Below are positions 1 to 64,000 of a stretch of 64,000 bases of DNA, piece after piece. The DNA is from Gammaproteobacteria bacterium (GTDB lineage Bacteria > Pseudomonadota > Gammaproteobacteria > S012-40). Location of the stretch: positions 22,053 through 86,052 of the forward strand of contig CAKKRP010000043.1 in the NCBI GenBank assembly GCA_919902765.1. Reading direction: 5' to 3'. Each line of letters begins with the position of its first letter. Position 1 is the stretch's first letter. The notes beneath the pieces were generated by a model that was given only the letters and a program-made list of their open reading frames with translations, was not told the DNA's origin and ran no database searches. A program made the position numbers and the translations under genes.

Positions 1-93
1 TACCGTAATATGTTTAATAGTAAAAACGATGTGATGGTGATGGAACCTGATTCGGAATTTTTTAAATATTTCAAAAATTCCGGCGGCAAATAA
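1..93 (+). CDS. hflC: 3' end of HflC (membrane protease modulator), partial
   Basis: Frame-1 translation YRNMFNSKNDVMVMEPDSEFFKYFKNSGGK* resembles the HflC C-terminus (…NSKQDVMVLSPDSDFFRYMK…). The downstream DUF2065–hisZ–purA order matches the conserved hflKC–hisZ–purA neighbourhood. Confidence 0.45.
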   Translation, partial: YRNMFNSKNDVMVMEPDSEFFKYFKNSGGK

Positions 94-236
94 GCATACA
101 CGTCATATTAAGAATAAATGTTGGGGTTAGGCGATTAAAATGTAGGTAACGGATGGGGATGCGGTTTAATAATCGCCCTTTAATTTGACTGAATTGCTGC
201 GGTCGGCTATAGGCGGGTTATTCTTTAGAGTCCGCC

Positions 237-455
237 TTGTGGACGCGCGGATTTTGCGGGGAAGATAAAATGTGGCGTGATCTGTGGGTGGCTTCTGCCC
301 TGATGTTGGTATTAGAGGGTATAATACCGTTTTTAAATCCAGGCAGTACGCGCCAAGCGCTGCTCATGGTTGCAGAAATGGATGATAAGGTGTTACGTAT
401 CGTCGGTTTTGCATGCATGGTGGTCGGCGCGATATTATTGTACATGTTTCAATAG
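237..455 (+). CDS. DUF2065-family small membrane protein
   Basis: 72-aa hydrophobic ORF (…LWVASALMLVLEGIIPFLNPG…VGFACMVVGAILLY). It sits in the position between hflC and hisZ that this family occupies in many gammaproteobacteria. The real start may be the internal Met at about 267. Confidence 0.5.
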   Translation: MWTRGFCGEDKMWRDLWVASALMLVLEGIIPFLNPGSTRQALLMVAEMDDKVLRIVGFACMVVGAILLYMFQ

Positions 456-470
456 TAGGGCCACACCGGC

Positions 471-2955
<2,485 letters not shown>

Positions 2956-3090
2956 TTTTGGAGCGCGGTGACGTGATTTTCCGCTATGCGCATGGCCCCA
3001 TATGCGATGTGAGTTCGCCACAATCTATTATAGTAGTAGCAAGGCGAGAAAATGGCCATTTCCTCGTCGTGTTCGCGCAGTGAACATTTC

Positions 3091-4560
3091 TCACCTACGC
3101 CTGCGTGGTGTCGATCCCCCAAGCAATGACCCTAGCACCCCACGTACAATCTGGCGTCCGATTTGACTGCCGATAGCACGCGCCGCCCCTTTGGCGAAGG
3201 TTTCAAACAGCCCACTCGCCGCCGAACGCGGTGCTGATGATGTGCGGCGTGCCGGCGTATCGTCCGCAGTTGCCGGTGTGCCGGATTCAGCCCGTTTCTG
3301 CAGGGCCTCATAGGCCGATGCTCTATCGATCGGTTTTTCATAGTGTCCATACACGGCCGAGGTTTTAATCAGCGCGGTGCGTTCCGCTGTCGTCAGCGGT
3401 GCCAACCGGCTGCGCGGCGGGTAGATCCACGCACGCTCAACGACACTGGGTGTGCCTTTTTCATCTAGCAGCGATACCAGGGCCTCGCCTACGCCTAGTT
3501 CGGTGATCGCGTCGCGGATATTTAATTTCGGATTGGCGCGAAAGGTTTCGGCCGCAGCACGCACGGCCTTTTGATCTTTGGGGGTAAATGCGCGCAAGGC
3601 GTGTTGTACGCGATTACCTAGTTGGCCTAAAACCGCTGCGGGGATATCGAGGGGATTTTGCGTGACAAAATAGATGCCTACGCCCTTAGAGCGTATCAAG
3701 CGCACCACTTGCTCGATCTTTTCCAGCAAGGCCTTGGGTGCATCGGAAAACAGTAAATGCGCCTCGTCGAAAAAGAACACCAATTTGGGTTTTTCGAGAT
3801 CGCCTGCTTCGGGCAATATTTCAAAAAGTTCCGACAACATCCACAACAAAAAGGTCGCGTATAATTTCGGCGATTGCATTAATTTATCGGCGGCCAGCAA
3901 ATTAATAATGCCATGTCCGTGTTCATTGGTTTGGATTAAATCGTCAAGATTCAACGCCGGCTCGCCAAAGAATACATCGCCGCCTTGTTCATCGAGCGCC
4001 ACCAAACCGCGCTGGATCGCACCGATGCTGGCGGTCGAGATATTGCCGAATTCAGTTTTAAATTCTGCGGCGTGTTCACCCACGTATTGCACCATGGCGC
4101 GTAAATCTTTCATATCCAGTAACAACAGGCCATGATCATCGGCGATTTTAAATACCAGCGACAACACGCTTGCTTGGGTCTCGTTGAGATCCAGGAGTCG
4201 TGCAAGCAGCAACGGGCCCATTTCGGACACAGTGGTGCGTACCGGGTGTCCTTGGGTGCCGAACACATCCCAAAACGCGACCGGGGCCGCGCCATAGGAA
4301 AAATCCTCGATCGCTAATTCGCTAATGCGTTGTGCAATTTTTGGAGAGGCCATGCCCGCCTTGGCGAGCCCAGACAGGTCGCCCTTGGCATCGGCCATGA
4401 AGACCGGTACTCCGGCGGCGCTAAAGGCCTCCGCAAGCACCCGCAAGGTGACTGTCTTGCCGGTGCCGGTCGCGCCAGCAATCAGGCCATGGCGATTGGC
4501 CATCGCGGGCACAATGCCTAAGATATTGTTTGATATAGCAAAAATATAAGGATTACTCAT
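3091..4560 (-). CDS. YjgR-like DUF853 family NTPase (HerA-like ATPase)
   Basis: 489 aa; N-terminal …[21 protein letters not shown]… Walker A and …[12 protein letters not shown]… Walker B-like segments are typical of the YjgR/DUF853 family. Confidence 0.7.
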
Positions 4561-4828
4561 GATGAATACTCTTTGTTAAATCTTGGTTCTAGGCTTGGCG
4601 GCACTATAATAGATTACTGCGCCATCGACAACCGATCGTTAAGGCGTTAAAAATAAATAATAATATCTCATTAAAAACAATGCTTTAATTGCTGCCGGGC
4701 GATTTAAGACTCACCAAAGCAACCTGTAGTAGGCTTGCGACAGGTTAATAGGTAGTTTAAGATGTTAAGCTTAAGTTTCATTGGGCAATTCTAATTGTTA
4801 TTTGGTTATTCTAACCTGAGGGGGAACT

Positions 4829-5278
4829 ATGCGTAATACTATGTTGCGTTTGGCGTTAGCGGCGATCATTGCGGCTCCTATGTCGGTCGCCATGGCAGGT
4901 GGCAAGGTACATAAATTGTTGTTGCAGATTAATGATAATGATGAAGCGCGTATGCAGTTGGTGCTTAACAATGCATCCAATGTCATGAAAGTGTATCAAG
5001 ACAAGGGCGAAGAAGTGCATATCGATATCGTCGCCTATGGCCCAGGTTTAAACTTTTTGCGCGAGGACAAAGCGTCCGATGAAATTAAAACACGCATTAA
5101 GAGCATGAAACAGAGTTATGATACCGTGTCGTTTATTGCCTGTGGCAATACCAAAACGAACATGGAAAAGAAGGAAGGCAAAGAGGTTAAGCTGATTGAA
5201 CAAGCCAAGCTGGTTACCGCCGGTGTGGTGCATATCATGGAACACGAAGAGGCTGGCTGGAGCTATGTACGTCCGTAA
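4829..5278 (+). CDS. Periplasmic DsrE/DsrF-like family protein
   Basis: Signal peptide (MRNTMLRLALAAIIAAPMSVAMA), then …LLLQINDNDEARMQLVLNNASNV…VHIDIVAYGPGLNFLRED… and C-terminal …VVHIMEHEEAGWSYVRP, matching the secreted DsrE-like family. GAGGGGG RBS before the ATG. Confidence 0.55.
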   Translation: MRNTMLRLALAAIIAAPMSVAMAGGKVHKLLLQINDNDEARMQLVLNNASNVMKVYQDKGEEVHIDIVAYGPGLNFLREDKASDEIKTRIKSMKQSYDTVSFIACGNTKTNMEKKEGKEVKLIEQAKLVTAGVVHIMEHEEAGWSYVRP

Positions 5279-5350
5279 GGCTTGATCCGGTTTCGTTACA
5301 CTGTATTCTAATGTAGCAGTGCTTCCGGAACGTGTAAGCAAAGACGGGGG

Positions 5351-5387
5351 GGCCTTATCGCGTTGCGGTAAGGCCTTTCCGTTTTTA
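5351..5387 (+). terminator. Putative Rho-independent terminator after the DsrE-like gene
   Basis: GGCCTTAtcgcgttgcggTAAGGCC hairpin (7-bp perfect outer stem plus inner CGC/GCG pairs), followed by TTTCCGTTTTTA. Confidence 0.4.
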
Positions 5388-5402
5388 GTGTAGAGGGATA
5401 GA

Positions 5403-6077
5403 GTGAATATAGCGCAATATCTTGCCCAAAAAATGCTCAAAACGCGTATGATAACGCCTGCCGAGGCCTTGCCAGGGCGCGCGCAACCTGCGTTTATGCT
5501 CGCTAAAACCCATGCGGTATTTTCTGATCGCACATTGTTACCGCCTTATCCAAAAAAGCTATCCTTGGCGATGTTTGGAATGGGGTGTTTTTGGGGTGCC
5601 GAAAAATGTTTTTGGAGCATAGACGGCGTTTATGTCACTGCGGTCGGTTATGCGGGCGGTTATACGCCTCATCCCACTTATGAAGAAGTTTGTAGCGGTT
5701 ACACGGGGCACAATGAAGTCGTGCGTGTGGTTTACGATCCACAGCAAATCAGATATCAGGCCTTGTTGAAAATATTTTGGGAGGCGCATAATCCAACACA
5801 AGGCATGCGCCAAGGCAATGATGTGGGTACGCAATATCGATCCGGTATTTATGCGTACACAGTAAAACAACGACAGGCCGCGCTCGCCAGTATGCGCGCG
5901 TTTCAAAAGGCCTTGTCTAAACAAGCGCTGGGGACTATTACCGCAGAAATTGTCGATGCGCCGGAATTTTATTTTGCGGAGCCATATCACCAGCAATATT
6001 TGGCGAAAAATCCTGATGGTTATTGCGGCCTAGGCGGGCTGAGTATAGAATTACCCGCACGCCGCCAAAAGCGTTAA
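5403..6077 (+). CDS. msrA: Peptide methionine sulfoxide reductase MsrA
   Basis: …[16 protein letters not shown]…[32 protein letters not shown]… canonical MsrA motifs; true start probably an internal Met. Confidence 0.9.
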
Positions 6078-6080
6078 TCC

Positions 6081-8618
6081 GTGAATACATCCCTTCCTAT
6101 TGCGGCGATACTACCTGAGATCGTCGATGCACTCAATGTTCAAACCAATTTAGTTATTCAAGCGCCGCCCGGCGCGGGCAAGACCACCGCTGTACCGTTG
6201 GCGCTGTTGGATGCAGCGTGGGCGAAATCGCAACGCATAATCATGTTGGAACCGAGGCGGCTAGCGGCGCGCGCGGCGGCTGCACGCATGGCGGATTTGC
6301 TTGGGGAGCAGGCTGGTGAAACCGTCGGATACAGGGTGCGCTTAGACAAAAAAATCGGCGCACGCACGCGCATTGAAGTGGTCACGGAAGGCATTTTAAC
6401 GCGCATGTTGCAGGAAGACCCGGCCTTGGATGGGGTAGCGGTAGTGATTTTTGACGAGTTTCACGAGCGCCATTTGCATTCGGACTTGGGCCTCGCGCTG
6501 TGTCTCGATGTACAAGCCAATCTGCGCGAAAATTTACGACTGATTGTGATGTCGGCGACCCTGGATGCGCAACCCGTCGCCGCGTTGCTGCACGACGCAC
6601 CCATCATTACCAGCGTCGGGAAATCCTATGCGGTGGATATTCGATATTGCGATCCGGGTGCGCCGAATATGTTGGACAGCGCCACCGCCAATACCATACG
6701 TACGGCACTACGTGAAGCGGCGGGCGATATTTTGGTATTTTTACCGGGCGTGCGGGAAATACAACGCGTGGAATCTCTAGTGCGCAATTTCCCGGAAACC
6801 GCTGCGTTGCATATTGCATGCTTGTACGGCGACCTCAATAAGCAACAACAAGATCAAGCCATAGTCCCATCACGCGATGGCAAACGCAAGGTCGTGTTGG
6901 CCACCAATATCGCGGAAAGCAGTTTAACTATTGAAGGCGTGACGGTGGTCATAGACAGCGGTTTAATGCGCAAACTTGAGTTCGATCCTAACAGCGCGAT
7001 GTCGCGCTTAGCGACGACGCGTATCTCGCAGGCCTCCGCAACGCAACGCGCAGGGCGCGCCGGGCGTTTAGGTCCGGGGGTATGTTATCGGCTGTGGTCG
7101 CAAGAGGCGCAACAACGTTTGTTGCCGTTTAATATACCTGAAATACAAGATCAAGACCTTGCGCCATTGGTCTTGGAATTGGCGCAGTGGGGCGTGCAAG
7201 ACGCAAATCGCTTGCGGTGGATCAATGTGCCGCCTGCGGCGAATTTAGCGCAAGCACGTGATCTATTGGTGCAATTGCAGGCGCTAAATGATCACGGCCA
7301 AATCACCGCTCATGGGCGAGACATGCATCGTTTAGGATATCACCCGCGTTTGGCGCATATGATGTTGCGCGGCAAGGAATTGGGCGTCGGATATCTTGCC
7401 TGTGAAGTCGCGGCGCTATTAAACGAGCGCGACATTATTCGCGGTAAAACGGTGCAAAAAGACAGCGATATTGGTACTCGTTTGAGCCTATGGCGCTCCA
7501 TTATTGGGGCGCGTGGAGGTGTCGCCACGTCTGATCAAAATGTCGATAAAGCGCTGTGTTTTCAGCTAAAAGAGCAAGCGGAGTTGTGGGCTAGACAGTT
7601 GGGAGTGGTGCGTAGACAAGACGACCTTTCGCATGTCGGCAAGTTGGCGGCGTTGGCATACCCTGATCGAGTTGCGCAGCGCCGTGGCGGTTCGGACGCG
7701 CGCTACCTATTAGCCAATGGGCGCGGCGCAGGGTTTGCTGTTGCAGAATCCCTGTCCAGCGAAAAATTGATCGTCATTGCGCAATTGGACGCCGGTCAGC
7801 GCGAGGCGCGTATTTTTCTCGCGGCGAGCTTAGATGAAGACACCGTGTTTTCCGTGTTTGGAGACCTCATCACGCGCCATGACCTTGTTGAATGGAATGA
7901 TAGAACACAGTCGGTGCAGGCGCGGCGGGTATGGCGCTATGGCGCTATTACATTGCGTGAACAACAACTATTAGACATACCTCAGGAATTGCGCACGCAC
8001 GCCTTGTTTCAAGGGATAATCAACAAAGGGATTGGGAGCCTTCCGTGGACGGATCGTTTGCGTGAGTGGCAGGCGCGCGTATTATTATTACAGCGTATCA
8101 ATTACGCGTTGCCAGAAGAACCCGCAGCGTGGCCGGAGGTTAGCGATGGTGCGTTGGTGTTGCAAATACAACAATGGTTAGGCCCGTATTTAAACGATAA
8201 AAAACAACTCTCGGATATTAATGAACAGTGTTTAACACAGGCGCTTGCGAGCCTATTAACGTGGCGGCAACAACAGGCCTTGGATGTATTGACGCCTACG
8301 CATTTGACGGTCGCCAGTGGTTCGCACGTGCGATTGGATTATCGCACGCAAGACAAACCCGTGTTAGCAGTGCGGCTGCAAGAATTATTCGGTGAACGTA
8401 CAACCCCCAGCGTTGCCAATGGACGGGTTCCCGTAATCCTGCATTTGTTATCGCCGGGTATGCGCATTGCCCAGATTACTGAAGATTTGGCGGGTTTTTG
8501 GGCCAATTCATATGCGGACGTAAAAAAAGACCTTAAAGCGCGTTATCCCAAGCATTTATGGCCAGATGATCCCCTCAACGCACTACCCACGGCGCGCGCT
8601 CGACCGCGTAAGCCATAA
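6081..8618 (+). CDS. hrpB: ATP-dependent RNA helicase HrpB (DEAH-box)
   Basis: 845 aa; LPIAAILPEIVDAL…LVIQAPPGAGKTT N-terminus, DEFHER DEAH box, HrpB C-terminal region. Length and domain order fit HrpB. Confidence 0.9.
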   Translation: MNTSLPIAAILPEIVDALNVQTNLVIQAPPGAGKTTAVPLALLDAAWAKSQRIIMLEPRRLAARAAAARMADLLGEQAGETVGYRVRLDKKIGARTRIEVVTEGILTRMLQEDPALDGVAVVIFDEFHERHLHSDLGLALCLDVQANLRENLRLIVMSATLDAQPVAALLHDAPIITSVGKSYAVDIRYCDPGAPNMLDSATANTIRTALREAAGDILVFLPGVREIQRVESLVRNFPETAALHIACLYGDLNKQQQDQAIVPSRDGKRKVVLATNIAESSLTIEGVTVVIDSGLMRKLEFDPNSAMSRLATTRISQASATQRAGRAGRLGPGVCYRLWSQEAQQRLLPFNIPEIQDQDLAPLVLELAQWGVQDANRLRWINVPPAANLAQARDLLVQLQALNDHGQITAHGRDMHRLGYHPRLAHMMLRGKELGVGYLACEVAALLNERDIIRGKTVQKDSDIGTRLSLWRSIIGARGGVATSDQNVDKALCFQLKEQAELWARQLGVVRRQDDLSHVGKLAALAYPDRVAQRRGGSDARYLLANGRGAGFAVAESLSSEKLIVIAQLDAGQREARIFLAASLDEDTVFSVFGDLITRHDLVEWNDRTQSVQARRVWRYGAITLREQQLLDIPQELRTHALFQGIINKGIGSLPWTDRLREWQARVLLLQRINYALPEEPAAWPEVSDGALVLQIQQWLGPYLNDKKQLSDINEQCLTQALASLLTWRQQQALDVLTPTHLTVASGSHVRLDYRTQDKPVLAVRLQELFGERTTPSVANGRVPVILHLLSPGMRIAQITEDLAGFWANSYADVKKDLKARYPKHLWPDDPLNALPTARARPRKP

Positions 8619-8660
8619 TATTCCACGACGCAGCGCGTGGTGCCGTCGCTGGTCTAGGAA

Positions 8661-9737
8661 TTGCTTACTTATAAAATCAATCTGCTAACGCGTAAGCTCG
8701 CAGCCGGGTACTCCATGCGCCAAACATATTGCATCATAAGCCGCCCGATTGCGCTCCTCGTCGGCATAATAGGGTCTGCCAACGCGCTGTGCGCAGAAAC
8801 CTCCGTATATGGAAAAATTCACCTGTCAGTCGATGGCGTAAGCACCGGCTACGGTAAGCATACGGCGTTGAGTAGCAATTCATCGCGTATCGGGTTTAAA
8901 GGATCGGAGCCGCTTGCCGATTGGGTGGTCGCGATATGGCGCTTAGAAAGCGACATCGACGTAAGCGGTGAGCGCGGCTATCTGCGTGCGCGCAACCGCT
9001 ATGCGGGCTTGGCGAGCAAGGCAGGTAGCCTGACGGGCGGCGTCCATGATACGCCGTGGAAGCTGGTAGAACAAAAATTCGATATTTATGGCGATACGCT
9101 TTTTGATGCGCGCTCGCTGCTAGGTTCTAGCGGAGCGGTGTTCATTGATACCGGTGCGAAAAACAGCGTGTTATATAAATCGCCGCTATTGAGCGGTGTT
9201 CAATTAAATTTATTGTATTCTTTCGGTGAAGAAAAACGCATTGATGGCAGCGATGTGACAAGTTTGACGAGCGCTTCTTGGACTCTAAAAACGGAAATGT
9301 TAAACCTTGCCATCGCCTATGAAAATCAAGACCGATATCACACCGAACAATGGCGTGCCGCAGGCTCGTTTAAATTCGCCATGTTCCGCGCCAATGCCAT
9401 TTACGAACGACTGAGTTCTACCTTGTATTCATCGCTGACGCGTGAGGCCGTCGGCGGAAATTTCACCGTCGCGTTACCCGCAGGTTTTAGCGTGCATGCG
9501 CAAAGTGTAGGTGTTTTCAATGCGGCGGCGACGATGTTTGTTGCGGCGATGGCTGGTAGCGGCATCAGCTACAATTTTGCGAAATCCGGCCAAGTCTATG
9601 TGTTAGGGGGGCTGCTAAAAAATGCCGCTACATCGGGTTTTACATTTGCGAACGGCGGCCACGGTGAACAGTATAGTCTATTCGCCGCCGGTCACAGTGC
9701 ATATGCCGTCTCCACAGGTATGATAGTTAAATTTTAG
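8661..9737 (+). CDS. Outer-membrane porin (Gram-negative porin superfamily)
   Basis: Signal peptide, alternating amphipathic beta-strand pattern, C-terminal …GMIVKF with terminal Phe typical of OMPs. Start probably the internal Met at about 8715. Confidence 0.5.
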   Translation: MLTYKINLLTRKLAAGYSMRQTYCIISRPIALLVGIIGSANALCAETSVYGKIHLSVDGVSTGYGKHTALSSNSSRIGFKGSEPLADWVVAIWRLESDIDVSGERGYLRARNRYAGLASKAGSLTGGVHDTPWKLVEQKFDIYGDTLFDARSLLGSSGAVFIDTGAKNSVLYKSPLLSGVQLNLLYSFGEEKRIDGSDVTSLTSASWTLKTEMLNLAIAYENQDRYHTEQWRAAGSFKFAMFRANAIYERLSSTLYSSLTREAVGGNFTVALPAGFSVHAQSVGVFNAAATMFVAAMAGSGISYNFAKSGQVYVLGGLLKNAATSGFTFANGGHGEQYSLFAAGHSAYAVSTGMIVKF

Positions 9738-11788
9738 CTCTGGTTTGCCAGCTTCGACCATCCTGCATCCGGTTTAAAGCTGTCGCCATAGCGCGTTTGC
9801 AAGTCATGCAAACGCGTTGCATAGGTATTGGTGCCGTTGTCTTTGACGTATTGCATAGGGCCGCCGCGAAACGGCGCAAAACCGGTACCGAAAATCACCC
9901 CTGCATCCAATAAATCCGCATCGGTCACTACGCCTTCGCGTAGACAAGCAACCGCCTCGTTGATCATGCGCCCGATCAGACGATCCGTCACATCTTTAGA
10001 GACCTTGCCGCTTGCGCTGCCGCCGCCTGTGGGTTTGCCATCGCCGGAATAGGCATAAAATCCATGTCCGGTTTTGACGCCCAATTCGCCGCGTGCGACT
10101 TTTTCGCGCAGCACATTGGGTACTTTTACATTCAGTTGTTTAGACAGTATTTCCGCCACCGATAAACAAATATCCAAGCCCACGGTATCCGCAAGGTGTA
10201 GCGGCCCCATCGGCATGCCGAAATATAATGCTGAATTGTCTATCAATTGTTGGCTCACGCCTTCCGTATACAACTCGACCGCCTCAAGCAAATAAGGCAT
10301 TAATACGCGATTGACGAGGAACCCAGGGCCACTCTTTACAGGCAAGGGCAGTTTATCAATTTGTTTCGCAAAGGCCGCGACGCGTTGCGCGCATATAGGA
10401 TCGGTGCGCGGCGTCGTCACGATTTCAATCAAAGGCATTTGCGCCACGGGATTGAAAAAATGCAATCCAACCAGGCGTTCAGGCTTTTTCAGCGCCTGCG
10501 AAAGTATTTCCAATGGAATGCTAGAGGTGTTGGTCGTCAATAGCGCGGTCGGCTTCATGCGCGGTTCCAGGCTGCGATAAAGACCTTGTTTCGCCTCTAC
10601 GTTTTCGATAATCGCCTCGACGATAATATCCGCGCGTTCCACACCGTAGCCGCCGATATCGGGGATCAACCGATCCATGGCCGCCTGGACCAATAGGCGG
10701 TCTTTCAAGCGCTTATCGAACAGTTTGTAGGCGCGTTGTAACACCTTGGCCAAGACCTCGGGCTTGCGATCTTGCAACGTCACCTGCAGCCCTTGCAATG
10801 CGCACCACACGGCGATATCGCCGCCCATGACGCCTGCGCCCACGACATGCACATTAAATATTTTATTTTCGGACGCCGGTAATTTACCTAATTCTTTCAG
10901 GTGGTCGCGTAAGAAAAACACGCGTACTAAATTGCGCGCCGTGGAATCCGTCACTAAACGCGCCACGGATTTGCCTTCTTCCTGCATCATGGCGCGCGGA
11001 TTTCCCGCATATTTGCGCCACAAATCTATCAGCGCATGCGGAGACGGGTAATGCTCGCGCATGGCCTTCTGGGAGGTTTTTTTGCGCATAATGCGCGCGA
11101 GAAACGGGCGTACTAGCGCGCTATTGGTAAATTTAACGCTAGATTTGACGGGTTTGCGCACCATGCGTTCCATAATGGCTGAGCGTGCGGCATTTTTTAA
11201 ATGCCGCGTAGGCACTGAGAAATCCACTATGCCCATTTTCCACGCCGTTTTGGCGTTGACGGTTCTGCCGGTGAGCATTAAATCCATCGCCGATGGCGCG
11301 CCGATGAGCTGTGTCAGGCGCACCGTACCGCCAAAACCGGGGTGTATGCCGAGTTGCACTTCGGGTAGGCCCAGCTTGGTTTTAGCGCCGTCATCGGCGA
11401 CGCGAAAGGTACAGCCTAACGCGAGCTCTAAACCGCCACCCAGGCAAAAGCCGTTGATCATCGCGACACTGGTAAAGGGCAGTGTCGCGATGCGATCAAT
11501 AGTGTTTTGGCCGAGCTGAATAAAACTCAGGGCCTCGTCGTAGTTTTTTACTTTGGTAAATTCATTGATATCCGCACCTGCGATAAATCCGTTGGATTTT
11601 CCCGAAAGAAAAATAACACCGGCCGGTAGCGGCTTAGTGAGCATTTCATCGAGTACGCCATTGAGCTCTTTCAATACATCTATGGACAATGAATTCGCGT
11701 TGGAATCGGCCTTGTCAAAATATACCCACACGATGCCTTGTTCGTCACGCTCGACACGCCAGTGCTTATATGCCTTTTTACCTTTCAT
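9734..11788 (-). CDS. fadJ: Fatty-acid oxidation complex alpha subunit (enoyl-CoA hydratase / 3-hydroxyacyl-CoA dehydrogenase; FadJ/FadB-like)
   Basis: 684 aa; N-terminal crotonase fold, NAD-binding VVGAGVMGGDIA Rossmann motif of 3-hydroxyacyl-CoA dehydrogenase. It follows a thiolase gene in the same operon (FadI–FadJ-like order). Confidence 0.8.
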   Translation of the reverse strand: MKGKKAYKHWRVERDEQGIVWVYFDKADSNANSLSIDVLKELNGVLDEMLTKPLPAGVIFLSGKSNGFIAGADINEFTKVKNYDEALSFIQLGQNTIDRIATLPFTSVAMINGFCLGGGLELALGCTFRVADDGAKTKLGLPEVQLGIHPGFGGTVRLTQLIGAPSAMDLMLTGRTVNAKTAWKMGIVDFSVPTRHLKNAARSAIMERMVRKPVKSSVKFTNSALVRPFLARIMRKKTSQKAMREHYPSPHALIDLWRKYAGNPRAMMQEEGKSVARLVTDSTARNLVRVFFLRDHLKELGKLPASENKIFNVHVVGAGVMGGDIAVWCALQGLQVTLQDRKPEVLAKVLQRAYKLFDKRLKDRLLVQAAMDRLIPDIGGYGVERADIIVEAIIENVEAKQGLYRSLEPRMKPTALLTTNTSSIPLEILSQALKKPERLVGLHFFNPVAQMPLIEIVTTPRTDPICAQRVAAFAKQIDKLPLPVKSGPGFLVNRVLMPYLLEAVELYTEGVSQQLIDNSALYFGMPMGPLHLADTVGLDICLSVAEILSKQLNVKVPNVLREKVARGELGVKTGHGFYAYSGDGKPTGGGSASGKVSKDVTDRLIGRMINEAVACLREGVVTDADLLDAGVIFGTGFAPFRGGPMQYVKDNGTNTYATRLHDLQTRYGDSFKPDAGWSKLANQS

Positions 11789-13107
11789 GGCGTAACTCCT
11801 GATACACGTTCAACTAACATGGCGCCGCCTTGGCCGCCGCCGATACACAAACTTGCTATCCCGCGCTTCGCTTCAGCGCGTTGCAACACTTTCAACATGT
11901 GTAGCACGATGCGCGCGCCGCTCGCGCCTACCGGGTGTCCGATACTCACGCCACCGCCATCGACATTCAATCGAGAGCGATCCAATTCGCCTAACGCGCC
12001 GTCCAAGCCCAATTCATTACGACAATATTCATCGCTTTTCCAGGCCTCTATGCAGGCTAATACTTGCCCCGCGAAGGCCTCGTTGACCTCCCAATAATCT
12101 ATGTCTTTTAACTTTAATCCTTGGCGTTGTAAAATAGGCGCCATCGCATGTGCCGGGCCTAAGCCCATTTGCGCGGGATCGACACCCGCCCAGTGCGCAT
12201 CTATAATGCGGCCTATCACCGGCAGATCGAATTTTTTAACCGCCTCTTCACTCGCCAATATCAGCATGGCCGCGCCATCGGTCACCTGTGCGCTATTACC
12301 GGCCGTAACGCTGCCGAACCCGCGATCAAAAACCGGTTTTAATTTCGCCAACTGCACGAGGTCCGTTTCGCGGCGTAAACCGTCGTCTTGGTTATACGAA
12401 TTGCCACGGTAGTCATACATCACTTCAATTTCATCTAAATATTTTTGATCTTGCGCGTAGGCGAGGCGACGATGGCTCTCAAGCGCGAATTCATCCATCT
12501 GCGTGCGCGAAATATTGAATCGATAGGCGAGATTTTCAGCGGTTTGCCCCATATTTAAGCCCACGATAGGATCGGTCAAACCGCGTATTAAGCCGATGAT
12601 GGGTTTGAGGTGCTTGCCACGCAGTTTTATCAGCGCGCCAATCTTTTGCCCGAGGGTTTTGGCGCGGCTGAAATCCGCCAGCCATTCCACCATGGTATTG
12701 TTATAGAGCACTGGCGCATGGCTCATCGATTCCACGCCACCGGCCAAGATGAGGTTAGAGCGACCCGAGGCGATGTTTTCGGCGGCGCAATCCAAGGCTT
12801 GCAAACCGGATGCGCAATTGCGTTGTACCGTCCACGCGGGCACATGTTCTTTGCATCCCAAGCGCAAGGCGATAACGCGCGCGATATTGGCCTCATCCGG
12901 GCCGGGCATGACGCAGCCGACGATGACTTCATCGAGATCGCTGGCTAAAAAACGTTGGCGCACCATCAAGGGTCGCCCCGCAGAAACGGCAAGATTTGCC
13001 GCCGTAAACGGCCCGGGCTTTCCTTTAGACTTCAGGAACGGCGTGCGCGCGCCATCGACAACGTATACCGCACGGGCAAATCGACTGGTATTTTTACGTA
13101 CACTCAT
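11785..13107 (-). CDS. fadI: Acetyl-CoA C-acyltransferase (3-ketoacyl-CoA thiolase, FadI/FadA-like)
   Basis: 440 aa; thiolase active-site context …NRNCASGLQAL… and C-terminal …GIASLCIGGGQGGAM…; overlaps the fadJ-like start by 4 nt. Confidence 0.85.
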   Translation of the reverse strand: MSVRKNTSRFARAVYVVDGARTPFLKSKGKPGPFTAANLAVSAGRPLMVRQRFLASDLDEVIVGCVMPGPDEANIARVIALRLGCKEHVPAWTVQRNCASGLQALDCAAENIASGRSNLILAGGVESMSHAPVLYNNTMVEWLADFSRAKTLGQKIGALIKLRGKHLKPIIGLIRGLTDPIVGLNMGQTAENLAYRFNISRTQMDEFALESHRRLAYAQDQKYLDEIEVMYDYRGNSYNQDDGLRRETDLVQLAKLKPVFDRGFGSVTAGNSAQVTDGAAMLILASEEAVKKFDLPVIGRIIDAHWAGVDPAQMGLGPAHAMAPILQRQGLKLKDIDYWEVNEAFAGQVLACIEAWKSDEYCRNELGLDGALGELDRSRLNVDGGGVSIGHPVGASGARIVLHMLKVLQRAEAKRGIASLCIGGGQGGAMLVERVSGVTP

Positions 13108-13116
13108 ATAAATTCC

Positions 13117-15555
13117 TCAACCAGGGTTATGCAATTTGGCATCAAAATCATCTACGCGTATCACTTCTAGACGCAATTTTTCGTATTTCTGCCAGAAATC
13201 ATATTCAGCCTGAGTAATGACTTTATTGTGCAATGCGGCCGCTACTACACTTGCAATATCATAACCTTGTATGCGTTTTTCCTTACGCGCAAGGTGAATT
13301 TTTTTATCAATAACATCAACCTCATTTACCATTCCCATCGCTGCCTCCAAGCGGCCCAACGGCTCTTGGGTATCTGTAGGTATGAAAATTCCCCGTGTGA
13401 GACGGTCGCGCACATCGGATTTTGACAGCAGCAAATGTGCCGCTTGATGGCCTTGATGATCGCTCGCCGGTTTAAATGTGCGGCCCCACGGAAAGCACAA
13501 AAACTTCAATATGGTAGCGAGCATTCGATTTGGAAAGTTTGCCAAAATCCCATATATAGCGTCTTGCGCCAGAAACAGCAGATCATTACACGCCCAATGC
13601 AATAGCGGCAGTTCATCGGTGCGACGGCCTTGAGACTCAAAGTGTTTAAGCGTGGCCGAAAGGAGATATAACGCGCTCAGAACGTCGCCTAGACGAGCGG
13701 AAATTTTTTCTTTACGCTTTAACGCCCCGCCAAAATATAACATTGCGACATCGGATGTCAAGGCGAACACGCTACACAAGCGCGTCACATGTTGAAAATA
13801 CCGTCCCGCCGCACCGCCGGTGACACTGGGCGCCAGACGTGCGCCGGTTAACCCCATAAACAGCGCGCGCGCCGCATTGCTAATCACGAACAATATATGA
13901 TTCACAAATGCATGATCAAAATCTCGCGCCGCGCGTTTACGATCTTTATCTTGCGCCGCCTGCATCTCCTTTAAAATATAGGGATGGCAACGTATCGCGC
14001 CTTGTCCATAAATAATCAGCGAACGCGTGAGGATATTCGCGCCTTCGACGGTAATGCTAATGGGAATGGATTGATATATCTTGCCTAGTAAATTGCGTGG
14101 CCCTAGGCATATTCCGCCGCCACCATGAATATCCATCGCATCGTTGACTGCACGGCGCAGACGTTCGGTAAGATTGAATTTTAAAATCGCCGAAATCACC
14201 GACGGCTTTTCGCCCGCATCCAATGCGCCACAGCTCAATACGCGCGCCGCATCCATCATGTATGTGTATCCGGCGATGCGCGCCAGCGGTTCTTCTATGC
14301 CTTCGAACATGCCTATCGGTGTTTTAAATTGTTTGCGCACACGTCCGTATGCACCCATCGTCCGCCCCGAGTATTTCGCTCCACCGACGCTTAACGCGGG
14401 TAATGAAATGGCGCGACCGGCGGCCAAACATTCCATCAGCATGCGCCATCCTTGACCGGCTTGTTGCGCGCCGCCGATAATCCAATCGATGGGAATAAAC
14501 ACGTCTTTGCCAGAATTCGGGCCATTTTGAAATGCGATGTTTAACGGGTTGTGACGACGACCGATGTTGACGCCGGGGTGCTTGGTTGGAATCAAGACGC
14601 AGGTAATGCCCGGTTCTTCCGCGCTGCCGAGGAGATGTTCGGGGTCGTATAATTTAATCGCCAAGCCTAGCAAAGTCGCCACTGGTCCGAGCGTGATATA
14701 GCGTTTGTCCCAGGTCACGCGCATGCCGAGCACATTTTTTTGGCCGTCGAAATCGCCACGGCAGACGATGCCATAATCCGGAATCGAACTGGCGTCGCTA
14801 CCGGCCTCCGGGCTGGTCAAGGCAAAACAGGGGACTTCTAACCCCGTAGCGAGGCGCGGTAAATAATAGTCTTTTTGTTCTTTCGTGCCATAGTGCAGCA
14901 ACAATTCCGCAGGGCCTAACGAATTGGGAACCATCACCGTCACGGCGCTGGCGATACTACGGCTCGCAATCTTCATCACCACGCTGGAATGACCCAGCGC
15001 GGTAAACGCCAGGCCACCATATTCTTTAGGTATAATCATACCGAAAAATTTATTTTGTTTAATAAACTGCCATACCTCGGGCGACAGGTCCATGTCTTCA
15101 TGATTGATTTTATAATCATCAATCATCTTGCACAGTTGTTCTACCGGGCCGTCTAAAAAGGCCTGTTCTTGCGCATTCAGCGACGGATAATCGTATTTCA
15201 GCAATTTATTCCACGCCGGGCGTCCACTGAATAATTCCGCATCCCACCAAATACTTCCCGCCTCTATGGCCTCGCGTTCGGTGCGCGACATCGGCGGCAG
15301 GATGCGTCGAAATAGGGATAAAACGGGGGTGGTGATTAAACGCCTAAATAAAGGGACGTTCGCGAATAGGGCGAACACCAAAAATGCGCTTATGACGATA
15401 GATTGATCAGCGAGATTGACGTTTCCGCTCCATGCGCAATATGCGATGGCGAGCGCGATGCCGAGGGTCCAAACAAAAATTGTCGCTCGAAAATATGCCA
15501 GCACCCATATTGTCGCTATTACCGCTGTAATTGTTAGGTAAATAGGCATGATCAC
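13117..15555 (-). CDS. fadE: Acyl-CoA dehydrogenase FadE (long, membrane-anchored form)
   Basis: 812 aa (E. coli FadE is 814 aa); N-terminal hydrophobic segment, central acyl-CoA dehydrogenase fold (…ALTSPEAGSDA…), first gene of the minus-strand beta-oxidation operon. Confidence 0.8.
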   Translation of the reverse strand: MIMPIYLTITAVIATIWVLAYFRATIFVWTLGIALAIAYCAWSGNVNLADQSIVISAFLVFALFANVPLFRRLITTPVLSLFRRILPPMSRTEREAIEAGSIWWDAELFSGRPAWNKLLKYDYPSLNAQEQAFLDGPVEQLCKMIDDYKINHEDMDLSPEVWQFIKQNKFFGMIIPKEYGGLAFTALGHSSVVMKIASRSIASAVTVMVPNSLGPAELLLHYGTKEQKDYYLPRLATGLEVPCFALTSPEAGSDASSIPDYGIVCRGDFDGQKNVLGMRVTWDKRYITLGPVATLLGLAIKLYDPEHLLGSAEEPGITCVLIPTKHPGVNIGRRHNPLNIAFQNGPNSGKDVFIPIDWIIGGAQQAGQGWRMLMECLAAGRAISLPALSVGGAKYSGRTMGAYGRVRKQFKTPIGMFEGIEEPLARIAGYTYMMDAARVLSCGALDAGEKPSVISAILKFNLTERLRRAVNDAMDIHGGGGICLGPRNLLGKIYQSIPISITVEGANILTRSLIIYGQGAIRCHPYILKEMQAAQDKDRKRAARDFDHAFVNHILFVISNAARALFMGLTGARLAPSVTGGAAGRYFQHVTRLCSVFALTSDVAMLYFGGALKRKEKISARLGDVLSALYLLSATLKHFESQGRRTDELPLLHWACNDLLFLAQDAIYGILANFPNRMLATILKFLCFPWGRTFKPASDHQGHQAAHLLLSKSDVRDRLTRGIFIPTDTQEPLGRLEAAMGMVNEVDVIDKKIHLARKEKRIQGYDIASVVAAALHNKVITQAEYDFWQKYEKLRLEVIRVDDFDAKLHNPG

Positions 15556-15671
15556 GAACCTCCTGTTGCCAAAAAATCGTCAATCTTAGACATACTTATC
15601 CCTGGCCCTGGTATATTGGACAGGGATTGTTCGCTATTAGCGGCGATCAGTTATAAAATCTTAAGCCTATT

Positions 15672-16436
15672 ATGCAGTTAGCGCAATTTTTATTACGCAT
15701 TTATAGAGTTGCTAGAGGATATCGCATGCGACAGGCCGGTCACAGCACGCAAATCAAGCTATTGATCGCCGTGCTTGGTTGTTTGGGATGGCGCATGGTG
15801 GTTGGGGAAACGCTGGGTGATGGACGCCAAGCTTATCTACGCCGTGATTACGCCAAGGCCATGCGTATATTATTGCCGCAGGCGCAGCAAGGTATCGCCA
15901 AGGCGCAAATATTGGTCGGCCGCATGCATTTGGACAATGCGGGCGTCAAAATAGATGTGGGCCAAGCCTTGATGTGGTTTCAAGCGGCCGCCATGCAGGG
16001 GGATGGCGAGGGGCAGGTGGCCTATGCGCATATGTTTCATAATGGACAGGGGACTAAGCGCGATTTTGCGCAGGCCTTGCGTTGGTACAATGAAGCGGCG
16101 TTGCAAGGCGATGCGGAAGCGGCCTATGAGTTGGCCAATATGTATGCGGCGGGTGAGGGTACGCGACAAGATTTTACGGTTGCAACACGCTGGTATCACG
16201 CGGCTGCGGAAAAAAAACATGCCAGCGCCATGTTTCGTTTGGGTGTCGCCCATGCGGAAGGCCGAGGAATCGTACGTGATTATATAAACGCCTATGTTTA
16301 CCTTAAATTAGCGGAAAAATTCGGGGTCGCCAAGGCGCGTGCGGCGCTGAATGTGGTGACGCCTAATTTGACAAAAAAAGACTTAGCAACCGCTAAGCAA
16401 CGCATACAATTGTGGTTGAACGGACATCCTGCATAA
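15672..16436 (+). CDS. Sel1-repeat (TPR-like) protein
   Basis: Repeated about 36-aa units (…AQ.LVG.MH..G.GV..D…A..WF..AA.QGD..GQ…) typical of Sel1/HcpA-like repeats. The start may be an internal Met. Confidence 0.8.
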   Translation: MQLAQFLLRIYRVARGYRMRQAGHSTQIKLLIAVLGCLGWRMVVGETLGDGRQAYLRRDYAKAMRILLPQAQQGIAKAQILVGRMHLDNAGVKIDVGQALMWFQAAAMQGDGEGQVAYAHMFHNGQGTKRDFAQALRWYNEAALQGDAEAAYELANMYAAGEGTRQDFTVATRWYHAAAEKKHASAMFRLGVAHAEGRGIVRDYINAYVYLKLAEKFGVAKARAALNVVTPNLTKKDLATAKQRIQLWLNGHPA

Positions 16437-16549
16437 AAACGCCGCATATTAGTCATCTAAAGGCCCAATTAAGTCTGGACGACAAGTTACCCGAGACAAC
16501 TATTGTCCAACACTTTCGCGATGTTTAAATTCAAAAAGCAGGGGTTAGT

Positions 16550-17335
16550 ATGGATTTCCTGACGCAATTGCGACGCACATATATTGGCGAGCTGCCGGAA
16601 AGACTAAATTTATTGGAAGCGGATCTGCTCGCCGTTGAAAGCGTCGGCGACCCCGTTGGTGAAGTATACAACGCCATTTTTCGCAATGTCCATAGCATGA
16701 AAGGCAGCGGCGGCACCTACGGATTTTTTATCATCACCGCAATTTGTCATAAATTTGAAGATTATTTAACGTCGGCGTGCGGCGAAGGTACGCCGCATCT
16801 AAAAAAAGAAATAATCCCGAATTGTTTGCAATTCGTCGATCTGTTGCAAGAAGCCGCCGTCATCGGGATGCAGGGTCAAGATAATTTTAGCGCCCTCGAA
16901 CAAAAATTGGCGGCGCTTACGGATAAATTTATAACCAATACCCGACGCACGGCGATGATAGTCACCAATTCAAAATATATCGGGGGATTTTGTCAACGAA
17001 TCGCCGGTGAGTTGGGGGTCAAGGTGCAGCTTTCCGATAATAGTTATAACGCATTATTGCAATTGCTTTCGGCACCGTACGATATATTAATCACCGGCGC
17101 GGAAATGCCGTTGTTGACAGGTCGCGCATTAGTGGCGGCGGTAAAATTATCGGGACGAGCCGGTAAATCCACGCACACAATTTTGATTACAGCCAACACT
17201 GAAATTCTACAACAAGGCAATCGCAACACCGATCCAGATTACGTCCTATTAAAGGATGCAGACCTCGGATACCACCTAGAACAGTCTTTGCGCGCCATAT
17301 TGACTGCGGACGCGCGCAAAAAAATGGCCGGGTAA
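16550..17335 (+). CDS. Hpt-domain phosphotransfer protein with a C-terminal receiver-like (REC-like, possibly degenerate) domain
   Basis: N-terminal Hpt signature …FRNVHSMKGSGGTYGF… (phospho-His in the HSxKG context). C-terminal about 120 aa has a receiver-like alpha/beta pattern (…MIVTNS…ILITGAEMPLLTG…ILITAN…). Sits immediately upstream of the exopolysaccharide locus. Confidence 0.5.
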   Translation: MDFLTQLRRTYIGELPERLNLLEADLLAVESVGDPVGEVYNAIFRNVHSMKGSGGTYGFFIITAICHKFEDYLTSACGEGTPHLKKEIIPNCLQFVDLLQEAAVIGMQGQDNFSALEQKLAALTDKFITNTRRTAMIVTNSKYIGGFCQRIAGELGVKVQLSDNSYNALLQLLSAPYDILITGAEMPLLTGRALVAAVKLSGRAGKSTHTILITANTEILQQGNRNTDPDYVLLKDADLGYHLEQSLRAILTADARKKMAG

Positions 17336-17825
17336 GGATAGATAAATCTATCTGAAGGCGAGTTCATCGAGTGGCATCGGAAACATTGCCTTAAATCATA
17401 GAGTTAGCGCTTAGCGCTAAAGGTGTGTCTAATTTGACATAATATACATTATGCGTAGTATTACGACATGCCTAGGGCGCCTGCAAAACAAAGCGTAAAG
17501 AGCGTTGGGTTTCTGATGTTTCCAGGCCCAAATGCAACCAAAATGTTTCGCGCGACGTTTACTACACAGAGTCGCCAACGAAATTGTGTCTGAAATTGGA
17601 GACAGACACCCCTTGCGAAGACCGTCATATGCCTAATTTTAGCGAAGCGAAAAATAATGCCATTGGTCGTTCGTCTCTAATTAGAGACAGTTGTTTAAAT
17701 TTGATGCATTTGTTAAATTGCAAGCCCGTACAATAACAAACAAATTCCTTTTTAAGAAGTGGATGGCCTGGCCGGACACGGCTCAGTAGAAATTCCGTGA
17801 TCCCGAAAATTTAGGTGGAGTTCTC
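17336..17825. promoter_or_regulatory. 490-bp palindrome-rich intergenic/regulatory region upstream of the PilZ-GT2 synthase gene
   Basis: Contains a tandem AGCGCT-t-AGCGCT palindrome (17407-17419), GTGTCTAATTTGACAT (17425-17440), hairpin GTGTCTGaaattggagaCAGACAC (17586-17609) and the perfect 16-bp palindrome GTCTCTAATTAGAGAC (17673-17688). RBS-like GGTGGAG lies before the ATG at 17826. Confidence 0.4.
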
Positions 17826-19448
17826 ATGCCCAAAGTCGCTCACCTCGCTAGCGTTAACACCGATAGACGCGCATCACCACGACATAAAACCAATATCGCC
17901 TTGAAAATACGGCGTCAGGGCATGCTCGGTAAAAAAATATTGCACGGTAAAATCGTCGAACACAGCGAATACGGTGCGCAGTTAGTCGTCAAACAGCCGC
18001 TAAATAACGGCGATAAAATATATTTAGAATGGTCGAACGTAGTCGATGCGCGCAATGGAAACGCAGTCGATGCCGCCATTGCCGGTAAGGCGTCCGCCGT
18101 GGTGGTGCGTCAGATTTCTGCGTTAAATAACGGAAATAATCAAACATTACGCAGCGTTGGCGTCGCCTTGGATGTTGATCCGCCATTACGTAAGACGCGT
18201 CTGTTAGATAAGCTTACCTATGCCCTGCTTTGCGTGTTATTCGTATCGATCACCGCAAACATCGTATATTTAAAAGAGGTTAATGTAGAGTATTTTTGGT
18301 ATCAACCGTTTTTAAATATATATAGCTTAGTCGTTTCATTTTTTATTTTATCGAGATTCTTTTTGGCTATTTTTTATAGGCCGCCGAGCGATGTTCCTGG
18401 GTATTTGCCGACCGTTTCGGTCATTGTCGCTTGCAAAAATGAAGAAGACTCCATAGGGCGAACGTTGGATTGCATTTACGAATCCAATTACCCCTTGCAT
18501 CGTATGCAGGTCATCGCGGTCAACGATGGTTCTACGGATAGAACCTTGCAGGAAATGTTTAATGCGAAGCAACGCAATCCATCATTGATGGTTATAAATT
18601 TCGAAAAGAACCTCGGTAAGCGTCACGGCATGGCGGCAGGCGCGCGCGCAGCGACCGGCGAGATTTTGGTGTATATCGATTCAGACAGCTTTGTGCGAAA
18701 AAACACTATATACAAGATTGTGCAGGGCTTCCATGATGAAAGCGTGGGCGCCGTTTGTGGACACGCCGACGTACAAAACGCCAAAATAAACGCCCTGACA
18801 AAAATGCAGGACGTTCGATATTATATCGCCTTCCGCATTGTAAAGGCGGCGGAATCTATATTTTCCGCCGTTTCCTGTTGTTCCGGTTGTTTGGCGGCCT
18901 ATCGTCGTAGCTATGTACGTCCCATCTTGGATGTGTGGCTCAACCAAACCTTTATGGGGCAATCGGCGACATTTGGCGACGACCGTAGTTTGACTAATTA
19001 CATGTTGCGGCGCTACCGCGTGATTTACCATGCGGAGGCAATTTGCGCTACGATAGTGCCGGAAACGTATCGCGTTTTTTTTCGCCAGCAGCTACGCTGG
19101 AAAAAGTCATGGATACGCGAATGCTTCATCGCCTGCACATTTATGTGGCGCCGCCATCCGATGGCGGCGTTTTTCTTTTACCTTAGTGTGATATTTCCGT
19201 TGATGGCACCCGTCATCGTTTTTAATGCCGTCGCCATGCCTATTTTTTCCGGCACGATGGTCTCATTTGTGTACATATATGGGGCAATGCTTATTGCGGC
19301 GCTGAGCGGTGTGGTGTATTACGCCAAACATCGTGATAGCGTTTGGGTGTATGGTATGCATTTTACGCTATTCTATATGGCATTTTTGGTATGGCAAACT
19401 TATTACGCGCTGCTGACCGTTAGAAAAAATCATTGGGGCACACGTTAA
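17826..19448 (+). CDS. PilZ-domain-fused processive family-2 glycosyltransferase (chitin/PNAG/hyaluronan-synthase-like exopolysaccharide synthase)
   Basis: N-terminal about 120 aa has PilZ motifs (RRASPR = RxxxR; …EHSEYG… = (D/N/E)xSxxG). It is followed by TM helices and a GT2 domain (VSVIVACKNEE…, DGSTDRT, DSD 'DXD'). The processive-synthase QxxRW motif is present (FRQQLRWKKSW), and C-terminal TM helices follow. Confidence 0.7.
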   Translation: MPKVAHLASVNTDRRASPRHKTNIALKIRRQGMLGKKILHGKIVEHSEYGAQLVVKQPLNNGDKIYLEWSNVVDARNGNAVDAAIAGKASAVVVRQISALNNGNNQTLRSVGVALDVDPPLRKTRLLDKLTYALLCVLFVSITANIVYLKEVNVEYFWYQPFLNIYSLVVSFFILSRFFLAIFYRPPSDVPGYLPTVSVIVACKNEEDSIGRTLDCIYESNYPLHRMQVIAVNDGSTDRTLQEMFNAKQRNPSLMVINFEKNLGKRHGMAAGARAATGEILVYIDSDSFVRKNTIYKIVQGFHDESVGAVCGHADVQNAKINALTKMQDVRYYIAFRIVKAAESIFSAVSCCSGCLAAYRRSYVRPILDVWLNQTFMGQSATFGDDRSLTNYMLRRYRVIYHAEAICATIVPETYRVFFRQQLRWKKSWIRECFIACTFMWRRHPMAAFFFYLSVIFPLMAPVIVFNAVAMPIFSGTMVSFVYIYGAMLIAALSGVVYYAKHRDSVWVYGMHFTLFYMAFLVWQTYYALLTVRKNHWGTR

Positions 19449-21340
19449 GCCGCATGGGAAACGATAATGAAGCATTGAAGGCCCGAACTTTCGCTAAAGA
19501 CCGGCGCGCGTGGTTGATTTTGGTTATTGCAATAATAATTTCCGCGCTGTGGCTATATAACGATATACACACTATCGCCCACCCTCCCCCGGTTGCGCAT
19601 AGCGTGGTAGCGGAAAATGCGTCGCTAGCGGCGCTCTCCTACGGTCGGATAGTTGAAGAGCGCGACGGGCAAAATATTACTATCGCACAGTTGAAGGATC
19701 AATTAACCGCGCTCGCGCATGAGGGATATAAAACTATCTCGATGAGCGAGTTACGCGCGTTGCTGAGTGAAGGGAAAGGTATACCGCCTAAGTCATTGGT
19801 ATTGGTTTTTGAATATGGGTACCTAGATTATTTTCGTTTAGTGGATCCGTTGCTAGAACATTTAGGTTGGCGGGCCACCGTGTCTTTATTAACGACGCGA
19901 CAACAAGCCCACGACACGACGTATTTGTATTGGGATAGGCTGCGCAAAATGGTGAATTCCGGACGCTGGGAGATCGCTACAATGGGCCATAAAAGCATGG
20001 ATACCGTGCCGATTGACGGATCGGGGAACGTTGGCCGCTTTGCGTTTGATCGAGCTTGGCTGGCACAAAATAATCGTTTGGAATCGGATGAAGAGATGTC
20101 CAAACGTATCGTTAACGATTTCGATAAAAGCAGGTCATATATCGAGAAACAGGGATTCGACGCGATTGCAACGAGTTACCCGTTCGGTTTGTCGATGCCG
20201 GTGGCATCGAAAATCATTCATCAATTTGAGATGGAAAATATAAACAATGTTAAACCGAAATTGGCGTTTATAAACAATATCATGGGGCTGAACGATCATT
20301 ATTCAAATCCGGTTAGACTGAATAAACTGCATATCGCTCGGTCGTGGACGGGGAAAGTGTTGTTGGATAGGATACAGGTTACCACCCGTCCCACTTTGGA
20401 TTTAGGACACAACGTTTGGTTGGCGGATCGCGGCGATATGATAAATAACCCACATCATTTGACGCTTACCGGCGGTCAAACAAATAGCCTGTGGTTAGCG
20501 GGTAGTCAATGGGCGGGTTGTTGGAAGTTCAGCGCAAAGGTGCGCGCTAAGCATGGCGAATGGTGGATATCCCAAAGGGATTGGTCTACCGGAGCGGAAT
20601 GGCGATTTGGCGGAGGTGCTGAAGGTTTATCTATTAGACTTACCTCGCCGCAAGGTGAGGTATTAAGCGTTGCCCAAGCGGCGGGCGTCGGTTTATCGGC
20701 GACCGCGACGAGTTTAAGCATTATTAAACGTGGCGCCGGTGTTTGGATAGAACTGAATAGCCAGCCGTTATTCTCTATGCCGCAATATTTGCAAACAGCG
20801 ATACGTGGGGAAATGGGGATGTCGGCGTGGGCGTCTTCAGGCGAAGCGGACGTATATATCGACGATGTAAATTATTCGACCTTGCCATGCACAACGCTGG
20901 CGATTAACGGAAATCCATCGGAAGCGGAACTACAGACTCTCGCCGATGCCGCAGCCAATTTGGAGGCGATCAATGTACCCGTTTATGAAATAAATGGGAG
21001 CGCAATGAGAGCGCTTCCGTTAGATCAAGATTTATTACGTGTAATCGCCCATCGTTATGCGTTATCTATAGTCGCAGATATCAAAGTAAATACACAAAAT
21101 ACCGATGCTGAAAATTACCAGGCATGGATGGATAAAGTCATCATTCAAATAACACCTCAAGAATGGCGGGGTCTGGCGTTGCGGGTTGATGTGGCGGATC
21201 AAACGAAATGGTCACCCGCGTGGGTTGCTACGCTTGAAAAATTGCGGCAGCGCGCCAAAGGAATAGGCAAGGTTGTTGAAATAAACGATTCCGATATGCT
21301 GAGAAAAAGTCAACAAAGCGCGATTTCCGGTATTTACTAA
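19433..21340 (+). CDS. Membrane-anchored polysaccharide-deacetylase-like (CE4/PgaB-like) protein with divergent catalytic motifs plus a C-terminal beta-rich domain
   Basis: N-terminal TM helix, then a CE4-like segment (…SLVLVFEYGYLDYFRLVDPLLEHLGWRATVSLLT…) where the canonical TFDDG Asp-Asp is replaced by FEYG and the His motif by …ATMGHKS. About 350 aa of unassigned beta-rich sequence follows. Overlaps the upstream synthase gene by 16 nt (operonic). Confidence 0.5.
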   Translation: MGHTLSRMGNDNEALKARTFAKDRRAWLILVIAIIISALWLYNDIHTIAHPPPVAHSVVAENASLAALSYGRIVEERDGQNITIAQLKDQLTALAHEGYKTISMSELRALLSEGKGIPPKSLVLVFEYGYLDYFRLVDPLLEHLGWRATVSLLTTRQQAHDTTYLYWDRLRKMVNSGRWEIATMGHKSMDTVPIDGSGNVGRFAFDRAWLAQNNRLESDEEMSKRIVNDFDKSRSYIEKQGFDAIATSYPFGLSMPVASKIIHQFEMENINNVKPKLAFINNIMGLNDHYSNPVRLNKLHIARSWTGKVLLDRIQVTTRPTLDLGHNVWLADRGDMINNPHHLTLTGGQTNSLWLAGSQWAGCWKFSAKVRAKHGEWWISQRDWSTGAEWRFGGGAEGLSIRLTSPQGEVLSVAQAAGVGLSATATSLSIIKRGAGVWIELNSQPLFSMPQYLQTAIRGEMGMSAWASSGEADVYIDDVNYSTLPCTTLAINGNPSEAELQTLADAAANLEAINVPVYEINGSAMRALPLDQDLLRVIAHRYALSIVADIKVNTQNTDAENYQAWMDKVIIQITPQEWRGLALRVDVADQTKWSPAWVATLEKLRQRAKGIGKVVEINDSDMLRKSQQSAISGIY

Positions 21341-21347
21341 GAACTAC

Positions 21348-21457
21348 GTCAATAAAGCCACATACCTGTCGGCGGGACGCCGTGAATACGTCCCTGTAGG
21401 CTTGACGGCGGCATCCCTGCCGCCGACACCCGCCGACAGGTATGTGGCTTTATTGAC
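21348..21457. repeat. Perfect 29-bp inverted repeat (long hairpin) with a 52-nt structured loop, between the deacetylase-like gene and the TPR-porin gene
   Basis: GTCAATAAAGCCACATACCTGTCGGCGGG (21348-21376) and its exact reverse complement CCCGCCGACAGGTATGTGGCTTTATTGAC (21429-21457). The loop contains a nested GGCGGC…GCCGCC inverted repeat and a tandem CCGCCGACA duplication. Confidence 0.6.
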
Positions 21458-21528
21458 GACAACATTAGTAAGTTGGTTTTGTGCAAGTAATGTTTGCGGT
21501 GTTATTGTCCTTTTATGAGTAACGTATC

Positions 21529-24500
21529 GTGTTTTTAAGTCGAAATATTTACGTATCCATATTGGTCACTCTGGAGTTCGCGAGCTTGTCTGCGTACGCC
21601 CAATCGCGCGGCCAAGAGGCGGCGGATCAAGGTATTGCGCATCTGCGTGATAGTAAATTCGAACCCGCGATTGACGCGTTAAAAAAAGCGGTGGATTTAG
21701 ACCCCGCGTTATTGGGCGCATGGGAGGCATTGGGTTTTGGGTATAAAGGTGCCGGGAAATTCGAGCAAGCGATCAAGTGTTGGCAGTTGGTATTAAAACT
21801 GGAGCCAAAGAAGATATCGCTAATTAACGAGATTGCGCGTACGTCGGTTCTGAATGGAGCGCTAGAAAAATCGATTGTTTTTTATAAAAAAAGTCTGGAG
21901 GCTAATTCCGAACAAAATGCAGTGCGTATGGAGTTGGCGGATATCTACGCCAGGCTCGGAAAAAACGCCGAGGCGATTAGGCTATATGTTGCGCTATACA
22001 GTCAAGTTGATTTTATGTTTAAGGCACTCGCCAACTGCGTCGATTTATTGGAAAAAGATGACAAAATCGATAAAGCTATTCATGAAATAGAATATGTTGG
22101 CAAAAAAACCGGCCTTCCATTAGAAATAAAAAGCCGATTGGCGACATTATATACTCGCCAAGGCGATCGGCGATATGAAAAAGTCGATTTTTCAGGCGCA
22201 ATAATGGAATATAACAAGGCCCTTAAGGCGCAGCCGGATAACGTTCAGACGTTGGTGAATTTAGGTTGGGCGTATAGAAGGCTGGATCAGATAAAACCTG
22301 CCATTGATGCTTGGGATCGGTTGCTGAAAATTAATCAGGATGCCGTCAATGTACAGATATATGTTGCGGATGCCCATCATGATTTGGGTGATCGCGCGCG
22401 TTCTATATCCGGGTATACGCGTGCCTGGGACAAGGGTGACCGTATGCAAAGACGCAACATCGCGTATAAGTTGGCGCAAGAATATACGCTAGCAGGCAAA
22501 CCCGAGCAGGTAAAAGATTGGCTCCTGCGGGCGATTGAGCTCTGCGACCAGGATAGTTCATGGCATCGACGCGTCGCCGCTACTTATGTTAGCGCGGGGT
22601 TGATTATAGAGGGCCTTTTACAGTATGAAGAAATACTTTCTTCTCCGGTTGGAAACAACGTAAAAGATTCGCTGGCATACCTTTATGCCGCGCTTGCCGC
22701 CCAGCAGTATAAAGCCCAGGACTACGCGAATTCTGTTATTTCCTTTCATAAGGCGCTGCGCTTAGACAACAAAAACAACCAATATCTACGTGATCTGGGG
22801 TGGGCCTATTGGCAATTGCAAGACTGGAATAAGTGCGAAAAAACCTGGCGGGAACTGGCAGACAATAACCCGCAAAAAGCGGATGCCCAGTCCCTTTTGA
22901 CGCAGTTGTATTTGTATATTGAGCGCTATAGCGACGCCATCGGTTCCGCAAAAAGAAGTTTAGCCCTAAATGACAGTCAACCGGATGAATATTTGCGGTT
23001 GGCGAAGGCGATGTTATTGAGCAATCAATTTAAACCGGTGAAGGCGCTGGCTCTACAGATCGCCAATCGTTATCCGGACAACCAAGCTATTCAAATATTT
23101 TATGCTGAGACGCTCACCCGAATGCGGGAGTTTTCGGACGCCGCGCAACAGTGGTCGAAGCTCATTAAAACGTGTTCAGATCAAGAGCAAATTGCCGGAT
23201 ATCAAAAACGTTGGATGCTAGCTGCGTATGAAACAGGAGCCTACGACGAAGCCATTGCGGTAGCGAAACATTTGGCGAATACACCACATCCGTCAAAACA
23301 GGTTTTTAAATTTATTATCGACGACGCGATGGCATTAGAGAATTATGCTGAAGCGCGCCGGTGGCAGGAAAGACTGGTATATCGCTATCCAAGCGATAGC
23401 AACGCATGGCGCAATCTTTCTAATATCTTGACGAAAACAGGCGCGTGGCGTCAGGCAATCGACATTTTGTTGGATGCATTAGAGCGATTCCCGGATAATT
23501 TGCGACTATCCCTGGATTTAGGAGACCTCTATCTGGCGAACCAAGAACCGGACCGCGCATATAAAGTGTTTGAGGCGTTGTCGATAAATAAAAATAACTT
23601 AGTCGCCCATAACGGTAAGATACGCGCGCTGCTGGCGATGGGACGATATGAAGAAGCGGAAAAGGCGCTAAATGAAACGGATTTTAGCCACGCCAATAGT
23701 ATCGATATGGTATTCAGTCGCGCTGAATTGAAGGTGGCGTCAAATGATCTCGCGGCGGCAGAAGGATATCTCGAAACACTAACCAACGTCCCAAAGGGGG
23801 CTGTTTACGTTCCGGTTTTGCTTTACCATGGTATAAGCAATGGAAGGCGCAGCCGTAATATATTGTTGGAGACCTTTTCAGACCAAATGCGCGCGCTTGC
23901 TGCTGAAGGTTATGAACCTATTACCATGTTGCAATTATCGGACTACGTGGACGGGAAAGCGAACCTGCCCAATAAACCGATTATTATAACGTTTGACGAC
24001 GCCAGATTGGATTCATTTAGATTTGCCGATCCTGTTCTTAAAAAATATAATCTGAAGGCGACGATGTTCGTGCCCACTGAATACCCTATAGATGACCATC
24101 CATTTTTTGCAGATTGGAATATATTGCGACAATATAGCAACAGCGGTCGATGGGATATACAAAGTCACGGTCACTTTGGACATCGTATGGTGCGTGTAAA
24201 TCGCGAGGGCGATCGCGGCGGCTTTTTGGTCAATAAGGAGTGGCTGGAAGATTCAAAACGATATGAAACTTTAGAGGAATATGAAAAGCGTATCAAGGAT
24301 GAGTACGATATAAGTGTACGTCAAATTAAGTCGCATCTTGGCTATGAACCGGTTGCGTTCGCGTTTCCATTTTCCTTGAATGGAGATGATGGAGTAAGTA
24401 ACGTAGAGGATGCCTCGACTATCAATGAGCGGTACTTATTTAAGCATTTCAGATTCGGGTTCATTCAAGAAGGTAGCGGATATAATCTTGTAACAAGCGG

Positions 24501-25704
24501 CGACGCAACGCCACGCATTTTTCGAAGAACAGAGGTTCAAAAACAGTGGTCGGGTGATGAATTGATACGGCATCTAACGCTTAAGCACCCAGTCGTTCAA
24601 GGCCGGTTATCGCTGGCAAAAGCCTATATGTGGTCTGGTAGAATTTCCAAAGCTCGGCGGCTGTTTGAAGATCTCAGCGGTGAAGGCTCTTGGAAAAAAC
24701 AAGAGTCTTCTTATTATTTGGCCTCGCTGGAATATGATTTACAACGTTACCGTTCGGCGCAACAAGCGCTCGAGTCTTCCAATGAAGATAGGCGCATAGT
24801 TCCTAGTGGCGGCGCTGATCGTAGTGATTTGCAAAATAAAATATATTGGAGGATAAATCCCCGGTTTCAGATGAACAGTCTAATTACTCAGGACTCTAAC
24901 GCACGCAAAACACGTCTCTACGATATCACCTATCGTCATCCGCTGACCTTGCCTGTCGATTATTGGGTAAATATCGGCAATATGGTGTTGCAAGAAAATT
25001 CCGGCGCGGAGTTGCGGACACAGCAAGCTGCGTTAGGTCTGGGTACCGACGTACTGAGTAATATGTATGTATCCTGGTGGGCCCGCGCTAGACGTTCCCT
25101 TAATCTGCCGGACACCACAAATGCGTGGGCAAATATTATTTTTCGGCATGACGGCGCATTGGTTCGCGGGTATACCATGCTGGAGGATATAGACACGTAT
25201 GCGGCGCGGCTGCAACGGGTGCAATCCAGGGGCGTAGGGATGACCTATCGCCAAGTATATAACACCGCATGGTCTACCGAAATAAATGGCGAGGTGGCTA
25301 GTTTAAGTGACGGTAATCAACGCTACAATGCTAAAGGCACTATTCTATATCGATTGCCTTCCGCACGACTGTGGCGTATAGGAAGTGAGGCGAACTTCGC
25401 GGATGCTAAATATGACATGATTGATAATCAAAACGCACCATACTATGCGCAAAAAAATATTCGATCAATACAAGGCGTGCTAATGTATGAAAATCGTAGC
25501 GGTAGGTATTTACACATGGGGTTTGAAATGTCGGCAGGATTGGCGCAAGGAGCGCATTTTCAAAATGGAATTATTGGACGAGGGATTTTTGATGTCACGA
25601 TAGAATGGTTTAGACGCGTTAGAACCGGGGCCAATGCCGAATATTATCACGGTACCGATTATAGAAGTGTGCGCGCAGGTGTGGTCGTGGAGGCTAGATT
25701 TTAG
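21529..25704 (+). CDS. Large exopolysaccharide export/modification protein: N-terminal TPR repeats + CE4 polysaccharide deacetylase domain + C-terminal outer-membrane beta-barrel (PgaA/PgaB-like fusion)
   Basis: Signal peptide. About 700 aa of TPR-like repeats. A CE4 domain with canonical …IIITFDDARLDSF… and …SHGHFGH… motifs. A C-terminal about 400-aa alternating-strand region ends …VVVEARF with an OMP-type terminal Phe. Confidence 0.6.
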   Translation: MFLSRNIYVSILVTLEFASLSAYAQSRGQEAADQGIAHLRDSKFEPAIDALKKAVDLDPALLGAWEALGFGYKGAGKFEQAIKCWQLVLKLEPKKISLINEIARTSVLNGALEKSIVFYKKSLEANSEQNAVRMELADIYARLGKNAEAIRLYVALYSQVDFMFKALANCVDLLEKDDKIDKAIHEIEYVGKKTGLPLEIKSRLATLYTRQGDRRYEKVDFSGAIMEYNKALKAQPDNVQTLVNLGWAYRRLDQIKPAIDAWDRLLKINQDAVNVQIYVADAHHDLGDRARSISGYTRAWDKGDRMQRRNIAYKLAQEYTLAGKPEQVKDWLLRAIELCDQDSSWHRRVAATYVSAGLIIEGLLQYEEILSSPVGNNVKDSLAYLYAALAAQQYKAQDYANSVISFHKALRLDNKNNQYLRDLGWAYWQLQDWNKCEKTWRELADNNPQKADAQSLLTQLYLYIERYSDAIGSAKRSLALNDSQPDEYLRLAKAMLLSNQFKPVKALALQIANRYPDNQAIQIFYAETLTRMREFSDAAQQWSKLIKTCSDQEQIAGYQKRWMLAAYETGAYDEAIAVAKHLANTPHPSKQVFKFIIDDAMALENYAEARRWQERLVYRYPSDSNAWRNLSNILTKTGAWRQAIDILLDALERFPDNLRLSLDLGDLYLANQEPDRAYKVFEALSINKNNLVAHNGKIRALLAMGRYEEAEKALNETDFSHANSIDMVFSRAELKVASNDLAAAEGYLETLTNVPKGAVYVPVLLYHGISNGRRSRNILLETFSDQMRALAAEGYEPITMLQLSDYVDGKANLPNKPIIITFDDARLDSFRFADPVLKKYNLKATMFVPTEYPIDDHPFFADWNILRQYSNSGRWDIQSHGHFGHRMVRVNREGDRGGFLVNKEWLEDSKRYETLEEYEKRIKDEYDISVRQIKSHLGYEPVAFAFPFSLNGDDGVSNVEDASTINERYLFKHFRFGFIQEGSGYNLVTSGDATPRIFRRTEVQKQWSGDELIRHLTLKHPVVQGRLSLAKAYMWSGRISKARRLFEDLSGEGSWKKQESSYYLASLEYDLQRYRSAQQALESSNEDRRIVPSGGADRSDLQNKIYWRINPRFQMNSLITQDSNARKTRLYDITYRHPLTLPVDYWVNIGNMVLQENSGAELRTQQAALGLGTDVLSNMYVSWWARARRSLNLPDTTNAWANIIFRHDGALVRGYTMLEDIDTYAARLQRVQSRGVGMTYRQVYNTAWSTEINGEVASLSDGNQRYNAKGTILYRLPSARLWRIGSEANFADAKYDMIDNQNAPYYAQKNIRSIQGVLMYENRSGRYLHMGFEMSAGLAQGAHFQNGIIGRGIFDVTIEWFRRVRTGANAEYYHGTDYRSVRAGVVVEARF

Positions 25705-25739
25705 CGCATTTACTAACGTAGTTCTTAGTAAGCGGAAAA

Positions 25740-26948
25740 TCATTTTTTCGTCTTCAAATAGCGGTTGAGCTCAATCGGTAATTGGGGGTCTTCCCTACCC
25801 AGGCTCCAGAACATTATATTTGTATATCCTAAGGCGTGGATGGTCTTTATTTTCGTCAAAATGGAAATGCTATCCTCGTAGTATGCGGTAAATTGCTTGC
25901 CGTTTTCTTTGTACTTGATGTAGGGGACATTAGAAACGTCCGCGCGAAAACTCTTGGCGTTCGTATTGTTATGTAATATATTCACTTCATCAAATTGAAT
26001 ACCGCGCGTCTGTTCCCCTTCCCAAACTATGCCGCTAAGTTTTAATATCGGAATAATTTTATTTTTTTGACATGTAGTTTCGGCGTATTGTAACACCGAG
26101 CTTATCCATTCTGGAGTGGCGATGGGTCCGGCGCCTGTTTTGCCGCTAAATTGATTATAAAGCATAATTTGCAAGCGATCCGTCACTTCACATAATTCTC
26201 TCCAGTTCATCGCGCCAGCGCCGTTCCAGGCAACGTCTTTGCTTTTGGGCTGCACGGATAACGAGAGTAAAAGTTTATTGCGGTGTAAAGCGCGCGCCAG
26301 TTCTCTAGAAAATTCTGTAAAATAACCACGGTCAGCGATGGAGAGATTTTCATAATCTATATCTATGCCCCGTAAACCAAGCAACCGCGCTAAGTCAACT
26401 ATGTCGTTAATATGACGCGTTCTTTTGTCGCTATCGGCAAGTAAGGAATGAACGATATGCGGGTCCTTCAGTTGCGTTTGACCTGTTGTCGTCGCCGATA
26501 CATCGTTTACTATAGTAAGCCAATAGCGTGAATTGGAATTTCCAGTTGAGCGCGCTTCTAATATATTCGTGAGCTTAGGGTTTGCAAATGCAATCTCACC
26601 TTTGTCCGTGAGCTGCGCGGCGAAGTAAAATACATCAAATAAATTTTCATAGGCGCGCATCGCATGGTGACCGTTAGGCAAGTCCCAGTAGGTTAGCCAC
26701 GCGCCGATTTTTAACAAGCCCGGATCGTCACCTTCCCTAGCCTCAATTGTGCCAGCAGAAAATATAGTACAAACAAGAATTACGCAACCGCATAGCCTAC
26801 GGAGGATGGTGTCCATAACGACTAGTAGACTAAAAAGAGGTTGAGGCGCATATTCATGCCTTGTTGTTTTTTTGAGTGTGATATTGTACGACGACATTAT
26901 AATCTTCAAATATCGCCCACAACAGAAACAGATATCCGGCCGCTGCAA
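25740..26948 (-). CDS. GH18-like glycoside hydrolase (chitinase-fold) with signal/anchor sequence
   Basis: …LGLRGIDIDYENL… matches the GH18 DxxDxDxE catalytic motif; N-terminal hydrophobic segment; convergent with the exopolysaccharide genes. Confidence 0.5.
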   Translation of the reverse strand: MQRPDICFCCGRYLKIIMSSYNITLKKTTRHEYAPQPLFSLLVVMDTILRRLCGCVILVCTIFSAGTIEAREGDDPGLLKIGAWLTYWDLPNGHHAMRAYENLFDVFYFAAQLTDKGEIAFANPKLTNILEARSTGNSNSRYWLTIVNDVSATTTGQTQLKDPHIVHSLLADSDKRTRHINDIVDLARLLGLRGIDIDYENLSIADRGYFTEFSRELARALHRNKLLLSLSVQPKSKDVAWNGAGAMNWRELCEVTDRLQIMLYNQFSGKTGAGPIATPEWISSVLQYAETTCQKNKIIPILKLSGIVWEGEQTRGIQFDEVNILHNNTNAKSFRADVSNVPYIKYKENGKQFTAYYEDSISILTKIKTIHALGYTNIMFWSLGREDPQLPIELNRYLKTKK

Positions 26949-27222
26949 GCGGTCTCGATAGCCATAATCCCGCCATAATCGCCGTGACGCCTGCCAATGT
27001 GTAAATCAACGGCCTGTTAAAACGATGTGTACGATAGCTGCTATAGACACCTATTGTCACTACCCCTAAAGTGAAGATCAGTGCGGGTATAAGTAACGCA
27101 TCATTCAATAAATATTCCGCGCCTTGTGTGCGCACATAAACAATAACCGGTGCAACGCTAAAGGCGATGGCCCCTATGATCGCGCAAAAAAAATATCCCG
27201 TAAACTGAATAAAAAAATTCAT
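26854..27222 (-). CDS. Small integral membrane protein (4 predicted TM helices), hypothetical
   Basis: 122-aa hydrophobic ORF directly upstream of, and overlapping, the GH18-like gene on the minus strand; no recognisable motifs. Confidence 0.35.
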   Translation of the reverse strand: MNFFIQFTGYFFCAIIGAIAFSVAPVIVYVRTQGAEYLLNDALLIPALIFTLGVVTIGVYSSYRTHRFNRPLIYTLAGVTAIMAGLWLSRPLAAAGYLFLLWAIFEDYNVVVQYHTQKNNKA

Positions 27223-27282
27223 CCCGCCACCCTCGCCTCGATATTCGAATATTTCGATGCGGGTGATTATAACCTTAAAGGA

Positions 27283-28296
27283 CTACAAGGGGAAATGGCA
27301 CGCGACTTTATGCCCTGAGGCGCAATCTTGTAACGTTGGGGACTGCTGAGTACATGCTTGGGGTTGCCCTTTTTCGGCAAACACGGGGCACCGTGGGGCG
27401 AAACGACAGCCCTTGTCTTCCTCCGTAAAATCAAACACATCCCATGCCGCACCGGCCTTGGCATTGTGTTGTTGCACCTTGAGCGCGGCGGCGCTTTGTT
27501 TGACATGCAGGGATGACCACAGGATTTCAGTATACGGATGACGCGGGTGTTGCGCGACTTTTTTGGCGTCGCCGATTTCAACGATACGCCCCAGATACAT
27601 TACCGCCACGCGATGGCTGACCAGTTCCATTAAGCGCAAATCGTGCGTAATAAACAGATATGACAAACCTAATTGTTTTTGCAAATCCACCATCAAATTG
27701 ATCACCTGCGCTTGTATCGAGACATCGAGTGCGCTTGTGGGCTCGTCGGCGACGATAAATTTCGGGTTTACCGATAGCGTGCGGGCGATGCCGACGCGGC
27801 GTTTTTCACCGCCCGATAATTCCGATGGAAAATTGGACAGTTTGTTTTTTTTCAGATTGACCATTTCCAGCAATTCGTACATGCGTGCGGTGACGGCACT
27901 GTCATCTAAATGTTTGTTGTGGATTTTGATGGTCTCGCCGAGTATTTGGCCGATGCGCATTTTTGGATTCAATGCCGCGTCCAAATCTTGGAATATCATT
28001 TGGATCTTAGAACGCATAGGCCTGAATTCACGATTCGACATCGGTACTATGTCAATGCCATCATAAACAATATTGCCCGAGCTGGGTTGAGAAAGCTTCA
28101 AAATCAGCTTACCGGTAGTCGTTTTTCCACACCCCGACTCGCCGACTAAACCTAAGGTTTCATGAGTATTCACGTCAAAACTGACGCCGTCCACTGCGGG
28201 TATGGTCTGGCGTTGCATGAACGACATCAAACCCTTGCCCTGTATAAAATGCTTCTTTAAGTCAGTGACTTTTAATATGGCGTCGCCCATATCCAT
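27283..28296 (-). CDS. ABC transporter ATP-binding protein (oligopeptide/dipeptide, OppF/DppF-like)
   Basis: Walker A GESGCGKTT, ABC signature LSGGEKRRVGIAR, Walker B FIVADEPTSALD, C-terminal Cys-rich oligopeptide extension. Confidence 0.85.
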   Translation of the reverse strand: MDMGDAILKVTDLKKHFIQGKGLMSFMQRQTIPAVDGVSFDVNTHETLGLVGESGCGKTTTGKLILKLSQPSSGNIVYDGIDIVPMSNREFRPMRSKIQMIFQDLDAALNPKMRIGQILGETIKIHNKHLDDSAVTARMYELLEMVNLKKNKLSNFPSELSGGEKRRVGIARTLSVNPKFIVADEPTSALDVSIQAQVINLMVDLQKQLGLSYLFITHDLRLMELVSHRVAVMYLGRIVEIGDAKKVAQHPRHPYTEILWSSLHVKQSAAALKVQQHNAKAGAAWDVFDFTEEDKGCRFAPRCPVFAEKGQPQACTQQSPTLQDCASGHKVACHFPL

Positions 28297-28326
28297 ACTC
28301 CTGAATCGCTCTCGTTAGCCACGCGC

Positions 28327-29430
28327 CTAAACACCTGCAAAATGCCAACATCTGATCTTGTGCCCGTCAGAGACGGTTGCCAACGGGGGTTCTTCATTGA
28401 GGCACATCTTTTCTATAGACTTATTAATGCGTTGACAGCGCGATGCGAAACGACAACCACGTGGAACGTTTATCGTGTCTAATACTTCGCCGTCGATAGA
28501 ATTTAAATGCCCTTGGCTAGACATATTGTCCTCCCTGGGTATAGATTTTAACAACGCCTCGGTATAAGGATGCGATTTTCCATCCGCGTGATCGATCACG
28601 GCTTGCGCAGGGCCGGATTCCATGACACGCCCGCCATACATCACGGCGATTTTATTCGACAGCCGCCCTATTACACCCATATCATGGCTGATCAGCACGA
28701 TGGTCACCCCGGTTTGGGCGCGCAATTCTTCCAATAAATCGGCAATGCGTGCTTGTATCGTCGCATCCAACCCGGTGGTGGGTTCATCGGCGATGAGCAA
28801 TTTCGCCTCCGATGACAAGGCGGTCGCGATCATCGCACGCTGACACATACCACCGGAAAGTCCGTAGGGATAGTTGTAAAAACGCAGTTGGGGTGAATCT
28901 ATTTTAACGCGTTCCAACCAGTATAAGGCGCGCTCTTTGGCCTCTTTGCGACTTTTATATTGCGTGTGGCGTGTAATGTTCTCGACAATTTGGTGGCCGA
29001 TGGTGAAAAACGGATTCATCGCCGATTTAGGATTTTGAAAAATCATGGCGATTTCTTTGCCGCGTATGCCTAGCATGTTTTTTTCTAATCTGCGTTGCCA
29101 TGCCAAATCCGTTTTTTCTACGCTCATGATACGTCCATCGTTTTTAGACACTTGCACATGATCCTGTAAACCCGCCAGCAGATTAATACGCGCCTGTTCT
29201 TGCTGATACCACACCTGACCGGTAATGATACCAGGCCGCGCCGCAATGAGCCCCATGATGGACAGCATGCTGACGCTCTTGCCGCTACCGCTTTCGCCAA
29301 CAATGCCTAAGGTGTCGCCTTTGTTTACCTCCAAATCTACGCCGTCTACGGAGCGTATAAAGGCCTGTTTGGTGCGCGAATAAAAATAGGTGCGTAGTTC
29401 TTCAATTTTCAACAACGGGGAATTGTTCAT
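28327..29430 (-). CDS. ABC transporter ATP-binding protein (OppD/DppD-like)
   Basis: Walker A GESGSGKSV, signature LSGGMCQRAMIA, Walker B LLIADEPTTGLD, C-terminal extension with Cys cluster. Confidence 0.85.
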   Translation of the reverse strand: MNNSPLLKIEELRTYFYSRTKQAFIRSVDGVDLEVNKGDTLGIVGESGSGKSVSMLSIMGLIAARPGIITGQVWYQQEQARINLLAGLQDHVQVSKNDGRIMSVEKTDLAWQRRLEKNMLGIRGKEIAMIFQNPKSAMNPFFTIGHQIVENITRHTQYKSRKEAKERALYWLERVKIDSPQLRFYNYPYGLSGGMCQRAMIATALSSEAKLLIADEPTTGLDATIQARIADLLEELRAQTGVTIVLISHDMGVIGRLSNKIAVMYGGRVMESGPAQAVIDHADGKSHPYTEALLKSIPREDNMSSQGHLNSIDGEVLDTINVPRGCRFASRCQRINKSIEKMCLNEEPPLATVSDGHKIRCWHFAGV

Positions 29431-30320
29431 GATTGGCGCTTCCCTTCTAGCATATTATTTAGACCGTCACCTAACAAATAGAAGCCTAACACGGTGAACA
29501 TGATCGCCATGGCCGGGATGGTAGACGACCACAATTGGCCTTGTAATAAATAATTCGCGCCTTGTTGCACCATGTTGCCCCACGAAGGCGTGGGCTCCTG
29601 AACGCCGAATCCCAAATAACTCAAGGCGCTTTCCAACAAGATGGCCTCGCCCATGCCTAAAGTGGCTTGAATAATCAAATAACTTCTACAGTTGAACCAT
29701 AGGATATGTTTGAAAATTATTCTCGCATCCGGAATGCCCAACGCGATTGCAGACTCCACAAAGTTTTTTTGGCGCAACATGGATATTTTTCCTTTTATCA
29801 GTTGCGACACCAGCGGCGCGTTTGTGACACCCAATACCATCATGATGTAATAGATATCGGGTTTAAAAGCGGCAACCACCAGCAACATCAATATCAAACG
29901 CGGAAACGAATCTATAATATTCGTAATATAAGTGACTACCGTTTCATATTTGTTCCCATAATAGCCGCTCAAAATACCGAATATTCCACCGAGCAGGATG
30001 GCCACCGCAATGTACATCAAACCGGGAACGAAATACGCTTTGATGACGAGTATTAAGCGGGGCAGCGTGTCGCGGCCCATGAAATCCGTGCCCAATAAAT
30101 GGCCCGGAGCGCCCGGACCCGCGAGCATTAGCTCTAACTGCATTTCCTCGGGGTCATGCGGCAACCATCCGAATATCGCCATCAAATAGGCGCAGACCAC
30201 CATTAACAATATAACGATGCCGTATACGACATAGGCAATATCGCGTTTATCCGTGCGCTGCAAAATGCTGAGCTCGGAATACTCGCTGACGGTTGTTTGC
30301 GTTTGCGCATATTGGGTCAT
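29427..30320 (-). CDS. ABC transporter permease (OppC/DppC-like)
   Basis: 297-aa polytopic membrane protein with the EAA-like loop region (…ESAIALGIPDARIIFKHILW…); 4-nt overlap with the downstream ATPase gene. Confidence 0.8.
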   Translation of the reverse strand: MTQYAQTQTTVSEYSELSILQRTDKRDIAYVVYGIVILLMVVCAYLMAIFGWLPHDPEEMQLELMLAGPGAPGHLLGTDFMGRDTLPRLILVIKAYFVPGLMYIAVAILLGGIFGILSGYYGNKYETVVTYITNIIDSFPRLILMLLVVAAFKPDIYYIMMVLGVTNAPLVSQLIKGKISMLRQKNFVESAIALGIPDARIIFKHILWFNCRSYLIIQATLGMGEAILLESALSYLGFGVQEPTPSWGNMVQQGANYLLQGQLWSSTIPAMAIMFTVLGFYLLGDGLNNMLEGKRQS

Positions 30321-30333
30321 TCGCCGTTACCTT

Positions 30334-31320
30334 TTAGCTCGTCTTGGTTTCTTGAGAGGCGCGTGGATTGACTATTACGTATAGTGTTTTTTGAAGTAAA
30401 CTTGTCAATCGCACGATCAAGGCCGTGACCAAGGTGATACACATGATCACAGGGTAGTCACGATCTTGGGCCGCTTGCCAGGCCATACGTCCTATGCCCG
30501 GCCAATTGAAGATTTGTTCTACGATGATGGCGCCGCCAATCACAAAAGGTATTTTCGATGCGATCATTTCGCTCACCGGGATAATCAATGCCTCGGTCAG
30601 CGCGTGTTTCCACACCGATACGCCCTTCGCGCGCGCCGTTCTGACATAATCTTCGCTGAATACACGCGATATCTCGTCGCGCAAAAAACGTACGGTCTCA
30701 CTGATAATGCCGCTACCCAGTCCAAGCATAAATACCGGCAACATCATTTGTGTGAAATTCATAGACTCGCCCGTTGCGAGGCCTATAGGCAGGGTGTTAA
30801 AAAATCGTGTGTAGATATAAATGACGATGTAGGCAGACCAAAATAGCGGTACCGCCGAGGTTGTATACGCAAACATCATCAGTACCCAACCGAGCCTATC
30901 TGTGCCGCGCTTGGCGAGATAAATGGCGATTGGTAACGCGATCATTAATGAAAAAAACATGGCCCCAAAGGTCAGATAAAAGGTATTTTTAGCCAGTTTT
31001 GTCACCTCACCGAGCACGGGTTGCCCCGAACGCAAAGAAGTGCCAAAATCGCCGTTAAATAATTTAACCAACCATGACCAATATTGGCCGTACCAGGTGT
31101 TTGAAATACCTAAATTCCGCATCATTTCTTCACGCTGCGCGTCAGACAGAACTTGCCCGCCGAACACGGCCGCCAGTGGATCGCCTGGCGCGGAATATAA
31201 CACCGCGAATACCACCAAGCTGACGCCGATTAATAAGAAAAAGGTGACATATAGCTCACGGGTGAGATATAGAACAACGGGCTTTGCAGATCTCGACACC
31301 ATCATTTGTGTGACCATCAA
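30334..31320 (-). CDS. ABC transporter permease (OppB/DppB-like)
   Basis: 328-aa membrane protein, …ARAKGVSVWKHALTEALIP… EAA-motif region typical of OppB/DppB permeases. Confidence 0.8.
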   Translation of the reverse strand: MMVTQMMVSRSAKPVVLYLTRELYVTFFLLIGVSLVVFAVLYSAPGDPLAAVFGGQVLSDAQREEMMRNLGISNTWYGQYWSWLVKLFNGDFGTSLRSGQPVLGEVTKLAKNTFYLTFGAMFFSLMIALPIAIYLAKRGTDRLGWVLMMFAYTTSAVPLFWSAYIVIYIYTRFFNTLPIGLATGESMNFTQMMLPVFMLGLGSGIISETVRFLRDEISRVFSEDYVRTARAKGVSVWKHALTEALIIPVSEMIASKIPFVIGGAIIVEQIFNWPGIGRMAWQAAQDRDYPVIMCITLVTALIVRLTSLLQKTLYVIVNPRASQETKTS

Positions 31321-31386
31321 CCTCTTTAGGCGACACCCAAACCGGCGTATAGCCGATCTGCGTGTCGAGATAGAATCGGTGTATGT

Positions 31387-32985
31387 TTAGATTTTACTTT
31401 CGTCGCCTGAGATAAACCAACTGCTTGCATAGGGAAAAAATTTATACGGATGTATCGATACGTGACGTACTTTTTTATGGTAGGCGGAATAATTTGTAAG
31501 CGTCCATAAAAAGGTGTAGGGGGCTTCGTCGGCCAACACTTCGTGCAGTTTGCGATAAATCGTGCGACGTTTTTCGTGGTCTAGCGTTAACTTGCTCTCA
31601 ACGATCAGACCATCGACTTCAGGACTGGTATAGCCGCCGAAGTTGTTTTTCCAGGCACCGATTTCCGCTGAGTGGAACAACGAAGAGATATCCGCAGAAT
31701 CGTCAAATACCCACGACGCGAAAATGATATCAAAGTCATGTTGCGCAAAAATGGATTCTTTCCATGCTTGCCATTCCATAAAGCTGACCTGCACATCGGC
31801 GCCGACGCTTTTTAAATAATTTTTGAAGGCCAAGACCACACGTTTGACCGCTTCATTTTCCTTTTCAATGGGCACTTTCAAAGTCAGCGCAAGTTTCTTA
31901 CCGCCTTTTTCGAGTATGCCATCGCTGCCGGCTTGAAATCCGGCCTCTTTTAGCAATTCCGCCGCTTTGGCCTTATCAAAGGGTTGTGGCTTTACATCTA
32001 AATTATATGCCCAACTGCCTGGGGCGAACGGGCCGGAAATGACCGTGCCTTGGCCGTTGAAAAAGGATTTCAGCATTTCGTCGCGGTTAATCGCCAGCGT
32101 GAAGGCCTTGCGCACGCGCGCGTCGTTGAGCATTGGGTTGCGAACATTGTAACCAAAAAAGGCATACGACAAGGCATTGTAGGGTTGCAATACAAAGCGT
32201 TTATCACCTTGCAATTCCGGCAAGTTGCGCGGGTTTACCGTCACGATCATGTCGATGGCGTTGAAAGTCAAGGCCTGCATCATAATGTTTTGATCGGCAA
32301 ACGGTTTGGCGACAAATTGCGCGATATTGGCCTTGGCCCCGAAGTAATTGGGGTTGGCGATCAACACCACCTCTTGATTCGCGGTGACCTCTTTAAGCAT
32401 ATAGGGGCCGGTGCCTATAGGCCGTTGCACGAACGGGTCTTCGCGCGTCAAATAGTTCGTATTGTTCGGTCCATGTTTCGGAATAATTTTAAACGTAAAT
32501 TTCGCGAGCGCATTAAGTATGGGTCGCTTAAGCACGAATTTAACCGTATAGTTGTCGATTTTTTCTACCGTATCTATGAATTCATAGCGTACCTTCAACG
32601 GTGTGATCGTCTTTGGATGGGCCATAATTTTAAATGTGAAAACGACATCTTCGGCGGTGAACGGCTGCGGCTCGTCGGCCCCCTTAGGATGCCACTTGGC
32701 ATTTTTTCGCAGATAGAAAGTATAGTTTTTACCTTCCTTATCGACTTCCCACTTTTCGGCTAAATCAGGAACGATTTCTTGCTTTTCGTTAATACCTACC
32801 AGTCCGTTGAAAATCAGTTCGGTCAGACGTAGTGCGATCATATCATTACTGGTAATGGGATCGATAGTCGCCGGGCGACCGTATTCTCCATAACCTAGCG
32901 TGCCACCAACGCGGTCTTGTTCCGCGTTCACGGCGTTGACGGTTGCTGCTATAAATATAAATGTTGCTAACTTAAGTCTGTTCAT
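31387..32985 (-). CDS. ABC transporter substrate-binding protein, family 5 (peptide/opine/nickel-type SBP)
   Basis: 532 aa with signal peptide; size, position (first gene of the 5-gene ABC operon) and sequence character fit cluster-C family-5 SBPs. Confidence 0.75.
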   Translation of the reverse strand: MNRLKLATFIFIAATVNAVNAEQDRVGGTLGYGEYGRPATIDPITSNDMIALRLTELIFNGLVGINEKQEIVPDLAEKWEVDKEGKNYTFYLRKNAKWHPKGADEPQPFTAEDVVFTFKIMAHPKTITPLKVRYEFIDTVEKIDNYTVKFVLKRPILNALAKFTFKIIPKHGPNNTNYLTREDPFVQRPIGTGPYMLKEVTANQEVVLIANPNYFGAKANIAQFVAKPFADQNIMMQALTFNAIDMIVTVNPRNLPELQGDKRFVLQPYNALSYAFFGYNVRNPMLNDARVRKAFTLAINRDEMLKSFFNGQGTVISGPFAPGSWAYNLDVKPQPFDKAKAAELLKEAGFQAGSDGILEKGGKKLALTLKVPIEKENEAVKRVVLAFKNYLKSVGADVQVSFMEWQAWKESIFAQHDFDIIFASWVFDDSADISSLFHSAEIGAWKNNFGGYTSPEVDGLIVESKLTLDHEKRRTIYRKLHEVLADEAPYTFLWTLTNYSAYHKKVRHVSIHPYKFFPYASSWFISGDESKI

Positions 32986-33009
32986 ACGGGCCTCTCACTA
33001 AACAATTGA

Positions 33010-34485
33010 CTAAAATATCTTTACATCACCAGCGCTCTTTTGTTCTACCGAATAAATCCCTTGCACCGCGTCTTGCACAATGCGTACTGCGGGATAGTAT
33101 TTAGACATCTCAAAATATATCTCAAGATGTTCGGAGAAACTCTTGGTGCTCCTATACGCCTCTGCCAAGCTCGTCAGCATCAAAGGATCATTGTATTCAA
33201 TTTTATTTTTATTCGCTTTATCGCGCGCCATTTCTAATAGTGCGATGGCCTTGCCGTGTTTATTGGTTAATTCAAATAATTTTCCCAGTTCTGAAAAAAG
33301 CGCCTTCCCTCTCTTGGAGTCCGCCACATCCACCTTCGATGAGGCGAGTTGCATAAATTTTTCACACTTTCCACCGACTATGGAACACCCCCAAGCGATA
33401 TCCGACAATAGTTCCAGTTTATCCGCCGACGCCGAGGCCAATTCAATCGCGGCGCTGTCTACATCCCCGCCTGTGGGCGTTTTTAGGCGCGAAAATTTCA
33501 ATAGCACGGCACCCCGCTCGTCTACTCTAGGCGGCAATTTTCCTTTACCTACGATACCATCTAATATCTTGGCGGCACCCGCGTAATCTCCCTCCAAGAA
33601 GGATCGCTCGCCACTAAGATATGAACCCAATGCGTTATATTTTCCGCCGCCGCTCAATTTTGCCACATAAAATTTGAAAGCTGCGGAATATAAACTAGAT
33701 AGGCTACTCAACGAAGCCGGTGTGTAAAAATATATCTTGCGCCCGTCTTTACTTTCTTCTTTCAACCAGGGTTTGGACAGATCGATTCGGGTGACGAATT
33801 TAAGCGCTTCTTCTATTTTTCCTTGCTCCGCCAGCAATATAATATAGTCTGCCACGCCACTGGCGCTGGCGTCTTTTAATACTTTATCCGGTGTGATTGC
33901 GGCTCTGTTGAGAGTCGCATCGACGACTTGCTTTTGTCGCCCATTGGAATAGGATATGCGGGCCGCCGCTAATGTCGCATCTAAGGTCGCAGTACCTTTG
34001 GCGAATAAATCATTGGCTTTGATAAGCCTGCCGGATCGGCATGCGGTGTCGATGACTCCGCTTAGGGACGTAATGGATTTTTCCTGATTCCCGCCCATTT
34101 TAGACAGCGCGGCCAGCGCTGACTTACAGTCGCCTTTTTCATAGGCCAACATGGCGGCGGCGAGTGGCGCGTATTTGCTTTTATTTTTAGATTTGTCTTT
34201 CAAAAGTAAATTTAGATAATCCGTCTGCGCTTCCACGGCGCCTAGGTAAAATTGTTTGTATAAAATGGCGTTGTTGTGAAAGATGCTTGCTAGCGTAAAC
34301 ATTGCGGCGTCCCGAGCGCTCGCGTCTATCGTTCCGATGTTGCTATAGAGTTCACGCCAGGCCTCATCGTAGCGACGCAGCTCCATGGATTTTGTCGCCT
34401 TCGTCATGCTGTCGGTGCCTGCGGCAGGCACCACGCCGGTAAGCGTGGTCAACACTAGCGCGGTCAGTAAACGATATTTATTCAT
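33010..34485 (-). CDS. Secreted/periplasmic alpha-helical (TPR-like) protein, hypothetical
   Basis: 491 aa, N-terminal signal peptide (MNKYRLLTALVLTTLTGVVPAAG), Ala/Leu/Lys-rich helical repeats; last gene of a four-gene secreted-protein operon. Confidence 0.4.
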   Translation of the reverse strand: MNKYRLLTALVLTTLTGVVPAAGTDSMTKATKSMELRRYDEAWRELYSNIGTIDASARDAAMFTLASIFHNNAILYKQFYLGAVEAQTDYLNLLLKDKSKNKSKYAPLAAAMLAYEKGDCKSALAALSKMGGNQEKSITSLSGVIDTACRSGRLIKANDLFAKGTATLDATLAAARISYSNGRQKQVVDATLNRAAITPDKVLKDASASGVADYIILLAEQGKIEEALKFVTRIDLSKPWLKEESKDGRKIYFYTPASLSSLSSLYSAAFKFYVAKLSGGGKYNALGSYLSGERSFLEGDYAGAAKILDGIVGKGKLPPRVDERGAVLLKFSRLKTPTGGDVDSAAIELASASADKLELLSDIAWGCSIVGGKCEKFMQLASSKVDVADSKRGKALFSELGKLFELTNKHGKAIALLEMARDKANKNKIEYNDPLMLTSLAEAYRSTKSFSEHLEIYFEMSKYYPAVRIVQDAVQGIYSVEQKSAGDVKIF

Positions 34486-35741
34486 AGTTCTCCCAGCTTA
34501 TCTAACGGCAGTTTCATTACAAACACACGATCCCACTGATCCACTTGTGCGCGAAATGCAATCATGTTTTGTTTGGAAATACTTACATCGTGATTCATTT
34601 TTGTAGAGGTGATAATTTTCTTGACTTTTTTTCCGCGTATATCGGCAATAAATATTGGATTGTAATCTTCTTTTACATCTTTAATATATACGATATGTTG
34701 ACCATCCGCTAACCACGCCGGACCTCTTTCTATGTCTGGTATAACATGTGTGGCGACGATATTGCCGGCCAATTTGTCGCCCTCAAGCGCATCGGATCCA
34801 TCCGCTTTCACTACCGCGAGCGACCAAATTTTTATATCGCTTTCTTTGTTATAGTTGGTATAGAAGGCGATATATTGCCCGTCCGGCGACCAGGTGGGCC
34901 TTAAATCATCATAAGACCATCGTGTCAAAGGTGTTTCTATCGGTGAATTTTCCGCATTTATATTCATCACCATGATGTCATGATTTTCATTATCGCCGCG
35001 CATATAGGTCAAGCGAGTCCCATCGGGAGACCACATCGGGTATAAATGAGTCTGGTCGGTATTGGTGAGTTGCTTAACCACTCGCGTGGCTAGGTTCATC
35101 CAATTTATTTGCGCGCCACCGGTACGACCGGATACAAAAGCGATTTGTACATGCGGTGGCGACCAATCGGGCATGCCGTCTTTTTCTTTTGTTTCGGTCA
35201 GACGCGTGACCCCGCTGTCGTTTAAATCACCAAGATAGAGATCGTAATTACCTTCACCTGCATTGCTCATAAACACGAAGTGCTTGTCGTCGCTAGACCA
35301 CGTTAAACCGGCGTTATAGCTTACGCTTTCCTCCAATCCGGGGATTAGCATCGCGAGACCTTGAGCGTTGTCTTCCAGTTGATAATATATTTTTTTAATT
35401 GGTTTAAAGTCCGCTGTTTTTAATATGACAATCTCTTTCTTACTCTGCTCATTGCGTTCTATCGCCAGCATGTTGCCGCTTGCAGACCACGATGGATTGG
35501 TGTCGTTGACCCCACTGTTTTCGACGGGAATCAGCTTCATTTCCAGCGGCATAATGCTATCTACAGGCGGTTGCAGAGCAGCCGCAGGAGGTGTATCAAC
35601 CATGATGGGTACCACGGTTGATAGTGCATTAGCGTCGGTCTTCGAATGCGCTTCTTCTGCATTGAGTGTATTAAACCTCAGCACATTGGATAGCGCTAGC
35701 GTAGTCATTAATGCTGCGATCACAAACCGCTGGCTGTTCAT
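34482..35741 (-). CDS. TolB-like beta-propeller (PD40/WD40-like repeat) periplasmic protein
   Basis: Signal peptide; repeated …WSPDG(T/Q)…(L/I)(T/A)(Y/F)… PD40 units (WSASGNMLAI, WSPPHVQIAFV, WSPDGTRLTYM, WSPDGQYIAFY). Confidence 0.6.
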   Translation of the reverse strand: MNSQRFVIAALMTTLALSNVLRFNTLNAEEAHSKTDANALSTVVPIMVDTPPAAALQPPVDSIMPLEMKLIPVENSGVNDTNPSWSASGNMLAIERNEQSKKEIVILKTADFKPIKKIYYQLEDNAQGLAMLIPGLEESVSYNAGLTWSSDDKHFVFMSNAGEGNYDLYLGDLNDSGVTRLTETKEKDGMPDWSPPHVQIAFVSGRTGGAQINWMNLATRVVKQLTNTDQTHLYPMWSPDGTRLTYMRGDNENHDIMVMNINAENSPIETPLTRWSYDDLRPTWSPDGQYIAFYTNYNKESDIKIWSLAVVKADGSDALEGDKLAGNIVATHVIPDIERGPAWLADGQHIVYIKDVKEDYNPIFIADIRGKKVKKIITSTKMNHDVSISKQNMIAFRAQVDQWDRVFVMKLPLDKLGEL

Positions 35742-35750
35742 CGTCTTCCT

Positions 35751-38315
35751 CTAAGATTGCCCTTGCACTTGGTTCCAATAACGTTGCGCGGTTTGGCGAC
35801 TTTGTTCATAGTCCTTATTACCTTCCAAACTCTTGGGGAAGAAATCGAAATATTCGCGCCACGCCATATCGGCATCGTGCAGCAATTGTTTGCGCTTGGT
35901 TACCATATATAATTTGTAATACGATAAGGCGTAGTAGTAATACGTGTCATGTAACGCAACATCGTAACTTTCAGCCGGGAAAAACCGCGAATTTTCCTTT
36001 GCCTTTTTGATAGCCTGTATGGCCTTGGCGATGTATTTAGCGGCGCCTTCAGGGTCATTGTGTATAACTAATTCAGCCTTTTCGTAGTATGCGCGACCCA
36101 TGTTGGTATACAGCACTGAAAATTGCTTCAACACAAGTTCTTTGATTTCGGGTATAGCCGCTACCGTCTCGAATTCAGCTAACGCGGCATCCGGGTCATT
36201 TTTTTCATCCAGATAGAGTTGGGCTAGGCGGTTGTGCGCCTGGGCGTAATCGGGATGGTCTTTGTGCGCGCTTTTGTACGCTGCGATGGCCTCGTCAACC
36301 TTGCCTGCGGTTTCGGCGCGATCACCGATTTTCAAAAAATCTTTGTATATAGAAATCTTGTTGCTGCCGGTGTAATTCATGTCCTTTTTATCAAAGGCGA
36401 CCACTTGTTCCCAATCGCGATAGTCTTGGCCGTAGGCCAAGGTTAAGGTATGGAACCCTACCAAAACATTAATTCCTTTGGTCTCAGGGGTTTTACCGAC
36501 TTCAACACCATCGACAAATATTTTTGCGCCCGTGGGCTCGGTTTCCACCTTTAAAACAGAAGAGTAGGAATTTAACGCGAATTCCTTGTTTTCGCCCTTC
36601 TTTTCCGCTTTCAGCGTCTGGGATAGTTGTTCGTAACCCGCTTTATATAAGGTCAAATCGTATTTTTTTCCGAGCTTTATCGCCATTTTCAACTGGCCGT
36701 TTTTGTCGGTGGTGCCCAGCCATTTTTTTTCTACATACACGTTTACGCCACGCACCGGGGCGACATCGCCGCTGACGCCTCCTTTCACGGTCAATTGAAT
36801 TTCGTCGCCATCTATACCCGCGCCATTTTGTCGTATAATGCGGGCGCCCATGAGAGTGTCGCCACTTTCGGAAATATTATTGATCTCGACGGTGGAGTGT
36901 TCGCGTGAGTTGCTTTTAACCTTCACGCTGCCAACGTCTTTGTAAGATGAAATCTTGCCGTCTTTGCCGAATTGCGGAAGTGCGACGGTAAACTCGGCGT
37001 TCCTATCGATGTCAAATGGCCGCGTACCTAGGTTGATGACCAATCTATCATCGTCTTTTCCGGTGATGCGCCCTTCAAACGGAAATTTGTCTATCATATC
37101 TACCGCGATTTCCTTGGCTGCGCGGTCAACCTTCTTGGCGCTGCTGGCGTCCGCTAAATGGCTGGACACCAATTTTCCATCCATGTCATATACCTTGGCC
37201 TCAAACATTATCCCCTCGTCTTTAGTTTTTGAAATGCTGCCGACGAGCAAATACTCCAGGGTCTGTTGCGCGAGCGTGTTGCGCCAACCTTTGGTGGTCA
37301 TTTTTTCCAGCGTCAATTTGGCGGATTTCATCGCGCCATTGATCACATCATCCGGCACGATGATAAATGATTCTTGTTTTTGAATATTAGAAATTAGCTC
37401 TTTTTGAGCGGTTTCCACCAATGCGCCTATATCTTCACCGGCGGTATTGGCGCCAATTCTGGTGACGCCAATGCGGGGCAAATCGGCGCGCATGGAGAAC
37501 AGGTGCGTGGTAAACTGTTTGTTGCCATTTAGCGTGATTTCTGTGGCGGATTTCGCTGAGACATACCCTGTCGCGCTAACATCGAGCTTAATTTTTTTTC
37601 CGGGTGCGCCATCGTAGTTGTAACGATATTCGCCATCTTTATTGGTATTGCCTACTTTAGATCCATCTATGGTCACGATGGCGTCTTTTAGCGAAACCGA
37701 AGCATTCAGTTGTTCGGTGAACACTTTTACCTTCACCGTTAATACTTTATTGAGACCCGCTTCTAATTGTTTTCCGGGCTCCGGTTTGATCGCCAGCTTC
37801 CAAGTGGAAAAGCCTTCTTTAGTCACCGATAGGGTTACTTGCTTAGCCGAAGACTCGTCGTACTGGTAGACGTATTCGCCTTTGTTATTAGTGTTACCTA
37901 CAGCGACTCCATTAACGCTTAATGCGGCTTTTTCCAGGGGCTTTCCTTCATTCTTGGCGACCACCATCATAAATGGCGAGCCTTCCAATTTCACGTTGAA
38001 CAAATATTTTTTCTCTTTATTTTCTTCAGAAACAATGAATGAGCGTTCCCACGGCTGAATGAAAAATCCTTTGAGATCTTTTTTAACGGTGACGGCCACT
38101 TTGGTGTTTCGCAGGCGTTGTACCTTTGCAAGCGCATGTCCCTGTGCATCGGTTTTCCCGATTTCTTGTCCATCGGCGAGTATGACCGCATCGGCCAATG
38201 GCTTGTCTTTTAAATTTGCCGTAATATCAATGGCGACTTCAACGGGTTTATCCGCGCATGCTACCGCCACCATGCTCAGTGCGGTAATGAAAGCTAGTTT
38301 ATATATACGAACCAT
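35751..38315 (-). CDS. Large secreted multidomain protein: repeated carboxypeptidase-regulatory-like/PEGA-type beta-sandwich domains + C-terminal TPR region
   Basis: 854 aa with a lipoprotein-like signal (…SMVAVACADK). Several about 80-aa beta-sandwich modules of the …V.V.G..VG.T..DG.Y… type. One PEGA-like segment (…VETEPTGAKIFVDGVEVGKTPET…). C-terminal TPR-like helices (…AIAAYKSAHKDHPDYAQAHNRLAQLY…). Confidence 0.45.
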   Translation of the reverse strand: MVRIYKLAFITALSMVAVACADKPVEVAIDITANLKDKPLADAVILADGQEIGKTDAQGHALAKVQRLRNTKVAVTVKKDLKGFFIQPWERSFIVSEENKEKKYLFNVKLEGSPFMMVVAKNEGKPLEKAALSVNGVAVGNTNNKGEYVYQYDESSAKQVTLSVTKEGFSTWKLAIKPEPGKQLEAGLNKVLTVKVKVFTEQLNASVSLKDAIVTIDGSKVGNTNKDGEYRYNYDGAPGKKIKLDVSATGYVSAKSATEITLNGNKQFTTHLFSMRADLPRIGVTRIGANTAGEDIGALVETAQKELISNIQKQESFIIVPDDVINGAMKSAKLTLEKMTTKGWRNTLAQQTLEYLLVGSISKTKDEGIMFEAKVYDMDGKLVSSHLADASSAKKVDRAAKEIAVDMIDKFPFEGRITGKDDDRLVINLGTRPFDIDRNAEFTVALPQFGKDGKISSYKDVGSVKVKSNSREHSTVEINNISESGDTLMGARIIRQNGAGIDGDEIQLTVKGGVSGDVAPVRGVNVYVEKKWLGTTDKNGQLKMAIKLGKKYDLTLYKAGYEQLSQTLKAEKKGENKEFALNSYSSVLKVETEPTGAKIFVDGVEVGKTPETKGINVLVGFHTLTLAYGQDYRDWEQVVAFDKKDMNYTGSNKISIYKDFLKIGDRAETAGKVDEAIAAYKSAHKDHPDYAQAHNRLAQLYLDEKNDPDAALAEFETVAAIPEIKELVLKQFSVLYTNMGRAYYEKAELVIHNDPEGAAKYIAKAIQAIKKAKENSRFFPAESYDVALHDTYYYYALSYYKLYMVTKRKQLLHDADMAWREYFDFFPKSLEGNKDYEQSRQTAQRYWNQVQGQS

Positions 38316-38343
38316 GGCCTTTCCTCCTGTCCCAAATTCATTT

Positions 38344-38829
38344 TTACATCATAGGTGCTTGAATATTCACTTCACCGGGGTTGATAATCTTGTCTTCATC
38401 GCTATTCGCGCCTTTGATCGAGCGGGATTTTCCTTCGGGTATTTTTTTCAGATGTATTTCGACTTGGCGCGATGAAAAACGCCCTATCTCAACCGTTTGT
38501 GTCGCGGTTTGATATCCGATGCGCGATACCTCAATCTTATAAGTGCCAGGCACCAATTTATCTTTCTCGGAAATAAATTGCCCTATTTCATCGGTTTTTA
38601 CTGCGTGGGAAGCGTTTTCCAGCGCGGCGGTCGTATTAATCATATTGATAACGATATCTTTTGGCTTCTCGCGCGTGACAGGTTGATTATTCATATCGAC
38701 CAGTTTGACCATACCGCTGATCTTGGCAGAGCAGCCCGCAGCGGTAATGATGCTTAGGCTAGTAATTAGGCACAGACTCAGTGTGTTACGCATCGCATTT
38801 CTCCATAAATCTTTGTAGAAGGTGGCCAC
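38344..38829 (-). CDS. Small lipoprotein with carboxypeptidase-regulatory-like beta-sandwich domain
   Basis: Lipobox …ITAAGCSAK; …ISGMVKLVDMNNQPV…GTYKIEVSRIGYQTATQTVEI… resembles CarboxypepD_reg-like domains. First gene of the secreted-protein operon. Confidence 0.4.
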   Translation of the reverse strand: MATFYKDLWRNAMRNTLSLCLITSLSIITAAGCSAKISGMVKLVDMNNQPVTREKPKDIVINMINTTAALENASHAVKTDEIGQFISEKDKLVPGTYKIEVSRIGYQTATQTVEIGRFSSRQVEIHLKKIPEGKSRSIKGANSDEDKIINPGEVNIQAPMM

Positions 38830-39281
38830 CCCGATGTTTCATAGACCCTGTTATCGGCAGGTGGAGCGATAAAATTGAGGTCGTATTTTGAAAATTTGAC
38901 ACATATAGCTCCCTGATTTGTCACCAATTAGAGACAGTAACCCGCGAAGGTAGCTTTCAACCAATATTGGCCGTGTCGAGTACTATTGGCGAGATGTATG
39001 GCCGGTTCTTGATTCTTTAACTCAACCAAACCGCGTGACATGTGCTTGTTGCACATCGCAGACCAAAAAACGCTTATAATTCCTAAAATATGAATTGGCG
39101 TTGAGTCGGCTAGAAATTTTTTTAATGCCCCACGCGCAGGCACTGAGCCGCGATGTGTAAGCGATACAGTCATTGCGCAAATTTGCAGCGCATAAGACGT
39201 GATTTAATAGCCAATTTACCGACAATATGCCATCTTATTGGCGTCGGTGGGTTGTCCAGCGCACAGTGCGATCCCCAATAA
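38830..39281. promoter_or_regulatory. Divergent promoter region (secreted-protein operon on the minus strand / mfd on the plus strand) carrying near-palindromic motifs shared with the exopolysaccharide promoter
   Basis: AAATTTGACACAT (38891-38903) and GTCACCAATTAGAGACAG (38920-38937) resemble GTGTCTAATTTGACAT and GTCTCTAATTAGAGAC at 17425-17440 and 17673-17688. Confidence 0.35.
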
Positions 39282-42200
39282 ATGGGGCTAGAAATAGATG
39301 AAGATAGCCCAGGTAGGCGAAAACTGGTAAACTTGGCCCGTACATCATATTATTTGACTTTATTCATGCTTGAACAAAAATCTGAAGCGTTCCAAGACAT
39401 TTTTTGCCCTATACTGCCCCAAGGAAAGGACCTTTTTTGCGGAAACCTGCACGGCGCCGCGAAAGGGATGTTGCTGGCGAATTTGGCGCATAAATACGAT
39501 GGGATAATTGTGGTATTCACCCAGGATACCCCTGAGGCCTATCAACTGGAAAACGAGCTGCGTTTTTTCCTGGGTAAGGAACGCCAGAATTCAATTCTCA
39601 ATTTTCCGGATTGGGAGACCTTGCCCTACGATATTTTCTCGCCCTTCCAAGATATCGTTTCGCAACGACTATTGACCTTGTATCGCCTGCCGAAATTGAC
39701 ACGCGGCATATTGCTGGTGCCGGTGGCGACTGCGATGCAAAGAATCGCCCCACAGGCCTATATCGACCAGCATACATTTGACATGCGCGTGGGAGATCGC
39801 GCCGATTTAGACGCTATGCGCAAACGTTTGGAAAATGGCGGTTATCGCTATGTTTCTCAGGTCTTAGAACATGGCGATTTCTCCGTACGCGGTTCTTTGT
39901 TAGATCTATTTCCTATGGGTAGCGACGTGCCTTATCGCATCGATTTGCTTGATGACGAGGTGGAATCGATACGCGTTTTTGACCCGGAAAATCAACGCAC
40001 TGTGGGCAAAGTAGACGTGATCCAATTGCTGCCCGCACATGAATTTCCGTCCGATCAAGAGGCCATTGCGCGGTTTCGACAGCGCTATCGTGAGGTGGTG
40101 GAAGGCGATCCTCAGCGTAGCGAAATTTATCGCGAAGTCAGCCAAGGGCGCTTCCCCCCGGGTATTGAATATTATTTGCCGCTATTTTTTGAAAATACCG
40201 CCACCCTTTTTGATTTTTTACCCACCAAGACGTTGTTGGTTGCCACGGATGGCAGTATCGATTCGGCCGATATTTTTTGGCGGGATATTGAACATCGTTA
40301 CGATCAACTCAGACACAATATCGAACGGCCTCTGTTAACGCCGGAGTTATTATTTGTCGCGCCGGCGGCATTAAAAGAAATTTTGGCACGCACGCCGATT
40401 ATGCACCTACAGAATTATAACCAAATCGACCGGCCAGATGCCTGCACGCTGAATTTTGAAACCGCTATCGTACCCGCGTTGGAGTTTTCCGCGCGCGATG
40501 AGGTTGCCACTAATGGCCTGGAAAAATTTGCTAAAGCCTATACCGGGCGGATACTCATTACTGCGGAATCCGAAGGCCGCCGTGAATTGATACGTGAGAT
40601 GTTGAGCCATGCCGGCATGGCTCCCGTGATTGTCAATCATTGGTCCGAATTTTTACGCGGCAACTATCCATTGGGATTGGCCATAGCGCCGTTAGAAACC
40701 GGTGTCATGCTGACCCACCCGGCGCTTACGGTGATTGCCGAGCCGCAACTGTTTGGCAGTCGTATCCAACAAAAACGCCGCCGTTCGCGGTCGCAACGCG
40801 ATGCCGAGGCAATCGTACGCGAGCTGACCGATTTGGTCATAGGCTCGCCAGTGGTACACGAAGATTATGGCGTAGGCCGCTATTTAGGCTTGCAAAAATT
40901 ACCTGTAAATGGCGAAGACATGGAGTTTCTCGCCTTGCAATATGCCGGTAGCGATAAACTTTATGTGCCGGTGTCATCGTTGCATTTAATTAGTCGTTAC
41001 ATGGGCGCGAATGCGGATACCGTGCCGTTGCATAAACTTGGCACGGATCAATGGCAGCGCGCCAAACGCAAGGCCACCGAAAAGGCCAGAGACGTTGCAG
41101 CGGAATTATTGGATATTTATGCGCGACGCGAGGCCGCGAAGGGCCTGCGATTTACGTCAAATGAACGAGAATATCTCGGTTTTGCAGCGTCGTTTCCCTA
41201 TGAAGAAACGCCGGATCAACAAAGCGCCATCGAAGCAACCTTGCAGGATCTCGCCTCCGGGCGGCCGATGGATCGTGTGGTCTGCGGCGACGTGGGCTTC
41301 GGTAAAACTGAAGTTGCGATGCGCGCGGCGTTTGTGGTTGCCAACGGCGGTAAACAAGTCGCCGTGTTAGTGCCTACGACCCTGCTTGCGCAACAACACT
41401 ATCAAAATTTTGTGGATCGCTTTGCGCAATGGCCGTTTCGTATCGAAGTGTTATCGAGATTTCGTTCTAAAGCGGAACAAACGACCGTTTTAAAGGCGCT
41501 TGAGCAAGGTAAAGCGGATATCTTGATCGCGACCCATAAATTGATACAAGATGATATTAAATTTAAAGATTTGGGCCTCTTAATCGTCGATGAAGAACAT
41601 CGTTTTGGCGTACGTCAAAAGGAAAAATTAAAGGCCTTGCGCACACACGTGGCGATACTGACGCTCACCGCCACCCCTATCCCCCGCACCATGAATATGT
41701 CATTGGCGGGGTTGCGCGATTTGTCGATTATCGCGACCCCGCCGGCGCACCGCCATGCGGTGAAGACTTTTGTATGCCAGTGGGATAATGCCGTTATACA
41801 AGAGGCCGTGCAGCGTGAGTTAAAGCGCGGCGGTCAGGTGTATTTTTTACATAATGAGGTTGAAACAATCGAAAAAACGGCGCGCGAGTTGAGTGCGTTA
41901 ATCCCGGAGGCCAATGTACGATTTGCGCACGGGCAAATGCGCGAACGCGAACTCGAATCCACGATGGGCGATTTTTATCATCGGCGTTTTAATGTATTGC
42001 TCGCCACCACGATTATCGAAAGCGGTATCGACATACCCAATGCAAACACCATTATTATCAATCGTGCGGATAAATTAGGATTAGCGCAGTTGCATCAATT
42101 GCGGGGGCGCGTCGGTCGCTCGCATCATCGCGCTTATGCGTATTTATTAGTGCCCCCCAAAGGCGCGATGACGCCGGATGCCATCAAACGTCTGGAAGCG

Positions 42201-42836
42201 ATTTCGTCGTTAGAAACGTTGGGTGCCGGATTTATGCTGGCGACACACGATTTGGAAATACGCGGCGCGGGAGAGCTGTTGGGCGAAGAGCAAAGCGGTC
42301 AGATACAAGAGGTAGGTTTCACGCTTTACACCGAGCTGTTGCAACGGGCGGTGCAGGCCTTAAAATCCGGTAAAGAAGTGGATTTTGATCAACCGCTGCA
42401 TCACGGTGCGGAAATCGATTTAGGCATACCGGCGCTGATACCGGACACCTATTTACCCGATGTACATGCGCGTTTGATCATGTATAAACGCATCGCCAAC
42501 GCCAATGGCGCGGAAGCCCTAAAAGATTTACAAGTCGAGATGATAGATCGCTTTGGTTTGTTGCCGGAACAAACTAAAACGCTGTTTGTCGTAACGGGTT
42601 TTCGCCATCGTGCAACCCCTTTAGGCATACGTAAAATAGAAATAGGACCGCAAGGCGGGCGCGTCATTTTCGACGAAAAGCCCAATGTCGATGCCGCGAA
42701 AATTGTTAAATTGATACAGACAAAATCCAAGCAATATCGCCTAGAAGGCGCAAGCCGTTTACGTATTTTGCAGACTATGCCGAACGCCCAATCGCGCATC
42801 GCGGTGCTGGAAGAATTGTTACAACAATTGAATTAA
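39282..42836 (+). CDS. mfd: Transcription-repair coupling factor Mfd
   Basis: 1184 aa; UvrB-homology N-terminus, RNAP-interaction domain, superfamily-2 helicase motifs (GDVGFGKTEVA, DEEHRFG), TRG motif region, C-terminal D7. Confidence 0.95.
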   Translation: MGLEIDEDSPGRRKLVNLARTSYYLTLFMLEQKSEAFQDIFCPILPQGKDLFCGNLHGAAKGMLLANLAHKYDGIIVVFTQDTPEAYQLENELRFFLGKERQNSILNFPDWETLPYDIFSPFQDIVSQRLLTLYRLPKLTRGILLVPVATAMQRIAPQAYIDQHTFDMRVGDRADLDAMRKRLENGGYRYVSQVLEHGDFSVRGSLLDLFPMGSDVPYRIDLLDDEVESIRVFDPENQRTVGKVDVIQLLPAHEFPSDQEAIARFRQRYREVVEGDPQRSEIYREVSQGRFPPGIEYYLPLFFENTATLFDFLPTKTLLVATDGSIDSADIFWRDIEHRYDQLRHNIERPLLTPELLFVAPAALKEILARTPIMHLQNYNQIDRPDACTLNFETAIVPALEFSARDEVATNGLEKFAKAYTGRILITAESEGRRELIREMLSHAGMAPVIVNHWSEFLRGNYPLGLAIAPLETGVMLTHPALTVIAEPQLFGSRIQQKRRRSRSQRDAEAIVRELTDLVIGSPVVHEDYGVGRYLGLQKLPVNGEDMEFLALQYAGSDKLYVPVSSLHLISRYMGANADTVPLHKLGTDQWQRAKRKATEKARDVAAELLDIYARREAAKGLRFTSNEREYLGFAASFPYEETPDQQSAIEATLQDLASGRPMDRVVCGDVGFGKTEVAMRAAFVVANGGKQVAVLVPTTLLAQQHYQNFVDRFAQWPFRIEVLSRFRSKAEQTTVLKALEQGKADILIATHKLIQDDIKFKDLGLLIVDEEHRFGVRQKEKLKALRTHVAILTLTATPIPRTMNMSLAGLRDLSIIATPPAHRHAVKTFVCQWDNAVIQEAVQRELKRGGQVYFLHNEVETIEKTARELSALIPEANVRFAHGQMRERELESTMGDFYHRRFNVLLATTIIESGIDIPNANTIIINRADKLGLAQLHQLRGRVGRSHHRAYAYLLVPPKGAMTPDAIKRLEAISSLETLGAGFMLATHDLEIRGAGELLGEEQSGQIQEVGFTLYTELLQRAVQALKSGKEVDFDQPLHHGAEIDLGIPALIPDTYLPDVHARLIMYKRIANANGAEALKDLQVEMIDRFGLLPEQTKTLFVVTGFRHRATPLGIRKIEIGPQGGRVIFDEKPNVDAAKIVKLIQTKSKQYRLEGASRLRILQTMPNAQSRIAVLEELLQQLN

Positions 42837-42843
42837 AATGAGT

Positions 42844-43389
42844 TTATGAATTTTGGCTGAGCGCTGGTATTATTCCTGCACGCGTGAGTTCATCTATGAA
42901 TCCGAATTGCGTCATATCGACGATACGTTGGGGATATAACACGCCATCCAGGTGATCGCATTCATGTTGGACGACGCGCGCATGAAAGTCGGAAACGATT
43001 CTTTCAAATGCTACGCCCTGGGCGTCCCGGCCTTGATAACGGATATGTTTATAACGTGGCACCATGCCACGCATGCCCGGTACACTGAGGCAACCTTCCC
43101 ACATTTCATGCATTTCGTCGGATAAGGGCTCTATCACCGGGTTGATTAAAATAGTCATCGGGATAGGCGCTATATGAGGGTAACGCGGATTTTTATCGAA
43201 ACCAAAGATGACGATGCGTTGGTTGATGCCTATTTGCGGCGCAGCAATCCCTGCGCCACTGAGGGCGGCCATCGTGTCGAGCATGTCCTGGATCATGCCG
43301 GTGAGCGTCGGCGTCCCAAACATGGTAACTTCCTCGGCAACCCGTCGTAATAGAGGGTCGCCCATTTTTAGAACATCTCGCACTGGCAT
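42844..43389 (-). CDS. def: Peptide deformylase
   Basis: [16 protein letters not shown] and HECDHLDG motifs; 181 aa. Confidence 0.9.
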
Positions 43390-43407
43390 TTACTCATTCC
43401 CTCAAAT

Positions 43408-44277
43408 ATGTTTAACTTGTGGAGTCCCGGTATGGGCAACTATTATGGCGTGAGTCGTTTGAAACAGACAATTCAATTCTTTTATTGTATAGCGGTCGCC
43501 GTAGTCATCGGCGGGTTAAGCAGTGGGCGCGCGCGCGCGGCGGACGGTGATGTTGACAAATGGTATGAGGTTGAACTGATCTTGTTTGCCCATCCGGATG
43601 GCAACGCGTTGCAGTCGGAACATTGGGTCTCCGATCCTGGGCTACCGCCGTCAGATAAAAGTGTGGAGCGCCTAACACGCCCTGCGCCGCCGCCCGCCGC
43701 GAATCCAGCGGCGGCCACGGCTGCCCCGCCCAAAAATGTTCCAGTGGCCTTTCAAATGTTACCGCCCAACGATATGAAATTGTCGCCGCTGGTGGAAAAA
43801 CTAACCGCGAGCGCGGGCTACAAGGTGCTGATGCATACGGCATGGCGGCAACCCGTTTCTAAAGGGGAACGTGGGTCTGGTGTGATGCTGGATAATACCG
43901 TAGACGCCAACTACTCGCCCCCTAGCGCGACGCCACCTGCCGTCGTCGGCACCGCCCTCGCCCCGGAGGTCTCGCCATTTATTGGGGTATTTGCTCTAAC
44001 CTCGACGCGTTATTTGCATGTCACCGTAGACATCTTGTATCGCCAACCCGACGTGGTGCGCGCCGCCAGTGTCATAGACAATACGACCCCTACGTTTTCA
44101 ATGGGTGTTGACAGTGGTATCCCTACAACGGCGGTTAATAATCCGATTGCGGGATTTCGGATGACGGATTTACGCAAAATTAAAACGGATCAATTGCACT
44201 ATTTCGATCACCCATTGTTTGGAGTGATCGCACGCGTGGTACCCGTGGATATAGGTAAAGGCGGAAAAAATCCTTAG
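43408..44277 (+). CDS. Periplasmic Pro/Ala-rich protein, possibly CsiV-family
   Basis: Signal peptide; …WYEVELILFAHPDG… N-terminal motif and the location next to mfd are reminiscent of CsiV-family proteins; weak. Confidence 0.3.
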   Translation: MFNLWSPGMGNYYGVSRLKQTIQFFYCIAVAVVIGGLSSGRARAADGDVDKWYEVELILFAHPDGNALQSEHWVSDPGLPPSDKSVERLTRPAPPPAANPAAATAAPPKNVPVAFQMLPPNDMKLSPLVEKLTASAGYKVLMHTAWRQPVSKGERGSGVMLDNTVDANYSPPSATPPAVVGTALAPEVSPFIGVFALTSTRYLHVTVDILYRQPDVVRAASVIDNTTPTFSMGVDSGIPTTAVNNPIAGFRMTDLRKIKTDQLHYFDHPLFGVIARVVPVDIGKGGKNP

Positions 44278-44331
44278 TTTCGTTATGTTGATTTGATATT
44301 ACAAATCCATTTTTATATAGTTAATTACTTT

Positions 44332-47300
44332 ATTTCCGTTCGTGTCCTTGCGAAGATCGCGATTTAGCCAGTCGACGAATTTGGCTAATCCTAGCGCAAT
44401 GTTTCAATCCACGCGCTCGCGAAGAGCGCGACGTGAGGATGGAATTTGCAGCACCCGTCGGTATCGTTTCAATCCACGCGCTCGCGAAGAGCGCGACGCA
44501 ACGGCTGCGGGATGAGGCCGTCGCTTTTTTAGTTTCAATCCACGCGCTCGCGAAGAGCGCGACGAATCCGGCGAGAGCATGGGCCAATACGATACGCGTT
44601 TCAATCCACGCGCTCGCGAAGAGCGCGACATATCAATGGCTGATTGGTCAAATTTGTTACGTACCGTTTCAATCCACGCGCTCGCGAAGAGCGCGACTCC
44701 AAACACGCGTGATGCTTCCGTGACTGCCTTGTTTCAATCCACGCGCTCGCGAAGAGCGCGACCCCGATAATCGGAAATCTCATACAACTCCTAGAGTTTC
44801 AATCCACGCGCTCGCGAAGAGCGCGACGGGGACACGTTCATTATTTGCGACACAATGGATCGGTTTCAATCCACGCGCTCGCGAAGAGCGCGACAAACAG
44901 CAGCACACGTTCACGCTAGTGATATTATGTTTCAATCCACGCGCTCGCGAAGAGCGCGACCGAAAAACGCCCGTAGATATTATTAACCGTCAAAACGTTT
45001 CAATCCACGCGCTCGCGAAGAGCGCGACACGTCGGGCAGTTTGGCTGCGCCGAATTTTGCGAGTTTCAATCCACGCGCTCGCGAAGAGCGCGACCTTGCC
45101 GTCCAGGGTTGTGTGCGCGCCCCTTGTGGTTTCAATCCACGCGCTCGCGAAGAGCGCGACGGATATCACCGGCATGAGTTGGTGCGCGGTGCTCAGTAAC
45201 GGTTTCAATCCACGCGCTCGCGAAGAGCGCGACTTTTGGGACAATGACATCTGGAGAGATGCTAAGAGTTTCAATCCACGCGCTCGCGAAGAGCGCGACA
45301 TCCCGGCTGGCCTGCCGATTTTCGCACCGACGACGTTTCAATCCACGCGCTCGCGAAGAGCGCGACTCGCCGTTGCGCGCCACCACGAGATATTCAAGAT
45401 GTTTCAATCCACGCGCTCGCGAAGAGCGCGACTTTTAAGCTAATCTTAATCGTGCCTTAAGGTTACTGTTTCAATCCACGCGCTCGCGAAGAGCGCGACG
45501 TGCCGTGAGAATGCCAGATTTCATAGGATCGAGGGTTTCAATCCACGCGCTCGCGAAGAGCGCGACGGATGACGTTTAAACCAATCCATGAGGAGTGATG
45601 CGTTTCAATCCACGCGCTCGCGAAGAGCGCGACACTCAAGGCACGCGCTGACAGCTTGACCACTAAGGTTTCAATCCACGCGCTCGCGAAGAGCGCGACT
45701 CGCCCAAGGTGCGTCTCCAATTCCTAATCGCTTGTTTCAATCCACGCGCTCGCGAAGAGCGCGACCGGCCTACTCGACGCCGCCGCCGCCATGTCTCGCG
45801 ACGTTTCAATCCACGCGCTCGCGAAGAGCGCGACACGGTCGAGATCACGCTCGACGCCACGCAGTTTCAGTTTCAATCCACGCGCTCGCGAAGAGCGCGA
45901 CGGAGCACAACCGCCGCGTGTGGCCCGCGCCGATTGTTTCAATCCACGCGCTCGCGAAGAGCGCGACATGCCTTCGACAAATGACGCCGCTTCGGGCGAC
46001 GCGTTTCAATCCACGCGCTCGCGAAGAGCGCGACGTGGCGGAATCATGCGATTCCGCTATGCGTTCGAGTTTCAATCCACGCGCTCGCGAAGAGCGCGAC
46101 TTTCCGAATATTTTAATCTAAATACCAATAGATTAGTTTCAATCCACGCGCTCGCGAAGAGCGCGACATCATTCGGCGGAGCCATGGTTGCAGGTTTAGC
46201 GCGTTTCAATCCACGCGCTCGCGAAGAGCGCGACAGATTGATGCGATTGTTTGGACTTGTCCACCATCGTTTCAATCCACGCGCTCGCGAAGAGCGCGAC
46301 AGATTGCGATTATCGCCTTCAATCCACGACATAAGTTTCAATCCACGCGCTCGCGAAGAGCGCGACAAAAAACGACCCGACTCCAACCTGTAGTAGCAGG
46401 TGTTTCAATCCACGCGCTCGCGAAGAGCGCGACGTCTATGCTTTTCCTCATATTTCAGTACCTGGATGTTTCAATCCACGCGCTCGCGAAGAGCGCGACG
46501 CCATCCGCGCCAATTTTACCAGTGGTGTAATTTGTTTCAATCCACGCGCTCGCGAAGAGCGCGACAACACCACTTTTGTCGCAGTGACAGAAACCACCTT
46601 GTTTCAATCCACGCGCTCGCGAAGAGCGCGACTCGTATTCCACGGTATACAACACTGCGTTATCATGTTTCAATCCACGCGCTCGCGAAGAGCGCGACGT
46701 ACGTCTCTGGCTACTGCTGGCGTCAGGATAGATGTTTCAATCCACGCGCTCGCGAAGAGCGCGACCGTCCGAGATTAGTTGGTCGCTAATCATTGACGGT
46801 GTTTCAATCCACGCGCTCGCGAAGAGCGCGACCCCGCCGTCCGTGAGTCGCCCGTCGTCCACGTACCGTTTCAATCCACGCGCTCGCGAAGAGCGCGACA
46901 TTCATACTCTACCTCACATCGTCGTTATTTTGCGTTTCAATCCACGCGCTCGCGAAGAGCGCGACAACGAGAAACAGAGTAGAGCGTGCTGTGGAACACG
47001 TTTCAATCCACGCGCTCGCGAAGAGCGCGACGCAAAGTGCGTCTAGCCTCGGGCGTTATGATGTGTTTCAATCCACGCGCTCGCGAAGAGCGCGACACGC
47101 GCGTGACTGGCGCAACATTTGCCCCGCCTGTTTCAATCCACGCGCTCGCGAAGAGCGCGACGGATTTTAATCTTATCACCGCGGTGGCGGCCGCCGTTTC
47201 AATCCACGCGCTCGCGAAGAGCGCGACTCCAGTTCGGCCTGGTGCAGCTTCAACCCGACGTCGTTTCAATCCACGCGCTCGCGAAGAGCGCGACATGATA

Positions 47301-50300
47301 TTTTAACGACTAGCGTGATGGTAAAAGTGTTTCAATCCACGCGCTCGCGAAGAGCGCGACGACGATTTCACGGAAGTTGCAATTATGTATAATAGTTTCA
47401 ATCCACGCGCTCGCGAAGAGCGCGACGCCCCATTTAATTTTGCCACCAGCGTCAAAGGTGGTTTCAATCCACGCGCTCGCGAAGAGCGCGACCGATCAAC
47501 GTCTTGGCGACCTGGAGGCGTTCATCGTTTCAATCCACGCGCTCGCGAAGAGCGCGACTTTGATGCACCTTAGCAATACCGGCGGCTACGATAGTTTCAA
47601 TCCACGCGCTCGCGAAGAGCGCGACGGAACTACATCGGAGAGATATAATGATCAAAATTGTTTCAATCCACGCGCTCGCGAAGAGCGCGACGTTTCAATC
47701 CACGCGCCCGCCACGGCGCGAACGCGTTTCAATCCACGCGCTCGCGAAGAGCGCGACATTATATTTCTATTGGCAATTGTTGCGCCAGTCTGTTTCAATC
47801 CACGCGCTCGCGAAGAGCGCGACCGGCTATCCGCGTCCACACTGGATCAGGATGGTGTTTCAATCCACGCGCTCGCGAAGAGCGCGACTGTTGATGGAGA
47901 GTGGGCAGAGTGTGGATATTTTGTTTCAATCCACGCGCTCGCGAAGAGCGCGACCCCTGTTTAGCGGCGAATTATCGCGTTTAAAATTGTTTCAATCCAC
48001 GCGCTCGCGAAGAGCGCGACGAGGATTTTGCGATTTTATTCCAATCAACAATGGTTTCAATCCACGCGCTCGCGAAGAGCGCGACTTACTACATCGGATT
48101 GAACCAGGCCGAACGCCCTGTTTCAATCCACGCGCTCGCGAAGAGCGCGACCAACGTTATCGATAAATATTTTCCGGACGGAATTGTTTCAATCCACGCG
48201 CTCGCGAAGAGCGCGACGTTAAATCCTGTAGTAATTACGCGCGCGGATCTCGTTTCAATCCACGCGCTCGCGAAGAGCGCGACAAAGGCAACTGCGAATT
48301 TGTCGGGCGTGAATGCGGTTTCAATCCACGCGCTCGCGAAGAGCGCGACCCGCCGTTTTTTTAAATTTTGTCCATTCTTCGACGTTTCAATCCACGCGCT
48401 CGCGAAGAGCGCGACCACGCGTCGCAACCGTCGCGTCGCTGACGTACTGGTTTCAATCCACGCGCTCGCGAAGAGCGCGACCGTCAACTAGCAATGACCC
48501 AATGTTGTCGGAGTTGTTTCAATCCACGCGCTCGCGAAGAGCGCGACAAATGCAATACAGTGATCGTAGTCAGGCTCACCTGTTTCAATCCACGCGCTCG
48601 CGAAGAGCGCGACATTTTAAACGCGGCGGGTGTGCCGGGCACAACCAGGTTTCAATCCACGCGCTCGCGAAGAGCGCGACTTTTAGACAAGGATCAATCA
48701 TGAGAACGTTAAACGTTTCAATCCACGCGCTCGCGAAGAGCGCGACATTTAAATGCCGAGAGGAAATGCAGAAGTCTATGTTTCAATCCACGCGCTCGCG
48801 AAGAGCGCGACGAGCTATCAAAAAAATTTAGCAGCTTGGATTAGTGTTTCAATCCACGCGCTCGCGAAGAGCGCGACGCCGCAAAATAAAATTCAGGGCC
48901 ACGGCTAAGCTGTTTCAATCCACGCGCTCGCGAAGAGCGCGACATAAAACGCGCGGGAATCAGATACAGCGTCGGAGGTTTCAATCCACGCGCTCGCGAA
49001 GAGCGCGACGGTCGCGTTTAGGGCTGACTCAAGCCTCTTTGGCCGTTTCAATCCACGCGCTCGCGAAGAGCGCGACTAGAGCTGCACCGTCCACATGTCG
49101 CAAAAATTCTGTTTCAATCCACGCGCTCGCGAAGAGCGCGACCACGATCGAGAGTTATTCCCAACTAAAATAAGAGTTTCAATCCACGCGCTCGCGAAGA
49201 GCGCGACCGCGTAGAACTAAAATATATGCGCCGAGATATCGACGTTTCAATCCACGCGCTCGCGAAGAGCGCGACAATACAAAAAAGACGCTATTGACTA
49301 TGCTATTTTTGTTTCAATCCACGCGCTCGCGAAGAGCGCGACATAATACCGATTCGGATTTATTCGATCTGGTTATAGTTTCAATCCACGCGCTCGCGAA
49401 GAGCGCGACCAACAACAGCCTTTGTTAAATCTCCAAGTATTCCGTTTCAATCCACGCGCTCGCGAAGAGCGCGACGTAAATTCGACTGGTTTTTTGTCGC
49501 AGACAGAATAGTTTCAATCCACGCGCTCGCGAAGAGCGCGACTTACGGGCGGCAATACCGCCGCCCGGTTAACCTAGGTTTCAATCCACGCGCTCGCGAA
49601 GAGCGCGACCGCCGACGTAGGTCGCGATTGCGGAAAAATCATTGTTTCAATCCACGCGCTCGCGAAGAGCGCGACGTTCCGCTACAGGTATGTATTTGCT
49701 CGATTTAATGTTTCAATCCACGCGCTCGCGAAGAGCGCGACGCAACGCGGTGGTCGCCATCGCCGCTATTAAATCGTTTCAATCCACGCGCTCGCGAAGA
49801 GCGCGACTAATTCAGATTGTGGCGATTTTGCCGGTTGAAGGGTTTCAATCCACGCGCTCGCGAAGAGCGCGACTCGCAAATCAGTAGCGCTCAGGTATAA
49901 AATACAGGTTTCAATCCACGCGCTCGCGAAGAGCGCGACCGCCCGTATCTCAAAACCTCATCTGTTTTAGCAGGGTTTCAATCCACGCGCTCGCGAAGAG
50001 CGCGACGTGTCGCCGTGCTCGATATAAGCGTGTCGTATCCCGTTTCAATCCACGCGCTCGCGAAGAGCGCGACGCCCGCACCGCGCGCAATGCCGAGGCC
50101 TGGGATAAAGTTTCAATCCACGCGCTCGCGAAGAGCGCGACACTCATGCGCCTCTGCGACCGCAGTGCGGTTGTCGTTTCAATCCACGCGCTCGCGAAGA
50201 GCGCGACACTACACGTTGGGCTTCACCAGTTGTCTCGCTATGTTTCAATCCACGCGCTCGCGAAGAGCGCGACGCTAAACGTGTTGCTCGCGGATTGCGT

Positions 50301-50869
50301 CAGGTTGTTTCAATCCACGCGCTCGCGAAGAGCGCGACGCGGCGGAAAATTTAAATCTCGCAACGACGGAATGTTTCAATCCACGCGCTCGCGAAGAGCG
50401 CGACAAGTGGGTATCGTCATACGGCCTGGCGGACGACGGTTTCAATCCACGCGCTCGCGAAGAGCGCGACTCTAAGTTAATCGAAATGTGCAATAGCGAA
50501 ATGTCGTTTCAATCCACGCGCTCGCGAAGAGCGCGACGTTGTTCCGTGCGCACATTGTCCCAGCGCGGAATGGTTTCAATCCACGCGCTCGCGAAGAGCG
50601 CGACATCTCAAAACTCACGGAATTATGCAGGCACCGACAGTTTCAATCCACGCGCTCGCGAAGAGCGCGACTAAGGGACACACCCGCAAATGGCCGCGCA
50701 AACGAGTTTCAATCCACGCGCTCGCGAAGAGCGCGACCATACGTCTGTATAACGCACGTGCTATCATTAGAGTTTCAATCCACGCGCTCGCGAAGAGCGC
50801 GACTATTTGAGGGAAAATCGCCGGTATCTTCTAAAACGTTTCAATCCACGCGCTCGCGAAGAGCGCGAC
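44332..50869 (-). CRISPR. Type I-C CRISPR array: 98 canonical 32-bp repeats plus one degenerate distal repeat, 97 spacers
   Basis: Repeat on the + strand is GTTTCAATCCACGCGCTCGCGAAGAGCGCGAC. The transcribed-strand form GTCGCGCTCTTCGCGAGCGCGTGGATTGAAAC matches the I-C consensus family GTCGCGCCCCGCACGGGCGCGTGGATTGAAAC. I counted every repeat start, 44401 … 50838. Spacers are 33-37 nt, apart from one of 41 nt. A degenerate repeat (21/32 identical, ATTTCCGTTCGTGTCCTTGCGAAGATCGCGAT) lies at 44332-44363, at the leader-distal end. The leader side abuts cas2. Confidence 0.97.
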
Positions 50870-51044
50870 TTCACAAGTCTAACTCATTGATTTTCACAGT
50901 GCTAGTGCCTTACTGCCGCTAACCTATATTTGAAAGTGATGCGTAGCGTTCTTCGCGCTTCATAGCGGTCTATTATGTATAAAAAACAAATAGTTAAATA
51001 CCCGCTAACCGGCCCTCAATTTGATGAGTACACATGATTAGCGC
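50870..51044 (-). promoter_or_regulatory. CRISPR leader (between cas2 stop and first/newest repeat)
   Basis: 175-bp non-coding, relatively AT-rich segment directly between cas2 (ends 51045) and the first repeat (50838-50869). The repeat orientation matches cas-operon transcription on the minus strand. Confidence 0.5.
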
Positions 51045-51344
51045 TTACAGAATTATTGCATCGCGGAACGGATCGGGTGAGGGCTTGGCGCCGATGTGTT
51101 CGACTTTTTGGCGGCCCTTTTTGCCTAAAAAATAGAAGCGGAGACTATCTTCCTTCGGATCGAACGTTTCCGTCAACAGATTTTTAAACACTGTGAATTG
51201 TGCAGGGTCAACTTCGCATTCAAAAACTGAGTTTTGTACACGCATGCCATAATCCAGGCAAATTTTCGCTATATTGCGCAGTCGGCGTTGCCCCGCTTTT
51301 GTTACGACGCTGACATCATACGTGACGAGTACCAGCATTGTCAT
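51045..51344 (-). CDS. cas2: CRISPR-associated endoribonuclease Cas2
   Basis: 99 aa, MTMLVLVTYDVSVVTKAGQRRLRNIAKICLDYGMRVQNSVFECEV… canonical Cas2; 4-nt overlap with cas1. Confidence 0.9.
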   Translation of the reverse strand: MTMLVLVTYDVSVVTKAGQRRLRNIAKICLDYGMRVQNSVFECEVDPAQFTVFKNLLTETFDPKEDSLRFYFLGKKGRQKVEHIGAKPSPDPFRDAIIL

Positions 51345-52381
51345 TTCACCAAATAGGGCGGATAGTATTCCGTGTCGCCGCGTATATGCCGCGCCAACAG
51401 CATGGCCTGGCAGTGTGGCAGCAAACCGATAGGCACTTGTTCTTCCAAATAGGGATGCATTATTTCCACTTGCTTGCGTTCTTGCCAGGCGGTCAACAAA
51501 CTTTTGCGAGCATCGTCTGTTAAGCGTACCGCACCGCTGGCTTCGGTGACAAAATCATTTGGTTTTACCTGCTGGCGATTGATGAGCGTTAATACAAAAC
51601 GGTCCGCCCATGGCGCGCGAAATTCCTCCAATAAATCCAGGGCAAGGCTTGAACGACCGGGCCTGTCTTGATGCAAGAATCCCACGTAGGGGTCGAGCCC
51701 CACACCTTGCAGCGCGGACGCACATTCATGCGTGATCAATGTGTACGCAAAGGAAAGCAATGCGTTGACAGGATCTGTCGGCGGCCTGCGCACCCGCCCG
51801 CCAAAGATAAATCCACTGCCTCGCAACAATTCATTAAACACTCCAAAATAAGTGCTTGCAGCGTCACCCTCTATGCCCATGGCCTCTGCCACCGTTTTGG
51901 CGTGACGGGCGCGGCGCAAGCTAGTTGCAAGCCGTTCAACCGCAGATGCAATCAAAGAGTTTTCGCCGTGATTTCGGATTTCGCGCAATAATACGGCGCG
52001 ACCATTGGCGATTTTTGCAGCGACCATCAAACGTGCAATGCCAACGGATTTTTCGTTATCATCGGCCCAGCGATATTGCGCGCGGCGCAGCAACACATTG
52101 CCGGTTTGTTTGCCCTGCACCCGCGCAAGAAACCGCCCGTATTCCGTATAAAAAGACAAACCAATCCCTTGTTCCCCACAGTAGCCCATCAAAAATGGAG
52201 ACACGGAAACTTGACCGAAGCAAAAAATATTGCCGACGGTGAGCGCGGGGAATTGCCCGAGCTTTTCGTCACCCTGTTTGTTGATGATGGTCTCGCGGTC
52301 TTTATGGAGGTAGCTTTCTTGGCGCGCAATATAGAGGGAGTTGAGAAGTTTTTTCATAGTGTCATTTTCAACCGGTGACAA
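51341..52381 (-). CDS. cas1: CRISPR-associated integrase Cas1 (type I-C)
   Basis: 346-aa ORF. Likely true start at Met 52357 (MKKLLNSLYIARQESYLHKD…, the typical I-C Cas1 N-terminus). Conserved …E…H…E acidic/His residues across the C-terminal domain. Confidence 0.9.
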   Translation of the reverse strand: MSPVENDTMKKLLNSLYIARQESYLHKDRETIINKQGDEKLGQFPALTVGNIFCFGQVSVSPFLMGYCGEQGIGLSFYTEYGRFLARVQGKQTGNVLLRRAQYRWADDNEKSVGIARLMVAAKIANGRAVLLREIRNHGENSLIASAVERLATSLRRARHAKTVAEAMGIEGDAASTYFGVFNELLRGSGFIFGGRVRRPPTDPVNALLSFAYTLITHECASALQGVGLDPYVGFLHQDRPGRSSLALDLLEEFRAPWADRFVLTLINRQQVKPNDFVTEASGAVRLTDDARKSLLTAWQERKQVEIMHPYLEEQVPIGLLPHCQAMLLARHIRGDTEYYPPYLVK

Positions 52382-52575
52382 TTTGTCACCGACTCGTTGC
52401 CTTCCTTGTCTAGCCCTTCTTTAAGCTTATTCCGGTATTTTCGAGCGGTTTGATAATCCGATTGCTGGGTCAACTCCTGCACGATGTCGATGACAGAGAA
52501 CCACCAGATTTCCTTGGTCTCATCATACACCCGCCTAATCTGATAGTCTTCAAACAGTGCCAAATCGGCTTTCAT
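52354..52575 (-). CDS. Small 73-aa ORF inserted between cas4 and cas1; possible Bro-N/KilA-N-like DNA-binding fold (uncertain)
   Basis: MKADLALFEDYQIRRVYDETKEIWWFSVIDIVQELTQQSDYQTARKYRNKLKEG… resembles the Bro-N pattern (F..g..iR.v.de.ge.WF.a.Dv...LG…). Its stop abuts the probable cas1 start, 32 nt after the cas4 stop. Not part of the canonical I-C gene set. Confidence 0.3.
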   Translation of the reverse strand: MKADLALFEDYQIRRVYDETKEIWWFSVIDIVQELTQQSDYQTARKYRNKLKEGLDKEGNESVTNCHRLKMTL

Positions 52576-52607
52576 AACACCTTCCTCGCTGATTGTTACG
52601 CGTTCGC

Positions 52608-53276
52608 CTATTCATTGGCATTGCGTTCCTCTTCACCCTCGTTTTCGGCATACATTGCTTCAACATATCGCCCAGAATGATCACGACGAAATATCTCCGG
52701 TTCACATAAATTGACCAATGAGCACGCGCGGCAGCGTTTGACCTCATCGGTAGGCGGCGGTGTTTTGCCCGATGCTAACAATGCATGCGCGCCTTCAATG
52801 GCCGCCACCGTAGTCGCTCGCAATGCATCGTCAATCATCACGGGTTCACGCCGTCGCACCTCCCAATACCAAATGGCGCCTTCGGTCACGCGGGTGTCGC
52901 GCATTTCTTCTATACACAAGGCTTGCGCGCACACTTGCACACGATCCCAATCTTCCACCTTCGGCTTGCCGCGTTTATATTCCACTGGGAAATAATGCAG
53001 CGGACTATTAGTCGCAGAATCGCCCGCCTCAATCTCCAGCAAATCCATTTTGCCGGTGAGTTGATATCGCTGCGAATTCAACATTACGCCGCGCTCATAC
53101 CGCGTGCCGCGCCGTTGTTCCGCCACGCCGGAATCTACCCGCTCGTGCAATAGATTGCCTTCGGCGGTGTATTGGTTGTCTGCCCACACCTGCTCAATAT
53201 GAATCAACGCAAACTGCCGGGGGCAGTAGGCGTAGTGTTGTAGGGCGGAGAGCACTATGAAATCAATCGTCTGCAT
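52608..53276 (-). CDS. cas4: CRISPR-associated exonuclease Cas4 (full length)
   Basis: 222 aa; N-terminal …ALQHYAYCPRQFAL…, RecB-nuclease core and C-terminal Cys cluster (…CRACSLVNLCEP…) = the four-Cys Fe-S motif of Cas4. Confidence 0.85.
   Translation of the reverse strand: MQTIDFIVLSALQHYAYCPRQFALIHIEQVWADNQYTAEGNLLHERVDSGVAEQRRGTRYERGVMLNSQRYQLTGKMDLLEIEAGDSATNSPLHYFPVEYKRGKPKVEDWDRVQVCAQALCIEEMRDTRVTEGAIWYWEVRRREPVMIDDALRATTVAAIEGAHALLASGKTPPPTDEVKRCRACSLVNLCEPEIFRRDHSGRYVEAMYAENEGEEERNANE
52883..53276. repeat. Direct repeat copy A (cas4 5' region) flanking the DUF433/DUF5615 insertion
   Basis: About 305 nt identical to 54018-54322 (TTCGGTCACGCGGGTGTCGCGCATTTC … GGTTGTCTGCCCA), then about 85 nt of about 88% identity, then complete divergence at the start codons. 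Confidence 0.85.
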
Positions 53277-53646
53277 GGCTTATCGGTCGTAGCAATGGAC
53301 GACTCCGTATCGTTTCACCGTTGAACACAATGAATTTTCCTAAATATGCGTCTGCGTCTCCTGCCAATTGCATCACCCATTGTGCCGGATCGCTGGGGCC
53401 ATAGGAATGTACCCGCAATAAAATAACGGCTGGCGGCGTGGGATGACCACGCACAAACACAAGTTCACCGTAATCCCGATCAAACGTCACCAGCCACCGT
53501 AGTTCGCGCGTCGCGCGCAATAATACCTCGCCATCGTCGATTCCCGGACAGGCTTCCGTGATGGAAACTACGTCATAACCGGCGACGCGGAGAAGCGTTA
53601 CCGACGGTGCCGGGAAATTTTCGTTAACCAATATCTTTACTGTCAT
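53263..53646 (-). CDS. DUF5615-family (Mut7-C/PIN-like RNase fold) protein; putative toxin of a DUF433/DUF5615 pair
   Basis: 127 aa, MTVKILVNENFPAPSVTLLRVAGYDVVSITE…DGEVLLRATRELRWLVTFDRDYGELVFVRGHPTPPAVILLRV… matches the DUF5615 family pattern (MkfLvDENLp…L…GHDv…EiL…a…R.LVT.DkDFgeLvf…vIlLRl). Overlaps the DUF433 gene by 4 nt and overlaps the cas4 start. Confidence 0.6.
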   Translation of the reverse strand: MTVKILVNENFPAPSVTLLRVAGYDVVSITEACPGIDDGEVLLRATRELRWLVTFDRDYGELVFVRGHPTPPAVILLRVHSYGPSDPAQWVMQLAGDADAYLGKFIVFNGETIRSRPLLRPISHADD

Positions 53647-53891
53647 GAATTGACCTTGCCCACGGCTGCAAACGTTTCTTCCTTAAACAACTCGGCTGCG
53701 AATGCGATAGCCGCCAACACATCATCCCGCGAAAGATGTGGATAAGCCGCAAGGATTGTTTCCATCGTCCATCCATCCGCCAATCGGTCGAGAATCAACT
53801 CGACTGAAATGCGCGTGCCTTTGATCACAGGTTTACCGACTAGAATGTTCGCGTTTACTTCGATGTGGTTTTTCCATTGCATATTCAACAC
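53643..53891 (-). CDS. DUF433-family protein; putative antitoxin partner of DUF5615
   Basis: 82 aa, …ILVGKPVIKGTRISVELILDRLADGWTMETILAAYPHLSRDDVLAAIAFAAE… matches the DUF433 signature (GKPvIrGTRI.V..IL..LA.G.s.eEIl.dYP.Lt.eDI.AAL.yAa). Confidence 0.65.
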   Translation of the reverse strand: MLNMQWKNHIEVNANILVGKPVIKGTRISVELILDRLADGWTMETILAAYPHLSRDDVLAAIAFAAELFKEETFAAVGKVNS

Positions 53892-53991
53892 TTCCTCGGA
53901 AGGGTGAGTTATGGGATAAATAAGACTCTATGGTCGCTAAATTTCACGTCTTTACTATTTACGGTAACGGCAACGCTATCCAACGGAAAAT

Positions 53992-54411
53992 TTATAGTGA
54001 GCGTTCGCCCCTACGGCCTTCGGTCACGCGGGTGTCGCGCATTTCTTCTATACACAAGGCTTGCGCGCACACTTGCACACGATCCCAATCTTCCACCTTC
54101 GGCTTGCCGCGTTTATATTCCACTGGGAAATAATGCAGCGGACTATTAGTCGCAGAATCGCCCGCCTCAATCTCCAGCAAATCCATTTTGCCGGTGAGTT
54201 GATATCGCTGCGAATTCAACATTACGCCGCGCTCATACCGCGTGCCGCGCCGTTGTTCCGCCACGCCGGAATCTACCCGCTCGTGCAATAGATTGCCTTC
54301 GGCGGTGTATTGGTTGTCTGCCCATGCCTGTTCTACGTGTATCAACGCAAACTGCCGGGTGCAGTAGGCGTAGTGTTGTAGGGCGGAGATGGCTACGTAG
54401 TCGGCCTCCAT
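53992..54411 (-). pseudogene. Truncated cas4 duplicate (N-terminal 130 aa of Cas4 with divergent first about 30 codons and an unrelated 7-aa tail)
   Basis: MEADYVAISALQHYAYCTRQFALIHVEQAWADNQY…TRVTEGRRGERSL*. Identical to Cas4 residues about 32-133 at the nucleotide level and lacks the C-terminal nuclease/Cys-cluster half. Its start codon lies 6 nt after the cas7 stop, the native cas7-cas4 junction. Confidence 0.65.
54018..54411. repeat. Direct repeat copy B (cas4 5' region) flanking the DUF433/DUF5615 insertion
   Basis: See copy A; perfect identity over about 305 nt, divergent toward the start codon. Confidence 0.85.
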
Positions 54412-54416
54412 GGGGA

Positions 54417-55295
54417 CTAAAAGCCGTCAATTTCCTCTGCAACTAATCCTTTTAACTCCTTTAGCATGTAGCTACCATCTGGATTCACAGTTAGTGAGTT
54501 ATGCACCTTTGCTGACGAGTATTGACCAGGTTTGGAGTTGTGCTTCCACCAAATTACCTTACTGACCGCCATAGAACCTTCAGGTCGTGCGGAAGAAGCA
54601 TCACCTTCAAATAACTTTGGCAATATCTCTTTAATAGTAAGAGCATCTTTGTCGCTAAATCCGGTACGATCTGCGAGCTGGGGCGTCATCGCGCCAAACG
54701 CCACATAGAACGCCTTATCGACACGATGTTTCATACCCATCGTATCTGAACCTTTTTTACTACCATCGCCTTCACCACTCACACTTTTGGTGATTTGTGT
54801 ACTGGTAATACTGATAGGCTCAACACTAAAAGCAGATTGAATAGTTACTGGCCCACGAATAGCAATAGAAATACCATTTGCACTTTCATCCTCCTTCCGT
54901 TCTTCCGAGTTCTTTTTCTTCGTTTTGGCATCACCTTTAAAGGCAAATAGCTGTCCAAATGCTCGAACATCGAACCACGTATTACAGGCTTGTTTTGCGG
55001 CATCTTCTGGTTTGGCGTTCTTGCTATTTAGCGCACCTTTTCCCAATACAGATTCCGCTCTTGCTTTCAGACTCATCATGCCATCTGTTTTTTTTTCATC
55101 CGATTGAACAAAAATAGCTTGTCCAACACTTTGTAAACGATCACGCAATTTTCGCTTTAAACAAACATCGGTCACCTCACCAAAGCCGTCGTAGTCCGTA
55201 CGTGGCCGATTACCGTTTAAGGGATCGCCATTCGGGTTAGCATTCTTAACATTAAAAATTATTGCAAAATCAATTTTGTTTGTGAGCGTAGCCAT
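54417..55295 (-). CDS. cas7: Type I-C Cas7 (Csd2)
   Basis: 292 aa, MATLTNKIDFAIIFNVKNANPNGDPLNGNRPRTD… with the NPNGDP motif characteristic of Csd2/Cas7 of types I-C/I-B. Confidence 0.9.
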   Translation of the reverse strand: MATLTNKIDFAIIFNVKNANPNGDPLNGNRPRTDYDGFGEVTDVCLKRKLRDRLQSVGQAIFVQSDEKKTDGMMSLKARAESVLGKGALNSKNAKPEDAAKQACNTWFDVRAFGQLFAFKGDAKTKKKNSEERKEDESANGISIAIRGPVTIQSAFSVEPISITSTQITKSVSGEGDGSKKGSDTMGMKHRVDKAFYVAFGAMTPQLADRTGFSDKDALTIKEILPKLFEGDASSARPEGSMAVSKVIWWKHNSKPGQYSSAKVHNSLTVNPDGSYMLKELKGLVAEEIDGF

Positions 55296-57409
55296 TATTC
55301 ATCTCCTTCATGGGTTTCAGTTTCAGTTTCAGTATCAGTATCATCTTCGGTACTATCCTTTAGAATCCACTGACCCTCTTTCAACTTGTGCTCTCTAAGC
55401 CATTTTCGTTGGCAGTGAAATCCCAAAAGATACTCTCCTGTCAGCTTCTCATTAGAATTGAAATCTTTAATTTCAATAATCTCATGTACATCCTCAAGCA
55501 AACGTTTATAGGCTGCTTCCAGTGGTGGTATTTTACTTTTTAATCGTTGCTGATATGGAATAATTCCATTATGAATTGTCAACCAAGTAGCGGCTGGATA
55601 ATCAGAAAATCGCTGCATCAACCGATTCGCTGTCGTTGATCTATTTTCCTTGGCTATTCTGAGTGCCATTTCTTCAATGTGATCAGCAATAGCAAGTAAA
55701 CGACCATATAAATAGTCTCGCGAGTGATAAGAAGTTTCTAAAGCCATAGCATAATTTCTCCTTTTTGATAAATCTGGATGACGATTAAAAAATCCACGGT
55801 ACAATGCGCAGGCCACTCCCAAATCTTTCTCCCAAGCGGCTAATTCACTAGCCGTATTAGAATACTGACCTGAGAATCGCTTGACATTTCTGTTACTGAC
55901 ACGACGCACACAGGAATTGACAATGTCTATAGGAAACGCACGTTCCTCAATAATGCAAGGAAGTAATCGTTCTATCGTTGCGGATAATAATTTTTTCTTC
56001 TTATCATCTTCAACGGCCTTTCCAAATGCGGCTAAAACGATGTTTTTAGGTGCAGGCGCACTAACAGGCCAGATCGTCTTTGATATTGGCTTTTTACCAT
56101 CCGGTTGAGGCATATCAATGATATGACGTTGCTGCCAAGAAAAATCGAGATGCCAGCGCTCTAAACGATCTATAAATTCCTTCGCAAAACATTCACGATA
56201 GTAGGTAATACCCACACGCCCAGATGTTGCCGAGTCAATCGCCATAATCACGATACTTTCCATATCGCCTAACTCAGCACGATAGCCTGCCATCTTTTTA
56301 TTGAGCTTTAGTGCAAAAGATTGACCTAGGTCACGACCATGGTCAATATTGGCGGTGAGCTCTTCTACCTTCTCAGATGAATCAATCTCGTCAAGATCGT
56401 CCCAATCAAATAAGGTGTATGAGTCAGTCATGGGCTCAGGAATGGGCTTTCCTGAAACAGCCCAAGAAACAATTACCTGTTTGCCATTTTCATGGCCTTG
56501 CCTTCGAATTAACCATTTTAGAGCATTATGGCTTTTCTGTGTCGCTAACAAACCCACTCCAACAGCTTGTAGACCATCGCATTTGACACTGGCCTTTGTA
56601 TCGGTGAATCGACCAAGGAATGTATAACCTTCCATATCATTCGAAGAAATAAGCTTCGCATTGCCCGCAGCCCTAATGATTTTCGATGGATGATTTGATG
56701 CCAAAATGGTTTGCTTCCCCGTTACAAAACACAACCCTTCTACCCCGTCACTCAATGCATCAAAAGATGCCCAACTATCTTGTATAGATGTATCTAGCCA
56801 TGTATCACTAACAGGATCGCCTTCGATATACACAGACCAACAGACTAAAGCAGTTCCTTGATCAAAGGTCTTTGTTTCAATATCTTTTGAAATTGAATTA
56901 AATATCAATGGTTCAACATCAGACTTTAATTCATCTGCTGACTTAGGTGTTAGCAAACAACCATTATCATCCACAAATAGAATTTTCGCTTTAACTAAAT
57001 CTTCGATAACATTACCATTTTCAACATATTTCAATACAGCTTTCGCTTTTAGATGACCAAGTTGTGAGTCGCACCAACTTTTTAACAGAGTATGATATGC
57101 CTCAAAAAACGAAGGTTTCTTTCCGCCAAACTTTGGACTGTAGTCTTTGGCTACATATTGGAGCTTGTCTGCAAGTGGATGTGGTGGAGGTCGTTTTCCT
57201 GTACGCCCTGCTGATTTTTCAGTTGCAGGCAGAATTATTGGCGTTTTAGTCAGGACTTTTGCACTGATAAATTTTCCATTAATATCTATAGCTATATTGA
57301 TATTCGCATTCTGCTTGGAATGGCTTAATGGGATTAATTGTTGATCGTCTGGCAAGTTAAGTGATATTGCTTGTTCATAGGTTTCATATAGTTTCGCCAT
57401 CCAACTCAT
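55295..57409 (-). CDS. cas8c: Type I-C Cas8c (Csd1) large subunit
   Basis: 704 aa between cas5 and cas7 with 4-nt/1-nt operonic overlaps; size and position are those of Csd1. Acidic C-terminal tail. Confidence 0.8.
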   Translation of the reverse strand: MSWMAKLYETYEQAISLNLPDDQQLIPLSHSKQNANINIAIDINGKFISAKVLTKTPIILPATEKSAGRTGKRPPPHPLADKLQYVAKDYSPKFGGKKPSFFEAYHTLLKSWCDSQLGHLKAKAVLKYVENGNVIEDLVKAKILFVDDNGCLLTPKSADELKSDVEPLIFNSISKDIETKTFDQGTALVCWSVYIEGDPVSDTWLDTSIQDSWASFDALSDGVEGLCFVTGKQTILASNHPSKIIRAAGNAKLISSNDMEGYTFLGRFTDTKASVKCDGLQAVGVGLLATQKSHNALKWLIRRQGHENGKQVIVSWAVSGKPIPEPMTDSYTLFDWDDLDEIDSSEKVEELTANIDHGRDLGQSFALKLNKKMAGYRAELGDMESIVIMAIDSATSGRVGITYYRECFAKEFIDRLERWHLDFSWQQRHIIDMPQPDGKKPISKTIWPVSAPAPKNIVLAAFGKAVEDDKKKKLLSATIERLLPCIIEERAFPIDIVNSCVRRVSNRNVKRFSGQYSNTASELAAWEKDLGVACALYRGFFNRHPDLSKRRNYAMALETSYHSRDYLYGRLLAIADHIEEMALRIAKENRSTTANRLMQRFSDYPAATWLTIHNGIIPYQQRLKSKIPPLEAAYKRLLEDVHEIIEIKDFNSNEKLTGEYLLGFHCQRKWLREHKLKEGQWILKDSTEDDTDTETETETHEGDE

Positions 57410-58110
57410 AGTTGCGCCTCCTCTGTATCGACCGCTACTAGGTTTTCACCCTCAGCAAAAAATTTACCTATCATCGGCCGCACGAAACGACGTACTTTGC
57501 AGGCACTAGGATGCGGAAACTCCAATACACCGCGTTTCATCGTGGCGTACCAAAAGCGGCTATGTAACTCATTAATACCAGTTTCATCGGGATAATCAAA
57601 ACCGTGAAACATTAAACCAAAACCTAACTCATCAATCGCATCGTATGCGCCTTTTCCCCCGCCAAACTCACATGGCTCCACGTAAGCTTGACAGTCGCGT
57701 GTACCCAAGAAAATATCCTGGCGACCGCCTTTTTCCAGCATACGGGTAGCAATACTAAAATGCTTACCATCAACCCGATCTTTGGCAAGCTCTGGTCTAT
57801 GTTCATTCCATTCAAAATGGGCTTCGACCTGATATTCCACCTCATGCAAAAAAGTATAAATAGCCAGGCTGTTACCTCCGTTCCACACCAAAGGTTTGGT
57901 GCCCTTCGTTTGGGTGCGCAATGGTGCCATAACACGCACTTTATCGACATACCAAATTATCGTTGGCTTCCAGTAAATGGATTTGAGCACGCCTTTTATT
58001 GCCTCGTAAGTTGGCACATGGTAAGAACATTTTTCGCCTCCTATTTTAGTAATAGGATCGGTGAATAACGCATACCGACCCCATAGTCTAAAGCTAATAC
58101 TATTTTTCAT
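57406..58110 (-). CDS. cas5: Type I-C Cas5 (Cas5d, pre-crRNA endonuclease)
   Basis: 234 aa, MKNSISFRLWGRYALFTDPITKIGGEKCSYHVPTYEAIKGVLKSIYWKP… canonical Cas5d N-terminus. Confidence 0.85.
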   Translation of the reverse strand: MKNSISFRLWGRYALFTDPITKIGGEKCSYHVPTYEAIKGVLKSIYWKPTIIWYVDKVRVMAPLRTQTKGTKPLVWNGGNSLAIYTFLHEVEYQVEAHFEWNEHRPELAKDRVDGKHFSIATRMLEKGGRQDIFLGTRDCQAYVEPCEFGGGKGAYDAIDELGFGLMFHGFDYPDETGINELHSRFWYATMKRGVLEFPHPSACKVRRFVRPMIGKFFAEGENLVAVDTEEAQL

Positions 58111-58122
58111 CTCTGCTTCTCC

Positions 58123-60573
58123 TCAACAGATATTGCTGCTTAGCTTGCCTACCGGTTCGGTTGATAGACCAAAATCATCGCTGTAATAACGCTCATCCAA
58201 GAAATAGACGCCTTCTCCTTGAATTTCATATAGGGCATTTTCATCTTTAAGCGCATTCCATACATTTGGAAATATGTTTACACTATACTTTTGCGCTTTC
58301 CTGAGCAAAGCGTAATAGCGGTGGGCGTCAAACTCTTTCGCAATAGCGCATAGTTCAGTAACTAAGTGCTTGCCGTCACCATACTGAACAATAACCGAAT
58401 GCGTGGGTGCGTCTATGGCTTTAAACGCGTTGCCAGCAGTCATGAAAGATTGTTGAAGCAAAGGTAGTTTTGGAAAGCGATATTGATATGCCGGGTTAAA
58501 TTGGTTGCCACAGAGCAGATTAAGCAGCGAGTCGTTGCGAGATGCTTGCTTGGCGGATAGCGGATAATCCATTTCATTAGCTCGATCATAAAAGTAGTAT
58601 TGGAAATACCGCTTAATTTTTTCTGGCGCGAGTAAATCACCGTCTTGTAGTTCACTGAACACCCTCAATGTTTTTTCTTGTCCGACTTTAATGTCTTTGA
58701 GCAAGTCGATATTTTCCGTTATTGGGTTTATTACATAGACGGTCGCGGTCGGTAGATTTCCGCTACGATTGCAGCGCCCAGCAGCTTGAGCTATTGAATC
58801 GAGGCCTGCAAGAAAACGAATGACACTGGCAAAGTCGATATCAACTCCAGCCTCAATTAGTTGGGTGCTTATGCACAATACCGGCAACTGTTGGTATAAT
58901 CTTTCGCGTATTTTATCGAGCAAATGTTTTCGATGCGCTGGACACTGGTTTGTACTTAAATGAAATAGCGCGTCTTCGGGAATTTCAAACTGACAAAGTA
59001 AATATAAGCACTGTGCCCATGCCTTGGTATTTACTATGACCAAGCAGCTATTTTTTATCGTGAACTCACTTATCGCTAGCGCAACGATTTCTTCTTCCGT
59101 CCAACCATCAGTCTTAATGTTATTAATGATATTTACACGTTTTAGATCTTTAAATAGCTGGCCTACATCTCCAATGATTTCATTTTCTTTCGAGATAAAC
59201 AACTGACCTTTGTTAGGTACCCTTAGTTCGTCAAGCAATGGCTGTGTGGCCGTGCAAAGTACAGTGGTTGTTTTCGCGTATTCAGTCAAAAAATTGATGG
59301 CGTTACAAAATATGTGCGTACAATTGATGGGTAAGGTTTGTATCTCGTCAAAAATTAGTACACTGTTGGCGAGTTGGTGCAATCGCCTGACGCCGCGAGT
59401 GCCCCCACTAAATAAAGTTTCTAATAACTGAACCATAGTAGTTAGTATGATAGGGGAATCCCAGTTGTCGGATACTAGCTTGTTGTGCCAAGTTTGGTTT
59501 TCTGGATCAAGATTGGAATGGTGTTCCAAAACCCAAGGGAACTCGTCGCTCTTGTCTTCGATTACCTTGCGAATCGCATCCGCATTTTGTTCGATAATCG
59601 AGGTATACGGGATGATATAGATAATTCGATCAAGTTTATGGAAATATGCGTGATGTAGGGCGAAGCGTAAGCTGGCGTAAGTTTTACCCCCGCCTGTAGG
59701 TACTGTTAACGTATAAATGCCTTGTTTTTTCTTCGCGTTGGCGTAGCAACTGTCCGAAATATCACGTCGGATATGATCTATAGGAGTACTACTTGCAAGA
59801 TTAAGCAAACTGTCTTCTAACCGCTCAATAGCTACTGACCAGGGTACCGTTTTCCTATTGCGGACATATGCATTTTCAGGAGTTTCAAAGTCTGCGCTAT
59901 TAATGCGATCTGCGTCAATTAGACAACTAAATAGAAAACGGGAAAAAAAACCGAGATAGAAAGCATGAATATTGTCGCTAATATTTTGGCCGTGTTGTTC
60001 GGTGCGCAGTATATTTTTTATTATTTCTATCATTTGAGTTATTAGTTTTTTCCCAGCGAGTTGGCCTGCCATCGTAAGCACAGCGTCATTCGCGTTCTCC
60101 ATGCATTCTGTAAAATTGGTTTTATTATCTGCTTTTTTCATTCTCTCGATAAAGCCATTTCCACCTTCAGGCTTTAAGCAATCGATTATCCCACTATGGT
60201 GAGAGGCGATGCACAACGCGAGAATCTGTCCGCAAAGTTCCCCTTGGCCGTTCTTGCCATATTGTCTTAGATTGTTCCATACCCATTGTGCGCCAGCGCT
60301 TGAGTGATCAATTTTACCTTTTAGTTCTTTCGCGTCTACGTAGTTATCATCAATGTCGGGATTTAGTTTGCCTGTCGCGGATTCAATGTAATCCTGGAAT
60401 GCTCGACTATATTTACCAAAGTCATGCATGAGGCCGAGGAGTTGACCGGCGTCATACAAACCTATCTTGGCAGTTAGAGAGGCGGTAAGACTTGAAACCC
60501 CAAATAAATGCTGCTCAAGTGTTTGTTCTTTCTTGTCAGTAGTCCGTATGTGGGCAACATAGCTTTTTTTCAT
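58123..60573 (-). CDS. cas3: Cas3 HD nuclease/helicase
   Basis: 816 aa; N-terminal HD domain (…LGLMHDFGKYS…), helicase motif I (TVPTGGGKT), motif II (LIFDEIQ), C-terminal domain. Confidence 0.9.
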   Translation of the reverse strand: MKKSYVAHIRTTDKKEQTLEQHLFGVSSLTASLTAKIGLYDAGQLLGLMHDFGKYSRAFQDYIESATGKLNPDIDDNYVDAKELKGKIDHSSAGAQWVWNNLRQYGKNGQGELCGQILALCIASHHSGIIDCLKPEGGNGFIERMKKADNKTNFTECMENANDAVLTMAGQLAGKKLITQMIEIIKNILRTEQHGQNISDNIHAFYLGFFSRFLFSCLIDADRINSADFETPENAYVRNRKTVPWSVAIERLEDSLLNLASSTPIDHIRRDISDSCYANAKKKQGIYTLTVPTGGGKTYASLRFALHHAYFHKLDRIIYIIPYTSIIEQNADAIRKVIEDKSDEFPWVLEHHSNLDPENQTWHNKLVSDNWDSPIILTTMVQLLETLFSGGTRGVRRLHQLANSVLIFDEIQTLPINCTHIFCNAINFLTEYAKTTTVLCTATQPLLDELRVPNKGQLFISKENEIIGDVGQLFKDLKRVNIINNIKTDGWTEEEIVALAISEFTIKNSCLVIVNTKAWAQCLYLLCQFEIPEDALFHLSTNQCPAHRKHLLDKIRERLYQQLPVLCISTQLIEAGVDIDFASVIRFLAGLDSIAQAAGRCNRSGNLPTATVYVINPITENIDLLKDIKVGQEKTLRVFSELQDGDLLAPEKIKRYFQYYFYDRANEMDYPLSAKQASRNDSLLNLLCGNQFNPAYQYRFPKLPLLQQSFMTAGNAFKAIDAPTHSVIVQYGDGKHLVTELCAIAKEFDAHRYYALLRKAQKYSVNIFPNVWNALKDENALYEIQGEGVYFLDERYYSDDFGLSTEPVGKLSSNIC

Positions 60574-60638
60574 AACCAGTAATTTTCCGATATACGTGAA
60601 CCCAATTTCGCATGATATGAATGTAGTCCCAGATCACG

Positions 60639-60819
60639 CCGATTTTTGTAACTATTCAGCATGTGACCCTCCCCCTTTGTAAAAGGGGGATAGAGGGGGA
60701 TTTAATCCCTCTGCGCACTGATTTTATCGAGAAAAGTGGCAGCAAATCCCCCCTCGCCCCCCTTTTTCAAAGGGGGGACACTCAATATCGAGTATGTGCT
60801 GAATAGTTACCGATTTTTT
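60639..60819. mobile_element. MITE-like element (about 163 bp) with terminal inverted repeats and 8-9-bp target-site duplication, in the cas3 upstream region
   Basis: TIRs GTAACTATTCAGCA…(60648-60661) / …TGCTGAATAGTTAC (60797-60810). They are flanked by direct repeats CCGATTTTT (60639-60647) and (C)CGATTTTT (60810/60811-60818). The interior is G/C-hairpin rich (CCCCCTTTgtAAAAGGGGG; GAGGGGGATTTAATCCCTC; CCCCCCTTTTTCAAAGGGGGG). Confidence 0.5.
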
Positions 60820-61222
60820 TCAAAGATAGAATTTCCCTACGCTATCCACAAGAGGCCGCGAAGTCCAATATTATGTCAATGAGATACTCCAACGCCACCC
60901 CCCCAACCAATATTAGTCTTTCCAAACAACAATGCCAAGCCCATGTTAGGAGCATTTATACATATCCTGTGAACACGCTTCCGCCCTTCCCCACACCACT
61001 CGCTTGGAGAAACCTGGATATTTAGAAACGCAACATATCACAAAATGCCGCGCTGTTAGCGCGCGGATATAAAATGTAGAGTGAGTCTAATCGGAGGAAT
61101 CGAGAGGCGTGTTAATAATAAAACTATTGCCGTACGCTGATTGGCGGGCTGCGCAAAAAACGCAACCCACCGAATATAACTCAGCAATTCATTAACTTAT
61201 TACACTGGGGTGTGAGAGGCGC

Positions 61223-61963
61223 TTACAACAACGGAATCGTCATTTCCAATAAATGTCGCACGTCTTCCATGCCGACTTTTAAATTGCTTTCGATTTGTTC
61301 CATTGTTAATGCTTGGTCGCCCCGCCCCGCCCCCATGTTGGCGATGACCGCGCATGTCGCATAACAAAGCGCTAATTCGCGCGCCAAGGCGGCTTCGGGC
61401 ATGCCTGTCATCCCTACGATATCGCAACCGTCGCGTTCCAGCCGGTTGATTTCAGCGGCGGTTTCCAAGCGTGGCCCTTGCGTCGCGGCGTAGATTCCGC
61501 GCGGTGCGGTATTCAAACCCAATTGACCGCTTGCTTGCAACAAGACTTGACGTAACTCTTCGCAATACGGTGTCGTGAAATCGATATGCACCACTTGTTT
61601 TAAACTGTCTTCAAAAAACGTGGTGCCGCGTCCCCAGGTGTAATCGATAATTTGATCGGGGACGACCAAACGGCCCGGGGTCAGATCCGCGTGTATGCCA
61701 CCGACGGCGGCGACCGCAATCACTTTTTTTACGCCTACTTCTTTTAACGCATAGACATTCGCGCGATAATTTATTTTGTGCGGCGGTATCGTATGGCCGG
61801 GCCCGTGACGCGGCAAGAACACCACTTGTTTATCCGCCAGCGAACCATAAACCAACGGCCCGGACGGCTCGCCATACGGTGTATGCACGACTTCACGCCG
61901 TAATATTTTCAAATTGTGCAACGACGTGAGCCCTGTCCCGCCGATAATCGCGATTTCAGCCAT
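61223..61963 (-). CDS. mtnP: S-methyl-5'-thioadenosine phosphorylase (purine nucleoside phosphorylase family)
   Basis: MAEIAIIGGTGL…VVFLPRHGPGHTIPPHKINYRANVYALKEVGV…; 246 aa, MTAP-type signature. Confidence 0.85.
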   Translation of the reverse strand: MAEIAIIGGTGLTSLHNLKILRREVVHTPYGEPSGPLVYGSLADKQVVFLPRHGPGHTIPPHKINYRANVYALKEVGVKKVIAVAAVGGIHADLTPGRLVVPDQIIDYTWGRGTTFFEDSLKQVVHIDFTTPYCEELRQVLLQASGQLGLNTAPRGIYAATQGPRLETAAEINRLERDGCDIVGMTGMPEAALARELALCYATCAVIANMGAGRGDQALTMEQIESNLKVGMEDVRHLLEMTIPLL

Positions 61964-62510
61964 GTTCTTTTACCGCGTAAATTCCTGCAATATTGCGTAA
62001 ATAACCCTTGTAGTCCATTCCATAACCGAAAACATAGCGATCCGGCACCATCAATCCGTTAAAATCGGCGTTTTGCAGCGTGTCGCGCGTACGATCTTTG
62101 GTGACCAGCACGGCGGTATAAATCGCGCCGGCGTGTGCGCGTTGGCAGTCTTCTACGATGGCCGCCAAGGTGCGACCTTCGTCTAAAATATCATCCACCA
62201 ACAACACCACGCGATCACGCAGCGCTTGGCGCGGTCGCGCGATCCATTGTAATTCACCGCCGCTCGTCGCCTTGCCATAACGCGTGGCGTGGAGATAATC
62301 TATTTCCAACGGAAAATTCAAACGCAACAATAATTGCGCCGCAGGTATCAGCGCACCGGTCATTACGCATAGCACTAAGGGATTTTTATCGCCGATTTTG
62401 GCGGTAATTTCCTGCGCCATTCGATCGAGGGCCGCCTCGATTTGCGGTGCGGTGTGTAGACAATCCGCCTGGCGATAAACTCGCCAAGCCTCTTCAGGTG
62501 TGGTTGACAT
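61956..62510 (-). CDS. hpt: Hypoxanthine(-guanine) phosphoribosyltransferase
   Basis: PRPP-binding motif VLLVDDILDEGRTLAAI; 184 aa; overlaps mtnP by 8 nt. Confidence 0.85.
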   Translation of the reverse strand: MSTTPEEAWRVYRQADCLHTAPQIEAALDRMAQEITAKIGDKNPLVLCVMTGALIPAAQLLLRLNFPLEIDYLHATRYGKATSGGELQWIARPRQALRDRVVLLVDDILDEGRTLAAIVEDCQRAHAGAIYTAVLVTKDRTRDTLQNADFNGLMVPDRYVFGYGMDYKGYLRNIAGIYAVKEHG

Positions 62511-62521
62511 GTGAACGCTGT

Positions 62522-62911
62522 TTAATAGGTGAAGGTTACGGTGTCGTCGTCCATGGCTTCGCTAATCACATAAGCACCGCCGACGGTCTCATCGATTTCG
62601 GGTATCAAATCATCGCCCCACAAGTCCAATGTAGGAGTGCATACTTTAAATTTTACACCCGCACTGTGCGCATCTTGCATAAAATCATAAACGCTTTTCG
62701 GACTGCCTTTTTGGATATAGATTTTTTCCGCTACGCCTTTTTTGGCGAGCTCTCCTGCACGTCCCGTCAGGACGATTTCGACATCGAATTCCATCGCCGC
62801 CGCGACCGTCGCTTGAAAAAACGGCGCGCCCAATTCCGAGGGGTTGGAAGGATCCGTATTGACCATTATTATCAATAACTTATTCGCCATAATTGACTCC
62901 AGTTCGAGCAC
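62522..62911 (-). CDS. DsrE/DsrF-like family protein (cytoplasmic)
   Basis: 129 aa, MANKLLIIMVNTDPSNPSELGAPFFQATVAAAMEFDVEIVLTGRAGELAKKG… matches the DsrE/DsrF-like fold family. Confidence 0.5.
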   Translation of the reverse strand: MLELESIMANKLLIIMVNTDPSNPSELGAPFFQATVAAAMEFDVEIVLTGRAGELAKKGVAEKIYIQKGSPKSVYDFMQDAHSAGVKFKVCTPTLDLWGDDLIPEIDETVGGAYVISEAMDDDTVTFTY

Positions 62912-62980
62912 CTTCCCGCAGTCCCTTGCGGCCAGGCATTATAACGTAATTCGAGTCCGGCACGCGCCACGCAAGTGTCT

Positions 62981-63997
62981 TTAAGTTGCCGCTGTTTTTA
63001 CTGCCGGACTAAGTTCATTCGCCAAGGCCACCGCTTGTTGCCAACGCGCCGTTTTGGTTAAGACATCGCTGGAGGAGGCCTTGCGTCCATGCATACGCGC
63101 GTAGCGTAATTGCGCGGCAGGATTGCTAAACGGACCGAGTTGCTCCAGCACTTCCAAGGCACCGGCGCGATTATTACAGACCAGCGCCATATCGCAACCG
63201 GCCGCTAAGGCGAGTTTGGCGCGATCGGTAAAGCTGCCTGCAACATGTGCGGCGGCCATATTCAAGTCGTCGCTGAATATCACGCCTTGGAACCCCAAGC
63301 GCTTACGCAAAATTTGATTGATCCAGATTTCTGAAAACCCGGCCGGTTGTGCATCGACTTGTTTGTAAATGACATGCGCCGGCATGATGGCGTCCAAGCC
63401 GTAATGGATCATACGTTGAAACGGGATGATATCGTCGAAAAAAATATCTTCATAGCGTCGGTTGTCCACCGGGATCGCGATGTGCGAATCTTCCACCACA
63501 TTGCCGTGCCCGGGAAAATGTTTTCCCACCGCCGCCATGCCTGCGTTATGCATGCCTATCATATAGGCGTGCGCGAGGTCCGCCACTACGTCGGGTTCGG
63601 GGCTGAATCCGCGATCACCGATCACGTCGCTGACGCCGCGATCTAAATCCAATACCGGCGCGAAACTAAAATCGACGCCGGTGGCGCGCAATTCCGCAGC
63701 CATCAGCCAGCCTAATTGCTCGGCCGCGCGCTTACCGTCGGCGGACGATTTGCTAAATAATTTTCCGATGGCGCCTGCGGCGGGCAGCCGCGTAAACCCG
63801 TCGTGAAAACGTTGCACACGCCCGCCTTCATGATCGACCGCGATTAATAATTCAGGATGCCGGATTTGGTGGATCGCCGTCGTGAGGGCCGCCAATTGTT
63901 CCGGCGACTGGTAATTGCGCGTGAACAATATCACCCCGCCGACTAAAGGGTGACGCAGAATCTCGCGATCTTCGGCGGTGAGCTGCAAACCGGCCAC
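62981..63997 (-). CDS. nagZ: Beta-N-acetylhexosaminidase NagZ (GH3)
   Basis: …EDREILRHPLVGGVILFTRNYQSPEQL…IAVDHEGGRVQRF…; KHFPGHG… GH3 motifs; 338 aa. Confidence 0.85.
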   Translation of the reverse strand: MAGLQLTAEDREILRHPLVGGVILFTRNYQSPEQLAALTTAIHQIRHPELLIAVDHEGGRVQRFHDGFTRLPAAGAIGKLFSKSSADGKRAAEQLGWLMAAELRATGVDFSFAPVLDLDRGVSDVIGDRGFSPEPDVVADLAHAYMIGMHNAGMAAVGKHFPGHGNVVEDSHIAIPVDNRRYEDIFFDDIIPFQRMIHYGLDAIMPAHVIYKQVDAQPAGFSEIWINQILRKRLGFQGVIFSDDLNMAAAHVAGSFTDRAKLALAAGCDMALVCNNRAGALEVLEQLGPFSNPAAQLRYARMHGRKASSSDVLTKTARWQQAVALANELSPAVKTAAT

Positions 63998-64000
63998 ATC

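Follow-up and report, generated by a model that had tools for sequence, protein, structure and literature searches.

Which polymer is produced by a locus that pairs a processive glycosyltransferase with a deacetylase, an outer-membrane porin, and a hydrolase, and does the locus, called "Pga-like" in the first-pass annotation, belong with the pgaABCD systems? We analyzed the locus within the window, a contiguous stretch of 64,000 nucleotides. Our sequence and structural-model analyses suggest that it is most likely a conserved four-gene system in which a chitin- or chitosan-like polymer would be made, partly deacetylated, trimmed, and exported under c-di-GMP control. We assign a probability of roughly 60% to a product that is a beta-1,4-GlcNAc (chitin-like) polymer, partly de-N-acetylated in transit through a c-di-GMP-gated, synthase-dependent system. 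The four genes encode a 540-aa GT2 synthase, a 635-aa pseudo-CE4 protein (ORF2), a 1391-aa TPR-CE4-barrel protein, and a convergent GH18 hydrolase. The features of the locus are as follows.

16550 to 17335, forward strand: Hpt protein whose receiver-like domain is degenerate, listed as local context (Hpt, 2.5e-11)
17336 to 17825, forward strand: 490-bp intergenic region, likely the operon promoter region (sigma-70-like site)
17826 to 19448, forward strand: predicted inner-membrane processive GT2 synthase of the HAS/NodC/chitin-synthase type, 540 aa, with N-terminal PilZ (Pfam, NCBIfam, PDB sequences, AF2/Foldseek)
17862 to 18185, forward strand: PilZ-type beta-barrel, residues 13-120, putative c-di-GMP receptor with R15xxxR19 and E45xS47xxG50 (Pfam, homologue profile, model)
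18408 to 19106, forward strand: cytoplasmic GT2 catalytic domain, residues 195-427 (Glyco_tranf_2_3, residues 195-426, 2.7e-25)
19433 to 21340, forward strand: ORF2, 635 aa (628 aa with an alternative start), signal anchor, degenerate PgaB-like CE4, and about 350 aa of uncertain fold (profile and alignment)
21529 to 25704, forward strand: predicted outer-membrane export scaffold, 1391 aa, with signal peptide, about 750 aa of TPR, CE4, two to three further helical repeats, 16-strand barrel, and terminal Phe (Pfam, NCBIfam, AF2, Foldseek)
23806 to 24648, forward strand: CE4 de-N-acetylase domain spanning residues 760-1040, motifs LLYHG, TFDD, HGHxxH, and AFPFS (BpsB/PgaB matches, Foldseek)
24862 to 25704, forward strand: predicted 16-strand porin barrel, residues 1112-1391 (AF2, Foldseek)
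25740 to 26816 (longest ORF to 26948), reverse strand: GH18 hydrolase, either secreted or located in the periplasm, 358 aa when started at M45 (Pfam, motifs)

All ORFs of the first-pass annotation were present at the coordinates it gave. Its gene list was incomplete, with the 635-aa gene at 19433-21340 overlooked, and its end coordinate took in a 122-aa MerC-like ORF that is without counterpart in related loci.

By sequence and predicted fold, the catalytic and membrane portions of the synthase resemble hyaluronan synthase (HAS), NodC, and chitin synthase more than PgaC. Pfam matches included Glycos_transf_2 (2e-28) and Chitin_synth_2 (4e-21; 75.5 bits against a cut-off of 27). The top NCBIfam match was the NodC equivalog model TIGR04242 (195.2 bits, 1.6e-57, residues 193-540), whose curated cut-off of 550 bits the synthase does not reach, and the score with the PgaC/IcaA model TIGR03937 was lower than that with NodC (134.4 bits; cut-off, 422.3). 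The nearest PDB sequences were HAS1 8smm (1e-33) and CvHAS, and Foldseek comparison of the AF2 model (pLDDT 86) ranked HAS (4e-22) ahead of BcsA (3e-14) and Chs1 (4e-12), with an identity to HAS of only 21-23%. Both the DXD and QxxRW motifs noted previously proved invariant across 53 homologues (D285-S-D287 and Q421-Q-L-R-W425), as did G384-D-D-R, the C-terminal W537GTR540, DGSTD, and QQLRWKKSW (pattern QQxRWxKSW). With its DxD, GDDR, QQLRW, and WGTR motifs and HAS fold, the synthase falls within the HAS/NodC/chitin-synthase GT2 clade; we take the C-terminal WGTR to be a chitin synthase/HAS signature.

The first-pass annotation also placed a PilZ domain at the N terminus of the synthase. The match of this synthase to PilZ (PF07238) was 17.8 bits, under the Pfam cut-off of 22.5, and the assignment is backed by other evidence: 22 of the 53 homologues matched PilZ at E<=0.01 (best E, 1.5e-11), the N-terminal profile matched the BcsA PilZ domain (residues 575-623) at 4e-4, and the AlphaFold model contained beta-barrel strands at residues 20-115. 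Within the PilZ motifs, R15 was found in 52 of 53 homologues, R19 in 48, and G50 in 52, and the conserved S47 of xxSxxG is present here. Position 45 is Glu in this synthase, as in 12 of the 53 homologues, and D or N in 33. We infer c-di-GMP binding from these motifs and regard the domain as a putative c-di-GMP receptor. The subthreshold score, the Glu in place of the D/N of DxSxxG, and the lack of a diguanylate cyclase or phosphodiesterase among the window ORFs scanned count against our preferred explanation.

ORF2 begins 16 nt before the synthase gene ends, an overlap that suggests translational coupling of the two genes. A signal-anchor helix can be read from the sequence at residues ~26-42, followed by a domain of the CE4 fold family (Pfam, 28.1 bits; cut-off, 23.1) whose family profile matched the BpsB/PgaB deacetylase domains at 5e-39. 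This domain has lost the Asp-His-His metal triad and the catalytic Asp/His required for CE4 catalysis. In alignment with PgaB, TFDD is replaced by FEYG, both of what we take to be the metal-binding His residues by Met, and the presumed catalytic-acid His by Gly, and the second Asp of the motif is gone in 24 of 24 homologues. ORF2 scored 71.8 bits with the PgaB model TIGR03938, against a cut-off of 321.9. No significant match was found for the C-terminal part, for which hints were weak (Laminin_G in 3 of 33 members and a GH18-like fragment at an hhalign probability of 70%). Full-length relatives form about 45 clusters at 50% identity among 1.84 billion representatives. By analogy, ORF2 is most likely an inner-membrane-anchored, noncatalytic polymer-binding partner, and this assignment is the weakest step in our model.

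A GTG start at 21529 gives the 1391-aa protein a signal peptide that is missing from the 1372-aa database start. TPR families matched at up to 2.5e-34, and the CE4 domain was detected by Pfam (residues 812-954; 9e-14; 52 bits against a cut-off of 23.1), by sequence similarity to BpsB (3.8e-19) and PgaB (2.4e-13), and by Foldseek similarity to PgaB 4f9j (3e-14) and IcaB 4wcj. LLYHG, TFDD, and HGHxxH align with the BpsB/PgaB catalytic residues and are kept in nearly all of 27 homologues, and the domain has the Asp-His-His metal triad with the catalytic Asp and His, so that by sequence we predict it to be a catalytically intact, PgaB-like deacetylase. The first-pass annotation had expected a barrel within the last ~400 aa; the AF2 model, built on only 10 sequences (pLDDT 80.6, pTM 0.61), contains 16 strands over the last ~280 residues, a block with pLDDT mostly of 80-95. 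This barrel matched PgaA 4y25 (1e-12; TM 0.76), BcsC 9b8a/6tzk (1e-11), and PelB 9h80_M (4e-8), and its C-terminal aromatic residue is conserved among homologues (consensus YRF). The PgaA sequence model TIGR03939 scored only 24.6 (cut-off, 366.65), though the fold matches 4y25 and BcsC and PelB are similar.

The GH18 gene lies in convergent orientation to the operon, with 36 bp between it and the stop of the 1391-aa gene, and its true start is probably M45 at 26816. The Pfam match was 1.4e-20 (74.6 bits; cut-off, 29.6), and the DxDxE motif characteristic of the family is present as D196-I-D198-Y-E200 (GIDIDYEN), with G[IV]D[ILV]DYE in 24 of 24 aligned homologues, which also keep the MLYN and W-S-L-G motifs. 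Among solved structures, the nearest were those of small bacterial GH18 proteins (5jh8 and 4q6t) and of YdhD and YaaH, enzymes of the spore cortex. Characterized GH18 enzymes cleave beta-1,4 GlcNAc linkages. The proposal that GH18 replaces the GH153 domain of PgaB proved too simple, since ORF2 is itself a separate PgaB-like pseudo-deacetylase.

The synthase, ORF2, and TPR-CE4-barrel genes were adjacent in 27 of 27 informative related loci. The carriers, mostly uncultured environmental bacteria, belong to six or more phyla or classes: Gammaproteobacteria, Deltaproteobacteria, Nitrospirota, Nitrospinota, Acidobacteriota (with Holophaga foetida as a cultured member), and Verrucomicrobiia. We detected no conserved fifth gene, PgaD-like or nodA-like, among ORFs of >=70 aa in the 27 loci, a threshold that a smaller or divergent ORF could escape; besides a UDP-sugar dehydrogenase gene, the only recurrent extra clusters were antisense shadow ORFs. 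The Hpt/REC-like gene noted upstream is present, with a clear Hpt domain. Its REC-like part scored 19 bits (cut-off, 30) and, when the translation is read against the CheY D57-x-x-M-P pattern, carries Gly in place of the phospho-acceptor residue, and the gene had no counterpart in 85 related loci, placing it outside the conserved module. The 490-bp region between this gene and the synthase contains one sigma-70-like site at 17434-17461 (TTGACA-16-TAGTAT), with site counts no higher than in shuffled sequences, and an Rfam scan of the region returned no family, c-di-GMP riboswitches included.

These findings support assignment of the locus to synthase-dependent production of a GlcNAc-type exopolysaccharide, and the three unusual architectures (N-terminal PilZ on the synthase, TPR-CE4-porin fusion, and GH18) are real. 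Neither a non-PilZ N terminus together with a non-GlcNAc synthase grouping nor a C terminus lacking a barrel, which the first-pass annotation had named as outcomes contrary to its reading, was found. No description of such a system was found in the searchable literature, consistent with the earlier suggestion that it is undescribed, and the locus has apparently never been studied.

A rearranged Pga system, with the PgaB deacetylase fused into PgaA and PNAG (beta-1,6-GlcNAc) as the product, would explain why both CE4 domains match PgaB/BpsB best and the barrel matches PgaA best, and the synthase still scores 134 bits with the PgaC model. We consider this reading unlikely. The Pga NCBIfam scores lie far under their cut-offs (PgaC, 134/422; PgaB, 94/322; PgaA, 25/367), and the known PNAG hydrolases are GH153 and GH20 enzymes rather than GH18. 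The higher NodC than PgaC score, the HAS relatives, WGTR, the lack of PgaD, and GH18 together argue for a beta-1,4 rather than a beta-1,6 linkage. With PgaC- and PgaB-type assignments failing and no PgaD-like gene among ORFs of >=70 aa in the 27 related loci, we rejected membership in pgaABCD. The "Pga-like" label thus holds for the periplasmic and outer-membrane parts and fails for the synthase, whose nearest solved relatives are hyaluronan synthases.

Those same relatives, class I enzymes that make a heteropolymer, and the JGI annotation of many synthase homologues as "hyaluronan synthase" raise the alternative of a hyaluronan-like or other uronic-acid heteropolymer, as does a UDP-sugar dehydrogenase gene, which immediately precedes the system in 5 of the 27 loci. 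This dehydrogenase is missing here and in the other 22 loci, the identity to HAS is low, and NodC is the top NCBIfam model. Furthermore, the active and degenerate GlcNAc-polymer deacetylase domains and GH18 are universal or near-universal partners of the synthase, which fits a GlcNAc homopolymer, and we hold a uronic-acid product to be improbable as well.

GH18 might instead lie outside the system and serve chitin catabolism, since it is convergent to the operon and directly downstream of, and co-oriented with, a Dpp/Opp-type ABC importer, a transporter class to which some chitobiose importers belong. However, 25 of the 27 loci, from several phyla, have GH18 next to the TPR-CE4-barrel gene, in either orientation and with the transporter absent, making a purely catabolic role decidedly unlikely. 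Short chito-oligosaccharides for signaling are a highly improbable product: NodC is the best-scoring curated family and its partner NodB is likewise a CE4 enzyme, but the NodC score of 195 bits falls far short of the 550-bit cut-off, a nodA-like gene is not conserved, and a ~750-residue TPR region with a 16-strand PgaA/BcsC/PelB-type porin is a hallmark of high-molecular-weight polymer export.

For a chitin-like matrix polymer, we propose the following model. The GT2 synthase would polymerize UDP-GlcNAc into a beta-1,4 chain extruded through its own membrane channel, as family membership suggests, with c-di-GMP gating synthesis via PilZ by analogy with BcsA. In the periplasm, ORF2 may take over the chain as a noncatalytic binder in a role like that of BcsB or the PgaB C-terminal domain. 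The 1391-aa protein would supply a TPR scaffold in the periplasm as well as the pore in the outer membrane, and its CE4 domain may strip some N-acetyl groups from the passing chain to yield a partly cationic, chitosan-like polymer. By cutting within beta-1,4-linked GlcNAc, GH18 could remove polymer that has stalled or determine how long the chains become; known systems likewise contain trimming hydrolases (PgaB-GH153, BcsZ, PelA, and AlgL).

Like PgaABCD/HmsHFRS, the locus combines a GT2 synthase, periplasmic CE4 de-N-acetylation, a TPR and 16-strand porin, glycoside hydrolase activity, and proposed c-di-GMP dependence, and the Pga CE4 and barrel folds are the nearest solved matches to the 1391-aa protein. 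It differs in having a HAS/NodC/chitin-synthase-type synthase instead of PgaC, a fused PilZ as the presumed c-di-GMP receptor without PgaD, the active deacetylase inside the porin protein, and GH18 rather than GH153. Furthermore, its separate PgaB-like protein has lost the catalytic residues and is anchored in the inner membrane, whereas PgaB is a lipoprotein with active CE4 and GH153. With class I HAS (CvHAS, XlHAS1), NodC, and chitin synthases, the synthase shares the fold, DxD, GDDR, QxxRW, WGTR, and a membrane-helix layout with two helices toward the N terminus and several toward the C terminus; the identity is only 21-23%, and all of these relatives lack the N-terminal PilZ and the deacetylase/porin/GH18 operon. 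A chitin-type exopolysaccharide was proposed for bacterial chitin synthases of Dickeya, Pectobacterium, and others, whose genes are eukaryote-derived division-1 CHS in a context of DUF1501/DUF1800 and an epimerase, and, unlike this locus, lack PilZ, CE4, TPR-porin, and GH18 (Goncalves et al. 2016, PMC5122149).

The BcsA-BcsB-BcsC-BcsZ system likewise has PilZ on a processive synthase, a membrane-anchored periplasmic partner, a TPR and 16-strand porin, and a dedicated hydrolase. PilZ is C-terminal in BcsA and lies ahead of the first membrane helix here, the partner here is a pseudo-CE4 protein rather than BcsB, and the polymer here is proposed to be modified by deacetylation. In the Pel system, docking of PelA on PelB also brings a deacetylase to the TPR scaffold of a porin to yield a cationic, partly deacetylated amino-sugar polymer, and the PelB barrel structurally matches that of the 1391-aa protein. 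In contrast to Pel, the synthase here is a GT2 enzyme rather than the GT4 PelF, the presumed c-di-GMP receptor is PilZ rather than PelD, and the deacetylase is a covalent part of the porin.

The core of the locus consists of three head-to-tail genes on the + strand (17826-25704), encoding proteins of 540, 635 and 1,391 aa, and a convergent 402-aa ORF on the - strand, with 36 bp between its end and the stop codon of the 1,391-aa gene.

17826-19448, +, synthase: family 2 glycosyltransferase (GT2) with an N-terminal PilZ domain
19433-21340, +, ORF2: gene absent from the first-pass annotation
21529-25704, +, TPR-CE4-barrel export protein
25740-26948, -, GH18 hydrolase

The synthase and ORF2 genes overlap by 16 nt. 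Genes for a Sel1-repeat protein and an Hpt protein lie upstream of the operon, followed by a 490-bp gap. A promoter scan placed one promoter-like site at 17434-17461, a position that is a hint only, as promoter-like sites were no commoner than in shuffled sequences. An Rfam scan of 15000-28000 detected no c-di-GMP riboswitch, the sole match being a sub-threshold Ysr224 (25 bits versus 70). Exact-sequence look-up returned only the names "glycosyltransferase family 2 protein," "tetratricopeptide repeat protein" and "Hpt domain-containing protein."

The synthase matched Glycos_transf_2 (2e-28), Glyco_tranf_2_3 and Chitin_synth_2 (4e-21) in Pfam. Among NCBI curated models, the top score went to NodC (195 bits), followed by PgaC (134 bits); each fell far short of its cut-off, and the cellulose synthase model was only marginal. 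The nearest solved sequences were Xenopus HAS1 (1e-33) and the Chlorella-virus HAS. An AlphaFold model built with 53 homologues (mean pLDDT, 86; pTM, 0.82) consisted of a beta-barrel (residues 20-115), a long helix, two membrane helices, a GT-A domain and four C-terminal helices, and Foldseek ranked hyaluronan synthases (4e-22) ahead of BcsA (3e-14) and fungal and oomycete chitin synthases (4e-12). Invariant across the 53-sequence alignment were DGSTD, D285-S-D287, G384DDR, Q421QLRWKKSW and, at the extreme C terminus, W537GTR540; we take the last three to be signatures of the HAS/NodC/chitin-synthase clade. Together, these scores, relatives, fold and motifs argue for a processive, channel-forming GT2 of this clade rather than a PgaC.

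The N-terminal PilZ domain proposed in the first-pass annotation scored below threshold in this synthase alone (residues 13-120; 17.8 bits versus a cut-off of 22.5) and gained its support from the family. PF07238 was matched by 22 of 53 homologues at E ≤ 0.01 (best, 1.5e-11), and a profile of 29 synthase N termini matched the PilZ domain of Rhodobacter BcsA (chain residues 575-623; E = 4e-4), a segment that presumably includes the RxxxR and DxSxxG motifs. R15 (52/53), R19 (48/53) and G50 (52/53) were near-invariant; position 47 was Ser in 30 homologues and Gly in 17, and position 45 was Asp or Asn in 33 and Glu in 12, including the window protein. With the N terminus also modelled as a small beta-barrel, these findings support its assignment as a PilZ domain and putative c-di-GMP receptor with a Glu variant at position 45.

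ORF2 begins with a hydrophobic anchor, identified by reading the sequence, followed by a CE4-like domain that groups with PgaB and BpsB at the family level (profile E = 5e-39). In alignment with PgaB, following the residue roles of that enzyme, TFDD is replaced by FEYG, both metal-binding His residues by Met and the catalytic-acid His by Gly. Because these catalytic and metal-binding residues are lost, and across the family the second, metal-binding Asp is missing from 24 of 24 homologues with the His motif mostly degenerate, ORF2 is predicted to be a conserved pseudo-deacetylase. PDB profile, Pfam and hhalign searches gave no significant match for the C-terminal ~350 aa. Weak hints were a Laminin-G/ConA-like middle (Laminin_G in 3 of 33 members, below significance in Pfam) and a GH18-like end fragment with DxDxE replaced (E = 0.004 by profile against the PDB; hhalign probability of 70% across 59 columns against the GH18 family). 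A word-indexed search yielded only four ORF2 homologues, and sequences from related loci and an exhaustive search were used instead. That search, which covered 1.84 billion representatives, returned 62 matches below 1e-30 and, at 50% identity, about 45 clusters of full-length sequences, indicating that the family is real but not large. Some relatives (proteins P0223-P0236) sit inside proteins of 1250-1680 aa, so more fusion variants of the system exist.

For the 1,391-aa export protein, a GTG start at 21529 yields a signal peptide (…SLSAYA|Q) that the 1372-aa database start cuts off (window 21529-21586); the deposited start is therefore probably 19 codons too short. Residues ~30-750 matched many TPR families (up to 2.5e-34 in Pfam). 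Residues 760-1040 form a CE4 domain nearest to the PNAG deacetylases BpsB (3.8e-19) and PgaB, with TFDD aligned on the catalytic and metal-binding Asp pair and H-G-H-x-x-H on the two metal-binding His residues. These motifs, together with LLYHG and AFPFSEAG, are kept by nearly all members of a set of 27 homologues. For residues 760-1391, an AlphaFold model built from 10 sequences only (pLDDT, 80.6; pTM, 0.61) placed a few helical repeats after the CE4 domain and then 16 long strands, which run from residue 1112 to the C terminus (block pLDDT mostly 80-95). By Foldseek, the first part of this model matched the PgaB N-terminal domain (3e-14), and the second part matched the PgaA barrel 4y25 (1e-12; TM 0.76 on target), BcsC (1e-11) and PelB (4e-8). 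The protein ends in Phe, with a homologue consensus of YRF. The TPR matches, intact CE4 motifs and modelled PgaA/BcsC/PelB-like barrel thus uphold both the TPR-deacetylase-porin fusion and the C-terminal barrel predicted in the first-pass annotation.

The GH18 hydrolase with a DxDxE motif, also part of that annotation, was borne out by a Pfam match of 1.4e-20 and by G[IV]D[ILV]DYE in all 24 aligned homologues, with MLYN and W-S-L-G also kept. Translation probably starts at M45 (26816); the product then has a signal peptide and is similar in length to its homologues (349-363 aa). Among solved structures, it is nearest to small GH18s of bacteria and to the spore-cortex N-acetylglucosaminidases YdhD and YaaH.

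Scanning GTDB species genomes and looking up five synthase homologues yielded 87 loci, and 27 loci in the clade at ≥50% identity were long enough to judge gene content. In all 27, the synthase was directly followed by ORF2 and the TPR-CE4-barrel gene, and GH18, in either orientation, adjoined the latter in 25. These loci belong to Gamma- and Deltaproteobacteria, Nitrospirota, Manganitrophaceae, Nitrospinota, Acidobacteriota and Verrucomicrobiia MAGs. The closest synthase match among GTDB species representatives was 57%. Within the scan, one cultured strain, Holophaga foetida DSM 6591 (locus L028), carries the full module, making secretion of a chitin/chitosan-like matrix testable in a cultured organism. 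No conserved fifth gene was found in the 27 loci; other recurrent neighbourhood clusters were set aside as antisense shadow ORFs lying within the main genes. The Hpt/REC, Sel1 and MerC-like genes were rejected as module members, since few or none of the related loci have them (Sel1 was matched in two). A distant clade (PVC group, Elusimicrobia and Actinobacteria) mostly has a synthase without the N-terminal region, retained in a few loci, plus a CE4 gene; the C-terminal part of ORF2 and the barrel occurred in none of its loci.

Several features surround the module.

16550-17335, +, Hpt protein with a receiver-like domain
27283-32985, -, Dpp/Opp-type ABC importer (family-5 solute-binding protein, two permeases and two ATPases)
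33010-38829, -, envelope-type gene run of unknown role
51341-60573, -, complete type I-C CRISPR-Cas locus (Cas1, Cas4, Cas7, Csd1/Cas8c, Cas5d and Cas3)
62981-63997, -, protein with a GH3 (NagZ-like) N-terminal domain, at the window edge

By eye, the translated Hpt protein has an intact HxxKG histidine and a Gly at the phospho-acceptor Asp position of its receiver-like domain; it is a single-member cluster in a 15-billion-protein collection. The importer lies directly upstream of the MerC-like ORF and GH18 in the same orientation and might take up oligosaccharides freed by GH18; it does not adjoin the module in related loci. The 33010-38829 run, with strongly negative AT skew, encodes 161-aa and 854-aa proteins with CarboxypepD_reg/PEGA/TPR domains, a 419-aa TolB-like PD40 beta-propeller protein and a protein of 491 aa for which Pfam gave nothing significant. 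From ~16000 to 40000, GC content is 0.45-0.48 versus 0.51-0.56 on both flanks, and this stretch, which includes the polysaccharide operon, the importer and the large PEGA/TPR gene, may have been horizontally acquired. Among the window ORFs scanned, the GH3 protein was the only further glycoside hydrolase. A CRISPR array starting at 47909 adjoins the cas genes, with at least 45 copies of the 32-nt repeat GTTTCAATCCACGCGCTCGCGAAGAGCGCGAC at a period of ~66 nt.

Part for part, the gene set corresponds one-to-one to the known synthase-dependent systems, with candidates for the gated inner-membrane synthase, the periplasmic partner, the TPR-porin, the modifying enzyme and the hydrolase. The HAS/NodC/chitin-synthase clade makes beta-1,4-GlcNAc-containing chains, and the GH18 family cleaves beta-1,4 GlcNAc linkages. 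From the synthase clade, the GlcNAc-polymer de-N-acetylase and GH18 specificity, we infer a beta-1,4 GlcNAc chain, partly deacetylated during export. PNAG as the product would suit the PgaB- and PgaA-like folds but appears unlikely. By model scores and motifs, the locus fails pgaABCD membership on the synthase, PgaD and PgaB. A hyaluronan-like product, which the HAS similarity of the synthase and the occasional UDP-sugar dehydrogenase gene (directly upstream of the synthase in 5 of 27 loci) would favour, is equally improbable. These UDP-glucose/GDP-mannose-dehydrogenase-family genes occur in Holophaga and two deltaproteobacterial MAGs (L003, 8306-9982; L028, L029, L031 and L032), lineages whose polymer may carry uronic acids. 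We give a probability of roughly 45% to the reading that many Gram-negative lineages of environmental importance (Nitrospirota, Nitrospinota, Acidobacteriota, Manganitrophaceae and some Proteobacteria) produce and export genuine chitin/chitosan as an exopolysaccharide, using a dedicated pathway gated by c-di-GMP, with a deacetylase built into the porin and a dead deacetylase as the inner-membrane partner.

Chitin and chitosan count as polymers of eukaryotes, with bacteria known mainly as degraders, a view that widespread bacterial secretion of a chitin/chitosan-like matrix would alter. If true, the chitin/chitosan reading would also give biofilm biology a new matrix polymer, offer a candidate cause of aggregation in hard-to-culture nitrifiers and acidobacteria, and bear on the reading of "chitin" signals from soil and sediment. 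The locus, characterized here entirely by computation, holds solid interest for research on exopolysaccharides and c-di-GMP.

The suggestion that the system is undescribed held in the literature searched: the architecture did not appear in full-text literature, an operon survey or two PilZ surveys, a search mostly outside subscription journals, where a description is possible. The operon survey of synthase-dependent systems mentions neither chitin nor hyaluronan, and its fusions are of other kinds. The "bacterial chitin synthases" reported in 2016 belong to another family, derived from eukaryotes, and have other gene neighbours (Goncalves et al. 2016, PMC5122149). The locus offers natural experiments on the assembly of synthase-dependent systems: a PilZ gate at the end of the synthase opposite to that in BcsA, a deacetylase covalently set between TPR scaffold and pore, and a pseudo-enzyme serving as periplasmic partner. 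Of the Pga-like label, the overall working logic stands and pgaABCD membership does not; judged by sequence, the locus would operate in the manner of Pga, Bcs and Pel systems but belongs to none of them, and the chitin/chitosan reading, if true, would place a further synthase-dependent class beside cellulose, PNAG, alginate and Pel.

Follow-up and report, generated by a model that had tools for sequence, protein, structure and literature searches.

Why should two genes with the appearance of a toxin–antitoxin (TA) module lie inside a type I-C CRISPR–Cas operon, next to a second and incomplete copy of cas4? The operon is found in the window, the whole 64,000-nt stretch of DNA that was analysed, and all the features described here are on its minus strand. 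The order is cas3, cas5, cas8c, cas7, a cas4 fragment, DUF433, DUF5615, full-length cas4, a Bro-N remnant, cas1, cas2 and the array. The first gene, cas3 (58123–60573), is an ORF of 816 aa with 63% amino acid identity to cas3 of the related locus L086; the cas3 genes of relatives match HD, DEAD and Cas3-like_C in Pfam. It is followed by cas5c (57406–58110; an ORF with 79% amino acid identity to Cas5d of L086), cas8c/csd1 (55295–57409; NCBIfam TIGR01863 cas_Csd1, E = 4.9e-93) and cas7 (54417–55295; Pfam Cas_Cas7, E = 2.9e-70). Full-length cas4 (52608–53276; 222 aa; Pfam, E = 7.3e-26; TIGR00372, E = 3.3e-42) encodes a protein with 82–86% identity to Cas4 of L086 and L169. Further downstream are cas1 (51341–52357; 338 aa from the ATG at 52357, the same length as in the L001 gene call; Pfam Cas_Cas1, E = 3.3e-106) and cas2 (51045–51344; Pfam CRISPR_Cas2, E = 3.5e-25). 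The array (44401–50869) comprises 98 exact 32-nt repeats and 97 spacers of 33–41 nt, with the leader on the cas2 side. ORF73 (52354–52575), between cas4 and cas1, is what remains of the N-terminal part of a Bro-N / PDC-S13 gene (PADLOC PDC-S13, E = 4.3e-21). Relatives have Bro-N genes in this position, and ORF73 shares 65–81% amino acid identity with their 5′ ends; the ORF73 stop codon overlaps the cas1 ATG (ATGA).

The system is of subtype I-C. It has cas8c/csd1, cas5c, cas7 and cas3, with cas6 absent from the ORF list of the operon, and its adaptation part consists of cas4–cas1–cas2 with the adjoining array. All the core genes of the canonical subtype (Dvulg; cas3-cas5-cas8c-cas7-cas4-cas1-cas2 and array, without cas6) are intact. 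Beyond these the window has the probable cas4 pseudogene and the TA-type pair at the cas7|cas4 junction, and the Bro-N remnant at cas4|cas1. The GC content steps from 0.40–0.45 in cas3 to cas7 to 0.52–0.55 in cas4 and cas1. A recent swap of effector and adaptation modules is rejected as the origin of this step, because L086 has the same one and all the cas genes of the window are closest to those of L086 and L087 (63–86% amino acid identity), both of which lack the pair.

The upstream gene of the pair (53643–53882) encodes a putative antitoxin of the DUF433/COG2442 family, matching Pfam PF04255 over the full model (E = 1.9e-23). Homolog alignment and the L001 gene call place its true start at the ATG that gives 79 aa, rather than at the upstream GTG. 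The protein has a weak match to PDB 2GA1, a DUF433 structure. The co-oriented downstream gene (53263–53646) encodes a putative PIN-like toxin of 127 aa (DUF5615; Pfam PF18480, E = 6.9e-21), the homologs of which are named ‘DUF5615 family PIN-like protein’ in their source records; its AF2 model has a pLDDT of 90. Both family assignments, proposed in the original prediction from the sequence by eye, are thus confirmed by Pfam profile search, and the gene order that it gave (cas7, a 139-aa cas4 copy, DUF433, DUF5615, full cas4) is present in its entirety on the minus strand. It was also right in describing the pair as translationally embedded in the operon. The DUF433 stop and the DUF5615 start overlap by 4 nt (ATGA), and the toxin stop then falls within the cas4 ORF, giving an overlap of 14 nt as counted from the cas4 ATG to the last nucleotide of the DUF5615 stop.

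Within DUF5615, residues N8, E9, N10, D25, E31, D38 and the segment T54–L62 are conserved in at least 92% of sequences, D38 and T54–L62 being invariant among those compared. Position 8, a possible site of a PIN-type acidic residue, is asparagine in 94% of the clade. The conserved acidic residues are alike in free-standing and cas-embedded copies. Both genes are under purifying selection, with pN far below pS and dN/dS of about 0.07–0.13. Judged from its sequence, the pair is laid out as a type II TA module at the boundary of the interference and adaptation genes, with a putative toxicity.

PIN–COG2442 is a predicted class of type II TA systems (Makarova 2009, PMC2701414). In its member VapBC10 (ssr2962/slr1767) of Synechocystis PCC 6803, experiments have shown that VapC10 is toxic, that VapB10 neutralizes it, and that degradation by ClpXP2 leads to activation (Ning 2013, PMC3834315). 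The window pair resembles VapBC10 in being bicistronic, with the small COG2442/DUF433 gene first and the PIN-like gene second. Unlike VapBC10 it does not evidently form a separate operon, but lies inside the cas operon and overlaps cas4. The likeness is drawn at the level of the PIN–COG2442 class; the window toxin belongs to PF18480 (DUF5615), and most of its clade has asparagine at the expected first PIN acidic position.

The cas4 fragment (cas4′; 53992–54411; 139 aa) matches Pfam Cas_Cas4 (E = 7.7e-11) at model positions 3–100 of 160 only. It comprises 132 Cas4 codons followed by 7 foreign read-through codons and a stop. The C-terminal cysteine cluster is missing, and with it a complete RecB-like nuclease domain; the corresponding segment CRACSLVNLC is present in the full copy. 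The fragment cas4′ is probably a pseudogene or a recombination scar.

The fragment and the full gene share a direct repeat of 374 nt, of which copy A is upstream (54016–54389) and copy B downstream, inside full-length cas4 (52878–53251). On alignment of the copies there are 8 mismatches, all 8 of which fall in the 5′ 74 nt (54316–54389 in copy A), while the 3′ 300 nt are 100% identical (54016–54315 and 52878–53177). The mosaic of an identical stretch and a diverged 5′ part had been predicted. The dissimilar start is shorter than the roughly 30 codons claimed, comprising about 8–9 codons (24–27 nt, with a 3-nt indel). Copy B begins with the pattern M-x-T-I/L-D and has the 14-nt overlap with the toxin stop, as do the pair-linked cas4 genes of L002, L003 and L169; copy A begins like Cas4 of another subclade (the ‘..AISALQHY’ type). 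The two 5′ ends therefore come from different cas4 alleles, as suspected, and a simple tandem duplication fails to explain them. Two motifs considered as markers of linkage to the cassette, ‘IHVEQAW’ and ‘IHIEQVW’, are both widespread in the clade and have no diagnostic value. A supposed second cas4 scar in L084, a 29-aa ORF after cas7, proved to be an N-terminal fragment of RhuM.

The pair is not confined to the window. Among relatives of the toxin in GTDB species-representative genomes, about 23 of 67 classifiable loci have the pair within a type I-C operon. In 22 of the 23 it is upstream of cas4, mostly with cas7 just upstream, and in the remaining one (L082) it is at cas4|cas1. Further cases come from metagenomic loci (L002, L003, L170, L173 and L175), and the cultured Thiocapsa sp. 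KS1 (locus L018) is also a carrier. The cas-embedded pairs are co-oriented with the cas genes. In most of 19 loci checked the toxin stop overlaps the cas4 start or is within about 10 nt of it; the gap is longer in four of the 19 (about 17–40 nt) and in L012 (about 340 nt). Since the pair recurs at cas7|cas4 in the type I-C operons of many species it is no one-off insertion, and its portrayal in the original prediction as an unusual, unique arrival from a mobile element is not supported. Intact cas7–cas4 junctions do occur in related loci (L085 and L086), as anticipated there, but the pair separates the two genes elsewhere too. A search for phage relatives of the pair found no match, and the only plasmid relatives found were Leptospira homologs with 30–33% identity.

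Both families have been known near cas genes since 2006, when a PIN domain protein (Ava_4168) and a COG2442 protein (Ava_4167) were listed among ‘genes loosely associated with CASS’ (Makarova et al., PMC1462988, Table 3). That was a loose neighbourhood in one cyanobacterium, whereas here the same two families occupy a fixed cas7|cas4 slot of type I-C in many lineages. No published description of this recurrent slot was found in the literature on DUF433/DUF5615, on RhuM–cas4 or on TA genes in I-C operons.

The pair and the cas genes of the window differ in their closest relatives. The pair is closest to those of L169, L003 and L002, and across 18 loci the similarity of the pair is uncorrelated with that of the Cas proteins (Spearman ∼0); co-evolution with cas7, cas4 or cas2 is thus rejected, and the pair would have moved horizontally. 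L169, whose Cas4 is the closest (86% amino acid identity), carries together the spacer upstream of DUF433, the pair and the B-type cas4, with 80% nucleotide identity to the window over 1311 nt; its contig stops 7 nt short of the junction. In L173, where Cas7 is 74% identical to that of the window, the pair follows directly, without a cas4 fragment. As L169 already has the spacer, the pair and the type of cas4 start, what is new in the window lineage is the cas4 fragment. From these sequences it is most likely a recombination scar. Movement of the cassette among type I-C loci would be by recombination, with the conserved 5′ part of cas4 as its anchor. In the window lineage a cassette-bearing allele (B-type) would have recombined with a cassette-less allele (A-type), crossing over in the region of cas4 nt ∼96. 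The joint at the other side would be an illegitimate one, between cas4 nt 396 and the spacer at a point 133 nt upstream of DUF433. Such an exchange would leave a 132-codon cas4 pseudogene and the identical 300-nt direct repeats.

The recurrence of the pair in this slot suggests that it may help to keep the CRISPR locus in place. The pair would be co-transcribed with the cas genes, and a labile antitoxin would need continuous synthesis. Deletion of the cassette (for example between the 300-nt repeats) or silencing of the operon would then release the toxin and stop growth, making the cassette an addiction or safeguard module of the cas locus. The account as a whole, in which a TA-type pair in the I-C operon has spread by cas4-anchored recombination and acts as such a module, is the one we favour, with moderate confidence. 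The known RNA safeguards of CRISPR–Cas are CreTA and CrePA (reviewed in PMC12737573). As in CreTA, a TA element lies within the cas locus and is proposed to tie the cell to keeping or expressing it. In CreTA the toxin is an RNA, and so is the antitoxin, which resembles a CRISPR repeat and requires Cascade, whereas the window encodes two proteins, with no repeat-like element and no evident link to Cascade activity. In 50901–61300 no ungapped alignment with the repeat matches at more than 18 of 32 positions, a value equal to that of shuffled controls, and an RNA safeguard of the CreTA type, which has such a repeat-like antitoxin element, is rejected. The analogy proposed with CreTA concerns the outcome and does not extend to the mechanism. 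If the addiction account is correct, the ‘safeguard’ idea, tied to rare RNA modules, would also cover protein TA systems of the ordinary kind, and in one of the commonest CRISPR subtypes. It would provide part of an answer to the persistence of costly CRISPR loci, and would point to a site at the border of the interference and adaptation modules where cassettes are naturally exchanged. The idea is within direct experimental reach in cultured carriers, Thiocapsa sp. KS1 among them.

The cassette could alternatively be a neutral hitch-hiker serving only its own persistence, with cas7|cas4 merely permissive for small mobile TA pairs and other genes, whose insertion there leaves the operon unbroken. 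The junction was surveyed in the 60 loci with Cas4 proteins closest to that of the window. It is tight in 33, so that about half of the related loci are without cargo, and where it is occupied the cargo is of many unrelated types, as a permissive site would predict: RhuM in 14 loci and other TA pairs in 11. KilA-N is a further type of cargo at this junction. The other TA pairs belong to at least five families (RHH+ParE, MazE/AbrB+PIN, DUF4258+MqsA-like, HTH_37+ParE and Unstab_antitox+ParE), and as a hotspot for TA families the junction also speaks for the account favoured above. The cas4|cas1 junction has its own cargo, Bro-N or DUF6883+DUF4926. The lack of correlation between pair and Cas similarities fits a neutral passenger, as does the general clustering of TA genes with defence genes (PMC3632139, PMC4963859). 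All the cargo is co-oriented, however, toxin and cas4 are closely joined in most loci, and purifying selection on both genes is strong. In addition, at least 23 species-level genomes have this pair family at exactly the same junction, but such recurrence argues only weakly against neutrality, because conservation is conceivable for a small selfish module too. We regard a neutral passenger as possible but unlikely. Even then, a recurrent slot would be relevant to the annotation and engineering of type I-C systems.

It is less probable again that the pair is an accessory of adaptation, either as an antitoxin-based, stress-responsive promoter for cas4–cas1–cas2 or through a role of DUF5615 in prespacer or RNA processing. 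Its location is suggestive, directly upstream of cas4 (cas1 in L082) and translationally coupled in most loci, and VapB10 binds and activates its own promoter (PMC3834315). Moreover, in the window and in L169 DUF433 is preceded by a 133-nt AT-rich spacer. In the window this is the unique sequence from the end of the repeat to the DUF433 ATG (53883–54015; 40% GC over 53883–53991); its homolog in L169 likewise precedes DUF433, and among the loci compared it matches only L001 and L169. No coding signal was found in any of its six frames. An internal promoter is rejected, as the 133 nt contain no match to the sigma-70 consensus of at least 9/12, and region-wide counts equal those of shuffled controls; no promoter or terminator consensus was found between the pair and its neighbours in the cassette flanks. 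Upstream of DUF433, the likeness among type I-C loci is limited to about 20 nt around the ribosome-binding site. Furthermore, the cas7–DUF433 gap is just 17–19 nt in L002 and L173, leaving no room for a separate promoter, and biochemically unrelated toxins (ParE, DUF4258 and classic PIN) share the slot, which argues against a specific enzymatic role of DUF5615.

That the cas4 duplication is an assembly artefact, or a mix of two strains (cas7–cas4 and cas7–pair–cas4) joined through the 300-nt stretch, is very improbable: the source is a metagenome-assembled genome, an exact repeat of 300 nt exceeds typical k-mer sizes and is hard for short-read assemblers, and the same sequences could also be assembled along another graph path, into a canonical locus and a 1138-bp circle, but the 87-kb NCBI contig and the separate 5.5-kb ENA contig L001 follow the same path (same gene order, with 3 SNPs in 5513 nt), so the structure is no artefact of a single assembly, and the junction of cas4 nt 396 with the spacer, unexpected in either hypothetical parent, is unique in sequence and cannot come from a shared k-mer. 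The population may be heterogeneous at the exact repeat.

Returning to the addiction account, a broader form of it can be put forward tentatively, though we think it rather unlikely. The cas7|cas4 boundary of type I-C would be dedicated to the docking of protein ‘guard’ cassettes that can replace one another, exchanged via the conserved 5′ end of cas4. Deletion or silencing of the cas operon, or its block by an anti-CRISPR, would cause these cassettes to arrest growth, as a protein counterpart of CreTA/CrePA. So framed, it takes in at least six TA families, together with the single-gene candidates RhuM (PDC-S05), KilA-N and Bro-N (PDC-S13).

A complete type I-C CRISPR-Cas locus occupies 44.4–60.6 kb of the window on the minus strand. 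Starting at its 5′ end, the strand encodes cas3 (58123–60573) and cas5c (57406–58110), both called as ORFs, cas8c (55295–57409; TIGR01863, 4.9e-93) and cas7 (54417–55295), and then continues as a 139-aa cas4 fragment (53992–54411), comprising 132 Cas4 codons followed by seven foreign codons and lacking the C-terminal cysteine cluster. After the fragment come a DUF433 gene (putative antitoxin; 53643–53882) and a DUF5615 gene (PIN-like, putative toxin; 53263–53646), whose family assignments in the original prediction are borne out by Pfam matches of 1.9e-23 and 6.9e-21 respectively. The two genes overlap by 4 nt, and the DUF5615 stop is located 14 nt into the full cas4 (52608–53276); both overlaps had been predicted and are read directly in the sequence. 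A 73-aa ORF (52354–52575), cas1 (51341–52357), cas2 (51045–51344) and the CRISPR array (44401–50869) complete the locus. The array is very long, with 98 exact 32-nt repeats and 97 spacers, mostly of 34–35 nt with one of 41 nt; no degenerate repeats were detected in it. Within the operon (51045–60573) the GC content steps from 0.40–0.45 in cas3–cas7 to 0.52–0.55 in cas4 and cas1. The related locus L086 has the same step, which is thus a property of the lineage.

The pair is found at the same place in other bacteria. A search with the toxin against one genome per GTDB species gave 80 loci of 43–68% identity, the cas context of which was scored by local tblastn with the Cas proteins of the window. 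Among the 67 with sufficient flanking DNA, the pair lies within a type I-C operon in 23, always in the same direction as the cas genes. It is immediately upstream of cas4 in 22 of these, in most of which cas7 was detected directly ahead of the pair; in the remaining locus (L082) the pair separates cas4 from cas1. Among the carriers are Nitrospinota as well as Alpha-, Beta- and Gammaproteobacteria, one isolate being Thiocapsa sp. KS1, and metagenomic relatives (L002, L003, L170, L173 and L175) have the same gene order. The locus had been interpreted as an unusual insertion, a reading that the recurrence of the pair does not support. Of 19 loci examined, most have a toxin stop that overlaps the cas4 start or is no more than about 10 nt away from it, several having the 14-nt overlap of the window; longer gaps are of about 17–40 nt (four loci) and about 340 nt (L012). 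In none of the 19 is the pair preceded by a cas4 fragment. Purifying selection acts on both genes (dN/dS of about 0.07–0.13, with dS partly saturated). Residues N8, E9, N10, D25, E31, D38 and T54–L62 of DUF5615 are conserved in at least 92% of sequences, D38 and T54–L62 being invariant, and cas-embedded copies do not differ from free-standing ones in them. Most of the clade has Asn at the first position where a PIN domain would be expected to have an acidic residue.

The cas7–cas4 junction of type I-C operons is a general cargo slot. Homologs of the Cas4 of the window are numerous at 75–86% identity; 80 of their metagenomic loci were taken, 60 with a scorable junction. The junction is tight in 33 of the 60 (gap of no more than about 60 nt and typically about 3 nt), while 14 contain a RhuM gene or fragment, 11 a different type II toxin–antitoxin pair and two other content. 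Five types of other pair are confirmed by Pfam: RHH+ParE, MazE/AbrB+PIN, DUF4258+MqsA-like, HTH_37+ParE and Unstab_antitox+ParE. All are co-oriented with cas4 (L121, L123, L125–L128, L131, L133, L155, L162 and L164). RhuM-family genes or fragments lie directly upstream of cas4 and overlap its start in L084, L087–L089, L094, L101, L105, L108, L110, L119 and L167, and a KilA-N gene precedes cas4 in L177. Among the defence candidates of PADLOC, RhuM matches PDC-S05 and Bro-N matches PDC-S13.

In the window the pair is bracketed by a direct repeat of 374 nt with eight mismatches, located at 54016–54389 in the cas4 fragment (copy A) and at 52878–53251 in the full cas4 (copy B). The copies are identical across the 3′ 300 nt, all eight mismatches falling within the 5′ 74 nt. 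Upstream of the repeat the cas4 starts are dissimilar over only 24–27 nt, with a 3-nt indel; this corresponds to 8–9 codons, rather than the unrelated stretch of about 30 in the original prediction. Misassembly caused by the repeat is unlikely, since the arrangement recurs in L001, an independently assembled 5.5-kb ENA contig that differs by 3 SNPs, and the junction of cas4 nt 396 with the 133-nt spacer preceding the DUF433 ATG is unique sequence. The 300-nt repeats show no divergence, against 11% immediately 5′ of them; this points to a recent event or to gene conversion that is still under way.

The cas genes of the window are all closest to those of L086 and L087, both without the pair, with amino acid identities of 59–63% (cas3), 79% (cas5), 51% (cas8c) and 71–72% (cas7), and of 80–82% (cas4), 86% (cas1) and 79–80% (cas2) for the adaptation genes. 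The nearest relatives of the pair (DUF433/DUF5615) are in L169 (87/80% amino acid identity), L003 (84/75%) and L002 (80/70%); the Cas4 of L002 and L003 is only 47% identical to that of the window. Over 18 loci, similarity of the pair is uncorrelated with that of Cas7, Cas4 or Cas2 (Spearman ~0), which fits a cassette that is exchanged between type I-C loci. L169 has the closest Cas4 found (86% identity), and is 80% identical in nucleotide sequence along the entire 1311 nt of spacer, DUF433, DUF5615 and cas4. Its cas4 begins METIDSIM, with the 14-nt overlap of the window. L169 has the spacer, the pair and the start type of copy B (B-type), and so this combination predates the split of the two lineages. 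Copy A begins MEADYVAISALQHY, the same type of start (A-type) as other Cas4 proteins of the clade, e.g. P0136 and P0138. In L173, where Cas7 is 74% identical to that of the window, the pair follows 19 nt further on, with no cas4 fragment. The L169 contig ends at its position 1 (window 54008), 7 nt from the end point of the cas4 repeat; this may be accidental or may reflect a similar repeat breaking the assembly.

The simplest reading of the cas4 fragment is recombination between alleles with different cas4 starts, a part of the original interpretation that stands. A cassette-less allele, with the A-type start directly after cas7, would have recombined with a cassette-bearing allele in a crossover zone near cas4 nt ~96, within the conserved region encoding SALQHYAYCPRQFALIH, and cas4 nt 396 would have been joined illegitimately to the spacer. 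Together these steps would generate the duplication of cas4 nt 97–396; the donor and exact steps are beyond recovery from the sequences at hand.

While this structural and evolutionary account of the locus is well supported, a safeguard function of the predicted toxin–antitoxin pair is what we infer by reasoning. In the window both genes of the pair are intact and conserved, and their translation is coupled to that of cas4. Neither a promoter nor a terminator consensus was found between the pair and its neighbours, and the pair is probably transcribed together with the cas operon. VapBC10 of Synechocystis is an experimentally validated PIN–COG2442 pair with an antitoxin of the DUF433 family, in which VapC10 arrests growth, VapB10 neutralises VapC10 and ClpXP2 degrades VapB10 (PMC3834315). 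If the cassette were lost, e.g. through recombination of the 300-nt repeats with each other, which would restore a plain cas7–cas4 junction, or if the operon were shut off, the toxin would be freed, and such release would stabilise the locus. The filling of the same slot by unrelated toxin families favours a generic toxin–antitoxin property, i.e. addiction or safeguard and possibly abortive infection, rather than a specific enzymatic role of DUF5615. The main alternative to a safeguard is that the site is permissive and the cassette purely selfish. CreTA, an RNA toxin–antitoxin safeguard of CRISPR-Cas, has a repeat-like RNA element, whereas none is present at this locus, which is therefore not a member.

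The components of the locus are ordinary. In 2006, PIN and COG2442 genes were already listed among those ‘loosely associated’ with cas (PMC1462988), and clustering of toxin–antitoxin genes with defence loci is known (PMC3632139, PMC4963859). The coupling of toxin–antitoxin systems with CRISPR was reviewed in 2025 (PMC12737573); that review treats CreTA, CreR and CrePA, and a protein pair within a type I-C operon is not mentioned in it. No description of one was found in the passages searched of the 2025 CRISPR classification or earlier reviews, and ‘DUF5615’ does not occur in the literature searched. The fixed, recurrent position of the pair within the operon, together with the cas4 scar in the window lineage, appears to be undescribed so far.

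The cas4–cas1 junction of related loci is either tight or contains a Bro-N gene. The 73-aa ORF at this position in the window is the N-terminal remnant of such a gene (PADLOC PDC-S13, 4.3e-21), having 65–81% amino acid identity to the 5′ ends of Bro-N genes in relatives; related type I-C loci have full-length counterparts of 192–300 aa in this position. The stop codon of the 73-aa ORF overlaps the start codon of cas1 (ATGA). In L003 cas4 is flanked by two small gene pairs, DUF433/DUF5615 before it and DUF6883+DUF4926 (7002–7568) between it and cas1. In the type I-C-like loci L100, L119, L147, L176 and L177, with Cas4 77–81% identical to that of the window, cas3 is located after cas7 (cas5-cas8-cas7-cas3-cargo-cas4-...); this placement alongside a similar Cas4 is a sign of shuffling of effector and adaptation modules.
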